This document shows positions 1 through 55,615 of a DNA stretch of 55,615 nucleotides, piece after piece (position 1 is the first letter of the stretch; each line of letters begins with the position of its first letter). This DNA comes from Clostridia bacterium. GTDB taxonomy: Bacteria; Bacillota; Clostridia; Oscillospirales; SIG627. The notes below the pieces were generated by a model. That model worked only from the letters and a program-made list of their open reading frames with translations. It searched no databases and was not told the origin of the DNA. Made by a program: the position numbers and the translations under genes. Location: the NCBI GenBank assembly GCA_017453605.1, contig JAFTEP010000149.1, positions 1 through 55,615 of the forward strand. Reading direction: 5' to 3'.

Positions 1-428
1 AAGACCTTGGGATCCTTTTCTTTCATCCTCAGCGCGGTCTTCAGACACTCGTCGATACACTTGCCGATGTCTCCGCTGTCGTGGATCAGTCTGACCTCCG
101 CTCCGTAGTGGCGGACGAGCTTTCTTCTCTCCTCGCTGACGGAGTCGGGCATGATGATGATCGTGCGGTAGCCCCTCACGGCGCCGACAAGAGCGAGCCC
201 GATCCCCTGGTTGCCGCTCGTCGGCTCGACGATGATGCTGTCTTTGTCCAACAGTCCCGCCTTTTCCGCCTCGTCTATCATATTGAGCGCGGTGCGTGTC
301 TTTATTGAGCCTCCAACGTTGAGCGCCTCCATTTTCACGAGGATCTCGGCGCTCCCCGGCAGGGGCATTTTGTTGAGTCTGATAAGCGGCGTGTGTCCGA
401 CCGCCTCCAAAATATCCTTGCAGACCAT
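1..428 (-). CDS. cysK: Cysteine synthase A (O-acetylserine sulfhydrylase), N-terminal part; C-terminus lies beyond the window edge
   Basis: Not in the ORF track because no stop falls inside the window. Hand translation of the reverse strand from ATG 428..426 gives MVCKDILEAVGHTPLIRLNKM...LNVGGSIKTRTAL...EPTSGNQGIGLA...IIMPDS. These are the PLP-lysine and TSGNxGIG motifs of the CysK/CysM fold-II PLP family. Confidence 0.8.
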   Translation of the reverse strand, partial: MVCKDILEAVGHTPLIRLNKMPLPGSAEILVKMEALNVGGSIKTRTALNMIDEAEKAGLLDKDSIIVEPTSGNQGIGLALVGAVRGYRTIIIMPDSVSEERRKLVRHYGAEVRLIHDSGDIGKCIDECLKTALRMKEKDPKV

Positions 429-461
429 GTTTTTCCCTTTCGGTCTATATTAGTATTATTT

Positions 462-908
462 TTATTTTATTCTCTTGAAGAGCCTCGCGCTCCAGAAGTC
501 CATGAGGTTGTCCTCAAGATAGAATTTCAGGATGCGCTTCGCGTCCTTTGCGGCGGTGCTGAGCATGATGAGGCCGACTTCGTTTTTCAGGGCTTCTTCG
601 GCGTATCTGAAAAGCTCGCGTCCTATCCCCTTCGAGCGCATTTCCGGCACGACGTAGAGTTCTTCGAGCTCGAAATATTCCTCGCCGCTTTTTGCGACGG
701 AGCTGTCCTTTTCGACGCGCTCTGTGATCCCGAAAAGATATCCGACGATCCTGTCGTTTTCCTCGCAGACGAAGACACGCCTGCCCTCAATATCCGCGGG
801 TCCGTTTTCTCTGTAGCCGCGGCAGTTGTTCTCGGCTTCACATTCTCCCGACAGACGGATCAGTTCTTTCAGGACTTCGCCCTCGGGCTTAACTTCTCTT
901 ATTGTCAT
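462..908 (-). CDS. GNAT family N-acetyltransferase
   Basis: 148 aa. Acetyl-CoA motif A region VVPEMRSKGIGRELF. GGAG RBS. ATGA start/stop overlap with the upstream gene. Confidence 0.8.
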   Translation of the reverse strand: MTIREVKPEGEVLKELIRLSGECEAENNCRGYRENGPADIEGRRVFVCEENDRIVGYLFGITERVEKDSSVAKSGEEYFELEELYVVPEMRSKGIGRELFRYAEEALKNEVGLIMLSTAAKDAKRILKFYLEDNLMDFWSARLFKRIK

Positions 909-1663
909 TTTTTCTCCGGCTTTTTCGATCTTGTGGCGAGCATCGTCGGCACGTTCATTTCGTGCAGTCTGCCCGAACCGTTGGTGTCCTCATACATTTC
1001 AAGCAAAATAAATCCCGCGTCCAGCTGACCGCCGATCTGCTCGGTGATCGTGTGGGAAAACTGCATCCCGCAGTCCTCGTCCTCCAGAAGCTTTTTGTGA
1101 GCGGGGTTCGTCAGCGGATCAAAGGGAAGAGAATTGACGATCTCTTTTTCTTCCCCGTCAACGAGATAGTTGACAAAGTGATCCGTCCCGGCGATAAGGT
1201 ATCCTCCGCTTTTCAGCACCCGGAAGCACTCCCGCCAGACGTGAAGGACGTCCTTGACGTAGCAGTTTGAAACAGGGTGGAAGACAAGATCGAAGCTTTC
1301 GTCCTCAAAGGGCAGACGCTTTGTCATATCTGCGCGGACGATCTTTATCTTGTAGCCCTCTCTTTCGGCGACCAGCCTTTCGCTTTCGAGCTGTCTCGGA
1401 GAGTAGTCGAGGACGGTGCAATCCGCCCCGAGAGCGGCAAAGACCGGCATCTGCTGACCCCCGCCCGAGGCGAGCCCGAGGACTTTTTTGCCCCTCAGAT
1501 CCCCGAACCAGCTCTTCGGCACGGGCTTCGTCGGAGTGAGCTTGACCTCCCAGTCGCCGTTTACGGCGCGAAGATAGGTCTCATGGTCTATCGGCACTCC
1601 CCACTCCCAGCCCTCGTCGACCCAGCGGTCGATCGTCGAGGCGTTTATATCGGTGTAGTTCAT
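905..1663 (-). CDS. Class I SAM-dependent methyltransferase
   Basis: 252 aa. Motif I VLGLASGGGQQ followed by the acidic VLDYS. GAGGAAG RBS. Confidence 0.8.
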   Translation of the reverse strand: MNYTDINASTIDRWVDEGWEWGVPIDHETYLRAVNGDWEVKLTPTKPVPKSWFGDLRGKKVLGLASGGGQQMPVFAALGADCTVLDYSPRQLESERLVAEREGYKIKIVRADMTKRLPFEDESFDLVFHPVSNCYVKDVLHVWRECFRVLKSGGYLIAGTDHFVNYLVDGEEKEIVNSLPFDPLTNPAHKKLLEDEDCGMQFSHTITEQIGGQLDAGFILLEMYEDTNGSGRLHEMNVPTMLATRSKKPEKK

Positions 1664-1686
1664 TTTTCTTCCTCACAATAAAAGTT

Positions 1687-2187
1687 TTATAAGTATGCTT
1701 TTATGACGCTCCAGGCTCCCGCAAGCCTTTCCATGTCCCACGCGGCGTTCGCAGGGCTCGTTGACGGCAAAAGCGCGGCGTCTCTTCCGGTCAGAGGCAG
1801 CTGGAGTTTTTCGTACAGACGAAACGAAGCCGCGCCGTTGCAGAAGATCGCGCGGATATCCCCTGCCGACAGGATCGGCGAAAGATCGTTGGGGACGGCG
1901 TTTTTTATGCTCGCGTCGGACGAGCCGGAAATATCGCAGCTTTTCACGGTGTCCCAGAGCGCGACGCGCTTAGTCAGTAACAGCGTCTTTTTTTCTTCGA
2001 CGGTTTCCGGAATCTTTTCGCCGAAAAGCCCGGCAAGAAGCCGCCAGAAGCGGTTTTGCGGATGAGCGTAGAAAAATCCCTGCTCCCTCGACTTCACAGA
2101 CGGAAGGCTCCCGAGGATCAGCACCCGCGAATCCCGGTCAAAAACGGGATCTATCCCGTGAACGACGCGGACCCGTCCCTCCTTCAA
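1687..2187 (-). CDS. Uracil-DNA glycosylase superfamily protein (DNA-deoxyinosine glycosylase-like)
   Basis: 166 aa. VLILGSLPSVKS...FYAHPQNRFW is typical of the small UDG-family glycosylases. Start is TTG, overlapping the GH31 stop (TTGA). Confidence 0.7.
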   Translation of the reverse strand: MKEGRVRVVHGIDPVFDRDSRVLILGSLPSVKSREQGFFYAHPQNRFWRLLAGLFGEKIPETVEEKKTLLLTKRVALWDTVKSCDISGSSDASIKNAVPNDLSPILSAGDIRAIFCNGAASFRLYEKLQLPLTGRDAALLPSTSPANAAWDMERLAGAWSVIKAYL

Positions 2188-4244
2188 ATCTCAAACCTCA
2201 CGGTCCTCGCGCCGTCCCTGACCTCGCAGCTCTGCGCGTCGACGCTCTCCGTCGTGCCGTCCTCGCGGTGCCACACGACCGTATAGCGGAATTCCGGAGG
2301 CATATCCGGGAACACGCCCTCGCGGGAGCGGATCGTGAGCACGTTTTTTCTCAGGCTCATCTTCGTGACGGCGAATTCGCCCTTCTCGTATCCGTAGGTG
2401 GAATAATCGTCCTCGTAGAGTTCAAAATCGGCGTCCTTTCCGGGGTAGACGTGGACGTAAAGCCTTTCTGGACGGTTGTTTTTCAAACTCGGCGCCCAGT
2501 CCTGCATGACGACGATCGAGCCCGCTTTCACGAAAAGCGCGCCGCACTGAGGCGCCTCGGGAACGTAAGTGAACGCGCCCCTCTCTTCGATCCTTCCCGT
2601 GAAGAAGTCGAACCAGCGGTCCTCCTCGGGAAGAAGAACGTTCTCGTCGGTGGCGACGACAAGAAAAAAGTCGCCGAGCATATATTCGTTGAACACGCCG
2701 TCGTACGCGTCCGTGTCCCGGTAGACAAGGCTCAGCGGACGAAGGATTGGGAACGACGTGGCGTTCGCGACGTGCGCGAACGAATAGACGTAGTGGAAGA
2801 GCGACGAGCGCAGGCGCGAATAGAAGCGGTAGCACTCCTCGGTCTCGGGGCTGTCATACCAGGGATAGCGCCAGTTGTCCCAGCCCAGATGCTGACTCCA
2901 GGGGGCGAGAAAACCGAAGTGGATCTCCCGTCTGCCCGGCCCCATATCGAAAGAGGCGTTTGAGTGTCCGCACATCGCGTGGTTCATCAGCGAAAGCAGC
3001 ACGTCCGGCCCGCATCCGGTGTCTCCGGCCCAGGTCGCGGCGTATTTCTGCATACCGGGATAGACCCCGGGCGTGTAGATCATCGCCCTGCGCCCGGTGT
3101 AGTTTTCAAAGCCCTCTTTCATCTGCTTTGCGTAAACGACCGGATACAGATTTCTTATCTCGTCGTCAAGGTATCTTCCCGCCCAAAGTCTGTCGGGGAA
3201 CGGCAGGACCTGATCCGCGCCGTCGAGCTTGAAGGCCTCCGCTCCGTTGTCGACGAATTTTTTCAGATGCTCGAACCAGTCCTCGCCGGGCTTGGTGGTC
3301 TTGTCGAGCCTCACTCCGGCGCTCAGACGGGGATCGTCGATCGCGGCGTCCGGATTGGAGCGCTTATACTCCTCCAGCACGTCGCCCTCCTCCTTCCAGA
3401 AGAGGTCGTATCTGCAGCAGAGCCAGAGGCTCAGGGAAAAGCCCATCCTGTTGAGGCTCCAGATGAAGGAACAGTCGCCGTAATAATCCTCGGGCTTCCA
3501 GAACGGGAGATAAAAGCGTTCTTTGTTCCATTTCTTTTCGGTCGAATAGTCGTAGTGCTTACTCATCCAGCTCGGCTCGAGCCCCAGAACGTCGCAGGGG
3601 ATCCCGCGGTCGCGGAAGCGGAGCGCGTCGTCGAGGACGCTGCGCGCGTCCGACTGCTCGTTGAGGACGAAAGTCAGACCGTAGGCGCTCTTGGGCAGCA
3701 TGACCGGCCGCCCCATGACCTTTCCCGCAAGAAACAGGGCGCCGGCGAGATCTTCGGCGCAGAAGACGACCATATCCAGCGCGCCCTTGTCGGAATATAT
3801 CCTCAGCACGTCCGGCTCGGAGGACGCGATATCGAAGACGTGGGCGTAGGTGCAGTTTATGAGGATCGCCCAGCCGCGCGAGCTCATGATATAGGGCATC
3901 GGACCGTATGAGCGGAAGTTCTCCTGCTTCATCACGGCGATCTTTCCGTGCTTTTCGAGACAGTCCCTCGATTCGTCGCCGAGACCGAAGAGCCGGTCGC
4001 TCTTTGCGAGAGGAAGGCGGATCTCAAAGCCTCCGTCCTCCCCGGCGGAAAGAGCAAACTTCAGTCTGTAGCTTTCCGTCACAATCTCCGCCTCGCTGCC
4101 GCCGTCCTCCGAAACGAACTCCGCCTCCCCGGCGGGCGCAAGATCTATCGCCCCGTATTTTGAAAGGAGCGATTCGCGCGGCTCCCTGCCGGTCCAGTGC
4201 CTTATCCTGAAGATACCCCCGTCGAGATTAATTATCTTTGTCAT
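2184..4244 (-). CDS. Glycoside hydrolase family 31 (alpha-glucosidase/alpha-xylosidase-like)
   Basis: 686 aa. FKLDGADQ (YicI-like FKTDFGE nucleophile region) and ATWAGDTG (WGGD acid/base region). Confidence 0.8.
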   Translation of the reverse strand: MTKIINLDGGIFRIRHWTGREPRESLLSKYGAIDLAPAGEAEFVSEDGGSEAEIVTESYRLKFALSAGEDGGFEIRLPLAKSDRLFGLGDESRDCLEKHGKIAVMKQENFRSYGPMPYIMSSRGWAILINCTYAHVFDIASSEPDVLRIYSDKGALDMVVFCAEDLAGALFLAGKVMGRPVMLPKSAYGLTFVLNEQSDARSVLDDALRFRDRGIPCDVLGLEPSWMSKHYDYSTEKKWNKERFYLPFWKPEDYYGDCSFIWSLNRMGFSLSLWLCCRYDLFWKEEGDVLEEYKRSNPDAAIDDPRLSAGVRLDKTTKPGEDWFEHLKKFVDNGAEAFKLDGADQVLPFPDRLWAGRYLDDEIRNLYPVVYAKQMKEGFENYTGRRAMIYTPGVYPGMQKYAATWAGDTGCGPDVLLSLMNHAMCGHSNASFDMGPGRREIHFGFLAPWSQHLGWDNWRYPWYDSPETEECYRFYSRLRSSLFHYVYSFAHVANATSFPILRPLSLVYRDTDAYDGVFNEYMLGDFFLVVATDENVLLPEEDRWFDFFTGRIEERGAFTYVPEAPQCGALFVKAGSIVVMQDWAPSLKNNRPERLYVHVYPGKDADFELYEDDYSTYGYEKGEFAVTKMSLRKNVLTIRSREGVFPDMPPEFRYTVVWHREDGTTESVDAQSCEVRDGARTVRFEI

Positions 4245-4784
4245 TCCCGTTCTCCCTTTCTTCCGGCGCGCCGAGATCCTTTTCCCACCAGAGGTTTCCG
4301 TCCTCCTTCAGGAACGTGAATCCGCACCTTTTTAATACGTTCTGAGATCTTATATTGTCCGGCAGCGTGTCCGCGAGGATCTTTTTTATCCCGAGAGTTT
4401 TCCCGAACTCGCAGAAGGCCGTCAGAGCCTCCGTCATATAGCCGTTGCCGATGTATTTCGGGTTCATCCCGTAGCCGACTTCCGTCACGCCGTTTTTCGG
4501 GACGTACTTGAAGTCGATCGAGCCGATCACGCAGTCGGAGGCTTCAGGACGATCAGAAATTCCGTGAAGAAGAGATAGTTTTCTTCGTCGTCGGCGATCT
4601 CTTTTTCGAGATGTTTAAGAAAATCCGTCAGAAGATAGTCGAGCTCCTCCCCGCGGTATTTCACGCCGAATTTATTTTCAAACGCCGCCAGGTCCGAGTT
4701 GAACAGCGCGAGGTTTTCCTTCGTGTAGGGAAAGAGGATCAGTCTTCCGGTCTCAATCGGCGAAACGGTGAGTTCTTTTTTCAT
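4228..4784 (-). pseudogene. GNAT (RimJ/RimL-like) N-acetyltransferase interrupted by a frameshift
   Basis: Two adjacent ORFs (4527..4784 and 4228..4530) are the N- and C-halves of one GNAT. The first ends ...FLIVLKPPTA*. The other frame reads ...EASDCVIGSIDFKYVPKNG... across the same bases. The frame break lies at about 4538-4548. Confidence 0.7.
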
Positions 4785-5460
4785 TTTGTTCTCCGCTCAG
4801 GATCCCATTTTTGTTTTCGTACCAGTAGACAATCTTTTCTTTGACGTCGTAGACCATCGACACGACGGTCGGACAGACTTCCTGCGCGACTGCCCTCAGA
4901 ATTTCAAAACAGCCGTCGGCGTCTATATCATCCGGCGCTTTTTTCAGCCTGCGGTCGGCTTCCGTATACCTGTCCCAGCCCATCCAGGGATGCTTTTCGC
5001 TGTCCTGCTTGAACGGCGAGAAGTTTGTCAGGATCTTGTACTCCGGCTTGGGGTAGTATAAAACTCCCTGCCCGGGGATTATATGAAGCGCGTTCCCTTC
5101 CCCGTCCGACAGCGCCGCCATGAACGTGACGCCCGGGACGCTCGATATCTTTTCTTTTTCGGCGATATCTTTTATCTCGCCGAGAGTTTTTCTCCGGTAC
5201 AAAAGGTCCATATCGAGAAGGATGACGTTTCTTTCCCCGCCTTCGGGATCGCTTCTTTTGTCGAACGGCCAGCAGGCGGGCATCCCCACGAAATCCCCTC
5301 TCGAATTCGCGCCGAAGATCGGCATCCAGCCCTCTTTTGCGTCGAGGATATCTATGAAAACGCCGTCTTTTTCGGGTCTGACCCGGTATTCCATATCTTT
5401 AAGATCTAAATTCCAGCCTATAAGAGTCTTTTTCTTATTGATGACAAGACTTGTGCACAT
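4753..5460 (-). CDS. Ntn-hydrolase, choloylglycine hydrolase / linear amide C-N hydrolase-like
   Basis: Start moved to ATG 5460 (GGAGG RBS; the upstream gene ends at 5477). The protein then begins MCTSLV, an N-terminal nucleophile Cys right after Met, typical of this family. Confidence 0.6.
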   Translation of the reverse strand: MCTSLVINKKKTLIGWNLDLKDMEYRVRPEKDGVFIDILDAKEGWMPIFGANSRGDFVGMPACWPFDKRSDPEGGERNVILLDMDLLYRRKTLGEIKDIAEKEKISSVPGVTFMAALSDGEGNALHIIPGQGVLYYPKPEYKILTNFSPFKQDSEKHPWMGWDRYTEADRRLKKAPDDIDADGCFEILRAVAQEVCPTVVSMVYDVKEKIVYWYENKNGILSGEQNEKRTHRFAD

Positions 5461-5476
5461 TTTTATACCTCCGAAG

Positions 5477-6835
5477 TTATTTTGTACTGTCTTCCGAGTA
5501 GAACGTATAAGTTTGTTTTCCTTTCTGCTTAGATTGATACATCGAGGCGTCGGTCTTCTCGAAGAGGTTTTCGGGATCGCTCGCATCCGAGCCGTGGACT
5601 ATCCCGACGCTGATAGAGGCTTTCGGAAGCCCGTCGACTTCCTCGTCCATCTTTCTGTTGATGCCGTCGATGATAGAGGCGATAAGGTTCTGCTGAGATT
5701 TATCGGTATGCACCATAATGACGACGAACTCGTCTCCGCCGATGCGGCAGATATAGTCGTCCGACCTGAAGCTCTCGTTGAGGATGTTCACGAGCTTCAC
5801 GAGGATCTTGTCGCCGATCTCGTGACCGTAGGTGTCGTTGATGTTCTTGAAATTGTCGACGTCAATGAGCATCATGTAGGTGCTCTCCAGATCTATCCCG
5901 GACATGATCAGATCGTAGCCCGCGCGGTTGTATGCGCCGGTCAGCTCGTCGTGAGACGCCTTGAAATTGAGCCTTTCGAGGCTTCCCTTGTAAACGTCGT
6001 ACATCTTGTTGGAGGCGCGCGCGAGATACCTGAACTCGTTCGCCCCGACCTCCGGGATCGGGCTGTCGTTCTTGATGCGGTCGACCGCGTTGAGGACCGG
6101 GTGGATGCCCAGACGCGAGGTCAGCCAGACCATAAGGAGGATCACGCAGGTCTGCAGGATGATGATGACGCGCATGACGGAAAGCTCTTTGTTCAGAGAT
6201 TCGAGCGCGGAGGCGTCGGACGAATATGACGACTTTTCGATCTTGCTCAGGCTCGCCGTCATATTCCTTCTTATGAGTTCCTTCTTAGAATAGTATTCTT
6301 CGTCGAGGACCATCTTCGTGGCAAGCTGCATCTTCTCCTCCGGAGAGAGAGCGGCGTCCGCGTCGGAAAGCTTGACAGTGTCAAGGATCTCGGGGCAGTC
6401 GGTATAACCCTTCGCCTCTACCACGAGCTTCATCGCGTAATACTCCCTATCCATAAGCTCCAGAGAGGCCTTCATCGCGTCCTGAAGCTTCAAAAAGGCT
6501 TCTTCGCCGCCTTCGCTCGAGGCGAGCTTTTCCAGGGCGGCTTCACGGCGGTTCACTTCGAATGCCTCTCTGAAGTATTCATTCATAAACTGCCTGTCCC
6601 CGTCCACAGTGAACCTCTGGACCTTTTCGCTCAGATAATCCGAGGCGTCCATCAGCTCGGAGGCCGCGTTCCTCAGCTCGTTCTGCCGTGCAGTGACGCT
6701 CGTCATCTCGCAGAACGCGTCGAACAGATGAAAGGTGTAATACAGCATCAGACCGGAAATCACGATAGCTCCGACTATCAGCCACAGATTTACCACTCTG
6801 AGCGATATTCCGTCTTTTTTTCCGTTTTTCGACAT
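5477..6835 (-). CDS. Membrane-anchored diguanylate cyclase (GGDEF domain) with N-terminal sensor region
   Basis: 452 aa. Two hydrophobic segments flank a ~200-aa extracytoplasmic region. C-terminal GGDEF domain with RIGGDEF. Confidence 0.9.
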   Translation of the reverse strand: MSKNGKKDGISLRVVNLWLIVGAIVISGLMLYYTFHLFDAFCEMTSVTARQNELRNAASELMDASDYLSEKVQRFTVDGDRQFMNEYFREAFEVNRREAALEKLASSEGGEEAFLKLQDAMKASLELMDREYYAMKLVVEAKGYTDCPEILDTVKLSDADAALSPEEKMQLATKMVLDEEYYSKKELIRRNMTASLSKIEKSSYSSDASALESLNKELSVMRVIIILQTCVILLMVWLTSRLGIHPVLNAVDRIKNDSPIPEVGANEFRYLARASNKMYDVYKGSLERLNFKASHDELTGAYNRAGYDLIMSGIDLESTYMMLIDVDNFKNINDTYGHEIGDKILVKLVNILNESFRSDDYICRIGGDEFVVIMVHTDKSQQNLIASIIDGINRKMDEEVDGLPKASISVGIVHGSDASDPENLFEKTDASMYQSKQKGKQTYTFYSEDSTK

Positions 6836-6938
6836 TATTTCTCCGCCCTTTCTTTTGTTCGGGTCTTTTTCAGACTGTGATGGTTAAAAGATACGTTTTT
6901 TCTCCCGATACAGGGTCAAATCGCCCGCTTTTTTTTAT

Positions 6939-7457
6939 TTACAGAAGCGATTCTACAGTCTTTTGGTAGTCGTCCTCGATAAGCGTGACTTTTTCTCCGC
7001 TCGCCGTGAATCCTTCGGCGTACGCGCGGTTGTCCTCTTTCAGTTTTTCGCGGGTGAGACCAAATCCGAAAAGCCTCTTTTCGATATCCGAGGAATGCGC
7101 CCTGATATCCTCAAAATGCGCGTCGATATAAGCGTCCGAAAAAGCAAGGCAGATAAACCTTATCTCTTCAAGATATTTTTCGTCGAGATCGCGCCGCCAG
7201 CCGAAGGGAACGTAGCAGCCCTCGACGATGAGATCCTGACGGTTTTCGATCGCCGTCTTTATGATCTCCCTGACGATCGGCCACAGATATCCCACGAGCT
7301 TTTCGTCGTCCTCCGGCGTGAGAGAGGTATTGCCGGTCCTTATCAGACCCATTTTTATATGATCCATGCTCATATACGGGATATGATATTTTTCGAGCAT
7401 CTTCTGAGCCAGAAGAGTCTTTCCGGCGTGCGACGCCCCGGTAATGAGAATTATCAT
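6939..7457 (-). CDS. P-loop NTPase/kinase (2-phosphoglycerate-kinase-like AAA family)
   Basis: 172 aa. Walker A ITGASHAGKT at the N-terminus. ATGA overlap with the upstream gene. Confidence 0.55.
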   Translation of the reverse strand: MIILITGASHAGKTLLAQKMLEKYHIPYMSMDHIKMGLIRTGNTSLTPEDDEKLVGYLWPIVREIIKTAIENRQDLIVEGCYVPFGWRRDLDEKYLEEIRFICLAFSDAYIDAHFEDIRAHSSDIEKRLFGFGLTREKLKEDNRAYAEGFTASGEKVTLIEDDYQKTVESLL

Positions 7458-7774
7458 TTTTTTGAGTATCTCTTATAGATTTTTTTGTAAGCGACAGCGA
7501 GAGCGGGGATCCCGGCAAGACATCCGGCCATCATCACCCATCCCGCCGCCTCCGAGCCGAGAAAACCGATAAGGGCGCTTATAAAGAACACGGCGGAAAA
7601 CGCGATCCATAAGACTGCGTTCGCTCTGTTATACGCCTTTACGTCGGTTATCTCTTCGCTTATGTTCTCGCTTCCCGACCAGAAGCGCATCGGCTTTTTT
7701 GTTTTCAGCGCGTATATCCCGATCCCGGCAAAGAACGAGCCTGCAAAAGCCGAAACGACCGGAAAGATCATCAT
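7454..7774 (-). CDS. Small integral membrane protein, function unknown
   Basis: 106 aa with three hydrophobic helices. ATGA overlaps on both sides. Confidence 0.6.
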   Translation of the reverse strand: MMIFPVVSAFAGSFFAGIGIYALKTKKPMRFWSGSENISEEITDVKAYNRANAVLWIAFSAVFFISALIGFLGSEAAGWVMMAGCLAGIPALAVAYKKIYKRYSKK

Positions 7775-8103
7775 TTCTTTTTATTTTTTGCGGGTCTCTT
7801 CTTGGGCTCCGGAAGCTCTTTGTAAAGCGCCTCCATAAGCTCTTTCAAAAAATCTCTGTCCTCCACGTTGTCGACGAGCAGCATCATTTTTCCTCCCTCG
7901 TAGGGAAGTTCCTCCCTCGCGTCCGGCATGAGTGCTCGGGCGGACGCGGCAGGCTTGACAAGAAAGCGGTCGTCGTAGATACCGCCGATCACTTTTCCCC
8001 GACAGTAGACGACGTATTCCCCCATCATCGCGCGATAGGTTATCCCCTCCGCGTTTGAAAGCTGATCGAGTATGAAATCGAGATAAGCTTTGCTTGACGC
8101 CAT
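7771..8103 (-). CDS. TfoX/Sxy N-terminal domain protein
   Basis: Start set at ATG 8103 (GGGAGA RBS; the upstream gene ends at 8117). YRAMMGEYVVYCRGKVIGGIYDDRFLVK matches the TfoX_N pattern. Confidence 0.7.
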   Translation of the reverse strand: MASSKAYLDFILDQLSNAEGITYRAMMGEYVVYCRGKVIGGIYDDRFLVKPAASARALMPDAREELPYEGGKMMLLVDNVEDRDFLKELMEALYKELPEPKKRPAKNKKK

Positions 8104-8116
8104 TTTGTTCTCCCGT

Positions 8117-8644
8117 TTATTTAAGGTCGATCCAGTAGCGCTGTTCAATATCCCCGTCTGAGTCGACGATCTCGTTTTCCAGCACGCCGCCGTTTTTTAT
8201 GATCGTCTTCGCGGAGGCGGGATTGTCCTTGTCGCAGACCATCAGCACCCTGTCTATCCCGAGCTTTTTGCACTCTGTCAGCGCGAGCCTGACAAGCTCG
8301 GTTCCGTAGCCCTTGCCGCGTTCCGTCGGTCTTATCCCGTCGCCGATATGCCCGCCGTCTAAAAGCAGCCTCTCGTTCAGATAGTGCCTGATATTTACCG
8401 CGCCGATCAGCCTATCCCTCTCTTCGTCGAGCAAAAAGAACACGGAATCCGGCACGCTTCTTTCGGTCTCGGCTTTCACATCGAGTTCTTCGAGATATTT
8501 TTCAAAATCGTGCCAGTCGTTCTTGAAGACAGCCCAGGGCGAGCGGTTCGTGTGATTTTTTTCCTGATCCGCCCTCCACTCGTCGAGCATCTCTATAAGC
8601 CGGTCTTTATATTTTTCTGTCAGTTTTATCAGCTTCAGCGGCAT
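8117..8644 (-). CDS. GNAT family N-acetyltransferase
   Basis: 175 aa. IRPTERGKGYGTELV motif A. GAAGGA RBS. Confidence 0.8.
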   Translation of the reverse strand: MPLKLIKLTEKYKDRLIEMLDEWRADQEKNHTNRSPWAVFKNDWHDFEKYLEELDVKAETERSVPDSVFFLLDEERDRLIGAVNIRHYLNERLLLDGGHIGDGIRPTERGKGYGTELVRLALTECKKLGIDRVLMVCDKDNPASAKTIIKNGGVLENEIVDSDGDIEQRYWIDLK

Positions 8645-8678
8645 TTCTTTTCCTTCTGTTTTGTCAATTTTTCCGTCG

Positions 8679-9611
8679 TTACAGCGGCTTTTCGGCGACG
8701 AGGCGGCAGTAGCCGTGGATCTTTTCGACCGACAGGACGATCAGCCAGCCCGCGATGCCGTTCATCGTGGCGTCGTCGGAAATAAAGGCGCGCATGGTTT
8801 TCACGAGCGCGGGATGACGAAAATACTTTCCCGCGATCCTCTCAAGTCTCTTCAGCGAGGGACGGATCGCGTCGGTCAGATCTTCAAACTCCGGCTCGTT
8901 GAATCCGGCTTCTCTCAGAAAGCTCCTCATATCGCCGATATATTGTCCGGAGCCCGTCACGCGCATCGAGGCGAGGACGACGTTTGAAACGAACTTTTCA
9001 AAATCCGTCATTTCTTCTCCCGGTCTCGGCTCGAAAAGATCGAAGATCACGAGCTTTCCTCCGGGCTTCAGAACTCTGAAGCACTCAGAGTAGACCTTCT
9101 TTTTGTCCGCGCTGTAGCAGACGGTCTCAACGCCGAAAACTATATCGAACGACCCCGGCTCGAAGCGCGACAGGTCGTGATAGTCGCCCTCAAAAAGCTT
9201 CACGTTTTCCCCGGCTTTCTTTTTCAAAAAGCCTCTGCCGGGTATGTCGAGCGCCGAGAACGAGACCTTCGGGAACTTTTCGCAGAGCCAGCCCGTGTTC
9301 GCGAGAGCGCCCGCACCGATCTCCAGCACGCGCTCCGTTTTTTCGCCGATCAGCGAGGCGATGAATTTCGCCTGCGCCAGAAGGTCCTCTTTGTGATAGG
9401 CGCCGTCCGCGGAGAGCCCCATGTGGATCTCTTTTCCTCCGTGGGCGTGGACGTGGCGGTAAAAGAACTCCGACGCGCGGTAGTACGACGCGACGTCGCT
9501 GTTCGCGGTCCCGTGAGAGACCAGCTCGTCGAGCGGGTAGTATTTGTTTATGATCTCAAGCCGCCGGGAGATCTCGGCGTTCGTTTCGTTCGAGCGATCA
9601 AATTCTGTCAT
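8679..9611 (-). CDS. SAM-dependent methyltransferase (CFA-synthase-like fold)
   Basis: 310 aa. Motif I VLEIGAGALANTG, then SALDI and LKPGGKLVIFD. Confidence 0.75.
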   Translation of the reverse strand: MTEFDRSNETNAEISRRLEIINKYYPLDELVSHGTANSDVASYYRASEFFYRHVHAHGGKEIHMGLSADGAYHKEDLLAQAKFIASLIGEKTERVLEIGAGALANTGWLCEKFPKVSFSALDIPGRGFLKKKAGENVKLFEGDYHDLSRFEPGSFDIVFGVETVCYSADKKKVYSECFRVLKPGGKLVIFDLFEPRPGEEMTDFEKFVSNVVLASMRVTGSGQYIGDMRSFLREAGFNEPEFEDLTDAIRPSLKRLERIAGKYFRHPALVKTMRAFISDDATMNGIAGWLIVLSVEKIHGYCRLVAEKPL

Positions 9612-9633
9612 TATTCTTCCCCGAAAGCTTTTT

Positions 9634-9972
9634 TCAGCCTCTTCTTTCTTCTCTGAGCGGTCTGTCCCACTTTATGACAGCATTGTGCGCCGCGCAGATC
9701 CCGTCGAGAGCCCCGGCGAGATTTTCGATGAACGCCGCTTCTTTTTTCTTCGATCTTCTGCCCTTCGCGCTGAAAAGTTCTTTTTCAAGATACGCGTCGT
9801 AGGAGACCGCGAAATCCTCGTCGTTTTCGTGCGCGAAAAACGTGACCGCGGCTTTATAGGTGATCGACCCCGCCTCGGAATCGCTTATCAGCATGACGAG
9901 CGCTCCCCTGCGCTTCACGCCCGAAAACTCCGCATCCGCTTCAAAATGGCGCTCATATACGTTTGTGACCAT
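9634..9972 (-). CDS. Hypothetical protein
   Basis: The track ORF starts at GTG 10017. ATG 9972 (MVTNVYERH...) has a much better RBS (GGAGAGGAAAG). No recognisable motif. Confidence 0.5.
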   Translation of the reverse strand: MVTNVYERHFEADAEFSGVKRRGALVMLISDSEAGSITYKAAVTFFAHENDEDFAVSYDAYLEKELFSAKGRRSKKKEAAFIENLAGALDGICAAHNAVIKWDRPLREERRG

Positions 9973-10013
9973 GACTTTCCTCTCCGTTTTGTCAAGCTTT
10001 CCGCGGTCCCGCT

Positions 10014-10565
10014 TCACCGATTCAGTTTTTTCATCATCCAGTGAGAGTCGGCGTAGGTGCCGTCTTTATATTTCATATTATCGGGAAGCGTCCCGTAAAT
10101 TTTGAACCCGAGTTTTTCATACAGAGCGATCGCGCGTTCGTTCCCGGCGACGACCTCAAGCTCAGCCTGCTCGTAACCGGTCTGCGCCGCGACGCCGAGA
10201 ACTGCTTCGAGCATGATCTTTCCTATCCCTCTGCCGCAGAATTCCTCATATAAAGCGATCCCGACCCGGCCTCTGTGTCTGTATCTTAGTCTTTCGGAAC
10301 CTCTGAGAGAACAGTTTCCTATATGTCTGCCGCCCGCGTACGCCACCAGCATAAGATCTCTTTCGGAGTCGTTCAGCTTTTGTATATACTCTTTTTCCTG
10401 CTCCTCGGTCAGCGTGATCTCTTCCGGCTCGCTGACAAGATACGGCGTCTGTGACGCGGTCTCACGGAGATATTTCAGCAGGTCCGCCGCGTCGTCCGCT
10501 TCGGCGTTTCTGAGAACGAACTCTTCCCCGTTCTTGTCTTTAAAACTCTTTGGCGCAAATTTCAT
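10014..10565 (-). CDS. GNAT family N-acetyltransferase (RimJ/RimL-like)
   Basis: Start set at ATG 10565 (CAGGAGA RBS). CGRGIGKIMLEAVL motif A. Confidence 0.8.
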   Translation of the reverse strand: MKFAPKSFKDKNGEEFVLRNAEADDAADLLKYLRETASQTPYLVSEPEEITLTEEQEKEYIQKLNDSERDLMLVAYAGGRHIGNCSLRGSERLRYRHRGRVGIALYEEFCGRGIGKIMLEAVLGVAAQTGYEQAELEVVAGNERAIALYEKLGFKIYGTLPDNMKYKDGTYADSHWMMKKLNR

Positions 10566-10617
10566 ATACGTTCTCCTGTAGGTGATCGGGCGGTACATTT
10601 GTTATATTTGATAAAAA

Positions 10618-10932
10618 TCAACATCTTGGTGGGCAAAAGTCTATTTTCCATTCATCAAAACTGATCCCGCCTATTTGTAATATAACGATCTCAGCCCATC
10701 TGTCTTTGATGGATTTACCGTCAAATATCGGTGCCTCAAAGAGTTCTTTTGCGGTTTTGCACTCCCAACCGTTTTCAACGTCACAATAACCCGCCCAATA
10801 CGGAGAGTCGTATTGAGGCAAGTATCCGATAAAATGCTCAACTTCATTCGGATCGGTTTTGAAATAGAAAGAGGTTTCATCAATATTGTGATGTTTATTG
10901 TCAAACAAGTTAAAAAGTGTTTCGTAATCCAT
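10618..10932 (-). CDS. Hypothetical protein in AT-rich DNA
   Basis: 104 aa. The RBS GGAGAT lies inside the last codons of the displaced rlmD tail. Composition is clearly more AT-rich than neighbouring genes. No motif recognised. Confidence 0.5.
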   Translation of the reverse strand: MDYETLFNLFDNKHHNIDETSFYFKTDPNEVEHFIGYLPQYDSPYWAGYCDVENGWECKTAKELFEAPIFDGKSIKDRWAEIVILQIGGISFDEWKIDFCPPRC

Positions 10933-10937
10933 AACGA

Positions 10938-11090
10938 TTATATCTCCTTCTTTCCGAACTCTTCATCCGTCCATGTAAACGCCAGATGATCGTCGATATT
11001 TTTCCGACTTAAAAGGACAACGGTCTCGACGTTTCCCGTGCGGGGAAACATATCGAACAGCAGCGCCGTTTTCGTGACAAATCCGCTCGG
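10938..11090 (-). pseudogene. Displaced 3'-terminal fragment of an rlmD/rumA allele
   Basis: Hand translation gives GFVTKTALLFDMFPRTGNVETVVLLSRKNIDDHLAFTWTDEEFGKKEI*. Bases 11021..11090 repeat the 3' end of the intact rlmD (11737..11808), with about 5 substitutions and one 2-nt indel. Confidence 0.7.
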
Positions 11091-11680
11091 ATGCAATTAT
11101 CGAGAGCGTTTCTGCTCAAACCCTCTTCAACAGTGCGCTTTATATAGAATAAAGCTTCTTCGACGGTTTTACACTTTGTGATAATTAAAATATGATGTCC
11201 CCAAGGAACATAACCAAAAGCATACGGAAAAGAAATTTCTCCAACAACTTGTTGGACTTTTTCTTTGTTTATCTCCATTCCAATTTGACGTAATCTGGAA
11301 GCATCAATCAATGATTTTTCTCCAACAATTTGTTGGATTTTTTTATCATCCAACAAATCATTATAAAACTGATACCATTTTTTCATATACCATAGATTAG
11401 AAGTACTGAACCCTTTTACTTCCGGAAATTCCGCCTGAAGATCGAGGCTTACCTGCTCAACGACACCTTTCCCCCATTTTTCCTCGGCGCGTTTTGTTAC
11501 AAGATCACGCCCGAGCTGCCAGTTAAAGAGAAGCTGTTCGGAGTTCACTTTAACGGCGGCTTTTATCTGAGCGCTGCGAAAACGCAGTTTGATTTCGTTT
11601 ATCCACTGAGCGTATTCTTTGTCGAGTGCAACGTCGTGTGAACTCACTGCTCTCGGTTTTCCGTTCAACAAATCTCCCAT
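11009..11680 (-). pseudogene. Truncated YhcG/DUF1016-family gene (N-terminal domain only; PD-(D/E)XK nuclease domain missing)
   Basis: EYAQWINEIK...SNLWYMKKWYQFY...FYIKRTVEEGLSRNALDNCIRADL matches DUF1016 N-terminal regions. Homology stops at about 11095. The last ~28 codons read out-of-frame through the rlmD fragment. Confidence 0.6.
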
Positions 11681-11707
11681 ATAAACCGATCCTCACTATG
11701 TGAATAA

Positions 11708-13054
11708 TTATTCTTTGTTTCTTAACAGCACAGCCGCCGTCTCCACGTTTCCCGTGCGGGGGAACATATCAAACAGCAGCGCCGTTTTCGTGACAAATCC
11801 GCGCTCCGCGAAGTGGGCGAGGTCTCTTGAGAGGGTCGCGGGATTGCATGAAACGTAGGCGAGGCGGTCGACGGAGGTTTTTGCGATCAGGTCGATGAAC
11901 TCATTCGTCGTGCCCTTGCGGGGCGGGTCGATGACGGCGGCGGTCGGCGAAAAATCGAGATCTTCAATCGCTTCTTTCGCGTCGGCGCAGATAAAGCGCG
12001 CATTTGTTATGCCGTTTGCGGCGGCGTTGCGGCGCGCGTTCTCAACGGCGTCCGGGACGACCTCTATCCCCACGACTTCCCTCACGCTGTCCGCCATAGT
12101 GAGACCTATAGTCCCCGTGCCGCAGTAGAAATCGGCGAGCACGTCGTCCGGGCGCAGGGCGAGAAGGTCTTTTGCGGCGGCGTAGAGTTCTTCGGCGCAG
12201 GCGCGGTTTACCTGATAAAAGCTCAGCGGCGATATCTCGAATTTCAGTTTTAAAAGCGTGTCCGTCAGCACCGCTTCTCCCGCGAGAAGGACGCATTTTT
12301 CGCCGAGGATCACGTTGTCGGGTCTCGGCTGAACGTTCAAAAACACGCTTTTTGCGCCGAACGAGAGAGCGAAAGAAACAAACTTTTCTTTCGGGAAGCC
12401 CTCTTCGCGTCTCAGGACCGCGCAGATCATCGTTTCTCCCCGGGCGTTTGTCCTGAGATACAAGTGCCTCGCCGTGCCGTTCGACGTCGTTTCGTCGTAG
12501 GGCTGAACGCCGTTTTCGTTGAGGAATTTTTCAAAGCCGTGCGCGATATCCGAAAAGAGGGGCGGCATGAGAGAGCAGACTCCGAACGGAACCGAGCGGT
12601 GCGAATTTTCGGCGTAGAAGCCGCAGAACGCCTCGCCCGTGCGCGATCTCGCGACGGGGATCAGCGCCTTGTTCCTGTAGCCCTCCGTCAGTGTCTTCTC
12701 CGGGAGCGGAACGACGAGCGAAGGATCGAGGGACGCCTTTCTGAACTCCGAGCGCACGTATTCCGTCTTGATCCTCGCCTCTTCGGCGTAGTCGAGGCTC
12801 GCGAAGGCGCAGCCTCCGCAGGCGGGATAAGCCCCGCATTTCGCCTCGCGTCGTGACGGGGACTTTTTCTTTATCTCTTTCCACTTCCCGACGCAGTACG
12901 CGGCGGCGGATTTTATCACCGTTATCTCTCCGAAGTCGCCCGGAAGCGCGTTCTTGACAAAGCACACCTTGCCGTCGATCCGGCAGACCCCGCAGCCGAG
13001 CATATTGACGTCGTCTATCGTCACGTCGAACACGCTGTTTTTTTCGGGAAACAT
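11708..13054 (-). CDS. rlmD: 23S rRNA (uracil-C5)-methyltransferase RlmD/RumA
   Basis: Start set at ATG 13054 (the upstream stop is 1 nt away). TRAM-like N-terminus, Fe-S cysteines CGAYPACGGCAF, SAM motif DFYCGTGTIG, and DPPRKG. Confidence 0.9.
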   Translation of the reverse strand: MFPEKNSVFDVTIDDVNMLGCGVCRIDGKVCFVKNALPGDFGEITVIKSAAAYCVGKWKEIKKKSPSRREAKCGAYPACGGCAFASLDYAEEARIKTEYVRSEFRKASLDPSLVVPLPEKTLTEGYRNKALIPVARSRTGEAFCGFYAENSHRSVPFGVCSLMPPLFSDIAHGFEKFLNENGVQPYDETTSNGTARHLYLRTNARGETMICAVLRREEGFPKEKFVSFALSFGAKSVFLNVQPRPDNVILGEKCVLLAGEAVLTDTLLKLKFEISPLSFYQVNRACAEELYAAAKDLLALRPDDVLADFYCGTGTIGLTMADSVREVVGIEVVPDAVENARRNAAANGITNARFICADAKEAIEDLDFSPTAAVIDPPRKGTTNEFIDLIAKTSVDRLAYVSCNPATLSRDLAHFAERGFVTKTALLFDMFPRTGNVETAAVLLRNKE

Positions 13055-13055
13055 T

Positions 13056-14081
13056 TCAGTCCTCCGTATAGACCCAGCGGCGCTGGATCGCGAAGCTGAC
13101 AAAGAACAAAGTCACGTCGACCAGGATCTTCCAGACCGTGTCGTGAAGCGGCAGGAGCGACAGGAGCGACACGAGGAAGGCGCTCGTGAACATCTGCGCG
13201 ACGAATAAAAGCGCGTACTTGAAGAGCTGTTTTTTGGTATCGCCCTTTTTATTGAAGCTCCATTTTTTGTTCAGCGTGAAATTCATCACTCCCGACACGA
13301 GCCTCGCGCAGACCGTCGCCGCAACGATGCGGTGCGGGTAAGCGCCGAGCAGGGAGTCGATGAGAGTGAAAAGCCCCAGATCCGCGACCGAACAGATCAT
13401 AGAGGACGCAGCGAACCTCAGCGGCTTTTTGTAGATCCTCAGGCTGTCCCTGACCGGGCGGAAGTGAGAGGTCGTGTTCCCCTTGTCGTAGACCGTCCCG
13501 ATCCGCACGCACTCGAACGGGATCTTTTTGTCCGCAAGATCGGTGAGAAAATTCATTTCGTATTCGTATCTGTCGCCCTCGGACAGCAAAGCGGCTTCAA
13601 AAAGATCCGCGGGGATGCCTCTGAGGCCCGTCTGCGTGTCCGAGCAGCCGCGCCCGGTGAGAAGACGGAAGAACGCCGACGTCAGAAAATTCCCGAACTT
13701 CGATCTTGCCGGAACGCCCCTGCCGCGAAGGTCTCTCGTTCCGAGAACGAGCTTTCCCGGAGCGACAAGCTCCGCGACCTTCAGCACGTCCTCTGTGCGG
13801 TGCTGACCGTCCGCGTCGACGGTGACGATCCCGCCGCAATCGGGCATTTTGTCTCTGACGAACGCGATCCCGGTCTTGATCGCGGCGCCTTTCCCGCGGT
13901 TTTTTTCGTGATGAAGCACGGTGCAGCCGTTTCTTTCGGCTTCACAAAAGATCTCCGCCCGGTCCGCGTCGCTCCCGTCGTCCACGACGACGATCTTTGC
14001 GTCGGTCGCTTCGTTCAGATCGGCGATCAGTTTATTCAGTTTTTCGTCCGGCTGATAGGCCGGGATCAGGATCACAAGCAT
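13056..14081 (-). CDS. Bifunctional glycosyltransferase family 2 / GtrA-like membrane domain protein
   Basis: LVILIPAYQPDEKL...VVVDDGSD...VTVDADGQH (GT2), followed by four C-terminal hydrophobic helices (GtrA-like). An alternative GTG start at 14126 is possible. Confidence 0.8.
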   Translation of the reverse strand: MLVILIPAYQPDEKLNKLIADLNEATDAKIVVVDDGSDADRAEIFCEAERNGCTVLHHEKNRGKGAAIKTGIAFVRDKMPDCGGIVTVDADGQHRTEDVLKVAELVAPGKLVLGTRDLRGRGVPARSKFGNFLTSAFFRLLTGRGCSDTQTGLRGIPADLFEAALLSEGDRYEYEMNFLTDLADKKIPFECVRIGTVYDKGNTTSHFRPVRDSLRIYKKPLRFAASSMICSVADLGLFTLIDSLLGAYPHRIVAATVCARLVSGVMNFTLNKKWSFNKKGDTKKQLFKYALLFVAQMFTSAFLVSLLSLLPLHDTVWKILVDVTLFFVSFAIQRRWVYTED

Positions 14082-14246
14082 TTTTTCCGGCGTCCCTTCG
14101 CCGCAAGTCGGTTTTGTGTATAACACTACAGTTTAATTATACACTTTTTTCCTCTCCAAGTCAAGACGCGACATGATCTTATGCCGAAAACCTGCCTGGC
14201 GGGAGCGGCGGTAACAAAATGTTTACAAATTATTTATGCCCCCCCC

Positions 14247-14275
14247 TTGACTTGCCCGTTTTCATTTACTAAAAT
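14247..14275 (+). promoter_or_regulatory. Sigma-70-type promoter for the acyltransferase gene
   Basis: TTGACT, 17 nt, TAAAAT, about 60 nt upstream of the GTG start. Confidence 0.6.
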
Positions 14276-14335
14276 CTATTTATGGGCAAAATTTACAAAT
14301 TTTTACCCGAAAGAGATAAAACGGAGGGCTGAGCG

Positions 14336-15523
14336 GTGAAAAAACAGCGGAGCGCGTCGCTCGATATAGTCAGGATCATCGCGTTTCTTTTGGTCGTCAG
14401 CGTCCATTCGATGCTCAACGGCGGCTTTTACTACCAGCAGATACTCGAGCCGAAAATGATAATCATGACCTCCCTCAGAGCGATCTTCATGTGCTGCGTG
14501 CCGCTGTTCATGGTGATCTCGGGCTATCTGTCGCTGAACAAAAAGGTCGAAAAGAAGTTCTATTACCGCATAATAAGGGTCGTCTTCGTCTATTTCTTCT
14601 CCAGCCTTTTCTGCGAGCTTTTCAGGGTGTTTTTCCAGAACAACTCCTTTGATTTCGGCCAATTCCTCCTCGACGTCCTCGCGTTCAAAGCCGCTCCGTA
14701 TTCGTGGTATATCCACATGTATCTCGGGCTCTTCTTGCTCTTCCCGTTCTTCAACGCCTGCTGGAAGGGACTTGAGGACGGGCCGAATGACCAGAGCGAG
14801 CCAGAACCGAAAAAGAACGGCTGGGACGCGGCGAAGAAAAAAAGAGCCGTTCTCGTGTTCTCGCTCCTCGCGCTCACGGCTCTCCCCTCGCTCGTCAACA
14901 CCTACGATCTTGTCACCGAGGGCTGGTGGGACGTTCCCGCCTCCTCGTCCGACTACACTCAGCTCATCCCGCAGTGGTGGGTCGCGATCTATCCGATCAG
15001 CTATTATTTCATCGGCGCGTGGTTCAGGACCTATCCTCCGAAGATGCGGCCGATCCAGTACGCCCTGCTGACAATAAACTTTTCTCTCCTCTTCGGCTTC
15101 TACGACTACTACCGCAGCCGCGGCGCGAACTTCGTCTGGGCGGCGTTCAACGAGCATTACAGCTTCCAGAGCGTGATCCTGACCTGGGTCATCTTCGCGT
15201 TCTGGCTCTCCCTCCCCTGCGACCGGCTCCCGAAACCGATCCGCTCTGTCCTCGGCTTCGTCTCCGACCTGACTCTCGGCGCTTATCTGACCTCGTGGAT
15301 CTTCGATCAGGTCGTCTACAAGAAGCTCGAACAGCGATTCCCGTACCCTGATATTCCCGCGAGATTCGTGTATTATCCCCTCTGCATAGCCGTATCGGCT
15401 CTCGGGGCTCTCGCGGCCTCCGCCGTTATCTGGGTCCTCTGGAAGGGCGCGGAGGCCGGAACGGGCGCGCTGATAAGGCTGATAAAGAAAAAGTTACCGC
15501 AAAAAAAGAACGCGGAGGAATGA
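14336..15523 (+). CDS. Acyltransferase family 3 (membrane O-acyltransferase)
   Basis: 395 aa, about 10 hydrophobic helices. The N-terminal LDIVRIIAFLLVVSVH pattern is typical of Acyl_transf_3. GGAGGG RBS with a GTG start. Confidence 0.8.
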   Translation: MKKQRSASLDIVRIIAFLLVVSVHSMLNGGFYYQQILEPKMIIMTSLRAIFMCCVPLFMVISGYLSLNKKVEKKFYYRIIRVVFVYFFSSLFCELFRVFFQNNSFDFGQFLLDVLAFKAAPYSWYIHMYLGLFLLFPFFNACWKGLEDGPNDQSEPEPKKNGWDAAKKKRAVLVFSLLALTALPSLVNTYDLVTEGWWDVPASSSDYTQLIPQWWVAIYPISYYFIGAWFRTYPPKMRPIQYALLTINFSLLFGFYDYYRSRGANFVWAAFNEHYSFQSVILTWVIFAFWLSLPCDRLPKPIRSVLGFVSDLTLGAYLTSWIFDQVVYKKLEQRFPYPDIPARFVYYPLCIAVSALGALAASAVIWVLWKGAEAGTGALIRLIKKKLPQKKNAEE

Positions 15524-15544
15524 TTCCCCGCATATAACGGATCG

Positions 15545-15581
15545 CGCCGGCTCATTTTCCGTGAGCCGGCGTCGGTTTTTT
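15545..15581 (+). terminator. Rho-independent terminator
   Basis: Stem CGCCGGCTCA / TGAGCCGGCG, 7-nt loop, then TCGGTTTTTT. Confidence 0.8.
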
Positions 15582-15582
15582 C

Positions 15583-16017
15583 TCAGCCGTTTTCTTCGGC
15601 GAGCAGTTTATACAGAAGTCTGTAGAGAGCCGCCGCATCGTCCTTTTCGAGCCTGAAGCAGCCGGCGACCTTCGCGGGAACGCTTTTCGCCTTTTCTTTG
15701 AGCTTTTCGCCGTCATTCGTGATCTCGACCATCAGCACCCTTTCGTCCTCTGCGCACCTCTCGCGGTGGACGTAGCCCTTGGTTTCGAGGCTTTTCAGAA
15801 CGGGAGTGAGAGTGCCGCTGTCAAGATATAGGCGCTTTCCGAGCTCCTTGACGCTGATCTTCTTCTCCGCCCAGAAGACCATCATCGCGATGTACTGGGT
15901 GTAGGTCAGACCGAGGGCGTCCAGGAATGGGCGGTAGCGCTTTATGACCTCGCGAGAGGCGGCGTAAAGCGGGAAACAGAGCTGATTTTCAAGCCTGAGA
16001 GAAGCGTATTCGTCCAT
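15583..16017 (-). CDS. MarR family transcriptional regulator
   Basis: 144 aa. Winged-helix region LTYTQYIAMMVFWAEKKISVKELGKRLYLDSGTLTPVLKSLETKGYV. Confidence 0.85.
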   Translation of the reverse strand: MDEYASLRLENQLCFPLYAASREVIKRYRPFLDALGLTYTQYIAMMVFWAEKKISVKELGKRLYLDSGTLTPVLKSLETKGYVHRERCAEDERVLMVEITNDGEKLKEKAKSVPAKVAGCFRLEKDDAAALYRLLYKLLAEENG

Positions 16018-16048
16018 AAAAACGACCTTCTTTTTCGTGTTTAAAGCG

Positions 16049-17149
16049 TCAGTTTGAATAGTCCGAATCGAGGATCGCGAAGAACTCGAAGTCCGGATAA
16101 CGCTCTTTCATCGCGGCGATTATCTCGTCACGCACTTTTTTCTGATCCGCGTTGAAGTCCATCACGAGATCGAAGTTGACCGACTTCTTTTCTACGTCTG
16201 TGTTGAACGCGTGAAGCTCCAGCACTTCTTTTCTCTTCCCGACCTCTTCTTCGAGCGCTTTTCTGATCCCGTCGGAAACGGGATCGGCGGCACAGGAGGA
16301 ATAGATGCCCACGGTCATGATGATCCCGAAGGTCTTGAAGACATCCATGCTTATCGCGCGGGTGACAGGATGGATCTCGCGCGCCGTCATATCGGCGGGC
16401 AGCTCGACGTGGACGGTGCCGACGGTGTTTGTCGGTCCGTAGTTGTGGAGGGTCAGATCGTAGACCCCGAGCACCTGCGGGAAAGAGGCGATGCGCTCCT
16501 TGATGCGGTCGGTCAGTTCCTTGTCGGCCCTCGTGCCGATGATGCTGCTGGCGGTCTCCGAAAGGATCCCGATACCGGAGCGGATGATGAACAGCGAGAT
16601 GATCGCGCCGAAGACTCCCTCGAGGTCCCATGATAAAAAGACGCTGAGAGCCGCGGCGACGAGAGTGCCGGCGGAAAGGACGGCGTCAAAGAACGCGTCG
16701 GTGCCGGAAGCCGTCAGCGCGCCGGAATTGAGCGCCTTGCCGGTCTTCTTGAAATAGAAACAGACGAACAGTTTCGCGGCGACCGCGGCGAAAATGATGA
16801 TGACGCCGTAGAGCTTATATTCCGCTCTCTGCGGAGAAACGATGCTCTTAACGGATTCCGTCAGGGAGCTTATGCCGGCAAACAGAACGATGACGCCGAT
16901 TATCGCGGACGTGATGTACTCCACCCGCCCGTGTCCGAACGGATGCTCCTTGTCGGGCGCCCTGCCGGAGATCGCGGTGCCGATGATCGTGATGACGGAC
17001 GACAGCGCGTCGGAGAGGTTGTTGACGGCGTCCATCACGATAGCGATGGAGCCGGAAACGAGCCCGACAGCCGCCTTGAACGCCGCGAGGATCAGATTGA
17101 CTCCGATCCCGATGACGCTCGTGCGGATGATTTTTTTTGATCTGTCCAA
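16049..17149 (-). CDS. Cation diffusion facilitator (CDF) family transporter
   Basis: 366 aa. Six TM helices plus a C-terminal cytoplasmic domain. MDAVNNLSDALSSV and HPFGHGRVEY motifs. TTG start. Confidence 0.85.
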   Translation of the reverse strand: MDRSKKIIRTSVIGIGVNLILAAFKAAVGLVSGSIAIVMDAVNNLSDALSSVITIIGTAISGRAPDKEHPFGHGRVEYITSAIIGVIVLFAGISSLTESVKSIVSPQRAEYKLYGVIIIFAAVAAKLFVCFYFKKTGKALNSGALTASGTDAFFDAVLSAGTLVAAALSVFLSWDLEGVFGAIISLFIIRSGIGILSETASSIIGTRADKELTDRIKERIASFPQVLGVYDLTLHNYGPTNTVGTVHVELPADMTAREIHPVTRAISMDVFKTFGIIMTVGIYSSCAADPVSDGIRKALEEEVGKRKEVLELHAFNTDVEKKSVNFDLVMDFNADQKKVRDEIIAAMKERYPDFEFFAILDSDYSN

Positions 17150-17182
17150 AAAATCGCCTTCTGTCGAAAAATTGCCGGAGGT

Positions 17183-17443
17183 TCAGTTCGCTTTCTGCTC
17201 GTCGTACGCCCTGCGGACCGCTCTGGCGAGCTGATCGGCGCAGGAGGTGGGCTTCATACCGCAGCGGTTGCCGAGAAGGTACTGCTCGATCTTTTCCACG
17301 GTCCAGCCGTCGACGAGCTTCGAGCTCGCCTTGAGGTTGCCGTTGCAGCCGCCGAAGAACTCGATGTTGGTGATGACATCTCCGTCTATGTCGAAGCTGA
17401 TGACCTGAGAGCAGGTGCCCTGCGTTTTGTAGTTGAAGCGCAT
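17183..17443 (-). CDS. TSCPD-domain protein (small TIGR03905-like family)
   Basis: 86 aa. KTQGTCSQVISFDIDGDVITNIEFFGGCNGNLK...GMKPTSCADQLA. GGAGG RBS. Confidence 0.8.
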   Translation of the reverse strand: MRFNYKTQGTCSQVISFDIDGDVITNIEFFGGCNGNLKASSKLVDGWTVEKIEQYLLGNRCGMKPTSCADQLARAVRRAYDEQKAN

Positions 17444-17520
17444 TTTTTGTTCCTCCGTTATTAAATAAGTATATGCGCGAAACGCGCGCTGAATGATTGC
17501 GTTAAATCAAATTATATACA

Positions 17521-17548
17521 ATTATATACAAAAACTAAAATTTGTCAA
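17521..17548 (-). promoter_or_regulatory. Candidate promoter for the TSCPD/CDF/MarR genes
   Basis: On the minus strand: TTGACA, 16 nt, TATAAT. The -10 box lies in a tandem ATTATATACA x2 duplication (17511..17530). Confidence 0.5.
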
Positions 17549-17563
17549 GCGCTGCGGGAAAAT

Positions 17564-20500
17564 TCATCCCTCCTGCTCGAGATAGCACCTGACGTAATGC
17601 CCGACGTTCACGATCCCGTCCTCCGGCTCCGGCTCGGAGTCGGCCGTAACGTGCTCGGTCACCTCGTATTCGTAGCAGTGGGTGAATTCGCTGACCCTGA
17701 ACGCCGTCTCGTAGACCGGGAGATCCTCGCCGCCGAACCACCAGCGGCTCACGTCGGGACCGTAGGAGCGGTCGGCGTAGTAGAGCTCGGTCCCATCCTC
17801 CGGCGTGCCCTTCTGATATATCTCCGGAGAAAAGAACGCCGAGAAGTCCGTGTATTCGTCGGTGCGGAAGTCGCTGACGGAAGACGAGCCGAGCGCTCCG
17901 CCGGTATATCTCTCAGACCAGTGCCAGTAGATGTATCCGGCAAGCTCGGTGTATATATATTCGACCTTTCTGTTCTCCCCGGAATACTCCTCGGGCGGGA
18001 AGTCCGAATAGCGCTTTGCGATGCTCGCGGACAGATCGAAGCCCTCGGGCAGCTCGGCGTACTGAGTCTCGCCCTCCTCGGTGACGATCCACATATCGCT
18101 CTCGCCGATCAGTCTCCAGCCCTCTTCGTTGACCTTCTGTGTGACGGTCTTCGAACTGACCCTGTCGTAGATCCACTGATCGCTGCCCTCGACGATCTCT
18201 GCTCCCTCCGGGACTTGCGTTATCAGGATCGGCTCCGAGACCTTCGCCCAGTGTGCGTAGAGGACTGTCGGCGTGTCGTAGGAAACGACGGTGTCCTTCT
18301 CGACCTTGACCCCGACTGTCGGATTCGAGAACCAGCCCTCGAACATATAGCCGTTCTTGACAGGCGTTTCGAGGAAGCCGAACCTCTTGCCGTAGGTGAC
18401 GGTCATCGTGGTGCGGCTCAGAGTGCCGCCCTGAGCGTTGAAGTAGATCTCGTAGGTGAGCGGAGTCCAGATCGCGTAGAGAGTGACCGTGCCGCCGTCG
18501 TCACTGAGGTCCCCGAGATCGTTGACCTCCTCGCAGTCGGCAAACTGCGCGGTGAGCGAGTCCGGTGTCAGGGACCAGCCGAGGAATTCATAGCCCTTTC
18601 TCGTGAAGCCGCATTCGTTGAGCGCCTTCGGGACCGAATAGACGTGATACGAGCTCTCCGTCGTTCCCGTTCCTCCGTTCGCGCTGTAATATATGGCGTA
18701 GGTGAGGGTCTGGACGGTCACTTTGCACGTCGCGGTCTTGCTTCCGTCCGCGGTGACTGCCTTTATCACGGCCTCGCCGTTCGCGACCGCGGTGACGATC
18801 CCGGTCGGAGTCACGGTCGCGACGTTCTTGTTGGTGGAGAGCCACGAGACCGCCGTGTTCGAAGCGTTTCTCGGCTCGATTATCGCTTCGAGGAGGAAGG
18901 AACCTCCGGCGTTGAGGGTTATCTCCTCCTCGGAGAGAGATACTCCGGTAACGGGGATCCTGTCGGGAGTGAGCTCTCCCAGCGAGACCGTCATCCCGAC
19001 CACGCTGCCGTACGGCAGGACGGTCCCGGGAGCCGGATCCTGAGACACGACCCGGTACATATCGTCGTCGGTGGTGTAGACGTATTCGCTCTCGGCGGCA
19101 AAACCGAGCTCTCCGAGCGTCGAAAGCGCCTGCTCTTCAGATACGCCCGCCAGATCGGGGACGGCGATCGCGTTGTCGAGGACGTGCACGGTGACGACCG
19201 TGCGGACGAGCCCGGTGTTGTCCTTGAGAGTCACCTTCGCGTCGCCGATCGAGACGCCCGTGAGAGTGCCGGAAACGACCGAGACCACCGATTCGTCGGA
19301 GCTGAGCCAGATGAGCTGCGACTTTTCGAGCTCCTTCGGAAGCACAGTCACGGCGGGAGTCACGCTCTCGTCCTTCAGGATGCTGATCTCGGTGCGGTCT
19401 ACTATGATGGATTCGATGCGGCGGGTCGAATCGCGCTGATCCGCGCTCCCGACGAGGAGCCAGACCTGCTCTCCGGGAGCGGCGGTCTCCCCGGCGCGCA
19501 CGCTCTGGGAAATGACCTTGCCGACCTTTCCCGAATCGAAAGCGACGGCCTTCTGAACGCTCAGACCGTGATTTTCGAGGAGCTTTTTCGCCTGCTCGAA
19601 GTTTTTGCCGACAAGATCGATGAGCGTCACGTTCCCGTCGGCGTCGGTATTGAGTTTGCGGTTTTCAAGAAGTATCTGGGCGACCGTCGCCGGGTCTGTC
19701 TTCGTGGCGAAAAGGATCGTCAGGCGCGTGTAGAGCACCGCGCTGAGCGCGATCATCGCGATGACGGCGAAAAGCCCGATGAGCGCCGCGCTGCTGCGCT
19801 TCTTGTTGAGCTTTTCGACGGCTTTGACGTTCTCGCCGTCGTATCCGACCAGCGCCGTGTCCTCGTCCGCTTTAAGAAGAGCTTTCTGGAACTGATCGAG
19901 GGTCCTGAAGCGGCGGGACGGATCCTCGCTGCATCCGCGGGCGCAGATCGCCTCCATCCGCCCCGAGAGGCTGAACAGCTTGCGGGCGACGGCGCAGACG
20001 GAATAGATCTCGTCGGACATCTTTCCGACGGGGTCCTTTTCGCTCCCCGGCGCGGCGAACTCGCCGTCCGGCAGACCGAGCTGCGGGATTCCCGTGTCAC
20101 CGAGCCTGAACTCCCCCGCGGAATCGACGAAGACGTTCGAAGGCTTTATATCACGGTGCAGGATCCCCGCCCTCTCGAAGCAGGCGAGGGCTCTGGACAT
20201 CGCGACGCAGAACCTGACCGCGGCGTTCTTGTCGGGCGGATTGTTTTTGAGGTGTTCCTCGAAGGGCGTCAGAAGCTCGCTTCTGATATAGAACGTGTAT
20301 CCGCCCTTGCGGCGGATCGTTTTGAAATCCTCCAAAAAAACGACGTTGTCCCTGCCGCGCATCTCCCTGATGAGAGAAAGCCGTCTGTTGAGCCCGGAGG
20401 CGATCCTGTGGAGCCATCTGTCGGCGGGAACGTCGTCGGGGCGCGACTTCTCAAGCTCGGCGAGGGGATGCTTTTCCTCGTCGGGTATGCGGATTATCTT

Positions 20501-20641
20501 TGAGGCGCTCAGAAATTTTTCGTCCATCTCGACGCGGCTCTCGAGGTATACCTCGCCGTACAGACCGTGTCCGAGTTCTCTCTCGAATTCGCGCTCCGCC
20601 CAGAAATCTATGAGCTGATTGTTTTGCTTCTTTTCTTCCAT
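17564..20641 (-). CDS. Membrane Ser/Thr protein kinase with PASTA-like, Big_2 and Listeria-Bacteroides-repeat ectodomains
   Basis: 1025 aa. GHGLYGEVY, HRDIKPSNV, one TM (AALIGLFAVIAMIALSAVLY), two PASTA-like units, two Big_2-like units, and two GY(E/M)F(L/E)GW repeats. The C-terminal ~230 aa match no family I recognise. Confidence 0.85.
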   Translation of the reverse strand: MEEKKQNNQLIDFWAEREFERELGHGLYGEVYLESRVEMDEKFLSASKIIRIPDEEKHPLAELEKSRPDDVPADRWLHRIASGLNRRLSLIREMRGRDNVVFLEDFKTIRRKGGYTFYIRSELLTPFEEHLKNNPPDKNAAVRFCVAMSRALACFERAGILHRDIKPSNVFVDSAGEFRLGDTGIPQLGLPDGEFAAPGSEKDPVGKMSDEIYSVCAVARKLFSLSGRMEAICARGCSEDPSRRFRTLDQFQKALLKADEDTALVGYDGENVKAVEKLNKKRSSAALIGLFAVIAMIALSAVLYTRLTILFATKTDPATVAQILLENRKLNTDADGNVTLIDLVGKNFEQAKKLLENHGLSVQKAVAFDSGKVGKVISQSVRAGETAAPGEQVWLLVGSADQRDSTRRIESIIVDRTEISILKDESVTPAVTVLPKELEKSQLIWLSSDESVVSVVSGTLTGVSIGDAKVTLKDNTGLVRTVVTVHVLDNAIAVPDLAGVSEEQALSTLGELGFAAESEYVYTTDDDMYRVVSQDPAPGTVLPYGSVVGMTVSLGELTPDRIPVTGVSLSEEEITLNAGGSFLLEAIIEPRNASNTAVSWLSTNKNVATVTPTGIVTAVANGEAVIKAVTADGSKTATCKVTVQTLTYAIYYSANGGTGTTESSYHVYSVPKALNECGFTRKGYEFLGWSLTPDSLTAQFADCEEVNDLGDLSDDGGTVTLYAIWTPLTYEIYFNAQGGTLSRTTMTVTYGKRFGFLETPVKNGYMFEGWFSNPTVGVKVEKDTVVSYDTPTVLYAHWAKVSEPILITQVPEGAEIVEGSDQWIYDRVSSKTVTQKVNEEGWRLIGESDMWIVTEEGETQYAELPEGFDLSASIAKRYSDFPPEEYSGENRKVEYIYTELAGYIYWHWSERYTGGALGSSSVSDFRTDEYTDFSAFFSPEIYQKGTPEDGTELYYADRSYGPDVSRWWFGGEDLPVYETAFRVSEFTHCYEYEVTEHVTADSEPEPEDGIVNVGHYVRCYLEQEG

Positions 20642-20666
20642 TTGATCCAGCCGGTTTATATGAGAT

Positions 20667-23006
20667 TCAGTTATTTTCGATTTTATTGGCGTCAGAAGCC
20701 TTCTTGAAGAAGGTCGTCTTTTTTATCGCCCCGTCGAACAGCATCGCAAGCTGAGGCAGGACGGTGAGAACGAGGATCACCGAGATCAGCGCGCCTCTTC
20801 CGACCGCGATACCGATGTGGCCGACGTAGACGTCGCTGACTCTCAGCGAGATGATGAAACCCGCGGCGGTCAGGATCGCGCCGGAGGTGATGACGGCGGC
20901 GAAGCTCTCGCGGACCGCGCCTACGGCGGCTTCGCGCTTATCGGACTCTTTGCGGTGCGCAAGATAGCGCGTCATGAACACGATGGCGTAGTCTATCGTG
21001 GCGCCCATCTGGATGGCGCTCACTATCATATACGTGACAAAGCACGGGTGGTTCGAGAAAAGATAGGTGAAGGCGAAGTTGATCCAGATGCTCCCCTGGA
21101 TGACGAAGACCATGACCGCCGCCGCGACGGGACTGCCGAAGGTGAACAGGAGGATCAGAAACACGAACAGCGCCGAAAGGACCGAGATGAGCTTAGAATC
21201 GAAGTTGTAGGAGGTCTTCAGGTCCCTCGCGCTCGTGACTTCTCCCGCGACGAGAGCCTCGCCGGGATATTTTTCTTCGGCGAGCTTCAGGATCCCGTCC
21301 GCGAGCGCCTCGCTTTTTTCGCCCTGAACGGGAAGAGACGAGGTAATGACTATCCTCGAGAGATTTTCGCTCTGCAGCTGAGACGCGAGCCTGAGCTGAG
21401 CGGAGTATCTGTTGAGATACCCTGACAGCAGACCGTAGGCCGCGCCGAGTGAGTTCTGCGCTTCGGGATCGTCCGTCAAGAAGCGCAGGACGTTATAGAT
21501 CGGCACGCTGAAATGCGCCGGGTCTTCCATCCCCTCTTTATCGCCCGTCTTTTCGGCGTAGCTTCTGAAAAGGGAGTTGATCTGCCCCTCGAACTGCGAA
21601 AGAAGAGCCGTGATCTGAGCGCCCGTGATCGGAAGACCGCCCGCCGCGCCCGAAGACAGAAGCGACGAGACCAGCGAGGGGAGCTGTCCGGGAGAGACAG
21701 AGTCGGTCAGCCTCACTCCCGCAGCGAGTTCGACGTCAGCCAGACCCGTGACGGTCTTCACTCCGTCGAGCTTTTTCACTTCTGTTATCACCTCACGCTC
21801 GGCGTCGGGATCTCCGGCGGGAACGATGAGCGCGAGCACGGTGTCGGGGCTGAAAACGGAGTTTATTTTTTCAGAAGCCTTCCTCTCGTCTGTCGCGACG
21901 AGTTCGTCGATCGCGCTCTCCGTGAATCCGTATTCCACCCTGCCGGAAAAGACGACGGCGAAGGGAAGGATGAGAGCGAAGACGACGACGAAAACAAACT
22001 TGTTTTTTGTCAGAAATCTTCCCCAGGGCGAAACGTCGGGCACGAGAGACCTGTGCTCGGCTTTTTTCAGAAGTCCCGGGAAGAGCGACAAAAGCGCGGG
22101 CATCAGAAGAAAGACGGTGAGCATACTGCACACGATGCCCTTGGCGAGGACGAGCCCGAGATCCCTTCCGAGCCCGAACTGCATCAGAGTGAGCGCCGCC
22201 AGCCCGGAGACCGTGGTCAGCGCCGAGGAGAAGATCTCCTTTATCGAAGCGGCAAGAGAGTTCGTGAGAGCTTCGCGGCGGTCGGGGTTCTTCTGAGCCT
22301 CGTCCTGGAAGCGGTGGGCGAAGATGATCGCGTAATCTATCGCCAGCGCGAGCTGGAGGATGACGGCGACGGCGTTTGTGATCGTCGATATCTCGCCGAA
22401 CCAGAAGTTTGTCCCCATGTTCAAAAGCGCCGCCTCGGCGAAAACGACGATGAAGACCGGCACTTCAAGAAAGCTGCGGGACGTGAAAAGCAAAACTATG
22501 ATTATGACCGCGGCGCTTATGGCGATGACTCCCGCCATCTCCCCTATCAGCTTCCCGACGACGTCCGTGCCGACTTTGGTGCTGATATAGTTTTCCCTGT
22601 CGGCGACGAGATCTCTGATCTTTTCCATCGCCTTGACGGCGCGTTCGCCGTTTCCGGGACCGTCGAAGGTCACCGAATAGAGCGCCTTGCCGTCGGCAAA
22701 GTGATCCGCGCCGCCGTCGAATCCGACCGACGCGACGCCGTCTACCGCGGAGATCCTGCCGCCGAGCTCCGACGCTTCGCCGAATTCCACGCCGCAGACC
22801 ATGATCTGAGCCGAAGCCAGAGAATCGAACTCGTCCTTCATCGCGGCGATCGCGCGGCGGGTCATCGTGTCCTCAGGCAGAAACGCGGTCAGATCGCTGT
22901 TGACCCTGACCCTGCCGAGAGAAAGCGCGCAATAGACCGAGGCGGCGGCGAACAGTATGAAAATTGCGATCCTTGATCTTACGATCAGCCCGGCGAGACG
23001 CTTCAT
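20667..23006 (-). CDS. MMPL/RND-superfamily membrane transporter
   Basis: 779 aa. Two blocks of about 6 TM helices, each preceded by a large extracytoplasmic loop. AAGGAG RBS. Confidence 0.8.
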   Translation of the reverse strand: MKRLAGLIVRSRIAIFILFAAASVYCALSLGRVRVNSDLTAFLPEDTMTRRAIAAMKDEFDSLASAQIMVCGVEFGEASELGGRISAVDGVASVGFDGGADHFADGKALYSVTFDGPGNGERAVKAMEKIRDLVADRENYISTKVGTDVVGKLIGEMAGVIAISAAVIIIVLLFTSRSFLEVPVFIVVFAEAALLNMGTNFWFGEISTITNAVAVILQLALAIDYAIIFAHRFQDEAQKNPDRREALTNSLAASIKEIFSSALTTVSGLAALTLMQFGLGRDLGLVLAKGIVCSMLTVFLLMPALLSLFPGLLKKAEHRSLVPDVSPWGRFLTKNKFVFVVVFALILPFAVVFSGRVEYGFTESAIDELVATDERKASEKINSVFSPDTVLALIVPAGDPDAEREVITEVKKLDGVKTVTGLADVELAAGVRLTDSVSPGQLPSLVSSLLSSGAAGGLPITGAQITALLSQFEGQINSLFRSYAEKTGDKEGMEDPAHFSVPIYNVLRFLTDDPEAQNSLGAAYGLLSGYLNRYSAQLRLASQLQSENLSRIVITSSLPVQGEKSEALADGILKLAEEKYPGEALVAGEVTSARDLKTSYNFDSKLISVLSALFVFLILLFTFGSPVAAAVMVFVIQGSIWINFAFTYLFSNHPCFVTYMIVSAIQMGATIDYAIVFMTRYLAHRKESDKREAAVGAVRESFAAVITSGAILTAAGFIISLRVSDVYVGHIGIAVGRGALISVILVLTVLPQLAMLFDGAIKKTTFFKKASDANKIENN

Positions 23007-23057
23007 GCAAAGCTCCTTGATTTGAAATAAATAATACTCCTAATACTCCCGGAGTTT

Positions 23058-23576
23058 TCAGTCCTGTCTTCTCCCGAAGATCCTCTTGACTCCCGACCTG
23101 TCGAGCGCGCTGTAGAGAGCGTAGCCGATAAAGACGCAGCTTATCAGCTCTCCGGCGAACACGGTCGAAATAAAATAGCCGAGACTGCCCTCGAAGCCGT
23201 AGCACCATTTCAGAACGGGCGGGATGACGAGAGTGTTGGAGATCACCGGCATAAAAAGAGCAAGAGGCGGCTTTTTTCTCAGAAGATACGCGCCGAGGGA
23301 TCCCAGAAGCGTGGCGAGGCTCCCGAGAGCGATGTCCCAGGGAATGCAGCCGGTGAGAAAATTCGCCAGAAGGCAGCCGACGAAAAGACCGGGGACGGCT
23401 GCGGGAGTGAAGAGGCAGAGCGCGGCGAGAGCTTCTGAAAATCTGAGCTGGATCGCGCCGCTCGCGAGCCCCATAAGATTGCAAAGATAGGTCAGCGCCA
23501 CGTAGAGCGCGGCGATGACTGCGGCGAGAGTGACGGAAAATATCCGTTTTTTTGCAGCCGTGGGTTTTGTTTTCAT
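23058..23576 (-). CDS. queT: Queuosine-precursor transporter QueT
   Basis: 172 aa multi-TM protein with LRFSEALAALCLFTPAAVPGLFVGCLLANF. Preceded by a preQ1-I riboswitch. Confidence 0.8.
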   Translation of the reverse strand: MKTKPTAAKKRIFSVTLAAVIAALYVALTYLCNLMGLASGAIQLRFSEALAALCLFTPAAVPGLFVGCLLANFLTGCIPWDIALGSLATLLGSLGAYLLRKKPPLALFMPVISNTLVIPPVLKWCYGFEGSLGYFISTVFAGELISCVFIGYALYSALDRSGVKRIFGRRQD

Positions 23577-23587
23577 TATTCAGTTGT

Positions 23588-23630
23588 CTCCTTTAGTTTT
23601 GTTTTAAGTGAGGAAGGTCTCGAACTCACT
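23588..23630 (-). promoter_or_regulatory. preQ1-I riboswitch
   Basis: Minus-strand RNA AGUGAG-UUCGAGACCUUC-CUCACU-UAAAACAAAACUAAAGGAG. It has a 5-6 bp P1 stem, a UUC-containing loop and an A-rich tail ending in the SD. This aligns with the B. subtilis queC (AGAGGUUCUAGCUACACCCUCUAUAAAAAACUAAGG) and T. tengcongensis aptamers. Confidence 0.75.
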
Positions 23631-23650
23631 GTATATATCCGTCTCCGGAA

Positions 23651-24631
23651 TCAGAGACCGAATACCTTTTTGAAGACCGGGCAGAGATTCGACGCGAAGT
23701 TCTCGAAGCCCTTGTCGTTGGGGTGGAGCACGTCCGGGCTGAAGAGACCGTCGTCGTGGTCGATCAATTTCATCCCGTCGACGACGCTCACGCCGGGATA
23801 GCTTTTCGCCTCGCGGGTGATGACGTCCGCCGCGTCGGAAAATCTGCCGACGCTCGTCAGCCTCTTGCAGTCGCCCCTCCAGAGCGGAGTGATGACGAGT
23901 TTCGGGACGCCGGGATAGTATTTGTCGAGCAGGGCATAGTAGTTTTCGACGGATTCCGTAAAGCGGTCTCTCTTCCTGCCGGCCCAGTCGTTGGTGCCCA
24001 GAAGCACCGTGATGAAATCGGGAAGAAAACCGAGCCCTTCGCCGATGTTGCCCTCGTGGTAGACGTCTCCGCCGATGCCCTGATTGATGACGTTGATCCC
24101 GAGAGTGCGCGCGAGGATCGCGGGATAGGCGTTCGAGGAGAGGTGCGCGTCGTATCCGTGAGTTATGGAATCGCCGATCGCGAGGAGCGTTTTATCGAAG
24201 ACCGCGGGCTTCACGAAACTGCCGTCGGCGCACACGTTCTTCACGAACGCGGCGTACATGCAGGGGAACCAGACCGTGACGCGCTTTTCTCCTTCGGGAA
24301 GCTTCACGCAGAAGCGGGATTGCGCCGAGGAAGGCGACTCCTCGCCGAACTGAGTCAGATACCTGCCGTCGACGAAGACGTCGAAGTAGTAGAATCGGCG
24401 GGAGCTGGCGCTGTGGAGCTCGAAATCGAACGAAAACTCCGTCGAATCCGTGTAAAAATCGAATCTCACTCCCGCGGTGGCGTAGCACTTGCGGAAGAAG
24501 TCCCAGTTGGAGAACTCGTAAAATCTTTCCTGCGCCTCCGCGTAGCGGTGGAAGCAGTAATAGCCGTGTTCCACGGTGACGCGGGTTATGCCGAACACCG
24601 TTTCGCGGATCAGTTTCTCGTCAAAGTTCAT
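23651..24631 (-). CDS. SGNH/GDSL hydrolase (esterase) with N-terminal beta-sandwich-like domain
   Basis: 326 aa. Block I GDSITHG, block III GTNDW, block V DVLHPND. Confidence 0.8.
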   Translation of the reverse strand: MNFDEKLIRETVFGITRVTVEHGYYCFHRYAEAQERFYEFSNWDFFRKCYATAGVRFDFYTDSTEFSFDFELHSASSRRFYYFDVFVDGRYLTQFGEESPSSAQSRFCVKLPEGEKRVTVWFPCMYAAFVKNVCADGSFVKPAVFDKTLLAIGDSITHGYDAHLSSNAYPAILARTLGINVINQGIGGDVYHEGNIGEGLGFLPDFITVLLGTNDWAGRKRDRFTESVENYYALLDKYYPGVPKLVITPLWRGDCKRLTSVGRFSDAADVITREAKSYPGVSVVDGMKLIDHDDGLFSPDVLHPNDKGFENFASNLCPVFKKVFGL

Positions 24632-24666
24632 AACGTGCCTTTCCTAATATTGAAATAGTTTTATTT

Positions 24667-25770
24667 TCAGACGTTGAACCTGAACAGGACGACGTCGCCG
24701 TCCCGCATCACGTAGTCCTTGCCCTCGCTCCTGACAAGCCCCTTCTCCTTCGCGGCGGTGAGCGAACCGCAGGCCATGAGCTCGTCGAAGGAAATGACCT
24801 CAGCCCTTATGAAGCCGCGCTCGAAATCCGAATGGATCTTTCCCGCGGCGGCGGGAGCGGTCGTGCCCTTCTTTATAGTCCACGCCCTGACCTCGGGCTT
24901 TCCGGCGGTCAGAAAGCTCATCAGCCCCAGGAGCGAATAGCTCGCCTCTATCAGTCTGTCGAGACCCGAGTGGCTGAGCCCGTAGTCCTCTAAAAACGCC
25001 TTTCTGTCGGCGGGATCCATCTCGCTGAGCTCCGCTTCGAGTTCGGCGCAGACAGGGATGATCGCGCTGCCCTCGGACCGGGCGATCCCGGCGAGCGTGC
25101 GGTAATAGCCGTTGGGACCATCCGGACTGTCGATCCCGCCGAGATCCTCCTCGCCGATGTTGGCGGCGTAGATCACGGGCTTCATGCTCAGAAGCGGAGA
25201 ATCCGAAAACTTCGCCTTCTCCTCGTCGCTCAGCCCCGCGAGCCTCGCCGGAACGCCGCGCGAAAGGCTGTCGATGAGCCTTTCGGTGAGCTCAGCGTCA
25301 ACGGCGGCGTCCTTGTCCGCCTTGAGGCGCTTTTTGACGCGGTCGAGCCTCTTTTCGAGTAGCTCGAGGTCGCTGAGCATCAGTTCCATATTGATGACCT
25401 CGACGTCACGCGCCGGATCGACGGTCTTTTCGACGTGGACGACGTCTGAGTTCTCAAAACAGCGCACGACGTGGACGATCGCGTCCACCTCGCGGATATG
25501 GCTCAGAAACTTGTTGCCGAGACCCTCGCCGGAGGCGGCTCCCTTGACGAGTCCCGCGATATCGACGAATTCGATCACCGCGGGCGTGGTCTTGACGGCG
25601 TCGTAAAGCTTCGTGAGCGCGTCGAGCCGCGCGTCGGGGACGGCGACGACGCCCACGTTCGGATCTATCGTGCAGAACGGATAGTTCGCCGCCTGCGCTC
25701 CCGCGCCGGTCAGCGCGTTGAAAAGGGTGCTCTTCCCGACGTTGGGAAGTCCCACTATTCCGAGTTTCAT
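24667..25770 (-). CDS. ychF: Redox-regulated ribosome-binding ATPase YchF
   Basis: 367 aa. [21 protein letters not shown], the TGS-like C-terminus and [11 protein letters not shown]. Confidence 0.95.
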
Positions 25771-25945
25771 CTTTTTCTCCTGTTCTCCTGCTGCCAGTTT
25801 ATCGAAAAGAAGACGGAGCCGGCAAAACTCCGCACTTTATTGTATCACATTCCCGGCAGATTTGCAATAAAATTTTTTGCGCCGTGATAAATCCCGTAAA
25901 ACGCCCGAAAAAAACCGGAAAAGTCTGAAAAAGTCTGAAAAACTA

Positions 25946-25974
25946 TAGAAAAATCCGCCCGGCTTTGATATAAT
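25946..25974 (+). promoter_or_regulatory. Candidate extended -10 promoter of the ThuA/TIM-barrel operon
   Basis: TAGAAA, 17 nt (ending TGa), TATAAT. Confidence 0.5.
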
Positions 25975-26060
25975 ATCTTTCGGAGAACGCACTCAGGACG
26001 CCCCAGAGCGCGTCCGGAAGTCCCAAAATCAAAAAAACCGCAAAAAACGGAGGAGAAAAA

Positions 26061-26795
26061 ATGATAAAAGTCACGGTCTACAACGAGTTCCTGCACGAGA
26101 AGAAGTCCGAAAAAGTCAGACAGATCTATCCCGACGGCATCCACGCCGCGATCGCCGCCTTTCTCGGAGAGGAGGAGGATATCAGCGTCCGCACCGCCAC
26201 CCTCGACATGGAGGAGTGCGGCCTGACTCAGGAGGTCATCGACGACACCGACGTCATCATCTGGTGGGGGCACATCGCGCACGAAAAGGTCCCGGACGAG
26301 GTCGCCGAAAGAGTCAGAAAAGCGGTCTGGAACGGCATGGGCGCGATCTTTCTGCACTCCGCGCATTTCAGCAAGCCCTTCCGCGCTCTGACCGGCAGCC
26401 CCTGCAACCTCTGCTGGAGAGAGAGCGCCGACAGCGAGAGGATCTGGGTCATCGAGCCCAACCATCCGATCGCGAAGGGACTGGACAGATTCTTCGACAT
26501 CCCCGCGGTCGAGACCTACGGCGAGCCCTTCGGCATCCCGACTCCCGACAGGATCGTCTTCATGGGCTGGTACAGCGGCGGAGAGGTGTTCAGGAGCGGC
26601 ATCACCTACGAGAGATACAACGGAAGGATCTTCTATTTCCAGCCCGGCCACGAATCCTTCCCGATCTTCTATCAGAAGGAGATACAGACGGTCATCAAAA
26701 ACGCGGTCAGATGGGCATACAACCCGTCGAGAAGATCGACCGCCGCCCCGTGGGTCATCAAGACCGACGATCCATCGAAGTACGTGAAAAAATAA
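26061..26795 (+). CDS. ThuA-domain protein (trehalose-utilisation-like, class I glutamine amidotransferase-like fold)
   Basis: 244 aa. MIKVTVYNEFLHEKK...IYPDGIH...DVIIWWGH...FYFQPGHE. GGAGGAG RBS. Confidence 0.8.
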   Translation: MIKVTVYNEFLHEKKSEKVRQIYPDGIHAAIAAFLGEEEDISVRTATLDMEECGLTQEVIDDTDVIIWWGHIAHEKVPDEVAERVRKAVWNGMGAIFLHSAHFSKPFRALTGSPCNLCWRESADSERIWVIEPNHPIAKGLDRFFDIPAVETYGEPFGIPTPDRIVFMGWYSGGEVFRSGITYERYNGRIFYFQPGHESFPIFYQKEIQTVIKNAVRWAYNPSRRSTAAPWVIKTDDPSKYVKK

Positions 26796-26841
26796 CGACG
26801 GAGCTGGAAAAAAGCAGAGACGATAAGGGGAGACGATAAAG

Positions 26842-27711
26842 ATGAAAATATCCATGAACTCCTGGTACTTCTACTGGAGCAGGACAGGACGCAAAAGATC
26901 GCTCGAGGAAGTCCTCAGGCTCTGTTACGACGCGGGCTTCAGGACCGTCGACACCGAGATCTCCTGGGGCGACGACTGGGAGGCCAGAGCCGACGCGACG
27001 ATGAACGCCGCCGCGAAGGTCGGGATAGAGATCGAGCAGTCGCACGCGCCGTACAACTTCTATGAAAGAGCGCCGCGCGAGGTGTTCTTGAAGTCTCTCA
27101 AAAACAGCGCGAAAGCCGCCGTGAAGATGGGTCTGAAATACCTCGTGTTCCACGCCGACGAATACCATCCGCCCAAGGGCGGCCCCTTCGATCCCAAGGC
27201 GGCGCTGGAAGCCGTCTACGACTCGCTCGCGCCGTGCATCGAGATCCTGACCGCCGGAGGAGTCAGGGCCGGGCTCGAGACCACCGACGAGGACAGGGGC
27301 AGGAACACTCCGCTCGAACAGCGCACGCATTTTTGCGCGGACATAAACGAGCTGATCGCGATAATCGACAAGTTCAACGATCCCATGGTCGGCTGCTGCT
27401 GGGATTTCGGTCACGCGAGGCTCGCTTTCGGCAACGACAAACACGCCGAAATGATAAAGAAGATGGGAAGCCGCATAATCTGCACCCACGTCCAGGACAA
27501 CCGCGGCGGAGGAATGGACATCCACCTTCCCCCGTTCTTCGGAGACCTGAAATGGGAGGAGCTGATGGCGGCGCTGAAATCGACGGGCTACAAGGGCTCG
27601 CTGACATTTGAAGTGATCTACTCCTGCCTGCCGGACGCGCTCGTCCCCGATCACGCAAGACAGCTCTACCGCATCGGAGAGACCCTGTCGGATATGTTTG
27701 AAAAGGCCTGA
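26842..27711 (+). CDS. Sugar phosphate isomerase/epimerase (xylose-isomerase-like TIM barrel), paralog 1
   Basis: 289 aa. LVFHADE...CWDFGHA...HVQDN...GSLTFEV metal-ligand pattern of the AP_endonuc_2 / xylose isomerase-like fold. Confidence 0.8.
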   Translation: MKISMNSWYFYWSRTGRKRSLEEVLRLCYDAGFRTVDTEISWGDDWEARADATMNAAAKVGIEIEQSHAPYNFYERAPREVFLKSLKNSAKAAVKMGLKYLVFHADEYHPPKGGPFDPKAALEAVYDSLAPCIEILTAGGVRAGLETTDEDRGRNTPLEQRTHFCADINELIAIIDKFNDPMVGCCWDFGHARLAFGNDKHAEMIKKMGSRIICTHVQDNRGGGMDIHLPPFFGDLKWEELMAALKSTGYKGSLTFEVIYSCLPDALVPDHARQLYRIGETLSDMFEKA

Positions 27712-27758
27712 TGCGCCGAGAGGAAAAAGAGGATTAAGAGGATTAAGAGGAAAAAAAC

Positions 27759-28631
27759 ATGAAAATCTCAATGAACGTCTGGTACTTCAACGGCTCCCGG
27801 ACGCCGGGGAAAAGAAGGTCGCTCGAGGAGACGATGAAGCTCTGCGCGGACGCGGGCTTCAAAGCCGTCGACTGCGCGATAGACGCCTGGAGGGACGACT
27901 GGGAGGCTCAGGTCGACGCGACGATGAACGCCGCCGCGAAGTACGGGATCGAGCTCGATCAGTCGCACGCGCCCTTCAACTTCTATTCAAAGCTGCCGCG
28001 CGAGGTCTTTCTGAAGGCGCTCGGGAACAGCGCGAGAGCCGCAGTGAAAATGGGGATCAAAACGCTCGTCTTCCACGCCGACGAATACCATCCGCCCAAA
28101 GGCGGCCTCTTCGATCCGAAAGCGGCGCTCGAAGAGATCTACGACTGTCTCGCGCCGAGCATAGAGCTTCTGACCGCCGGCGGAGTCAAGGCCGGGCTCG
28201 AGACGGTCTTCGACAGGGGCAGGGACCTCCCGCTCGATCAGCGCACGCACTTCTGCGCGGACATAAACGAGCTGATCGCGATCATCGACAGGTTCAACGA
28301 TCCGATGGTCGGCTGCTGCTGGGACTTCGGCCACGCAAGGCTCGCTTTCGGCAGGGACAAACACGCCGAAATGATAAAGAAGATGGGAAGCCGCATAAAC
28401 TGCACTCACGTTCAGGACAACCGCGGCGGCGGGCTTGACATCCATCTGCCGCCGTTCTTCGGCGACATGAACTGGGAGGAGCTGATGGCGGCGCTGAAAT
28501 CGACGGGATATTCCGGCTCGCTGACGTTCGAAGTGATCTACTCCTGCCTGCCGGACGCGCTGATAGAAGACCACGCGAGACAGCTCTACCGCATCGGAGA
28601 GGTCCTCGCGGACGCGTTTGAAAGATCGTAA
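27759..28631 (+). CDS. Sugar phosphate isomerase/epimerase (xylose-isomerase-like TIM barrel), paralog 2
   Basis: 290 aa. Colinear with the preceding gene, with the same motifs. About three quarters of residues are identical by eye. Confidence 0.8.
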   Translation: MKISMNVWYFNGSRTPGKRRSLEETMKLCADAGFKAVDCAIDAWRDDWEAQVDATMNAAAKYGIELDQSHAPFNFYSKLPREVFLKALGNSARAAVKMGIKTLVFHADEYHPPKGGLFDPKAALEEIYDCLAPSIELLTAGGVKAGLETVFDRGRDLPLDQRTHFCADINELIAIIDRFNDPMVGCCWDFGHARLAFGRDKHAEMIKKMGSRINCTHVQDNRGGGLDIHLPPFFGDMNWEELMAALKSTGYSGSLTFEVIYSCLPDALIEDHARQLYRIGEVLADAFERS

Positions 28632-28645
28632 AGCCCCTTCACGAC

Positions 28646-28678
28646 CCGGACGGAGACAAAAACCCCGTCCGGTTTTTT
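28646..28678 (+). terminator. Rho-independent terminator
   Basis: CCGGACGG / CCGTCCGG stem followed by TTTTTT. Confidence 0.8.
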
Positions 28679-28748
28679 GTCGCCGAAAAGATCCTTCGGG
28701 AAAAAACATTTGCGTTTTGTGTGACTTTGGGCTGAAAAGGGCAAAAAC

Positions 28749-28777
28749 TTGACAGAAAAGGCAACTTTTGATAAACT
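28749..28777 (+). promoter_or_regulatory. Sigma-70-type promoter
   Basis: TTGACA, 17 nt, TAAACT, 60 nt upstream of ATG 28837. Confidence 0.6.
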
Positions 28778-28836
28778 TTAAAAAGACGACCCGGCGGCGG
28801 AAGCCGTGAAACGAATCGGAAAAAGGAGCTTGGATC

Positions 28837-30354
28837 ATGCCGGAAAACAAGATCGCGCTGAACTGGGACGGGGACGCGGAGTTTTTTTTCCTGAAATACT
28901 CAGGGGTCTTTGATGATCCTGAAAATATTAAAGAAAAGGCGAAAGCCTATATAGACCGATACTACCGGGACCGCGGGATCGGGGACATCTTTTTCAACAT
29001 ATTCGCGCAGACCTCCGTCACGCCCTCGCGCGTGTTCACGGACCGCGTGACTAAACTTCACCAAAAAGAAGAAAACGGGACAAAGGTGGACTATTCCGGT
29101 CTCGAGTACCTCGCCCTGCCCGCCGAATGCCGCGAGAAGTACGGCGTCGGACTTACGGAAACGTGGATAGATCATTGCCGGGAGGCCGGGATACGCCCGT
29201 GGATCTCTTTCAGGATGAACGACAACCACTTCCGCGACGAAAAGACCTGTTTTCTGAGGGGCGACTTCTTCTACGAGGCGCTCGAAAACGGCTGGATCCT
29301 CGGAGACGGCTACCGCTCGGGATACCGCAACTGGGACTACGCCGCGAAGCCCGTGCAGGACAAAATGATCGCCTATATCTCGGAACAGCTCGGCGCTCTC
29401 GACGTCTTCGGGATAGAGCTCGACTTCATGAGAGAGCCGAAATGCCTGAAATATCTTTCTCCCGGCGACCACTGCGGCGTGATCAACGGCTTTATGGAGC
29501 GCGCCAAGGACGCCGTGAAAAAACAAGAGAAGATAAGAAAACACCCGATAAAGATCGCGGTCCGCGTGCCGAGAGACCCCATGCTTTCAAAGCGCATCGG
29601 CTTCGACGCTCTTTACTGGGCGAAAAACTCCCTCGCCGACGTCGTGATCCCCTCCTCGCACTGGATCTGCAACGACACCGGGATGCCGATCGCGGACTGG
29701 GTGAAAATGCTCTCCCCTTACGGCGCCGAAGTCTGGGCGTGCATGGAAATGAACCTGCCCGGCAGGCTGACCGTGGATCTTGAGGCGGCGAAGGCGCACA
29801 CCGCGCAGTACGCCGCTCAGGGCAGCGCGAAAACGTATATCTTCAATCTCTATCACCCGTATTTCGAGCGCCACTGGGCAAACGACGGCTCCGTCTGGGT
29901 CCGGCCTCCGCGCGCCGAAGAAACCCTGAAGATATGGGAGACCGCCGGGGATCCCGAAAAGTGCCGCCGCGGCGTGAGACGGCATATCGTGACCGAAGAG
30001 ATCTTCGGCTTCCAAGAGATCAAGCCGCGCTGGGCTCCCCTGCCAATGAAGATCGGCGAGGGGAAGATCCTCGAGGTACAGACGGGACCTATAGAAAAAG
30101 GGGACGAAGTCACGGTGTATTTCGTCTCGACCGGCGCGTCGTCGAACGATCTCAACGTGAGTCTCGACGGAGAAAAGTGCGTTCCGGTAAAGAATACGGA
30201 TGCGGATATCATAAGGGCGGGGACCGATGAAAAGACCGTTCTTGCTTACAGGGCGCCTGACGCGAAAAGGGACGGCGCGGCGCGCGTTCTGTGGATCACG
30301 GGAAAAGCAGAAGCCGAAATAACCTACGCGGAAATAAAGATCGACGCTCACTGA
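28837..30354 (+). CDS. Hypothetical protein, possibly glycoside-hydrolase-like TIM barrel (GHL10-like) with C-terminal beta-rich domain
   Basis: 505 aa. AAGGAG RBS. WISFRMNDNH and FGIELDFMREP resemble GHL-type TIM barrels. This assignment is weak. Confidence 0.4.
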   Translation: MPENKIALNWDGDAEFFFLKYSGVFDDPENIKEKAKAYIDRYYRDRGIGDIFFNIFAQTSVTPSRVFTDRVTKLHQKEENGTKVDYSGLEYLALPAECREKYGVGLTETWIDHCREAGIRPWISFRMNDNHFRDEKTCFLRGDFFYEALENGWILGDGYRSGYRNWDYAAKPVQDKMIAYISEQLGALDVFGIELDFMREPKCLKYLSPGDHCGVINGFMERAKDAVKKQEKIRKHPIKIAVRVPRDPMLSKRIGFDALYWAKNSLADVVIPSSHWICNDTGMPIADWVKMLSPYGAEVWACMEMNLPGRLTVDLEAAKAHTAQYAAQGSAKTYIFNLYHPYFERHWANDGSVWVRPPRAEETLKIWETAGDPEKCRRGVRRHIVTEEIFGFQEIKPRWAPLPMKIGEGKILEVQTGPIEKGDEVTVYFVSTGASSNDLNVSLDGEKCVPVKNTDADIIRAGTDEKTVLAYRAPDAKRDGAARVLWITGKAEAEITYAEIKIDAH

Positions 30355-30383
30355 GAAGGGCTCCATATCGTTTTACAATGGTG

Positions 30384-30412
30384 TTGACAAAGAGCGCGAT
30401 TTGATATATACT
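30384..30412 (+). promoter_or_regulatory. Sigma-70-type promoter
   Basis: TTGACA, 17 nt, TATACT, 55 nt upstream of ATG 30467. Confidence 0.65.
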
Positions 30413-30466
30413 TATATAAGCGCTTATCCGACCTCAAAACCGAAAACGGCGCGCAAGGAGCAGACA

Positions 30467-31570
30467 ATGAACAGCTTAGAAGCTTTTGAAATGATGAGAA
30501 GGGTCATTTCCCGCTATCCCATAAAGGGCGAGATCGCGGCGGTGAACCTCATCCCCACCGGGCACATAAACGATACCTTCTGCGTCGCGGTCATCGAAAA
30601 CGACGCCGCGAACAAGTATATCGCGCAGAGGATCAATACCTACGTCTTCAAAAAGCCCGATCAGGTCATGAAGAACATCCAGACCGTCGCCCAATATCTC
30701 GACAAGAGGGGGATAAAGGAAAAGTGCGACATCCGCCGCTACATCAACGCGCTCGACGGCAATAACTACGTCGTCGAAGACGGCTGTTTCTGGCGGCTCT
30801 GCAGATACGTCGAGAACTCCGTCAGCTACGACACCGTAGAGAACGAAAAAGTCCTCACCAACGCCGGCTACGCCTTCGGACGCTTCCAGGCGATGCTCGC
30901 GGGGCTCCCGATGGACAGCCTTTACGAGACGATCCCCGATTTCCACAACACGCGCGTCAGGATGGACAACCTCTTCAGGTCCTACGAAAAAAACGAGGCG
31001 GGAAGAGCCGGAGAAGTCGCCGGTGAAATGGAGTTTTTTGCCGCAAACCGCGCTCTCTGCTCGCGCCTTGTCGAAATGCTCGAGGCGGGCGAGCTGCCGC
31101 TGAGGGTCACTCACAACGACACCAAATACAACAACATCCTCATGGACAGAACGACCGGCGAGCCCCTGTGCGTCATCGACCTCGACACGATAATGCCCGG
31201 GCTCTCGCTCTACGATTTCGGAGACGCGATAAGATTTGCGGCAAACACCGCAGCCGAAGACGAGACGGATCTTGATAAAGTCTCCCTCAATATGGACTAT
31301 TTCAAGGCGTTCACCAAGGGCTTTCTTGCGGCCTGCGGCGACAGCCTCACAAAAAACGAGCTCGACAACCTCGCGCTCGGCGCCTTCGTCATCACCGCGG
31401 AGATCGCCTCGAGATTCCTGGCGGACTATCTCGACGGCGACAAGTATTTCCACATCCACCGTCCCAAACACAACCTCGAAAGGGCAAGATGTCAGATCAG
31501 ACTCGCGCAGGATATGCTTTCAAAACTCGATAAAATGCGCGAAGCGGTTTATTCATTTGTGAAAAACTGA
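30467..31570 (+). CDS. Aminoglycoside-phosphotransferase-fold sugar kinase, N-acetylhexosamine 1-kinase (NahK)-like
   Basis: Start moved from TTG 30401, which lies inside the promoter, to ATG 30467 (AAGGAG RBS). Catalytic loop VTHNDTKYNNILMD and IDLDT Mg site. Confidence 0.65.
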   Translation: MNSLEAFEMMRRVISRYPIKGEIAAVNLIPTGHINDTFCVAVIENDAANKYIAQRINTYVFKKPDQVMKNIQTVAQYLDKRGIKEKCDIRRYINALDGNNYVVEDGCFWRLCRYVENSVSYDTVENEKVLTNAGYAFGRFQAMLAGLPMDSLYETIPDFHNTRVRMDNLFRSYEKNEAGRAGEVAGEMEFFAANRALCSRLVEMLEAGELPLRVTHNDTKYNNILMDRTTGEPLCVIDLDTIMPGLSLYDFGDAIRFAANTAAEDETDLDKVSLNMDYFKAFTKGFLAACGDSLTKNELDNLALGAFVITAEIASRFLADYLDGDKYFHIHRPKHNLERARCQIRLAQDMLSKLDKMREAVYSFVKN

Positions 31571-31574
31571 AAAA

Positions 31575-32078
31575 ATGAAGCTTAACGGCAGGACAAAAAG
31601 TCTCATCCGCTGGATCCCCGCCCTGATATTGATGGTCGTCATCTTTTCGTTCTCGGCTCAGGACGCCCCGACCTCCTCAAAGGTCAGCACCGAAGTGGTC
31701 GAACTGCTCGACCCCATCGTCGAACCGATAACCCGCAAGATGACCCCCGTCCAGAAGCAGGACTTCAAGACCTCGTTTCACGACACCGTCAGAAAATCGG
31801 CGCACTTTTTGATATTCCTGCTCCTCGGAGCGGCGTTCATGTTCGCGCTCGCGCCGTACAACTTCAAAGGTCTTCTCTGTCATTTTATAAGCGTCGGTCT
31901 CAGCTTCGTCTACGCCTGCACCGACGAGTTCCACCAGAGCTTCGTTTCGGGCAGAGGTCCGGCTTTCACGGACGTTCTGATCGACACGGCCGGGGCTCTC
32001 ATCGGCGTTCTGATCTTCTGGGGCGTCCGGACGCTGGTAAAAAAGATCAAAAACAAAAAGAAAACAAAAAAAGCCTGA
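31575..32078 (+). CDS. VanZ family membrane protein
   Basis: 167 aa, 4-5 TM helices. RKSAHFLIFLLLG and DEFHQSFVSGR motifs. Confidence 0.85.
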   Translation: MKLNGRTKSLIRWIPALILMVVIFSFSAQDAPTSSKVSTEVVELLDPIVEPITRKMTPVQKQDFKTSFHDTVRKSAHFLIFLLLGAAFMFALAPYNFKGLLCHFISVGLSFVYACTDEFHQSFVSGRGPAFTDVLIDTAGALIGVLIFWGVRTLVKKIKNKKKTKKA

Positions 32079-32092
32079 ACTTTATTAGCCGT

Positions 32093-32125
32093 CCCCCGCG
32101 TGAATCCGCGGGGGAAAGTTTTTTA
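32093..32125 (+). terminator. Rho-independent terminator of vanZ
   Basis: CCCCCGCG / CGCGGGGG stem, 6-nt loop, then AAAGTTTTTT. Confidence 0.75.
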
Positions 32126-32409
32126 TCGGGCTGTCAAAGCGCTCACGCGCACGTCCTTCTTCGCCTTGGCTTCCGCAAGAACGGGAACCTCAGCTTCACC
32201 CGATACTTCGGCGGGCGTTCTCTTCTCTTCGGAGTTCTCCTCCGAAACGTTCTTTTCCGGCGCGGTGTTCATTTCTTCCGCACCTCTCTTTTTTTCTTCC
32301 ATTTCTTTTTTCCTTTCTGTTCATGGAATTTGTTTTCTCGCGGCTCGCTTCTCGCTCCCCGCTCCTCGAGTATATCAACTTACCCCGACATATTCCGTCG
32401 GGGTTGAAC

Positions 32410-32452
32410 AAAAAAAATTCCCTGCAAGTCTGGCTTACCCAAACTTGCAGGG
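32410..32452 (-). terminator. Rho-independent terminator closing the toxin/immunity cassette (hairpin copy A)
   Basis: Minus strand: CCCTGCAAGT-13 nt-ACTTGCAGGG followed by AATTTTTTTT. Confidence 0.75.
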
Positions 32453-32492
32453 AAACTGAGATCAAATAATTCCGGATAAATACACCATTTAT

Positions 32493-32984
32493 TTAGTCAG
32501 ATATGAGAACTTTATAGACAAAGCACGACCTCCAATCGAGTTTGCCGGTTATGCTGTTTTCTAAAACAAAAGCGATGTTTTCTACATTATCAAGCAAACC
32601 GTTGCGATTTAGGCAACTCTTTATCCTATCATCCTCGCTTCTATCTTTGATTAGCGACTCTGCAAGATCACAAACCACGTCTATACCTAAAAACTCAAGA
32701 TGATATCCAAATAGATTCTCTAATGGTGAATATGAAAAAGCAATAATTTCACAATTCACCTTTTCTTTCCTAAAAAACTTATAGTAACTCAAAAGCAATT
32801 TAAACTGCTCCAGATCGTATGAATAACTTTTTTTCGGATTGCAGGTATCATCCAAAAAATTAAAATACTGATCCAACAGTTTCTTATAGTTACTTTTAGT
32901 GTCTTTAGTTAAAAAATCATGAACCTCTATTGAACGATCTATACCTCTGTATGACCAAGTTATAGAAACAATATCAAACCGCAT
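32493..32984 (-). CDS. Putative cognate immunity protein of the Rhs-CT toxin (no recognised family)
   Basis: 163 aa from ATG 32984 (GGAGAT RBS); the track version starts at TTG 33059. Lies immediately downstream of the toxin ORF, is very AT-rich, and has no signal peptide or TM segment. Confidence 0.5.
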   Translation of the reverse strand: MRFDIVSITWSYRGIDRSIEVHDFLTKDTKSNYKKLLDQYFNFLDDTCNPKKSYSYDLEQFKLLLSYYKFFRKEKVNCEIIAFSYSPLENLFGYHLEFLGIDVVCDLAESLIKDRSEDDRIKSCLNRNGLLDNVENIAFVLENSITGKLDWRSCFVYKVLISD

Positions 32985-33045
32985 TTTTATCTCCAACCCC
33001 AAACAAGAATAGTATGATTTTTTGCTGTATACTAATACTAAATAT

Positions 33046-34002
33046 TCAAGATTTGCCAATTAGTTTCATTAAAAAATCCCACGCATCTTTAAATATTTGA
33101 ATATGACAATTATTCAATTCACCGTGCCCACCAAATAAATGAATATGCCATGTATAACCATTATGTGGAGAGTCTAAACTAATTTCAAAACCAAAACGTT
33201 TTGCGAGTTCATATATTTTTATTGCCCAACTGTAAGGTAATATAATAAGTTTAGAGTTAAGCAATCGAGCAAGTGCAATAAATTTTGAGGAATCCGTTGC
33301 TAATGTGAACGGATTTATTCCTAAAAACTCCATTGATTTCACAAACGTCTTAGCACCAAGTTTATCAAAGAGTTTAAAAACAGTTGATGGGTTTGCTTTC
33401 AGATACGTTGCTATTAGTTTAGTAACTAAAGCTCCAGCAAACCATCCGATTATAGCTCCACCAATTACAACGCCTGTTCGAATTGCCCAATACTTCCATC
33501 CACTACTATATCCAATACTTTTTGCAAACCAGTCGCCAAAAAACCATCCTACAATAGCTCCTATTGCTGCGCAAATAATATTAATAGCCGCCATACCTGA
33601 CTCGTCTATCATATTTATTGGGTTGTTTTCTGAATACTCAAAACAATTATAACAAACAAGCGTTTCTCCAAGACCAATATTTGTAATTTCATCCCCGTTG
33701 ATAAACCTGCCCACCACAGGGTCATAGTATCTGGACTGGAGGTAGTAGAGGGATATATCGTTGTCAAAGTAGTAGGATCTGTAGCGGTAGGGGTTGACGG
33801 TGGAGATAGAGCATAAGGAGGTGTCGGAGAGCACGGTGCAGACGCCCCAGGCGTCGTATCTGTACTTTGCGACGTCGCTTCCGTTGGCGTCGGTGATCGC
33901 GATCACGTCGCGCGGCGGAACTTTCCTTCTTCGTACTATAATTGTACACTTTTGCTCACGAATTGTCAACGGTTCGACAGCGGCTCGCGCCTGCTCGCTC
34001 AT
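33046..34002 (-). CDS. Orphan RHS repeat-associated core fragment fused to a C-terminal polymorphic-toxin domain
   Basis: DANGSDVAKYRYDAWG...NPYRYRSYYFDNDISLYYLQSRYYDPVVGRFINGDE...NCFEYSENNPINMIDESG is the C-terminal end of the RHS-associated core. No YD repeats lie upstream. The start is uncertain: ATG 34002 or GTG 33906. Track residues 1-29 upstream are not credible. Confidence 0.65.
   Translation of the reverse strand: MSEQARAAVEPLTIREQKCTIIVRRRKVPPRDVIAITDANGSDVAKYRYDAWGVCTVLSDTSLCSISTVNPYRYRSYYFDNDISLYYLQSRYYDPVVGRFINGDEITNIGLGETLVCYNCFEYSENNPINMIDESGMAAINIICAAIGAIVGWFFGDWFAKSIGYSSGWKYWAIRTGVVIGGAIIGWFAGALVTKLIATYLKANPSTVFKLFDKLGAKTFVKSMEFLGINPFTLATDSSKFIALARLLNSKLIILPYSWAIKIYELAKRFGFEISLDSPHNGYTWHIHLFGGHGELNNCHIQIFKDAWDFLMKLIGKS
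33941..33969 (-). promoter_or_regulatory. Near-consensus sigma-70 promoter internal to the track ORF
   Basis: Minus strand: TTGACA, 17 nt, TACAAT. It is followed by AAGGAAAG (33928..33921) and an in-frame GTG at 33906. Confidence 0.55.
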
Positions 34003-34010
34003 ATAGAAAT

Positions 34011-34045
34011 CCCCGGCAAGTCTGGGAAGCCCAAACTTGCCGGGG
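34011..34045. repeat. Hairpin copy B, homologous to the terminator hairpin at 32420..32452
   Basis: CCCCGGCAAGT-13 nt-ACTTGCCGGGG. It matches 27 of 33 positions of copy A. The two stem differences are compensatory (T..A versus G..C). Confidence 0.7.
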
Positions 34046-34363
34046 GATGGGGATAATCGGCCACGTACACCACAACTAATCAGAGACACTCTTTAAGATT
34101 CTCCCAAAATGATGTGCTTACCTTTTATCAATTCAATCAAAGATTAAAAATTGAACCGATCAAGAGTATTACGATTTGTTAGTTGTAAGATGCAATAATG
34201 CAATAAACCGTTATAACAAGTTTACCTTTTTATGTGACAGATACCTTAGAATTTTTTCCTTCGCTCCGCTCAGGATGACAAGGGGGGATGACCCGTTTTC
34301 GCAGACGCTCGGGCGGCGGCGAAAATCTGACGCTTCGAAAATGCGGCAATCCCGCATTCCGAT

Positions 34364-36643
34364 TCACCCTTCCCTGAACGCCTTTATCCTCGCGGCGATC
34401 TCGTCCGGTTTGAGGCAGAGGACGGGCTCCTCCCAGTGCGGGGGATAGAGACCCGAGAAGGCGCCGTCGGCGTATCTGTCGCCGAGGAGCAGGGCGAAGC
34501 CTCTGTCGCTCTCTCTTCTTATCACCCTTCCTACCGCCTGCAGGACGCGGTTGAAGCCCGGGAGCAGATAGCTGAACGCTTTTCCGTCGAGCCCGGAATG
34601 GGAGAAATAGAATCCAGCCGCCTCCCGTTCCTCGGCTGGGGGAGGCATACCGGTGCCGACCGCGACCGCTCCGTCGAGAGAGGCGTTTTCGAGCTCGATC
34701 CCCTCCGCGAAGAGCCCTCCGAGCACGCACAGGGCGACGGTGCTCCCGCCTCCGTTTTCGAGATCGGCGATGAATTTTGCCCTCTCGGAATGATTCATCG
34801 AGCTTCGCTGGACGAGAAAGCGGCTTTTGGGGAGTTTCAGTCTGAGAAGCCTTTCGGCGGATCTTAAATACTCGAACGAGGGAAAGAAAACTATGTATCT
34901 GCCGTTTTGAGCGCATGCGGCGGCGACGAGCGAGGCGAGCCTTGCGAGCGACGCGCCGCGGTGAGACACGGAGGTGTTGAGCGGAGAGGCGATCAGGAGA
35001 AGATTCGACGGCTCGAACGGCGAGGGATAGCTGACGAAGCGGTCGGCGGCTGTGTTCCCGAGGACCTTCGAGAAATACTCCTCGGGCTGCAGCGTCGCCG
35101 AGAAGAAGACCGCCGTCCCGAACGAGTCGGCGTATTCCCTTATATGCTCCGACGGGTCCGCGAGGATCAGCGAAACGCCGCCGTCGTCCGAGACCGAGCG
35201 GACGTAGCCGCGCGAAAAATCCGCGTCCGCGGCGCAGAATGCGCGAAGCGCCATGTATATATCGAGCTGTGCGTCGTCGAAATCGCCGCGCTTTTTTATA
35301 AGCTTCATCAGCTTTTTTGAAAGCTTCGCCGCGTCGCGGTCGGGGGAAAGCGAAAGTCTGTCCGCGCCCGAATCGAGAGCGCGCTCGTTTGAAATGAAGT
35401 GCTCCTCGATTTTTTTCACGGCGTCCGCCTCTTCGTCCGTCAGCGGTGTGAACGCCTGTTCTGTAAGCCTGTTCAGCTTGGGATCAAGCCGCGCGGAGAA
35501 GAGATCTCTCACCCTGTCGGGCAGATCGTGAGCCTCGTCGGTGAGGACGACGGATCTCGAATCGGCAAGCGACGTCAAAGCCGCCTTGCGGTCGAAAACG
35601 AAGTTGTAGTCGCAGATAATGACGTCTGCAAAAGAGGCGGCGTAAAGGGCGAGCTCGTACGGGCAGACCGCGTGCTTCGCGGCGACCGAAACGATCCGCT
35701 CGCGCGTCAGAGAGCCGGGGGTGCCGGCGAGTTCCATCGCCGCTCCGAAAAGCCTCTCGCTCATGTTCTCCCAGAGACGGCAGGCGCCGCCTATACAGCG
35801 GGGCGTTCCCGCGGCGCAGGCGCTCTGCCGGGAAAACATCACCGCCGCCCGGTGGATCCCATCCCCGGAAAGCCTGTCGCAGGCCTGGGCGATCTGCCTC
35901 TGCACAGAGCCCTTCGGCGTCAGAAAGAACACGCGCGAGCATCTTCCCGCTTCGAGCGCGCGGAGAGAGGGATACAAAAACGAGAGAGTCTTGCCTATCC
36001 CTGTCGGCGCGCAGGCGAGAAGGTTGGTCCGGGTCTTTATCGCCTCGAAGCAGTCCTCCATGAGCTGTCTCTGCCCGTCTCTCAGGGATCCGAACGGGAA
36101 TTTGACCCTGCCGGAGGCGGGATAGATCCTCCCGAAAAGCCTCACGGCTTTATCGAGCGCGGCTTCGAGCGCGGCGTCAAGCTCCGACGCCGGGACGTTT
36201 TTGGTGAAAAATCTCATCCTGCCGCAGGACGGGTCGTAAACGATCTTTCTCAGGGTAACGCCGGGCAGATTGCGCTCTCTGCAGAGCAGAGCGGCGAACA
36301 TCTTCGCCTCGAAAAACGGCGTGGGATCAAAAATTCCCGGCTCCTCGAAATCGCCGGGGCAGAGAGAATCCACGGTGAAGCCGCCGTCCTTTTCAAAATA
36401 CCCGGCGCAGGAAAAACCGATCTCGAAAACGAACCTTTCCGTCTCTTTCACGAGGCTCAGCGGCTCTCTTGAATAGTCCACGCCCGCCTTTTTCGCAGCG
36501 CTGATGAGGCGCGCGAGAGCTTTCGAGATGTCCGGCGCGCTCTTTGAGATCCCTCCGTCCTTCACAACGGCAAAAAGACTCACAAAGCGTTCGCCCGTGA
36601 GTCCGATCTTTCGTTTTGACGCCGTATCGAAGGTTTTTTCCAT
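34364..36643 (-). CDS. DinG/XPD-like (Rad3 family) ATP-dependent DNA helicase with ~230-aa N-terminal extension
   Basis: Start set at ATG 36643 (TGATG overlap with the upstream ORF). Walker A APTGIGKT, DEAH box (TDEAHDL), Cys cluster CAAGTPRCIGGAC...CPYE, and a C-terminal helicase domain (GRVIRRESDRG). Confidence 0.8.
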   Translation of the reverse strand: MEKTFDTASKRKIGLTGERFVSLFAVVKDGGISKSAPDISKALARLISAAKKAGVDYSREPLSLVKETERFVFEIGFSCAGYFEKDGGFTVDSLCPGDFEEPGIFDPTPFFEAKMFAALLCRERNLPGVTLRKIVYDPSCGRMRFFTKNVPASELDAALEAALDKAVRLFGRIYPASGRVKFPFGSLRDGQRQLMEDCFEAIKTRTNLLACAPTGIGKTLSFLYPSLRALEAGRCSRVFFLTPKGSVQRQIAQACDRLSGDGIHRAAVMFSRQSACAAGTPRCIGGACRLWENMSERLFGAAMELAGTPGSLTRERIVSVAAKHAVCPYELALYAASFADVIICDYNFVFDRKAALTSLADSRSVVLTDEAHDLPDRVRDLFSARLDPKLNRLTEQAFTPLTDEEADAVKKIEEHFISNERALDSGADRLSLSPDRDAAKLSKKLMKLIKKRGDFDDAQLDIYMALRAFCAADADFSRGYVRSVSDDGGVSLILADPSEHIREYADSFGTAVFFSATLQPEEYFSKVLGNTAADRFVSYPSPFEPSNLLLIASPLNTSVSHRGASLARLASLVAAACAQNGRYIVFFPSFEYLRSAERLLRLKLPKSRFLVQRSSMNHSERAKFIADLENGGGSTVALCVLGGLFAEGIELENASLDGAVAVGTGMPPPAEEREAAGFYFSHSGLDGKAFSYLLPGFNRVLQAVGRVIRRESDRGFALLLGDRYADGAFSGLYPPHWEEPVLCLKPDEIAARIKAFREG

Positions 36644-36915
36644 CAGTCCAGTTCTCCCCGGATCAGCTTTTTCGCCGACAGCAGGAGGTTGTCCTCGAGG
36701 CAGAGAGAGCGGTCGTAAGGCACCTTTTTCTCCTGCGGTTCGAGCTTTCCCCTCGCGGTATAGAGCCCTCTGTTCACGCAGAGCATCGCCTCGCCGTCCC
36801 CGATGCTCGAGAACGACAGCGTGCTTTTCGGGTCCATAGCGCACCAAAGGGTCTGATCCGGCACTCCGCTGACGTCGAGAGAAAGCGTTTTTTCTCCGCA
36901 GAACAGCTTTGTCAC
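36643..36915 (-). CDS. Hypothetical 90-aa protein, translationally coupled to the helicase
   Basis: GTG start with a GAGG RBS. Its stop overlaps the helicase ATG. No motif recognised. Confidence 0.5.
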   Translation of the reverse strand: MTKLFCGEKTLSLDVSGVPDQTLWCAMDPKSTLSFSSIGDGEAMLCVNRGLYTARGKLEPQEKKVPYDRSLCLEDNLLLSAKKLIRGELD

Positions 36916-36990
36916 ATATCATCACCTCTTCGGTGCTTATTATGCTTCGGTTTTTGAAAAATGATACTTTTTTGTCCGTTTATCCGTCCG

Positions 36991-37566
36991 TCAGCCCAGG
37001 ATCAGCGCCGCCAGCTCGTCCCGTCCTTCGCCGCTCAGAGCGGAAAAGGCGATCACCGGCACGTCGTCCGGGATCAGCTCGTCGTTTTTCAGTTCCTCAA
37101 GACGCGCTTTTCGCGCCGTCACAGAGAGCTTGTCGGCTTTTGTCGCCGCGACGATGAACGGAGTCTTCGTTTCGTAGAGCCAGTCGAGCATATCGGCGTC
37201 GTCGCGGGTTATGCCGACCTTGAGGTCTACAAGCTGAACGACGAGCCTGAGAGATGGATTGTCCGTAAAATAGCTCTCGACGAGCTTCGACCAGCGCTTT
37301 TTTTCGGCGTCGGAACGCTTCGCGAAGCCGTATCCCGGCAGATCGACAAGATACATCTCGCCGTCAACGGAGTAGTAGTTGACGGTGACGGTCTTTCCGG
37401 GCTGTGAAGAGGTGCGCGCGAGGGCTTTTCTTCTCAGCAGGCGGTTTATGAGCGAGCTTTTGCCGACGTTGCTCCTGCCGGAAAAAGCCGCCTGCGGGAT
37501 CCCGCTCTTTATAAGCTGCGACGGCAGACCCGCGCATACCGCCAGCGACGCGTTGTTGAGATTCAC
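36991..37566 (-). CDS. engB: Ribosome biogenesis GTPase YsxC/EngB
   Basis: 191 aa. GRSNVGKSSLIN (G1), DLPGYGF (G3), TKADK (G4). GGAGGGAG RBS with a GTG start. Confidence 0.9.
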   Translation of the reverse strand: MNLNNASLAVCAGLPSQLIKSGIPQAAFSGRSNVGKSSLINRLLRRKALARTSSQPGKTVTVNYYSVDGEMYLVDLPGYGFAKRSDAEKKRWSKLVESYFTDNPSLRLVVQLVDLKVGITRDDADMLDWLYETKTPFIVAATKADKLSVTARKARLEELKNDELIPDDVPVIAFSALSGEGRDELAALILG

Positions 37567-37879
37567 TTTTTCTCCCTCCGAACCTGAAAAATCCGCCGGT
37601 ATCGTCGGCGGCCGCGAATGCGGGGCGCTTCATAAATGCAGCGATCACGCACTCCGAACTATCATCAACTCCGCACTCCGAACTCCGAACCATCCTGTTT
37701 TTTCTTTCTTTTCTTACTAAATGCCATTATAAAGCACTGTCGGGACAAAATCAATGAATTTTTTGTGAAAATGTTTTTTCAGGTGGTGATTTTTTTTGAA
37801 AAGTGTGGTACAATAACAAACTACAATAAAGCGCAAGCCAAAAAACTCAGCACACCGCAAGGCATACCACGGAGGAACC

Positions 37880-40249
37880 ATGTCCCGTTACATAGAAAAG
37901 ATCGAAAAGCTCTCCCTGCCTCTGATCGCCACGCGCACCGTCGCGGCGTTCCCGCAGATCCCCGTCAGCTTCGAGCTGACGCGCCCGTCGAACCTCGCCG
38001 CCCTCGAAGCCGCGAAGAAGAACGGAGGGCTCGTGTTCGCCGTGCCCCAGCGCGATCCGTCCGAAGAGGACCCGATCAAGGCGGGGCTCTACAACGTCGG
38101 CACCGTCGCGAAGATAAAGCAGTCTCTCGTGCTCCCCGACAGACAGTGCAGGGTCATCCTCGACTGTCTCTACAGAGCGGAGCTCGCCGACGCGCGCCGT
38201 TCTCCCGACGGCGTCATCACCGCCGAAGTCTTCAAGAAGGAGATCGACTTCGACGACACGACTCTCAGAGCGGAGGCTCTGAGGCGCCGCTGCCTGAAAA
38301 GCCTCGGCGACTACTGCGCCAACTCTCCCAAGCTCTCCAAGGACGTGCTCGCCGCGGTCGGATCCATGACCGACAGCGGCTTGATGGCTGACTACATAGC
38401 CGCGAATTTCCTCGTCAGGCTCGACGACAAGGCCTTGATCCTCTCGGTCTTCGATCCCGTGAGGAGACTCAGACAGCTCCTCGCGATCCTCGAGAGGGAA
38501 AACGAGATCCTCGAGCTGGAAAACAGCATCTCCGCGAAAGTCAAGGAGGGGCTCGACCGTCACCAGAGGGAATACTACCTCCAGGAGCAGCTGAAGGTGA
38601 TCCAGAACGAGCTCGGCGGCGACTCAAAGGACGATCTCTACAGCGACGTGAACGAACTCAACGACAAGATCGACGCCAGCGCCGCCCCGGAATACGTCCG
38701 CGAAAAGCTCTACGATCAGACAAAAAAGCTCGCCCGGATGCCCTTCGGTTCTTCCGAGGCGTCGCTTGTGAGAAGCTACGTCGAGGAGTGTCTCGAGATC
38801 CCGTGGGGCGTCGTCTCGCCCGATTCTCAGGATATAGAGAAAGCGAGGCGCATCCTCGACAGGGATCACCAGGGACTTGAAAAGGTCAAGGAAAGGATCC
38901 TCGAATACCTTGCGGCGAAGCTTCTGGCGAAGAGCGGCAGAGGGCAGATCATCTGCCTCGTCGGCGCGCCCGGCGTCGGCAAGACCTCGGTCGGAGCCTC
39001 CATCGCGAGGGCGATGGGCAGAAAGTACGTCAGGGTCTCTCTCGGCGGCGTCCGCGACGAGGCCGACATAAGAGGACACCGCAAGACCTATATCGGCGCG
39101 ATGCCCGGCAGGATAATCAACGCGCTCAAGCAGGCGGGGACGATGAATCCCGTCATCGCTCTCGACGAGATAGACAAGCTCTCCCGGAGCGTTCAGGGCG
39201 ATCCCGGCTCGGCGCTTCTGGAGGTGCTCGACTCCGAGCAGAACCACGCTTTCAGGGATCACTTCATCGAGATCCCGGTCGACCTTTCCGGCGCGGTGTT
39301 CATCGCGACCGCCAACACCACAGAGACGATCCCGCCCGCGCTTCTGGACAGGCTCGAGGTCATCAACATCCCGAGCTACACTCCCGCGGAGAAGCTGGCG
39401 ATCTGCAAGAAGCACCTCATCCCCAAGCAGATGAAGCTGAACGGGCTCGAGAGGGGCATGCTGAAGATCAGCGACAAGGCGATATTGAAGCTCATCGACG
39501 AATACACCCGCGAGCAGGGCGTCAGAACTCTCGACAGAGCGGTCGCCAAACTCTGCCGCAAGGCGGCGATCGCGGTCGTCAAGGACAAAAAGGACGGGCT
39601 GACCGTCAGCGCCGGAGACCTCGAGAAGCTGATGGGCAAAAGGACCGTCAAGCGCGAGAGGGCGTCGAAAAAGGCGGAGGTCGGCGTCGTGAACGGGCTC
39701 GCCTGGACGATGTCCGGCGGCGAACTTCTGAAAGCGGAGGTTTTGAGTATGCCCGGCACCGGCAAGCTGGAACTCACCGGCTCTCTCGGCGACGTGATGA
39801 AGGAGTCCGCGCGCGCCGCGCTCAGCCTGATAAGGAGCCGCGGAGAGCAGCTCGGGATCAGGGACAGAGAGTTCTACAAGAATCTCGATATACACATCCA
39901 CTTCCCGGAGGGCGCCGTCCCGAAGGACGGTCCGAGCGCCGGAGTCACCGTGGTCACAGCTCTCGTTTCCGAGCTGAGCGGAGTCCCCGTCAAGGGCGAC
40001 GTCGCGATGACCGGGGAGATCACTCTCAGAGGAAAGGTGCTTCCCATCGGAGGTCTGAGGGAAAAGACCGCCGCCGCGCTGGAAGCCGGGATGAAGACGG
40101 TCATTATCCCCGAGGAGAACCGCGACGATCTCGACGAGGTCGACGAGAGCGTGAAGAAAGGGCTCGATTTCGTTTTCGCGAGAGATATTTCGACTGTCCT
40201 CGACACCGCGCTCGTCGAAAGACCGGAAGCCGACGGGGCCGGAAACTAA
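37880..40249 (+). CDS. lon: ATP-dependent Lon protease (endopeptidase La)
   Basis: 789 aa. LON N-domain, AAA+ Walker A GAPGVGKTS, and the protease motif PKDGPSAG. Confidence 0.95.
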   Translation: MSRYIEKIEKLSLPLIATRTVAAFPQIPVSFELTRPSNLAALEAAKKNGGLVFAVPQRDPSEEDPIKAGLYNVGTVAKIKQSLVLPDRQCRVILDCLYRAELADARRSPDGVITAEVFKKEIDFDDTTLRAEALRRRCLKSLGDYCANSPKLSKDVLAAVGSMTDSGLMADYIAANFLVRLDDKALILSVFDPVRRLRQLLAILERENEILELENSISAKVKEGLDRHQREYYLQEQLKVIQNELGGDSKDDLYSDVNELNDKIDASAAPEYVREKLYDQTKKLARMPFGSSEASLVRSYVEECLEIPWGVVSPDSQDIEKARRILDRDHQGLEKVKERILEYLAAKLLAKSGRGQIICLVGAPGVGKTSVGASIARAMGRKYVRVSLGGVRDEADIRGHRKTYIGAMPGRIINALKQAGTMNPVIALDEIDKLSRSVQGDPGSALLEVLDSEQNHAFRDHFIEIPVDLSGAVFIATANTTETIPPALLDRLEVINIPSYTPAEKLAICKKHLIPKQMKLNGLERGMLKISDKAILKLIDEYTREQGVRTLDRAVAKLCRKAAIAVVKDKKDGLTVSAGDLEKLMGKRTVKRERASKKAEVGVVNGLAWTMSGGELLKAEVLSMPGTGKLELTGSLGDVMKESARAALSLIRSRGEQLGIRDREFYKNLDIHIHFPEGAVPKDGPSAGVTVVTALVSELSGVPVKGDVAMTGEITLRGKVLPIGGLREKTAAALEAGMKTVIIPEENRDDLDEVDESVKKGLDFVFARDISTVLDTALVERPEADGAGN

Positions 40250-40339
40250 TTTAGTCCGCGCCGGGGGCGGGGCTCCTCCCCGCCCCCGTGAGCATATTAT
40301 TATAACGACGGAGGTGGAGTTTTTTTATTTTTTGACGTC

Positions 40340-40472
40340 AGCGCCGGGTCCCACGCAGGATGACGAGGCGGGAGGAGGATCGAACCATTCGGCGGGTGCC
40401 TCCCCGGACCCGAAGGGGTCCGCAGCAAAGGATCAAAACGGCAGGCGACTGCCCCACAAAGTCCTTTGCGCC
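40340..40472 (+). ncRNA. glmS ribozyme: glmS glucosamine-6-phosphate-activated ribozyme
   Basis: AGCGCCGGG...GAUGACGAGGCGGGAGGAGGAUCGAACCAUUCGGCGGGUGCCUCCCCGG...GCAAAGGAU...GUCCUUUGC carries the conserved AGCGCC cleavage site, GACGAGG, AUCGAA, UUCGGCGGxUGCCUCCC and the P4 stem. It sits directly 5' of glmS. Confidence 0.85.
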
Positions 40473-40543
40473 CTTTTATCAAGCGGTCTGCCGATCGACA
40501 GACCGCCGGGCAGTTATGCCCGGTATATGGAGAATATAACAAA

Positions 40544-42364
40544 ATGTGTGGAATAGTAGGATACGTCGGGGACAGACAGGCGCAGGAAGTGCTGATCGAA
40601 GGGCTTTCGAGGCTCGAATACCGCGGTTACGATTCCGCCGGAGTCTGCATAGCGGACGCGGGCGGCAGGATGAGGATCAAAAAGAGCAAGGGCAGGCTGG
40701 CTGTCGTCGCCGATATGCTCAAAGCCTCCCCCATCCCGGGAAACACCGGCATCGGTCACACGCGCTGGGCGACACACGGCGAGCCCTCGGATGAGAACTC
40801 TCACCCCCACAAGAGCCGCCGCGTCGCGATAGTTCACAACGGCATCATCGAAAACCACCGCGCCCTCAGAGAAAAGCTCGTCAAGAAGGGCTACGGCTTT
40901 CTGTCTCAGACCGACACGGAGGTCGCCGCGCACTTGATAGACTATTACTATTCGGGCGATCCGCTCGAAGCGCTGACAAAGGCGGCGAACGCCCTCGAGG
41001 GCTCGTTCGCGCTCGCCGTGATGTTCGATTCCAAGCCCGGGGAGATATACGCCGTGCGCTCGCAGAGCCCTCTGGTCATCGGTCTCGGCGAGGGCGAGAA
41101 CTTCATCGCCTCGGACATCCCCGCGGTGCTGAAATACACGCGCGAATACCTCCTGCCCGCGTCGGGGCAGATCGCGAAAGTCACAAAAGACTCGGTCGAG
41201 GTCTTCGGCTTCGACGGCGAGAGCGCCGAGGCGCAGAAGATCCACGTCGACTGGGACACGGAGGCGGCGGAAAAGGGCGGCTTCGATCACTTCATGCTCA
41301 AGGAGATCAGCGAGGAGCCGAGGGCTCTTGGCGACACTCTCGGACCGCGCGTCACGGGCGGAAAGGTGCGTCACGAGATATTCAAGCTCACCGACCGCGA
41401 GATCAGGGGCCTGAGAAAGATCCATATAGTCGCCTGCGGGACCGCGATGCACGCCGGGATGATCGGCAAAAAGCTGATAGAAGCCTGGTCGAGAGTGCCG
41501 ACCGACGTCGATATCGCCTCGGAATACAGATACAGGAACCCGATCCTTTCCGCGGACGATCTTGTGATCCTGATAAGCCAGTCGGGAGAGACCGCGGACA
41601 CTCTCGCCGCGCTGAGGCTCGCCAAGAGCAGGGGCGCCTACACGCTGGCGGTCGTGAACGTTGTCGGCTCTTCGATCGCGCGCGAGGCGGACGACGTCTT
41701 ATACACCTACGCCGGGCCGGAGATCGCGGTCGCGAGCACGAAGGCGTATTCGGTCCAGCTTCTGGCGATGGTCATGGTCGCATTACGGATCGCGGACGCC
41801 AAAAAGACACTGCCGCCCGAGGAGATAGCAGGCACGATAAACTCGCTTCAGACCCTGCCGGAGCTGGTGAGAGAGCAGACTCAGCGCTCGGGGGAGATAA
41901 AAGAGATCGCCAAGGGGCTCGAAAAAACGCGCAATATGTTCTATATCGGCAGAGGCATGGACTACGCGCTCGCGCTCGAGGGCGCGCTGAAAATAAAGGA
42001 AATCTCGTATATCCACTCAGAGGCGTACGCCGCGGGAGAACTCAAGCACGGAACGATCTCCCTGATCGAACAGGGCAGTCCGGTCGTCGCGATCGCGACG
42101 GTCTCAGACATCCTCGACAAGACAGCCGCCAATATCCGCGAGGTCGCCAGCCGCGGCGCGAAGGTGACGCTGATCTGCCGCGAAAAGGACGTGGGACGCT
42201 TCGATCCCTGCGACTCAGTCATCACTCTTCCCGACGTGCCGGACCTTCTCATCCCGATCGTCGCGATCACGCCTCTGCAGCTTCTGGCGTATCACGCCGC
42301 GGTCCTTCGCGGCTGCGACGTCGACAAGCCGAGAAACCTCGCGAAGAGCGTCACGGTGGAATAA
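40544..42364 (+). CDS. glmS: Glutamine--fructose-6-phosphate aminotransferase (isomerising)
   Basis: Start set at ATG 40544 so the protein begins MCGIVGY (Ntn Cys). Two SIS domains. C-terminal KPRNLAKSVTVE. Confidence 0.95.
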   Translation: MCGIVGYVGDRQAQEVLIEGLSRLEYRGYDSAGVCIADAGGRMRIKKSKGRLAVVADMLKASPIPGNTGIGHTRWATHGEPSDENSHPHKSRRVAIVHNGIIENHRALREKLVKKGYGFLSQTDTEVAAHLIDYYYSGDPLEALTKAANALEGSFALAVMFDSKPGEIYAVRSQSPLVIGLGEGENFIASDIPAVLKYTREYLLPASGQIAKVTKDSVEVFGFDGESAEAQKIHVDWDTEAAEKGGFDHFMLKEISEEPRALGDTLGPRVTGGKVRHEIFKLTDREIRGLRKIHIVACGTAMHAGMIGKKLIEAWSRVPTDVDIASEYRYRNPILSADDLVILISQSGETADTLAALRLAKSRGAYTLAVVNVVGSSIAREADDVLYTYAGPEIAVASTKAYSVQLLAMVMVALRIADAKKTLPPEEIAGTINSLQTLPELVREQTQRSGEIKEIAKGLEKTRNMFYIGRGMDYALALEGALKIKEISYIHSEAYAAGELKHGTISLIEQGSPVVAIATVSDILDKTAANIREVASRGAKVTLICREKDVGRFDPCDSVITLPDVPDLLIPIVAITPLQLLAYHAAVLRGCDVDKPRNLAKSVTVE

Positions 42365-42387
42365 AGCCATAAATCTGTTTTTGCGTC

Positions 42388-42424
42388 AATCGGCGCGGCG
42401 TCTTATTACGCCGCGCCGATTTTG
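42388..42424. terminator. Rho-independent terminator, probably bidirectional (between convergent glmS and araC-like genes)
   Basis: 14-bp perfect stem AATCGGCGCGGCGT / ACGCCGCGCCGATT, 6-nt loop, T-run on the plus side. Confidence 0.75.
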
Positions 42425-42447
42425 CGACCATTATTTTTGACGATTTT

Positions 42448-43332
42448 TCAGGCGAGGCCTCTGTTCCTGTCCTCGCCGGGCGTGACGCCCTTGAGGCGGC
42501 GGTAGACCGCGCAGAAATAGGCGAGATTGTTGAAGCCGCAGTCGGCGCAGACGCGCGTTATCGGCATATCCCCGGACAGAAGCATCATCTGCGCCCGATT
42601 GATCCTGATCTGATTCAGGTACTCCTTGAAGGTCTTGCCGGTTATCCTGCGGAAGCTCCTTGAAAAATAGCTGTCGCTCAGAAAGACCCGCGAGGCGCAG
42701 TCGGAAAGGGTCAGGTTCTGAGAGTATTCGGCGTTTATGATGACTGTCGCGTCGTAGATGCGCCTCAGAAGGTTTTTGCTGTCGCGTTCCGCGGCGCCGG
42801 GAGCGCCGACGCTCCGCAGGATCTCAAGCGCGATCCTTCCCACGCAGAGCTTGACCGCCATATCCGCGCCGTATCCGCCGATACGGGATTCCCTGAACAG
42901 TTCGTCGAAAACAGCGGAGATCTTTTCGCTCTCCCCGGCGTCCCAGACGGTCTTGTTTTCTTTTCCTGTCAGCGAAAGGCTCAACAGATACGCGGATACT
43001 CTGTTTGAAGAGGCGAGCTGCATCAGAAAGTCCGGCTTGAATTTCAATACGAGATAGACGCCGCTCTCCCCTATGGCGTCGGTCCTGTGGATCGCGTTCG
43101 AGCGGATCAGCACGGTCTCGCCGGGTGATAGCTCATATTTTTTCTCATCCACCCAGACCTCGAATCGCCCTTCCTTTATATGGAGGATCTCCACCGCCGG
43201 ATGTATGTGCGGGGCGGGTCCGCGCTTCGAGCGGTCGAACTTCTGCACGAAGTATTCGATCAGGCTGCTCTTTATCGCGACGTTTTCCTCTTCGACGTAG
43301 TATTCCTTTGACGTTCTCTCGTCGGCGTCCAT
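42448..43332 (-). CDS. AraC family transcriptional regulator (cupin sensor + HTH)
   Basis: Start set at ATG 43332 (GGGGAGGG RBS). Cupin-like N-terminus (HIHPAVEILHIKEG). C-terminal AraC HTH (YFSRSFRRITGKTFKEYL...GFNNLAYFCAVYRRLKGVTP). Confidence 0.85.
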   Translation of the reverse strand: MDADERTSKEYYVEEENVAIKSSLIEYFVQKFDRSKRGPAPHIHPAVEILHIKEGRFEVWVDEKKYELSPGETVLIRSNAIHRTDAIGESGVYLVLKFKPDFLMQLASSNRVSAYLLSLSLTGKENKTVWDAGESEKISAVFDELFRESRIGGYGADMAVKLCVGRIALEILRSVGAPGAAERDSKNLLRRIYDATVIINAEYSQNLTLSDCASRVFLSDSYFSRSFRRITGKTFKEYLNQIRINRAQMMLLSGDMPITRVCADCGFNNLAYFCAVYRRLKGVTPGEDRNRGLA

Positions 43333-43382
43333 TTTTACCCTCCCCGGACAAAATGACAAATTTTTTATAATAACGGGCAGAT

Positions 43383-43419
43383 TTATTATAGCATAATCCC
43401 GGGCGTTATGCTATAATAA
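43383..43419. promoter_or_regulatory. Perfect 14-bp inverted repeat carrying two divergent TATAAT boxes (candidate operator and divergent promoters)
   Basis: TTATTATAGCATAA-TCCCGGGCG-TTATGCTATAATAA. Each arm contains TATAAT facing outward, toward the araC-like gene and toward the oxidoreductase pair. Confidence 0.5.
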
Positions 43420-43470
43420 AAGCGAAAAAAGCGCGAAAAGCGCCCGTAAAAAGAAAGGGGATAAAAAATC

Positions 43471-44556
43471 ATGGACAGAATCGTAAAAGTCGGCATCATC
43501 GGATGCGGCGGCATCGCCAACGGCAAGCACATGCCCAACCTCGCCAAACTCAAAAACGTCGAGATGGTCGCGTTCTGCGACATCGTCAGAAGGAGAGCCG
43601 AGAGGGCGGCCGAGCAGTACGGCACTCCCGACGCGAAGGTCTACGAGGACTACAGGGAGCTTCTCAAGGATCCCGAGATCGAGGTCGTCCACGTCCTGAC
43701 CCCGAACCGCGAGCACGCCGACATCACCATCGACGCCCTTTACGCCGGAAAGCACGTCATGTGCGAAAAGCCCATGGCAAAGTGCGCCGCCGACGCCGAG
43801 AGGATGGTCAAGGCCGCCAAAGAGACCGGCAAGAAGCTCACGATCGGCTATCAGCACCGTCAAAAGCCGCAGAGCATCTTCGCAATGAAGCTCATCGAAG
43901 CGGGCGATCTCGGCGAGATCTACTACGCCAACTGCTACGCCATCCGCCGCAGAGGCACCCCGAACTGGGGCGTGTTCCTCAACGAGGAAGAGCAGGGCGG
44001 CGGTCCGATCATCGACATCGCGACTCACTCTCTGGATCTGACCCTGTATCTGATGAACAACTACGAGCCGAAGATGGTCGTCGGCAAGACCCACAAGAAG
44101 ATCGAGCATCCCGAGGCCGCCAATCCCTGGGGCGACAACGGCGTTTCCACTACTCCGCTCGAGGAGGCCGCCTGCGCGATGATCGTCATGAAGAACGGCG
44201 CGACGATCATGCTCGAGACCAGCTGGGCGCTCAACACCGCCGAACCGATCGAGGAAGGAAGCTGCACCCTCTGCGGCTCCAAGGCCGGCCTTTCCATCAA
44301 GAACAACGTTTTGAAGATCAACAAGGTCGAATATAACCGTCAGGTCGTCACCGAGGTCGACACCAAGGCGGGCGGAGTCGCCTTCTTCTCCGGCGCCAAG
44401 GAAGACAAGGCTCTCACCGAGGCCTACAACTGGATCAAGGCCGTCGTCGACGACACGGATCCGGTCGTCCTTCCCGAGCAGGCCTGCGTGGTCAGCCGCA
44501 TACTCGAGGCGATCTACACCTCCTCCAAGACCGGAAAGCCGGTGTATTTCGATTGA
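43471..44556 (+). CDS. Gfo/Idh/MocA family NAD(P)-dependent oxidoreductase
   Basis: 361 aa. Rossmann motif VGIIGCGGIANGKH and catalytic-region EKPMA. Confidence 0.85.
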   Translation: MDRIVKVGIIGCGGIANGKHMPNLAKLKNVEMVAFCDIVRRRAERAAEQYGTPDAKVYEDYRELLKDPEIEVVHVLTPNREHADITIDALYAGKHVMCEKPMAKCAADAERMVKAAKETGKKLTIGYQHRQKPQSIFAMKLIEAGDLGEIYYANCYAIRRRGTPNWGVFLNEEEQGGGPIIDIATHSLDLTLYLMNNYEPKMVVGKTHKKIEHPEAANPWGDNGVSTTPLEEAACAMIVMKNGATIMLETSWALNTAEPIEEGSCTLCGSKAGLSIKNNVLKINKVEYNRQVVTEVDTKAGGVAFFSGAKEDKALTEAYNWIKAVVDDTDPVVLPEQACVVSRILEAIYTSSKTGKPVYFD

Positions 44557-45500
44557 AGACAGTTATTTGCGGGGTGTGGCACGTCCACGCCCAGATGTAC
44601 TATGAGACCGCCAAGAAGCACTCCGAGATCCTCGGCGTATGGGACAGCAACCCCAAATGGCTCGAGGCTTTCTGCAGCCGCAACGGCGAGAAGGCGTTCG
44701 CGAGCTTCGGGGAGCTTCTGAAGAGCGGAGCGGACGCCGCCGTCGTCTGCACTTCATCCGACACGCATCCCGACGTGATCGTCGCCCTCGCCGAGGCGGG
44801 GATCGGCATCTTCACCGAGAAGGTGCTCGCGCTCACCACTCCGGAATGTCTCCGCATCGAAGAAGCCGTCAAAAAGAGCGGCGTGAAATACGCGATCTCA
44901 TTCCCGCACAAGTTCGACGCGGGCATAATGACGCTCAAAAAAATCGCCGACAGCGGCGAGCTCGGGAAAGTCAACTACTTCCGCTGCCGCAACGCGCACG
45001 ACGGAAGCAGCTCGAACTGGCTGCCCAGGCACTTCTACGATCTCAAAGAGTGCGGCGGCGGCGCGATGATCGATCTCGGCGCCCACGGGATGTATCTCGC
45101 GGACTGGTTTTTGGGGATGCCCGAAAGCTGCTCGTCGACTTTCACCAACGCCTGCGTGAACCCCGGCGCCCTCGAAAAGAACGCCGAAGGAGTCGAGGAC
45201 AACGCCGTGACAGTGCTCAGATACGCTGACGGCTCGATCGCCCTCAACGAGACCGGCTTCGTTTCTCTCGGCAACCCGATGACGATAGAGGTCGGCGGAG
45301 ACAAGGGCTGGGCGCGCTGGGACAAGTATAAAGTCGTCAAGCGCACCGCCGCCACCGAGAAAAAACTCGTCGAGGTCGAACCCGTCGAGGGTATGCCGAC
45401 TCCGGTCGAGCAGTTCTTCTCCGGCTCTGTACCCGCGGGCTGCGGACTCGAGGAGTCAAAACGCCTCACGAAGCTCATGGAAATGGCTTACGGAAAATAA
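44553..45500 (+). CDS. Gfo/Idh/MocA-like oxidoreductase with atypical N-terminal dinucleotide motif
   Basis: 315 aa. TTG start overlapping the upstream stop (TTGA). ICGVWHVHA replaces GxGxxG. TEKVLA and the C-terminal alpha/beta domain are retained. Confidence 0.7.
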   Translation: MKTVICGVWHVHAQMYYETAKKHSEILGVWDSNPKWLEAFCSRNGEKAFASFGELLKSGADAAVVCTSSDTHPDVIVALAEAGIGIFTEKVLALTTPECLRIEEAVKKSGVKYAISFPHKFDAGIMTLKKIADSGELGKVNYFRCRNAHDGSSSNWLPRHFYDLKECGGGAMIDLGAHGMYLADWFLGMPESCSSTFTNACVNPGALEKNAEGVEDNAVTVLRYADGSIALNETGFVSLGNPMTIEVGGDKGWARWDKYKVVKRTAATEKKLVEVEPVEGMPTPVEQFFSGSVPAGCGLEESKRLTKLMEMAYGK

Positions 45501-45573
45501 AAAATCGCTCGGGCATTTGCCCCCCGCGGGGCATAAAGGCGCGATCCGATCCGCGGCGAAGCCTTCGGCCCAT

Positions 45574-45628
45574 AAAAAAATCAAGCTGAGACGTACGATT
45601 TTTTATCGTTCGTCTCAGCTTATATTTT
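45574..45628. terminator. Bidirectional Rho-independent terminator between convergent operons
   Basis: Stem AAGCTGAGACG / CGTCTCAGCTT (45583..45621) with an inner ACGAT/ATCGT extension. AAAAAAA on the left, TATATTTT on the right. Confidence 0.8.
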
Positions 45629-45633
45629 CCGTC

Positions 45634-45930
45634 TTATTTATTGAATATCGCGCCGACGACGGCGATCGGGATGACAGAGATCACCAGAGCAGCGAAGGTG
45701 ACGATGACGATTTCAACCGGCTCGGCGAAGAACGCGATCACTCCGCAGGCGATCGCCGGGACGGCGTCGAACATCAGACTGCGGGCGACCCACTTTCTGT
45801 GGCTCTCGGCGGAGCGGTCGGCGTTGGTGTGATAGGTCTTCAGAAAGTCGAGCTTCCCGAGCCGCATCAGGAGCCCGACGGAAAACAGGATCACGGCGAA
45901 AATGAAGGCGGCGATCGAAAAGCCGAGCAT
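45634..45930 (-). CDS. Small integral membrane protein, function unknown
   Basis: 98 aa, 3-4 hydrophobic helices. Its ATG shares a base with the upstream TGA (TGATG). Confidence 0.6.
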   Translation of the reverse strand: MLGFSIAAFIFAVILFSVGLLMRLGKLDFLKTYHTNADRSAESHRKWVARSLMFDAVPAIACGVIAFFAEPVEIVIVTFAALVISVIPIAVVGAIFNK

Positions 45931-48866
45931 CAGGCTTCCCCGCAGTCGATCCCGAAGCGGACGAAGCCGTAGCGGTCCTTGACGTATTCAGAAGCCTCTC
46001 CGTTTTTCCAGAGCCCCTCTCTTGTGAAGGTGCGCGGTCCGACGTCCCAGTGTTCGACGCGCGCGTGATGGTGCGGACCGAGCAGGTTGCGGTTGGAGTT
46101 GGTGAGAGTTATCTCTATTTCGTTTTCCCCCTCTTTCAGAAGTCCGTCAAGATCGAGCGTATGCGTGAACATCAGCTTTCCGGCGTATTTGCCGTTCACC
46201 TTCACTTCGGCGACGGCGTATCTTCCGGTAAGCTTTATCGCGCTCGGATCGCCCGGCTTATACGTGTGACCGAAGGCGAACGTCACGCTTCCCGCAAAGA
46301 AGGGCAGGAGCGAGAACTGCAGGTTCTCCGGATCGACTGATCCGGGCGCTCCGACGATCCTGAAATCTCCCTTATAGCTCCAGCCGAGCCTTTCGCCCTC
46401 TGTCTTTTCTCCGGGGGTCTCCACTCCGAAATTCCCGAAGAGATAGGCGCTTTCGATCTCCGTGTCGAAGTTGAGGCAGTTTCTCAGGGACTCGCTCACG
46501 CCGCCGTAAAGGACGTAATAGACGTAGTCGCGCTGGAAGTAGTCAAAGCTCTGCGTGACATGGTTTTCGCCCGTATGAACCAGCGGCAGGATATCCGCGG
46601 TGAGAAATCTCGGATCAAGAAATCCTCCCGCCTTCGTTTCGATCTTCACGCCGTTCACGGAAACTTCGCCGTTTCTCATGGGCTCCAGGCATACGGACAG
46701 GCTTTCGGGGATCTCTTTGACGTCAAACGAATATCTCAGCCAGAGCCTTCCGAAATATCTTTCTTCGTAGAGCCTGTTTTTCAGCTCCATTATATCCGTC
46801 GGTCCGTCAAAATCCGTTCCGTTTTTGCTGAAGCTGACGCGGTCGAGAGTCAGGGCGTTTGCGCTGAGCGAAACGAGCGGCATTTTCGTTTTCGGGGGTC
46901 TGAACGAGTCGGGCTTTTTTGCCGCCTTACCGATCGCCGGGACCGACGGATCCTCGGCGAGAAGAAAGCTCTCGGAGCCCGCAAAATCGAAGTCCGCTTC
47001 GAAATCCCCGTCCAAAAGCCGTCTTCCGGCGACCGCAGAGACGCCTAAATCGCCCGGATCGATCCTGACAAGATTTTTGCAGTCCTTCACGCGAAGCTTC
47101 ACTCCCGAAACGGGATCCTTTGAAACGTTTGTGATATATATGAGTCTCGCGCCGTCGACGACGCGGGTCATTATGCGAAGCGTCGGACAGTTTTCGCCGT
47201 CTGCGCCGGCCGAGACGTTCTGAGAAGCGAAAAGCTCATCGAGCGTCATATTTTCTTTTATGAACGAAAGATCCGCGGGAACGGCGTCGACGAGATCCGG
47301 CGCGCCGCCGAAGAGGACGAGCTTCCCTCCCCCGGCGAGATATTCTTTCATCATCGCGGCGGTCGAGGCGTCGATGGATTCGACGTCCGGCATGACGACC
47401 TTGCTGTATACGCACTCTCCGAGCCTGATCTTATCGCCCTCGACGCGGCCGAGGTCCCTGAGCATCGTCTCGTCGGCGTAGTGATAGGCGACCTGATGCG
47501 TTCCGAGCGCGTCGCTCAGATCGTAGTGCTTGTGGTCCTCTCTTGTCATCGCCTCGTTCCTGTCGGGGTGAGTGTAGTACATATAGGAATTGTGGACAGG
47601 ATGGATCACGAGGGTGTCGGCAAGCTCCGTCCCGAGAGACAGCGCGTATCCGACGCGGTCGAAAAAGAGGTTGAAATCTTTGAGATACTTCTGCCAGGGA
47701 TTGTGGGCGCAGTAGTGAGCGGGATAGTCGCGCTTTCTCTGTCCGCGGTAGGAATAGGCGTAGAGGTGCTGGCAGGTGAGATTGACGCCGTTGACGTACT
47801 GCATATCGGCGATGTTTTTCAGCTCCTCCGGGGTCACGTCCCAGCCGCACATCGCGAACATCTCGCTGAGCGCCTTCTTCTTTCCGAGCTGAGCGCAGAC
47901 CGAGCCGAGCTGCTTTGAGGAGATGTCGCGCTTTATCGGACGGCACAGCCAGTCGATGCCGGGGATATGCTCGTATCTGTAGAACGGCATGACTCCGCCG
48001 GTGCAGTTGATCTGAGAGGAAAGGTGATCCTCGCCCATCGAGTGACCGGTCACCTGACAGCCGTTATTCTCGCACCATTCGTAGATCTGCTTGATAAACG
48101 AAGAGATATAGAGTTCGTGGAGCAGATAGTGATAGTCGTATCTGAGTTTTTTATAACCCTCGCCGTCCTCGAAAACGAGCCATAGCTTGTCGAGGATGTC
48201 GTATCCGAACCTTTTTTGGAACTTCTCGGCGAAGACGCTGCTCCACGGGGTCCCGCTGCGGTAATACTGGGGCTCGTCGGTGAAAAATCCCGGCATCGTT
48301 TTGCCGAAGACCTCCCCTCCGAGACGCTTTTTATATACTTCGTAGGTGCTGTCGATGAATTTCTTCACTACCCTCTCGTCGAGGATGTCGGTGTAGGAGC
48401 TGTTGCGGCGGTGCCAGATGCATTTCAGCTTCCCATGAGCCTCGGACGCGTCCTTTATGCGGACCCATTCGCCGTCCTTCTCGCAGTAGACCGCGAGGGC
48501 GTCCTCCGGGAAGGCGTCCCTTTCGGCGTATTCGATATAGCTCTGGAAGTTGTCGGGATCCTTCAAGAGTTCGCCGCCGCCGAAGCCGCTCGGCCAGCCG
48601 TTCTCGTCGTAGGACCACGCCTCGAGCCCGAGCTTTTTCGCCTCGGCTATGCAGGCAGTGATCGCCTCGAACCACTCGTCGGACAGATATTCCGTCTCGA
48701 GACCGAACCTCGCGTGCATGAAAAAGCCGTTCATGCCGACTTCTTTCATGTTGTGGATCTGTTTTATCAGTTCGTCCTTTTCGAGACGGTCGTTCCAGCT
48801 CCAGAACGGCAGACTGCCGTGAGTGAAGCTGTTTTCCTTTACGTCGCGGATCAGTTTTTCAAGCAT
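45930..48866 (-). CDS. Large glycoside hydrolase-like protein (family not assignable by eye; GH106/GH2-like guess)
   Basis: Start set at ATG 48866 (GGAGAG RBS), giving 978 aa. The N-terminal LPFWSWNDRLEKDELIKQIHNMKEVGMNGFFMHARFGLETEYLSDEW pattern recurs in large uncharacterised glycosidases. C-terminal beta-sandwich-like regions. Confidence 0.55.
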   Translation of the reverse strand: MLEKLIRDVKENSFTHGSLPFWSWNDRLEKDELIKQIHNMKEVGMNGFFMHARFGLETEYLSDEWFEAITACIAEAKKLGLEAWSYDENGWPSGFGGGELLKDPDNFQSYIEYAERDAFPEDALAVYCEKDGEWVRIKDASEAHGKLKCIWHRRNSSYTDILDERVVKKFIDSTYEVYKKRLGGEVFGKTMPGFFTDEPQYYRSGTPWSSVFAEKFQKRFGYDILDKLWLVFEDGEGYKKLRYDYHYLLHELYISSFIKQIYEWCENNGCQVTGHSMGEDHLSSQINCTGGVMPFYRYEHIPGIDWLCRPIKRDISSKQLGSVCAQLGKKKALSEMFAMCGWDVTPEELKNIADMQYVNGVNLTCQHLYAYSYRGQRKRDYPAHYCAHNPWQKYLKDFNLFFDRVGYALSLGTELADTLVIHPVHNSYMYYTHPDRNEAMTREDHKHYDLSDALGTHQVAYHYADETMLRDLGRVEGDKIRLGECVYSKVVMPDVESIDASTAAMMKEYLAGGGKLVLFGGAPDLVDAVPADLSFIKENMTLDELFASQNVSAGADGENCPTLRIMTRVVDGARLIYITNVSKDPVSGVKLRVKDCKNLVRIDPGDLGVSAVAGRRLLDGDFEADFDFAGSESFLLAEDPSVPAIGKAAKKPDSFRPPKTKMPLVSLSANALTLDRVSFSKNGTDFDGPTDIMELKNRLYEERYFGRLWLRYSFDVKEIPESLSVCLEPMRNGEVSVNGVKIETKAGGFLDPRFLTADILPLVHTGENHVTQSFDYFQRDYVYYVLYGGVSESLRNCLNFDTEIESAYLFGNFGVETPGEKTEGERLGWSYKGDFRIVGAPGSVDPENLQFSLLPFFAGSVTFAFGHTYKPGDPSAIKLTGRYAVAEVKVNGKYAGKLMFTHTLDLDGLLKEGENEIEITLTNSNRNLLGPHHHARVEHWDVGPRTFTREGLWKNGEASEYVKDRYGFVRFGIDCGEA

Positions 48867-48885
48867 CTTGTTTCTCTCCGTTTTT

Positions 48886-51231
48886 TTATTTTTGTTCGCC
48901 AAAGAATCTTTTTGCAATATCGACCGCGCTCTTGGCGTCGCGCGCGTAGAAATCGGCGCCGATGCGCTCGGCGTGTTCGGCCGTCAGCACGGCTCCTCCG
49001 ACCATCACGCGGCAGTCCGGCGCTTCTTTTTTGATTAAAGCGATCGTTTCCTCCATAGACGGGACCGTCGTCGTCATCAGGGCGCTGAGACCCACAAAAC
49101 GGCATCCCTCGCGCTTTACGGCATCTATCACCGTCTCCGGCGCGACGTCCCTGCCGAGGTCTATGACGTCGAAGCCGTAGTTTGAAAGAAGAGTGCAGAC
49201 AATGTTTTTTCCTATATCGTGGACGTCGTTTTTGACGGTCGCCATTATTATCTTCCCGCCGGACGAAGCCTCCTTCGGGAGTTTTTGTCTCACCTCGTCG
49301 AAAGCCGCCTGCGCCGCCGAAGCCGCCTGTATGAGCTGGGGCAGGAAGGTCTTCCCCTTCTCGAAGCTCTCTCCGACCGCGTCGAGCGCGGGGACGATGT
49401 GCTCCTGCACCGCGTCGAGCGGCGCGACTGATTCGAGAAGCTTTTTCGCCGCCTTCGCCGCCTCGCCTTTAAGCCCCTTTTCGATGCAGAAGCCGAGAGA
49501 GAGATTCTTTTCGCTCTGTGTCTGAGGCGCGGCGTCAGCGTGCGCGGCGACGTAATCCCGACAGGACCTGTCCGTGCCTTTGAGCGCACGGAACGCGCCG
49601 ACGGTGTCCGTCATAGAGGGGATATTCGGATTCATTATCGGCAGATCGAGCCCGGCAAAGAGCGCCATCGACAGAAAACTCCGGTTGAGAAGCTCCCTCT
49701 CCGGAAGCCCGAAGGAAACGTTGCTGACGCCGAGAACGGTCTTCACCCCGAGCCTTTCGCGGCAGAGCTTCAGCGCCCCGAGCGTTTCGAGCGCGCCGCG
49801 CTCTCCCGTGGCCGCGGTCAGGGTCAGACAGTCGATGAAAAGATCGCTCCTCTTGATCCCGTAACGGTCGCAGGCTTCGGCTATGCGTCGCGCGACTTCA
49901 AAGCGCTCTTCGGCGGTCTCGGGGATGCCATTCTCGTCGAGGGTGAGCCCGACGACGCAGGCGCCGTATTTCTTCACGAGCGGCAGGACGGCTTCAATGG
50001 ACTCTCTCTTGCCGTTGACGGAGTTGACGATCACCTTCCCGCAGGCGGCCCTCAGCCCGGCTTCCAAAGCCTCCGGCGAGGACGAGTCGAGCTGAAGCGG
50101 CAGGTCGCTGACCGACTGCACCGCCTTGACGGCTTCTGTCATCAAGGCCTTTTCGTCGGTCCCCGGGAGCCCGACGTTCACGTCGAGGATCGCCGCGCCC
50201 GCCTGAGCCTGCTCGACCGCCTGCTCCTTTATATATTCCATATCGCCCCTGGTCAGGGCTTCCTTCATCTTCTTTTTTCCGGTCGGGTTTATGCGCTCGC
50301 CGATGATCCTCACGTCGTCGATCTTCACAAGGCGCGTCGCCGAACAGACAAACGGGACCATGAACTTGTTTATCTCGGGCTTTATCGCCGCCGGGCTCGA
50401 ATCGAGAGCGTTTTTAAGAGCTTTTATATGCTCCGGCGTCGTGCCGCAGCAGCCGCCGAAAAGCGAGGCGCCGCTTGCGGCAAGCTTCGCGGTCTCCGAA
50501 GCGAACTTTTCGGGCGAGAGCGAATAAGCCCCGGTCACAGGATCCGGCAGACCCGCGTTGGGCTTGACGGCGATCGGCAGATCGCTGACTTGGCGCATCA
50601 TCCGCACCGTATTGCTCAGTCCCTCCGGTCCGGAGGAGCAGTTGACGCCTATCGCGCTGACGCCGAGCCCGTCGAGGACTGCGGCGGCGGTCTGCGGGGT
50701 GTTCCCCGAGAAGGTCCTGCCGTCCGGCTCGAAGCTGAGCGTGCAGAGGACGTTTTCTACTCCGAGATCCTTTGCCGCGATTACAGCCTGCCTCAGTTCG
50801 GCAAGATCCGTGAAGGTCTCGAAGACGACGAGGTCCGCGTCTCTTCCCGCCTCGATCATCTCCCGGAACGCCGCGTAGGCTTCTTCGAGTTCAAGATCCC
50901 CTGTCGGCTCGACGAGCCTTCCCAGAGGTCCGATGTCGAGGGCGGCGAGCGCCCTGTCTCCCGCGGCGCGCTTCGCGAGCCCGACGGCTTTTTTCACGCA
51001 TTCCGCGGCGCTGTCTCCGAGCTTGAAGCGGTTCGCGCCGAAGGTGTCGGAATAGATCACCTGCGCTCCCGCCTCGATATAGCTCCTGTGGACGCTCTCT
51101 ATCAGGCCGGGATCGCTGAAGACAAGAGAGGACGGCTCGACGCCGGGAGCGAGCCCTTTTTGCTGGAGGACGGTGCCCATCGCTCCGTCGAGCAGGATAT
51201 ATCCGTTTTTAAGAAGTTCTTTAAATTTCAC
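48886..51231 (-). CDS. metH: Cobalamin-dependent methionine synthase (Hcy-binding + pterin-binding + B12-binding modules; no activation domain)
   Basis: Start set at GTG 51231 (GGAGTG RBS; GTGA overlap with the upstream stop). LLDGAMGT (Hcy S-methyltransferase), the pterin-binding barrel, and DVHDIGKN (DxHxxG B12 motif). The track N-terminal 144 aa is an artefact. Confidence 0.85.
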   Translation of the reverse strand: MKFKELLKNGYILLDGAMGTVLQQKGLAPGVEPSSLVFSDPGLIESVHRSYIEAGAQVIYSDTFGANRFKLGDSAAECVKKAVGLAKRAAGDRALAALDIGPLGRLVEPTGDLELEEAYAAFREMIEAGRDADLVVFETFTDLAELRQAVIAAKDLGVENVLCTLSFEPDGRTFSGNTPQTAAAVLDGLGVSAIGVNCSSGPEGLSNTVRMMRQVSDLPIAVKPNAGLPDPVTGAYSLSPEKFASETAKLAASGASLFGGCCGTTPEHIKALKNALDSSPAAIKPEINKFMVPFVCSATRLVKIDDVRIIGERINPTGKKKMKEALTRGDMEYIKEQAVEQAQAGAAILDVNVGLPGTDEKALMTEAVKAVQSVSDLPLQLDSSSPEALEAGLRAACGKVIVNSVNGKRESIEAVLPLVKKYGACVVGLTLDENGIPETAEERFEVARRIAEACDRYGIKRSDLFIDCLTLTAATGERGALETLGALKLCRERLGVKTVLGVSNVSFGLPERELLNRSFLSMALFAGLDLPIMNPNIPSMTDTVGAFRALKGTDRSCRDYVAAHADAAPQTQSEKNLSLGFCIEKGLKGEAAKAAKKLLESVAPLDAVQEHIVPALDAVGESFEKGKTFLPQLIQAASAAQAAFDEVRQKLPKEASSGGKIIMATVKNDVHDIGKNIVCTLLSNYGFDVIDLGRDVAPETVIDAVKREGCRFVGLSALMTTTVPSMEETIALIKKEAPDCRVMVGGAVLTAEHAERIGADFYARDAKSAVDIAKRFFGEQK

Positions 51232-51815
51232 TTTTTCACTCCGATGACCGCAGTGACGGTCTTTCTCGGGAGCATCAGCCCGCCTTTTGAGAGGGCGACC
51301 CCGAGAGTTCTTTTCGCGTTGAGAGAGGCGAGAAAATCCCCCTGTATCCCGAGCGGCAGATCGCCGTAGCCCGGGCTGAACCGGGATGCCGTTTCTGCAG
51401 CGCCGACGGCGGCGGCGATCTCTTTTTCCGCGGCGTCGGCGGCAAGCTCGGCAAAAGCGGACGCGGCGGCGTCCGTCACGGCGCCGAGCGCCTGCGATAT
51501 GCCCGCCGCCGTCCTGACCGCGCTCTCCGCGCCCTCTCCGAGCGTCACGCACATCAAGGAGGCGCGCTCGCAGCCCGAAAGGTGGCGCCGTATGTCGCCG
51601 CCCGGCAGAACGAGCCCCGTTCCGAGGCACTTCACGCCGGCGTCCGAAAACTCTATCGGGCAAAGGCGCCAGGTATAACCGGGGCTGATCCTCTCTTCGA
51701 GAAGCTTTTCGGCCTCGTCGAAGAGTTCTTCACAGCCTTCTTCTTTCATTCTGAGAAAGCCCCTCGCCATCCGGCGCCAGTCGCCGTTCAGAGACCCAAA
51801 CGAAAGAGAGTTCAT
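51228..51815 (-). CDS. Stand-alone methionine synthase activation (SAM-binding reactivation) domain protein
   Basis: 195 aa. Gene context (metF upstream, metH downstream, both with 4-nt overlaps). ...SPGYGDLPL... resembles the Met_synt_B12 domain. Confidence 0.65.
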   Translation of the reverse strand: MNSLSFGSLNGDWRRMARGFLRMKEEGCEELFDEAEKLLEERISPGYTWRLCPIEFSDAGVKCLGTGLVLPGGDIRRHLSGCERASLMCVTLGEGAESAVRTAAGISQALGAVTDAAASAFAELAADAAEKEIAAAVGAAETASRFSPGYGDLPLGIQGDFLASLNAKRTLGVALSKGGLMLPRKTVTAVIGVKK

Positions 51816-52678
51816 TTTCTGAACAGCTTCTCCACCGAGCGCACGATCTTTTTCGCGAGCTCGGGCTTGTTCATCGTGTAGAGGTGGATGCCCTGAACGC
51901 CGTTCGTCAACAGATCCACGATCTGATCGGTCGCGTAGGCGATCCCCGCGTCCTCGAGCGCCTCGGGATCGTCGCCGTAGCGGCTGATGATCCGCGAGAA
52001 CTTCGCCGGGAGCGAGGCCCCGCAGAGAGTGACCATCCGCTTGATCTGCCCGGCGTTGGTGACGGGCATGATCCCCGCCTCGATCGGCACGTTTATCCCG
52101 GCGATCCGGCAGCGCTCGACGAAGGAATAAAACGAAGAGTTGTCGAAAAAGAGCTGGCTTATCAGATGTCCGGCTCCGGCGTCGACCTTCTTTTTGAGGT
52201 TCAGAACGTCCGCGACGGCGTCCCGAGCCTCCGGGTGCGTCTCGGGATAGCAGGCGCCGCTGATGAAAAAGCCGCCCCTCTTTTTGATGTGCGCGACAAG
52301 ATCGCTCGCGTGCGAAAAGTCGGTCTTAGGCTCGACCTCGGGGTTCCTGTCTCCGCGAAGCGCGAGAACGTTCTCGACTCCGCGCTCCGAAAGATTGTCG
52401 AGGATCAGGTCTATCTCTTCCCTGTCGTGATTGATGCAGGTCAGATGCGCGACGGGAAGCATCCCGAACTTGTTCTTTATCGCGTCGGCGATCTTCACGG
52501 TGTTTCCTCTCGCGCCCGATCCGTTCGCGCCGTAGGTGACGCTGATGAACGCCGGCGAGAGCTCCGCAAGCTGTTCGACGGTGTCGAACACGCTCTCGAT
52601 AGAGCCGTCGCGCTTGGGCGGGAAGATCTCGAACGACAGCCTCTGTCTGCCGTCTGTAAAGAGTTCCTGTAAGTTCAT
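51812..52678 (-). CDS. metF: Methylenetetrahydrofolate reductase
   Basis: 288 aa. SFEIFPPK...ISVTYGANGS...VAHLTC...LALRGD. Confidence 0.9.
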   Translation of the reverse strand: MNLQELFTDGRQRLSFEIFPPKRDGSIESVFDTVEQLAELSPAFISVTYGANGSGARGNTVKIADAIKNKFGMLPVAHLTCINHDREEIDLILDNLSERGVENVLALRGDRNPEVEPKTDFSHASDLVAHIKKRGGFFISGACYPETHPEARDAVADVLNLKKKVDAGAGHLISQLFFDNSSFYSFVERCRIAGINVPIEAGIMPVTNAGQIKRMVTLCGASLPAKFSRIISRYGDDPEALEDAGIAYATDQIVDLLTNGVQGIHLYTMNKPELAKKIVRSVEKLFRK

Positions 52679-52695
52679 TTTTATCCCCTGTGAAG

Positions 52696-52730
52696 AAAAA
52701 AGGGGCTGACGCAGATATCGCGGCAGCCCC
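52696..52730 (-). terminator. Rho-independent terminator of the phosphofructokinase gene
   Basis: Minus strand: GGGGCTG-15 nt-CAGCCCC followed by TTTTTT. It ends 17 nt before the metF ATG. Confidence 0.7.
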
Positions 52731-52738
52731 GGAATTTT

Positions 52739-53983
52739 TTATGCTTTTACCTTTTTCAGATTTACAAAGCGGGGCAGTCCGTCTTCCTTGACGAGCTTCG
52801 TCTCGCCCTGGATCAGCGGGAGCGCGTACTCCACGAAGCCCTCTTTGATGCCGTCCTTGGTGTCGTTGATCCACTCGGCGGGGAGCTTCTTCTCGGTGTT
52901 GGCGACGACGGAAAGATCGAAGAGCTTGAGCTGGCAGACGTACTTGCCGTTCACGGTCTTTCTCTCGAAGCCGACCATCTTGTCGGTGACGCCCGCGATC
53001 GCGTTCTTCACCGCCGCCTCACCCGAGGCGAAGGACTCGTCGATGTCGGTCTGGGAGGCGCAGTGAGCCGCGCATCTCTGGAGCAGACTCAGCTCGATCC
53101 CTCTGACCTTCGCGCCGGTCTTTGTCTTGATCAGGCCCGCCAGATAGCTCGCGAGACCGCCGAGCTGGGCGTGACCGAAGCTGTCCTTGGTCTTGGCAAG
53201 GTCGTTGCCGTATTCGCTGATCAGCTTGCCGTCCTTGTCGTGGATGCCCTCGGAGACCGCGACGATGCACTTTCCGTTGGCCTTATATACCTTCTCGACC
53301 TTCGCCATGAACTCGTCGAGATCGAAGTCGACCTCGGGAACGTAGATGAAGTCGGGACCGTTGCCCTTGTAGGAGGCGAGAGCGGCGGCGGCGGTGAGCC
53401 ACCCGGCGTTCCTGCCCATGATCTCGACCACGGTGATCATACCGGTGTCGTAGACTCTCGCGTCGCGGTAGATCTCCATCATGGAGGTCGCGATGTACTT
53501 GGCGGCGGAAGCGTAGCCGGGGCAGTGATCCGTGCCGGCGAGATCGTTGTCGATGGTCTTCGGGATGCCCATGACGCGACATTCGTAGTTGTTCTTCATC
53601 ATGAACTTCGATATCTTGTTGCAGGTGTCCATGGAGTCGTTGCCGCCGTTGTAGAAGAAGTATCTGACGTCGTACTTCTTGAAGATCTCGAGGATCCTTT
53701 TGTAGTCGGTGTCGTCGACGTCGGGATCTTTGAGCTTGTAGCGGCAGGAACCGAGCGCGGAGGACGGAGTGTACTTCATGTACTCCAGCTCCTTCGGATC
53801 CTCCTTGCCCATATCGATGAGGTTGTCGTTGAGGACGCCCTTGATGCCGTTGCAGGCGCCGAGGACTCTGGTGATGACGCCGCTCTCGAGAGCGGTCTTG
53901 ATCGCGCCATATGCGCTCGCGTTGATGACAGCGGAGGGTCCGCCGGACTGACCGATGATGCAGCTGCCTTTGAGTTCAGACAT
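52739..53983 (-). CDS. 6-phosphofructokinase, long form with pyrophosphate-dependent signature residues
   Basis: 414 aa. GQSGGPSAVINA, GGNDS and IPKTIDNDL (Lys instead of the Gly of ATP-PFK PGTIDND), and MGRNAGW. Confidence 0.8.
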   Translation of the reverse strand: MSELKGSCIIGQSGGPSAVINASAYGAIKTALESGVITRVLGACNGIKGVLNDNLIDMGKEDPKELEYMKYTPSSALGSCRYKLKDPDVDDTDYKRILEIFKKYDVRYFFYNGGNDSMDTCNKISKFMMKNNYECRVMGIPKTIDNDLAGTDHCPGYASAAKYIATSMMEIYRDARVYDTGMITVVEIMGRNAGWLTAAAALASYKGNGPDFIYVPEVDFDLDEFMAKVEKVYKANGKCIVAVSEGIHDKDGKLISEYGNDLAKTKDSFGHAQLGGLASYLAGLIKTKTGAKVRGIELSLLQRCAAHCASQTDIDESFASGEAAVKNAIAGVTDKMVGFERKTVNGKYVCQLKLFDLSVVANTEKKLPAEWINDTKDGIKEGFVEYALPLIQGETKLVKEDGLPRFVNLKKVKA

Positions 53984-54026
53984 TTTGATTCAAACCACCT
54001 TTTCATTTTTAAAAAGATTTTTTGTA

Positions 54027-54055
54027 ATTATACCACCGTCAAAAGAAAAAATCAA
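54027..54055 (-). promoter_or_regulatory. Sigma-70-type promoter of the phosphofructokinase gene
   Basis: Minus strand: TTGATT, 17 nt, TATAAT, about 40 nt upstream of ATG 53983. Confidence 0.6.
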
Positions 54056-54214
54056 CGATTTTTCCTGAACTTTGGCACTTTTGGCGCGCATAAACCTTTT
54101 TTTCTACCCGAAACGGCAAAAAATAAGTTTTTTTATATTTCCGGCGGCGTTTATCCCCTCAAAACGCGCGTTTGTCCCAGAGAATGGCCGCCATTTATTT
54201 TTTGTGCTGCTATA

Positions 54215-54243
54215 TTGCCAAGATCCGAAAAAAGTGATATCAT
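54215..54243 (+). promoter_or_regulatory. Extended -10 promoter of the lipoprotein gene
   Basis: TTGCCA, 17 nt (ending TGa), TATCAT. Confidence 0.55.
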
Positions 54244-54280
54244 ATTATCGGAAAAATCCGGACCCACAGGAGGTTGAAAA

Positions 54281-55177
54281 ATGAAAAAAAGCATCGTTTC
54301 ACTTTTCGCGCTCATTCTCGCGATCGCAGTTTTGTGCGGCTGCTCTCTCGCGTCGGACAGCAGCTCGGGCGACGGTCCCGAAAAGACTTCCGCCGCCGAA
54401 AAAACGACCGGGAACGCCGCGACTCAGTCCGCCGAGGAGACTTCTCCCGCTCCCTCGTCCTCTCAGAGCGTCCCGGAGACTTCTCCCGTAACGGAGACCG
54501 CCGCTCAGCCCGACACCTCGCCCGTCGTCGATCCCTTCGATATTGTCGATACGGTCAAAGTCGTCGATCAGCTCGACTATCACAAACAGGTCGTCACCAC
54601 CGACTACGCCGCCGAGCTCGGGTATGATTTTGGCGACCTCGAGCAGGTCGTGATCCTGCCCGCCCTGTCGGGGATCGACTCCGACAGCGCCCGCGCCTTC
54701 AACAAGAAGATCCTCGACACCTACTCCGAGACCGTCGAGATCCTCCAAAATGACCAAGAGGAGGGCGGCATCGTCAACATCCGCTACAGAGCGTATATCA
54801 ACGGTCAGAGCCTCGGGATCATCATGACCGAGACCTACGGCGTGCAGATCGGCGGGATCGGCACGGGATACAGCTTCTTCTACTACGATCTGAAAGAAGA
54901 CCGCGAGCTGACTTTTGAAGAATACCTCTCAAATTTCGGCTACGACCGAAAGAAGTTCGCCGAGGAATTCGGCGGCAGCGAGGAGTACGCCGAATACGTC
55001 GAAACGGTGAACGAATTCGACGACACCGTCGGGGAGATCCCGCTGACGGAGGACGATCTTCTCGGCTGCTGCTTCGACGCGGAGAACGGGACCCTGTTCG
55101 TCATTTCCACGGATTACTTCATGGACGAATCTTATCTGATCGAGACCGGGATCTTCTGCGCCGAGATCAGCCGGTAA
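54281..55177 (+). CDS. Putative lipoprotein, function unknown
   Basis: 298 aa. Signal peptide MKKSIVSLFALILAIAVLCG|C, a Ser/Thr/Pro/Glu-rich linker, then a globular domain. AGGAGG RBS. Confidence 0.7.
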   Translation: MKKSIVSLFALILAIAVLCGCSLASDSSSGDGPEKTSAAEKTTGNAATQSAEETSPAPSSSQSVPETSPVTETAAQPDTSPVVDPFDIVDTVKVVDQLDYHKQVVTTDYAAELGYDFGDLEQVVILPALSGIDSDSARAFNKKILDTYSETVEILQNDQEEGGIVNIRYRAYINGQSLGIIMTETYGVQIGGIGTGYSFFYYDLKEDRELTFEEYLSNFGYDRKKFAEEFGGSEEYAEYVETVNEFDDTVGEIPLTEDDLLGCCFDAENGTLFVISTDYFMDESYLIETGIFCAEISR

Positions 55178-55205
55178 AAGTCCCCGACAGCGCGAATTTC
55201 GTTAA

Positions 55206-55608
55206 TTCCCAAAGTAAATTCCACAGTTGAACGGAAGTGGATTTTTGTTTGGGAAATAAGTGGAAACAAGTCTGGGAAAGCAGGAGGAAAACGCCTTAAA
55301 GAACGTAAAAAGAGGCAAATATACAGGCTCAACATACAAAAAGCGTACAAAAACCAAGCCTGAAAATGGCTTTTCCCAGACTTAATTCCAGTGCGGTGGA
55401 ATTTACTATAGGATGGAAATTATGCAAAACTCCAACCCCGTCACCCTTGACAGTCAAAACAAAATGCGCTTTGGTATTCGTGCCGACGGAGAGGAACTCA
55501 AAAGTATGTGCTTTGTTTACTCCCCTCGAGTAAGCCCATTATAGCGCATTTCATTTTGCCGGTCAAGGGCAAGCCGCCCAAAGGCGGTGACTCATGCGTC
55601 ATTGAGTT
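55206..55608. other. ORF-poor, multi-hairpin region (candidate structured RNA or mobile-element end), truncated by the window edge
   Basis: Nested inverted repeats: 55206-55224/55237-55255; 55268-55280/55370-55383; 55384-55390/55397-55403; 55444-55470/55543-55569; 55573-55578/55583-55588. There is also a long-range pair, 55213-55224/55396-55407. Confidence 0.4.
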
Positions 55609-55615
55609 GCCTCGG

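Follow-up and report, generated by a model that had tools for sequence, protein, structure and literature searches.

The window, a 55.6-kb stretch of DNA analysed here as a whole, belongs to a contig of a high-GC Clostridia MAG and carries a cassette that is very probably a dissociated ('orphan') Rhs C-terminal toxin and immunity module. It stands by itself, with a DinG-like helicase gene on one side and a small ORF and VanZ gene on the other. Orphan Rhs tips that come with an immunity gene and show a GC step are a textbook architecture, and the layout of such rhs-CT/immunity modules, in which a core fragment is followed by a variable toxin region and a downstream immunity gene, was present here (table 1). 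An AT-rich spacer separates the cassette from the stop of the helicase gene at 34364, and a 59-aa ORF and VanZ are its neighbours on the downstream side.

Table 1. Features of the cassette and of the spacer upstream of it
Feature	Position	Strand	Remarks
AT-rich ORF-free spacer	34046..34280	-	GC 0.35-0.40; stops in all three frames
Upstream hairpin, terminator-like	34011..34045	-	16-bp stem and 3-nt loop; weak U-tract; ends 8 nt before ATG 34002
Maximal ORF, truncated Rhs-core/toxin gene	33046..34089	-	347 aa, GTG start
Sigma-70-type promoter-like site	33941..33969	-	TTGACA-17-TACAAT (11/12); within the degenerate 5' part of the ORF
Host-composition (high-GC3) part of core fragment	33714..33937	-	GC3 0.75-0.90 against 0.71-0.83 in host genes; codon-level switch
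Rhs core fragment, residues 61-165 (~105)	33595..33909	-	TIGR03696; DVIAIT...YRYDAWG, YYLQSRYYDPVVGRFINGDE, then NNPINMIDESG
Two-helix glycine-zipper transmembrane module and linker, residues 165-259 (predicted)	33313..33597	-	Hydrophobicity peaks; common to Rhs proteins with other toxins
Terminal toxin domain, residues 260-347 (predicted)	33049..33312	-	88 aa; conserved histidines PH-x-G-Y-x-W-H-I-H ... H-I-Q-I
Cognate immunity gene (predicted)	32493..32984	-	163 aa, ATG 32984, GGAG ribosome-binding site; conserved downstream of the same toxin
Downstream hairpin then U8 tract, intrinsic terminator closing the cassette (predicted)	32418..32454	-	Fold -28.9 kcal/mol, z=-7.2

The initial annotation had read the maximal ORF as holding only the last ~100 residues of an RHS-associated core, and the searches bore this out. 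TIGR03696 (Rhs_assc_core) matched residues 78-166 over the whole model (1-76) with E=7.7e-18 and 64.8 bits (cut-off 32.5), tblastn aligned the core fragment at 49-50% identity with full-length and orphan Rhs proteins where their cores end, and blastp E values were 1e-20 to 1e-50. Of the two motifs associated with C-terminal autoproteolysis in Rhs toxins (YYDPxxGRF and PxxxxDPxGL), the first is present as YYDPVVGRF, and the second reads P-INMI-D-ES-G-M; all family members keep D162 and G165, but Pro is replaced. Upstream of residue 60 the Rhs homology is degenerate, and an 8-residue gap occurs there. When the 347-aa ORF was searched for YD/RHS repeats (PF05593 and PF25023), PF05593 reached 13.7 bits (E=0.089), short of its threshold of 22 bits. 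A bona fide YD repeat is therefore no longer present, and no Pfam match to an N-terminal trafficking domain (signal peptide, PAAR, LXG or DUF6531) was found in this ORF. The window carries an Rhs fragment and not a full member of the Rhs/YD-repeat family. The first ~60 codons of the ORF do not resemble Rhs; a hairpin and a promoter-like site fall on the same stretch, and its translation is improbable. Candidates for the true start are ATG 34002, which sits upstream of the predicted promoter, and the in-frame codons GTG 33906 and GTG 33834 (the latter being NCBI's 262-aa call, P0001), which lie downstream of it and have poor ribosome-binding sites.

Base composition changes inside this ORF. A GC-rich core at about 33700-33935 and an AT-rich tract from 33690 to 32490 had been proposed, and both appeared as a step in computed GC and GC3; a second AT-rich stretch, upstream at 34046-34280, has to be added to that description. 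In 200-nt windows, GC was 0.28-0.40 across 32400-33700 and 0.55-0.57 across 33700-34000, with the flanking genes at ~0.6; the step was sharp and fell within the ORF at about 33700. The 1200-nt GC minimum of the whole contig (0.332) falls in the cassette (z=-6.4 against the remainder). At the codon level, GC3 was 0.75-0.90 over codons 61-120 and 0.15-0.25 (~0.2) from about codon 130, with the switch at codons ~122-135 (DPVVGRF), about 33700; it was 0.22 in the C-terminal region and 0.335 in the immunity gene, against 0.71-0.83 in neighbouring genes. The AT-rich tip and the immunity gene are thus compositionally foreign, and the core/tip discontinuity that is expected of orphan rhs-CT/immunity modules is present. 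The foreign tip and the core codons of host composition meet at the conserved motif YYDPxxGRF, the expected place for C-terminal displacement by homologous recombination (Jackson 2009, PMC2935791), and the host-like stretch at 33714-33937 is a putative homology arm common to another rhs copy. No empty-site relative was found: with the helicase C-terminus as query, genome contigs yielded no relative at all, and with the APH neighbour as query, metagenome contigs yielded only relatives of at most 60% identity without synteny; therefore, the insertion event and its borders are drawn from composition alone, which points to acquisition of the cassette from a lower-GC bacterium.

Orphan rhs-CT/rhsI modules have been described in the Enterobacteriaceae E. 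coli, Salmonella, and Dickeya (Jackson 2009, PMC2935791; Poole 2011, PMC3150448; Koskiniemi 2014, PMC3967940). The cassette resembles these modules in its order of parts (a core fragment of variable length, a variable toxin tip and then the immunity gene), in the distinct GC signatures of core and tip with the junction at the conserved core end, and in a model that includes recombination into a full-length gene. However, it comes from a Gram-positive-type Clostridia MAG, does not follow an intact rhs gene, has no T6SS genes in its surroundings, is bracketed by related terminator hairpins, and bears an unclassified toxin domain. In particular, the intact upstream rhs gene with an identical core that is expected of orphan modules is absent from the window, with none in the 21-33 kb to either side of the cassette. 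When we queried the window by tblastn with an Rhs protein of at least 1805 aa and three orphan proteins from related loci, no further Rhs sequence was found besides 33595-33909, weakly extended to 34023, and no full-length rhs gene occurs across the 55.6 kb. Pfam scans of 40 large ORFs of the window turned up housekeeping or metabolic genes only, with no T6SS, T7SS, integrase or transposase among them, and no recombinase was found in the window. These searches upheld the statement that the window holds no YD repeats, no full-length rhs/wapA gene and no secretion genes.

The spacer at 34046-34280 contains no ORF, homologue or Rfam family, and blastn and tblastx against related loci gave no match; it may be what decay has left of a previous module. 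The whole cassette might likewise be a functionless remnant, decaying after deletion of a former rhs locus, and the 5' truncation of the gene, the degenerate homology upstream of residue 60, the spacer itself and the lack of an rhs gene in the window would all suit such a history. We consider this highly improbable, however, as both the toxin and immunity ORFs are full length compared with their homologues and retain all invariant residues, the sequence is 99.9-100% conserved in three samples, and the predicted promoter and terminator are intact.

The locus was also recovered in two independent assemblies from other samples. From 33853 downstream, L008 (a MEGAHIT k141 contig) matches the window at 100% identity and L009 at 99.92%, with all ORFs and conserved histidines intact. 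Both end at exactly 33853, inside the core and 140 nt beyond the composition switch, and their terminal 141-mer corresponds to 33713-33853. Such a shared stop is expected at a de Bruijn branch, which suggests that the core-coding DNA is repeated elsewhere in a second context. No assembly confirming 33854-34364 was retrieved, and identical-protein look-ups returned no record for EngB, for the helicase with either of two starts, or for the 262-aa protein called by NCBI. The initial annotation, which had proposed a horizontally exchanged orphan toxin-tip module, was largely right, but the 'orphan' status depends on the upstream join (core-hairpin-helicase), which is supported by a single contig. 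If the contig were chimeric, the toxin/immunity/59-aa/VanZ side and the helicase/hairpin/core side would derive from two Rhs loci sharing the GC-rich core, and the toxin region would truly belong to a full-length rhs gene or another array. The repeat-like ends of L008 and L009 and the missing second assembly across 33854-34364 speak for a chimera; on the other hand, the repeat spans at most ~225 nt (33714-33937), a length usually bridged by paired reads, the upstream hairpin is a diverged copy of the hairpin past the immunity gene, and the genuine orphan array L003 is built alike. We regard a chimera as distinctly improbable, and even then a 5'-truncated core fragment follows the helicase, so that some orphan Rhs module would occupy the site.

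The small downstream ORF had been assigned as the immunity gene, and the related loci support this assignment. Its 163-aa product shares 31-41% identity (E 8e-6 to 5e-45) with that of the ORF immediately 3' of the same toxin in all five loci compared (L001, L002, L003, L006, and L007), which marks it as the putative cognate immunity gene, and the ORFs after proteins with other toxin domains are unrelated to it. The immunity gene varies with the terminal domain and not with the transmembrane module, and the toxin-immunity pairing is predicted from co-occurrence and co-variation. The 163-aa protein has no transmembrane segment (Kyte-Doolittle maximum 1.05) and is thus presumably cytosolic; no relative was found in Pfam, NCBIfam or the PDB, and a weak PADLOC match (E=0.0057) was taken as noise. 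In L001, L006, and L007, the same toxin and immunity genes lie behind full-length Rhs genes in classical arrays, and a 1764-aa Rhs protein (P0132) ends in the same toxin. Related solitary modules (L090 and L092) were observed in mobile or defence-island contexts.

After the core, an unrelated C-terminal domain of ~180 aa and then a small ORF had been noted; the former measures 181 aa, the latter encodes 163 aa from its ATG, and the C-terminal region proved to be bipartite. Its first part contains hydrophobic peaks at residues ~163-190 and ~205-230, corresponding to two strongly hydrophobic, Gly-rich helices with the GxxxG-like motifs AIGAIVGWFFG and GGAIIGWFAG, which are nearly invariant in the family. 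This module is 45-64% identical (E 3e-13 to 2e-28) to those of P0044, P0043, P0049, P0053, P0039, and P0102, whose terminal domains differ, and the same helix pair precedes unrelated terminal domains that include Ntox35 (a predicted RNase) and a HINT-containing tail, among others. It matches no Pfam family, and some family members show weak matches to Pfam glycine-zipper models.

Tse5-CT of a P. aeruginosa Rhs protein is a glycine-zipper membrane-depolarising toxin. The EsxX/ExiAB system of S. aureus pairs a glycine-zipper toxin with a soluble cytoplasmic immunity protein (PMC12744356). The cassette is like both in that the C-terminal region of its polymorphic toxin contains Gly-rich hydrophobic helices and that a soluble immunity protein is possible. 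The helix pair could accordingly be toxic itself as a membrane-depolarising pore, with the 88-aa His-cluster domain as an accessory; the near-invariance of the helices, the weak glycine-zipper matches and the EsxX precedent are in its favour. Nevertheless, the cassette has no detectable sequence relation to Tse5-CT or EsxX, its helices are common to different terminal domains (the predicted RNase and the HINT-containing tail included), the immunity gene co-varies with the terminal domain and not with the helices, and no membrane immunity protein is encoded, all of which makes a pore improbable. We instead propose that, as part of a complete Rhs protein, the C-terminal region would be set free behind the D-x-x-G motif (NNPINMIDESG), and the two glycine-zipper helices would insert in the target membrane and bring the 88-aa domain to the cytoplasmic side, where this domain would be the toxic moiety and would be neutralised by the cytosolic immunity protein. 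A cytoplasmic site of action also suits Ntox35, the predicted RNase that is a partner of the shared module. Both the toxicity and the role of the transmembrane module in translocation are predictions from sequence. CdiA-type toxins likewise have a bipartite C-terminal region, with an exchangeable N-terminal module, differing terminal toxin domains and an immunity protein specific for the terminal domain; however, CdiA entry domains are soluble and use inner-membrane proteins of Gram-negative targets, whereas the module of the cassette is a predicted hydrophobic helix pair.

In the 88-aa domain, H56, H58, and H70 (domain numbering) are invariant, and H50 and W55 are nearly so. Its AF2 model has a pLDDT of 93.7. 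The family comprises 24 clusters among 1.84 billion representatives, of which the three weakest look spurious (~20 clusters at 50% identity); a fragment-alignment (A3) profile search returned only 3 short proteins. No Pfam match was obtained across 43 family members, the toxin domain had no match in NCBIfam or PADLOC, and PHROGs matched Rhs core residues 101-188 only. Sequence and profile searches of the PDB gave no match (best profile E=1.3), nor did Foldseek with the domain against the PDB (best E=0.73, TM<=0.36) or BFVD (best E=0.73), or with the whole C-terminal region. HicA-like, HNH-like and LAS-metallopeptidase-like identities, which came from motif inspection, received no search support and are left as speculation, and the resemblances to HicA/dsRBD-like and beta-alpha-beta-beta-beta (VOC-like) folds are topological only; as a guess, the domain might be a His-dependent or metal-dependent hydrolase or nuclease. 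It is the only undescribed part within the cassette and, as a small, confidently modelled family with no structural or sequence neighbour, a candidate for a new toxin activity. The shared two-helix module suggests a route, open to testing, by which Rhs toxins of Gram-positive bacteria might pass through the target membrane. A bolder proposal, which we hold to be doubtful, sees two undescribed, separable parts and a spreading unit: (a) an exchangeable two-helix 'membrane-entry' module of Clostridial Rhs proteins that carries cytoplasm-acting toxins (the 88-aa domain, Ntox35, and HINT-linked tails) across the Gram-positive membrane; (b) a four-histidine toxin domain whose fold has no PDB match; and (c) hairpin-bracketed orphan modules with their own promoter, perhaps mobile or expressed independently of rhs genes.

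As the cassette has neither an Rhs shell nor an export domain, the toxin would not be deliverable from it. The immunity protein, perhaps with a leaderless toxin fragment, would be produced from the cassette and would protect against neighbours that deploy the same toxin on a full-length Rhs protein (e.g., P0132). The module could also be a reserve tip, recombinable onto a resident rhs gene via ~140-225 nt of host-like core DNA; this role is putative, with no partner rhs gene within 55.6 kb. To our knowledge, Rhs biology has barely been studied in high-GC gut Clostridia, and the cassette is a clean example from this group, detached from an rhs gene and apparently wired for its own expression, which agrees with the view that cells retain orphan modules for the sake of immunity or for roles resembling toxin-antitoxin systems. 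Among Bacillota, WapA/Rhs-family YD-repeat toxins are represented by WapA of B. subtilis and of S. suis (PMC12704120). These share with the cassette a Gram-positive lineage, polymorphic C-terminal toxins borne on an Rhs/YD shell without a T6SS, and a downstream immunity gene, but the shell, the signal peptide and the wall-binding part are all missing from the window. As far as we know, the WapA toxins characterised to date are tRNases that lack a two-helix membrane module.

The two hairpins that bracket the cassette are direct repeats 1592 nt apart; the upstream one is 82% identical to the copy at 32415-32452, with one compensatory stem change, and both favour the gene-sense RNA via U.G wobble; the upstream one folds with -33 kcal/mol on the gene-sense strand (z=-7.1). 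They are the only two copies in the window, and an exact-pattern search found no others in genome or metagenome contigs, L001 or L002. The orphan array L003 also has a hairpin-module-hairpin layout, with a different hairpin in the same positions, and this, together with the lack of dispersed copies, led us to interpret the hairpins as terminators of the module. We rejected a dispersed or mobile repeat, a transposon and an attC-like site, as copies were missing from the contigs searched. An integron gene cassette was rejected as well: its attC site would have extrahelical bases, whereas the near-perfect 16-bp stems with U-tracts are terminator-like, and Pfam scans found no tyrosine recombinase among the 40 ORFs. 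The cassette looks like a self-contained transcription unit, in which the upstream hairpin would insulate, the promoter at 33969-33941 would drive expression and the hairpin with U-tract at 32454-32418 would end it; promoter, start codon and terminator are consensus predictions.

This organization raises the alternative that the cassette is an internal type II toxin-antitoxin-like or addiction module, whose leaderless toxin and immunity protein act inside the producer. A near-consensus promoter within the truncated ORF, in-frame GTG starts downstream of it, terminators on both sides of an autonomous unit and the mobile or defence-island setting of L090 and L092 agree with such a function, and in Salmonella Typhimurium both the main and the orphan Rhs toxins are reported to behave as type II TA modules that use internal promoters (Starsta 2020, PMC7043789). 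As in Salmonella, the promoter lies inside the rhs frame upstream of the toxin part, and non-ATG internal starts are possible; unlike in Salmonella, the predicted promoter is in the degenerate 5' stub and not near PxxxxDPxGL, and host and toxin are unrelated. The candidate starts, however, have weak ribosome-binding sites, and if two membrane helices are required for the toxin to enter a cell, it would not necessarily be active from inside. We judge this function possible though unlikely, and it is not exclusive with the orphan toxin and immunity module that we prefer. Promoter sites of at least 11/12 numbered five in the whole window, compared with 0.35 expected; three of the four outside the cassette lie just upstream of ORF starts, and the fourth is at 55566.

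The window is one complete MAG contig of 55,615 bp, labelled 'Clostridia bacterium' at NCBI. Both minus-strand ORFs had the sizes first described, 347 aa for 33046..34089 (262 aa in P0001, the NCBI call for this Rhs-core/toxin gene) and 163 aa for 32493..32984. Residues 78-166 of the former matched the NCBIfam model TIGR03696 (Rhs_assc_core) end to end (E = 7.7e-18; 64.8 bits, cut-off 32.5 bits), and the reported lack of YD repeats held, Pfam RHS_repeat being sub-threshold in the 347-aa ORF (E = 0.089). With tblastn queries comprising one Rhs protein of at least 1805 aa plus three orphan ones from related loci, matches were confined to 33595-33909, with a weak extension to 34023; no other Rhs sequence was found in the window. 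A Pfam scan of 40 large window ORFs likewise bore out the claim that secretion genes are missing, returning no T6SS or T7SS component, and no integrase or transposase; the genes identified by it were housekeeping or metabolic (DinG-like helicase, EngB, Lon, GlmS, VanZ, APH-family kinase and MetH).

Layout of the cassette and its upstream border (residues and codons of the 347-aa maximal ORF)
Feature	Position	Strand	Remark
Helicase gene stop	34364	(-)	
AT-rich ORF-free spacer	3' of helicase stop, 5' of upstream hairpin	(-)	~235 nt
Upstream hairpin	34045-34011	(-)	16-bp stem
ATG and following stretch	34002 (ATG)	(-)	vestigial Rhs similarity; 8-residue gap relative to homologues
Promoter-like TTGACA-17-TACAAT	33969-33941	(-)	inside vestigial-similarity stretch
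Rhs core fragment	residues 61-165	(-)	
Two-helix hydrophobic module	residues 165-259	(-)	
Terminal domain	residues 260-347	(-)	88 aa
Candidate immunity ORF	61 nt 3' of toxin ORF	(-)	GGAG ribosome-binding site
Downstream hairpin	32454-32418	(-)	followed by U8

The change in base composition that had been judged by eye was reproduced by calculation, and the profile was not flat. GC in 200-nt windows was 0.28-0.40 over 32400-33700 and 0.55-0.57 over 33700-34000, with flanking genes at ~0.6, and the contig's 1200-nt GC minimum (0.332; z = -6.4) lies in the cassette. GC3 was host-like in codons 61-120 (0.75-0.90; host genes, 0.71-0.83) and dropped to 0.15-0.25 from about codon 130; at the codon level the switch falls between TAT122 and ATT135, inside YYDPVVGRFINGDE. 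The truncated core, the step in GC and GC3 and the co-conserved immunity ORF together back the initial annotation of an orphan toxin/immunity module with an exchanged tip. We proposed that the cassette is probably a dissociated Rhs toxin/immunity module. It would have arisen when the C-terminal part was displaced at the DPxxGRF motif and would now be solitary and self-expressed, both protecting against its own toxin family and providing a reserve tip, with toxin delivery from the window locus impossible. Next in GC minimum on the contig is 10500-11700 (0.33-0.42 in 300-nt windows). Its ORF 11009-11680(-), for which the sole match was to the DUF1016 N-terminal domain (YhcG-like), may likewise be foreign or truncated.

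An identical immunity protein (P0124) is encoded by two ENA contigs, each assembled from a different sample: L008 matched the window at 100% identity over 33853..29734 and L009 at 99.92% over 33853..31343. These matches confirmed everything downstream, from the toxin region and immunity gene through the hairpin and 59-aa ORF to VanZ and APH. Both L008 and L009 stop at exactly 33853, which leaves the window contig as the one support for the upstream join; a mis-join there, making the window an assembly chimera, is in our view distinctly unlikely. The contig name of L008 begins with k141_, which we take to be MEGAHIT naming for assembly ending at k = 141. On that basis 33713-33853 would be the last k-mer of L008, and its far end, 33713, falls within codon 126 and coincides exactly with the composition switch. 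The simplest reading is that the shared end is an assembly-graph branch, that core DNA upstream of 33714 has another context in these samples, joined there to a different toxin tip, and that this context is the recombination partner sought by the initial annotation.

The helix module of the C-terminal region (consensus GxAAINxIxAAIGxxxGWxFGD ... GWKYWAIRxGVxxGGAxIGWFAG ... YLxxNP ... LGIN) was 45-64% identical to the corresponding segment in several further Rhs proteins (E 3e-13 to 2e-28). The terminal domain of these is Ntox35 (a BECR-fold RNase by prediction; PMC3482391), a tail containing HINT, or another domain without classification. In the terminal domain of the window's protein, H56, H58 and H70 (numbered within the 88 aa) are invariant and one His and one Trp nearly so. 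AlphaFold2 models were confident (pLDDT 90 for the whole C-terminal region; 93.7 for the domain alone, with a predicted alpha-beta-alpha-beta-beta-beta-alpha topology), and Foldseek returned no match below E = 0.7 in PDB and BFVD. Pfam, NCBIfam and PDB sequences likewise gave no relative. The modular pattern, a common helix module with varying terminal domains, argues that the helices are the delivery element and the His-cluster domain the putative toxic part. A natural deletion variant, P0074 (199 aa), has the first glycine-zipper helix fused directly to a PHGGYTWHFH...HIQV motif; helix 2 is missing, as is the toxin domain's first half, and P0074 has probably decayed from an intact copy.

Gut metagenomes contained many relatives of the toxin, 45-65% identical across the core and C-terminal region. 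They lay within a classical orphan-module array behind a long Rhs gene (L001, L006 and L007) or in an orphan-only array lacking any Rhs gene within 10 kb (L003, L004 and L005). The isolated terminal domain recovered only 24 clusters among 1.84 billion representatives, the three weakest apparently spurious; one of the genuine matches is the C-terminal end of P0132, which is 1764 aa long and carries RHS repeats and DUF6531. The small downstream ORF, earlier assigned as the immunity gene, proved homologous to the ORF directly 3' of the toxin in 5/5 loci examined (E 8e-6 to 5e-45), and unrelated ORFs followed two proteins with the same helix module but a different terminal domain. No immunity candidate examined had a hydrophobic segment. 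Co-occurrence with the terminal domain rather than the helix module, together with this lack of a hydrophobic segment, fits the behaviour expected of a cognate, cytosolic immunity protein specific to the terminal domain. A soluble cytoplasmic immunity complex is also documented for EsxX (PMC12744356), as would suit glycine-zipper helices that are themselves toxic and depolarise membranes as pores; the modular pattern favours the helices as a delivery element, and pore formation is unlikely.

The two hairpins, on which the original bounds of 32420-34045 fall, are direct repeats 1592 nt apart (82% identity over 38 nt; one compensatory stem change). As gene-sense RNA they are highly stable, folding at -33 (upstream) and -28.9 kcal/mol (downstream), with z about -7, and they are weaker on the opposite strand because a U.G wobble turns into a C.A mismatch. 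The hairpin-module-hairpin layout recurs in L003 with a different hairpin sequence. Given this recurrence, we read the upstream hairpin as a putative terminator, either of a module that once preceded the cassette or of the helicase gene, and dropped the alternative of a mobile-element end. In L003, an orphan-only array of a Ruminococcaceae MAG, a 56-nt hairpin-bearing repeat (9930-9985, 11399-11454 and 13077-13132) stands 5' of each orphan module and 3' of the last one; hairpin and the adjoining 300 nt of core DNA together make up a direct repeat of ~370 nt (84-87%). The spacer 3' of the helicase gene had no homologue in the comparison with related loci; the GC-rich motif GTCATCCTGAGCGGAGCGAAGGA occurs once in the window, at 34257-34279 (-), just past the helicase stop at the spacer's edge. 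The cassette terminator is separated from a bidirectional terminator (32092-32115) by a Lys/Glu-rich 59-aa ORF (32123-32302, -), which is annotated as a gene on L009 and had no family match in Pfam, PADLOC or PHROGs.

Sigma-70 consensus sites of at least 11/12 numbered five in the window, against 0.35 expected from local shuffles; besides the site in the cassette, three of four adjoin ORF starts on the upstream side and the fourth is at 55566. Because such sites are rare and mostly upstream of ORF starts, the one in the cassette is probably a real promoter; since it lies 3' of ATG 34002, translation of the maximal ORF probably leaves out its first ~60 codons. The candidate in-frame starts GTG 33906 and GTG 33834 have poor ribosome-binding sites. 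Internal promoters within orphan rhs genes have a precedent (PMC7043789). Flanked by the upstream hairpin and by the downstream one with its U-tract, the cassette resembles a transcription unit of its own, which would express the immunity gene at least. A mainly toxin-antitoxin-like role, compatible with the dissociated-module explanation, is possible though on the unlikely side, and a functionless remnant is very unlikely.

Architecture, GC signature and junction position are those of orphan rhs-CT/rhsI modules (Jackson 2009; Poole 2011; Koskiniemi 2014), but the cassette differs in lineage, hairpin bracketing, an unclassified toxin region and the lack of a resident rhs gene within the contig. 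Its type is already known, and its interest is confined to the undescribed toxin domain and the common helix module. The solitary state is not unique to the window, given the solitary or orphan-only relatives L003, L090 and L092. Solitary short genes with Rhs core, helix module and toxin, each with a small ORF downstream, occur in L090/L091 (743-2555) and L092 (6001-7680); their contexts are of mobile/defence type, one with AbiJ and ParA/ParB, the other with a serine recombinase, a RES-domain protein and type I R-M. Mobile elements may thus carry orphan modules that have become detached. In L002, an orphan Rhs module block of ~7 kb is seemingly tandem-duplicated (430-7100 and 7438-14017), with gene sizes 227-551-99-232-81 recurring.

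Elsewhere in the window, a 1025-aa protein (17564-20641, -) combines a Ser/Thr kinase domain with PASTA, Big_2 and Listeria-Bacteroides (Flg_new) repeats; for a PASTA kinase, an extracellular tail of this length is unusual. A glmS ribozyme (RF00234; 72 bits, E = 1.2e-14) lies at 40329-40479 (+), directly 5' of the GlmS ORF 40466-42364; it slightly overlaps the listed TTG, and thus the true glmS start is probably further downstream.
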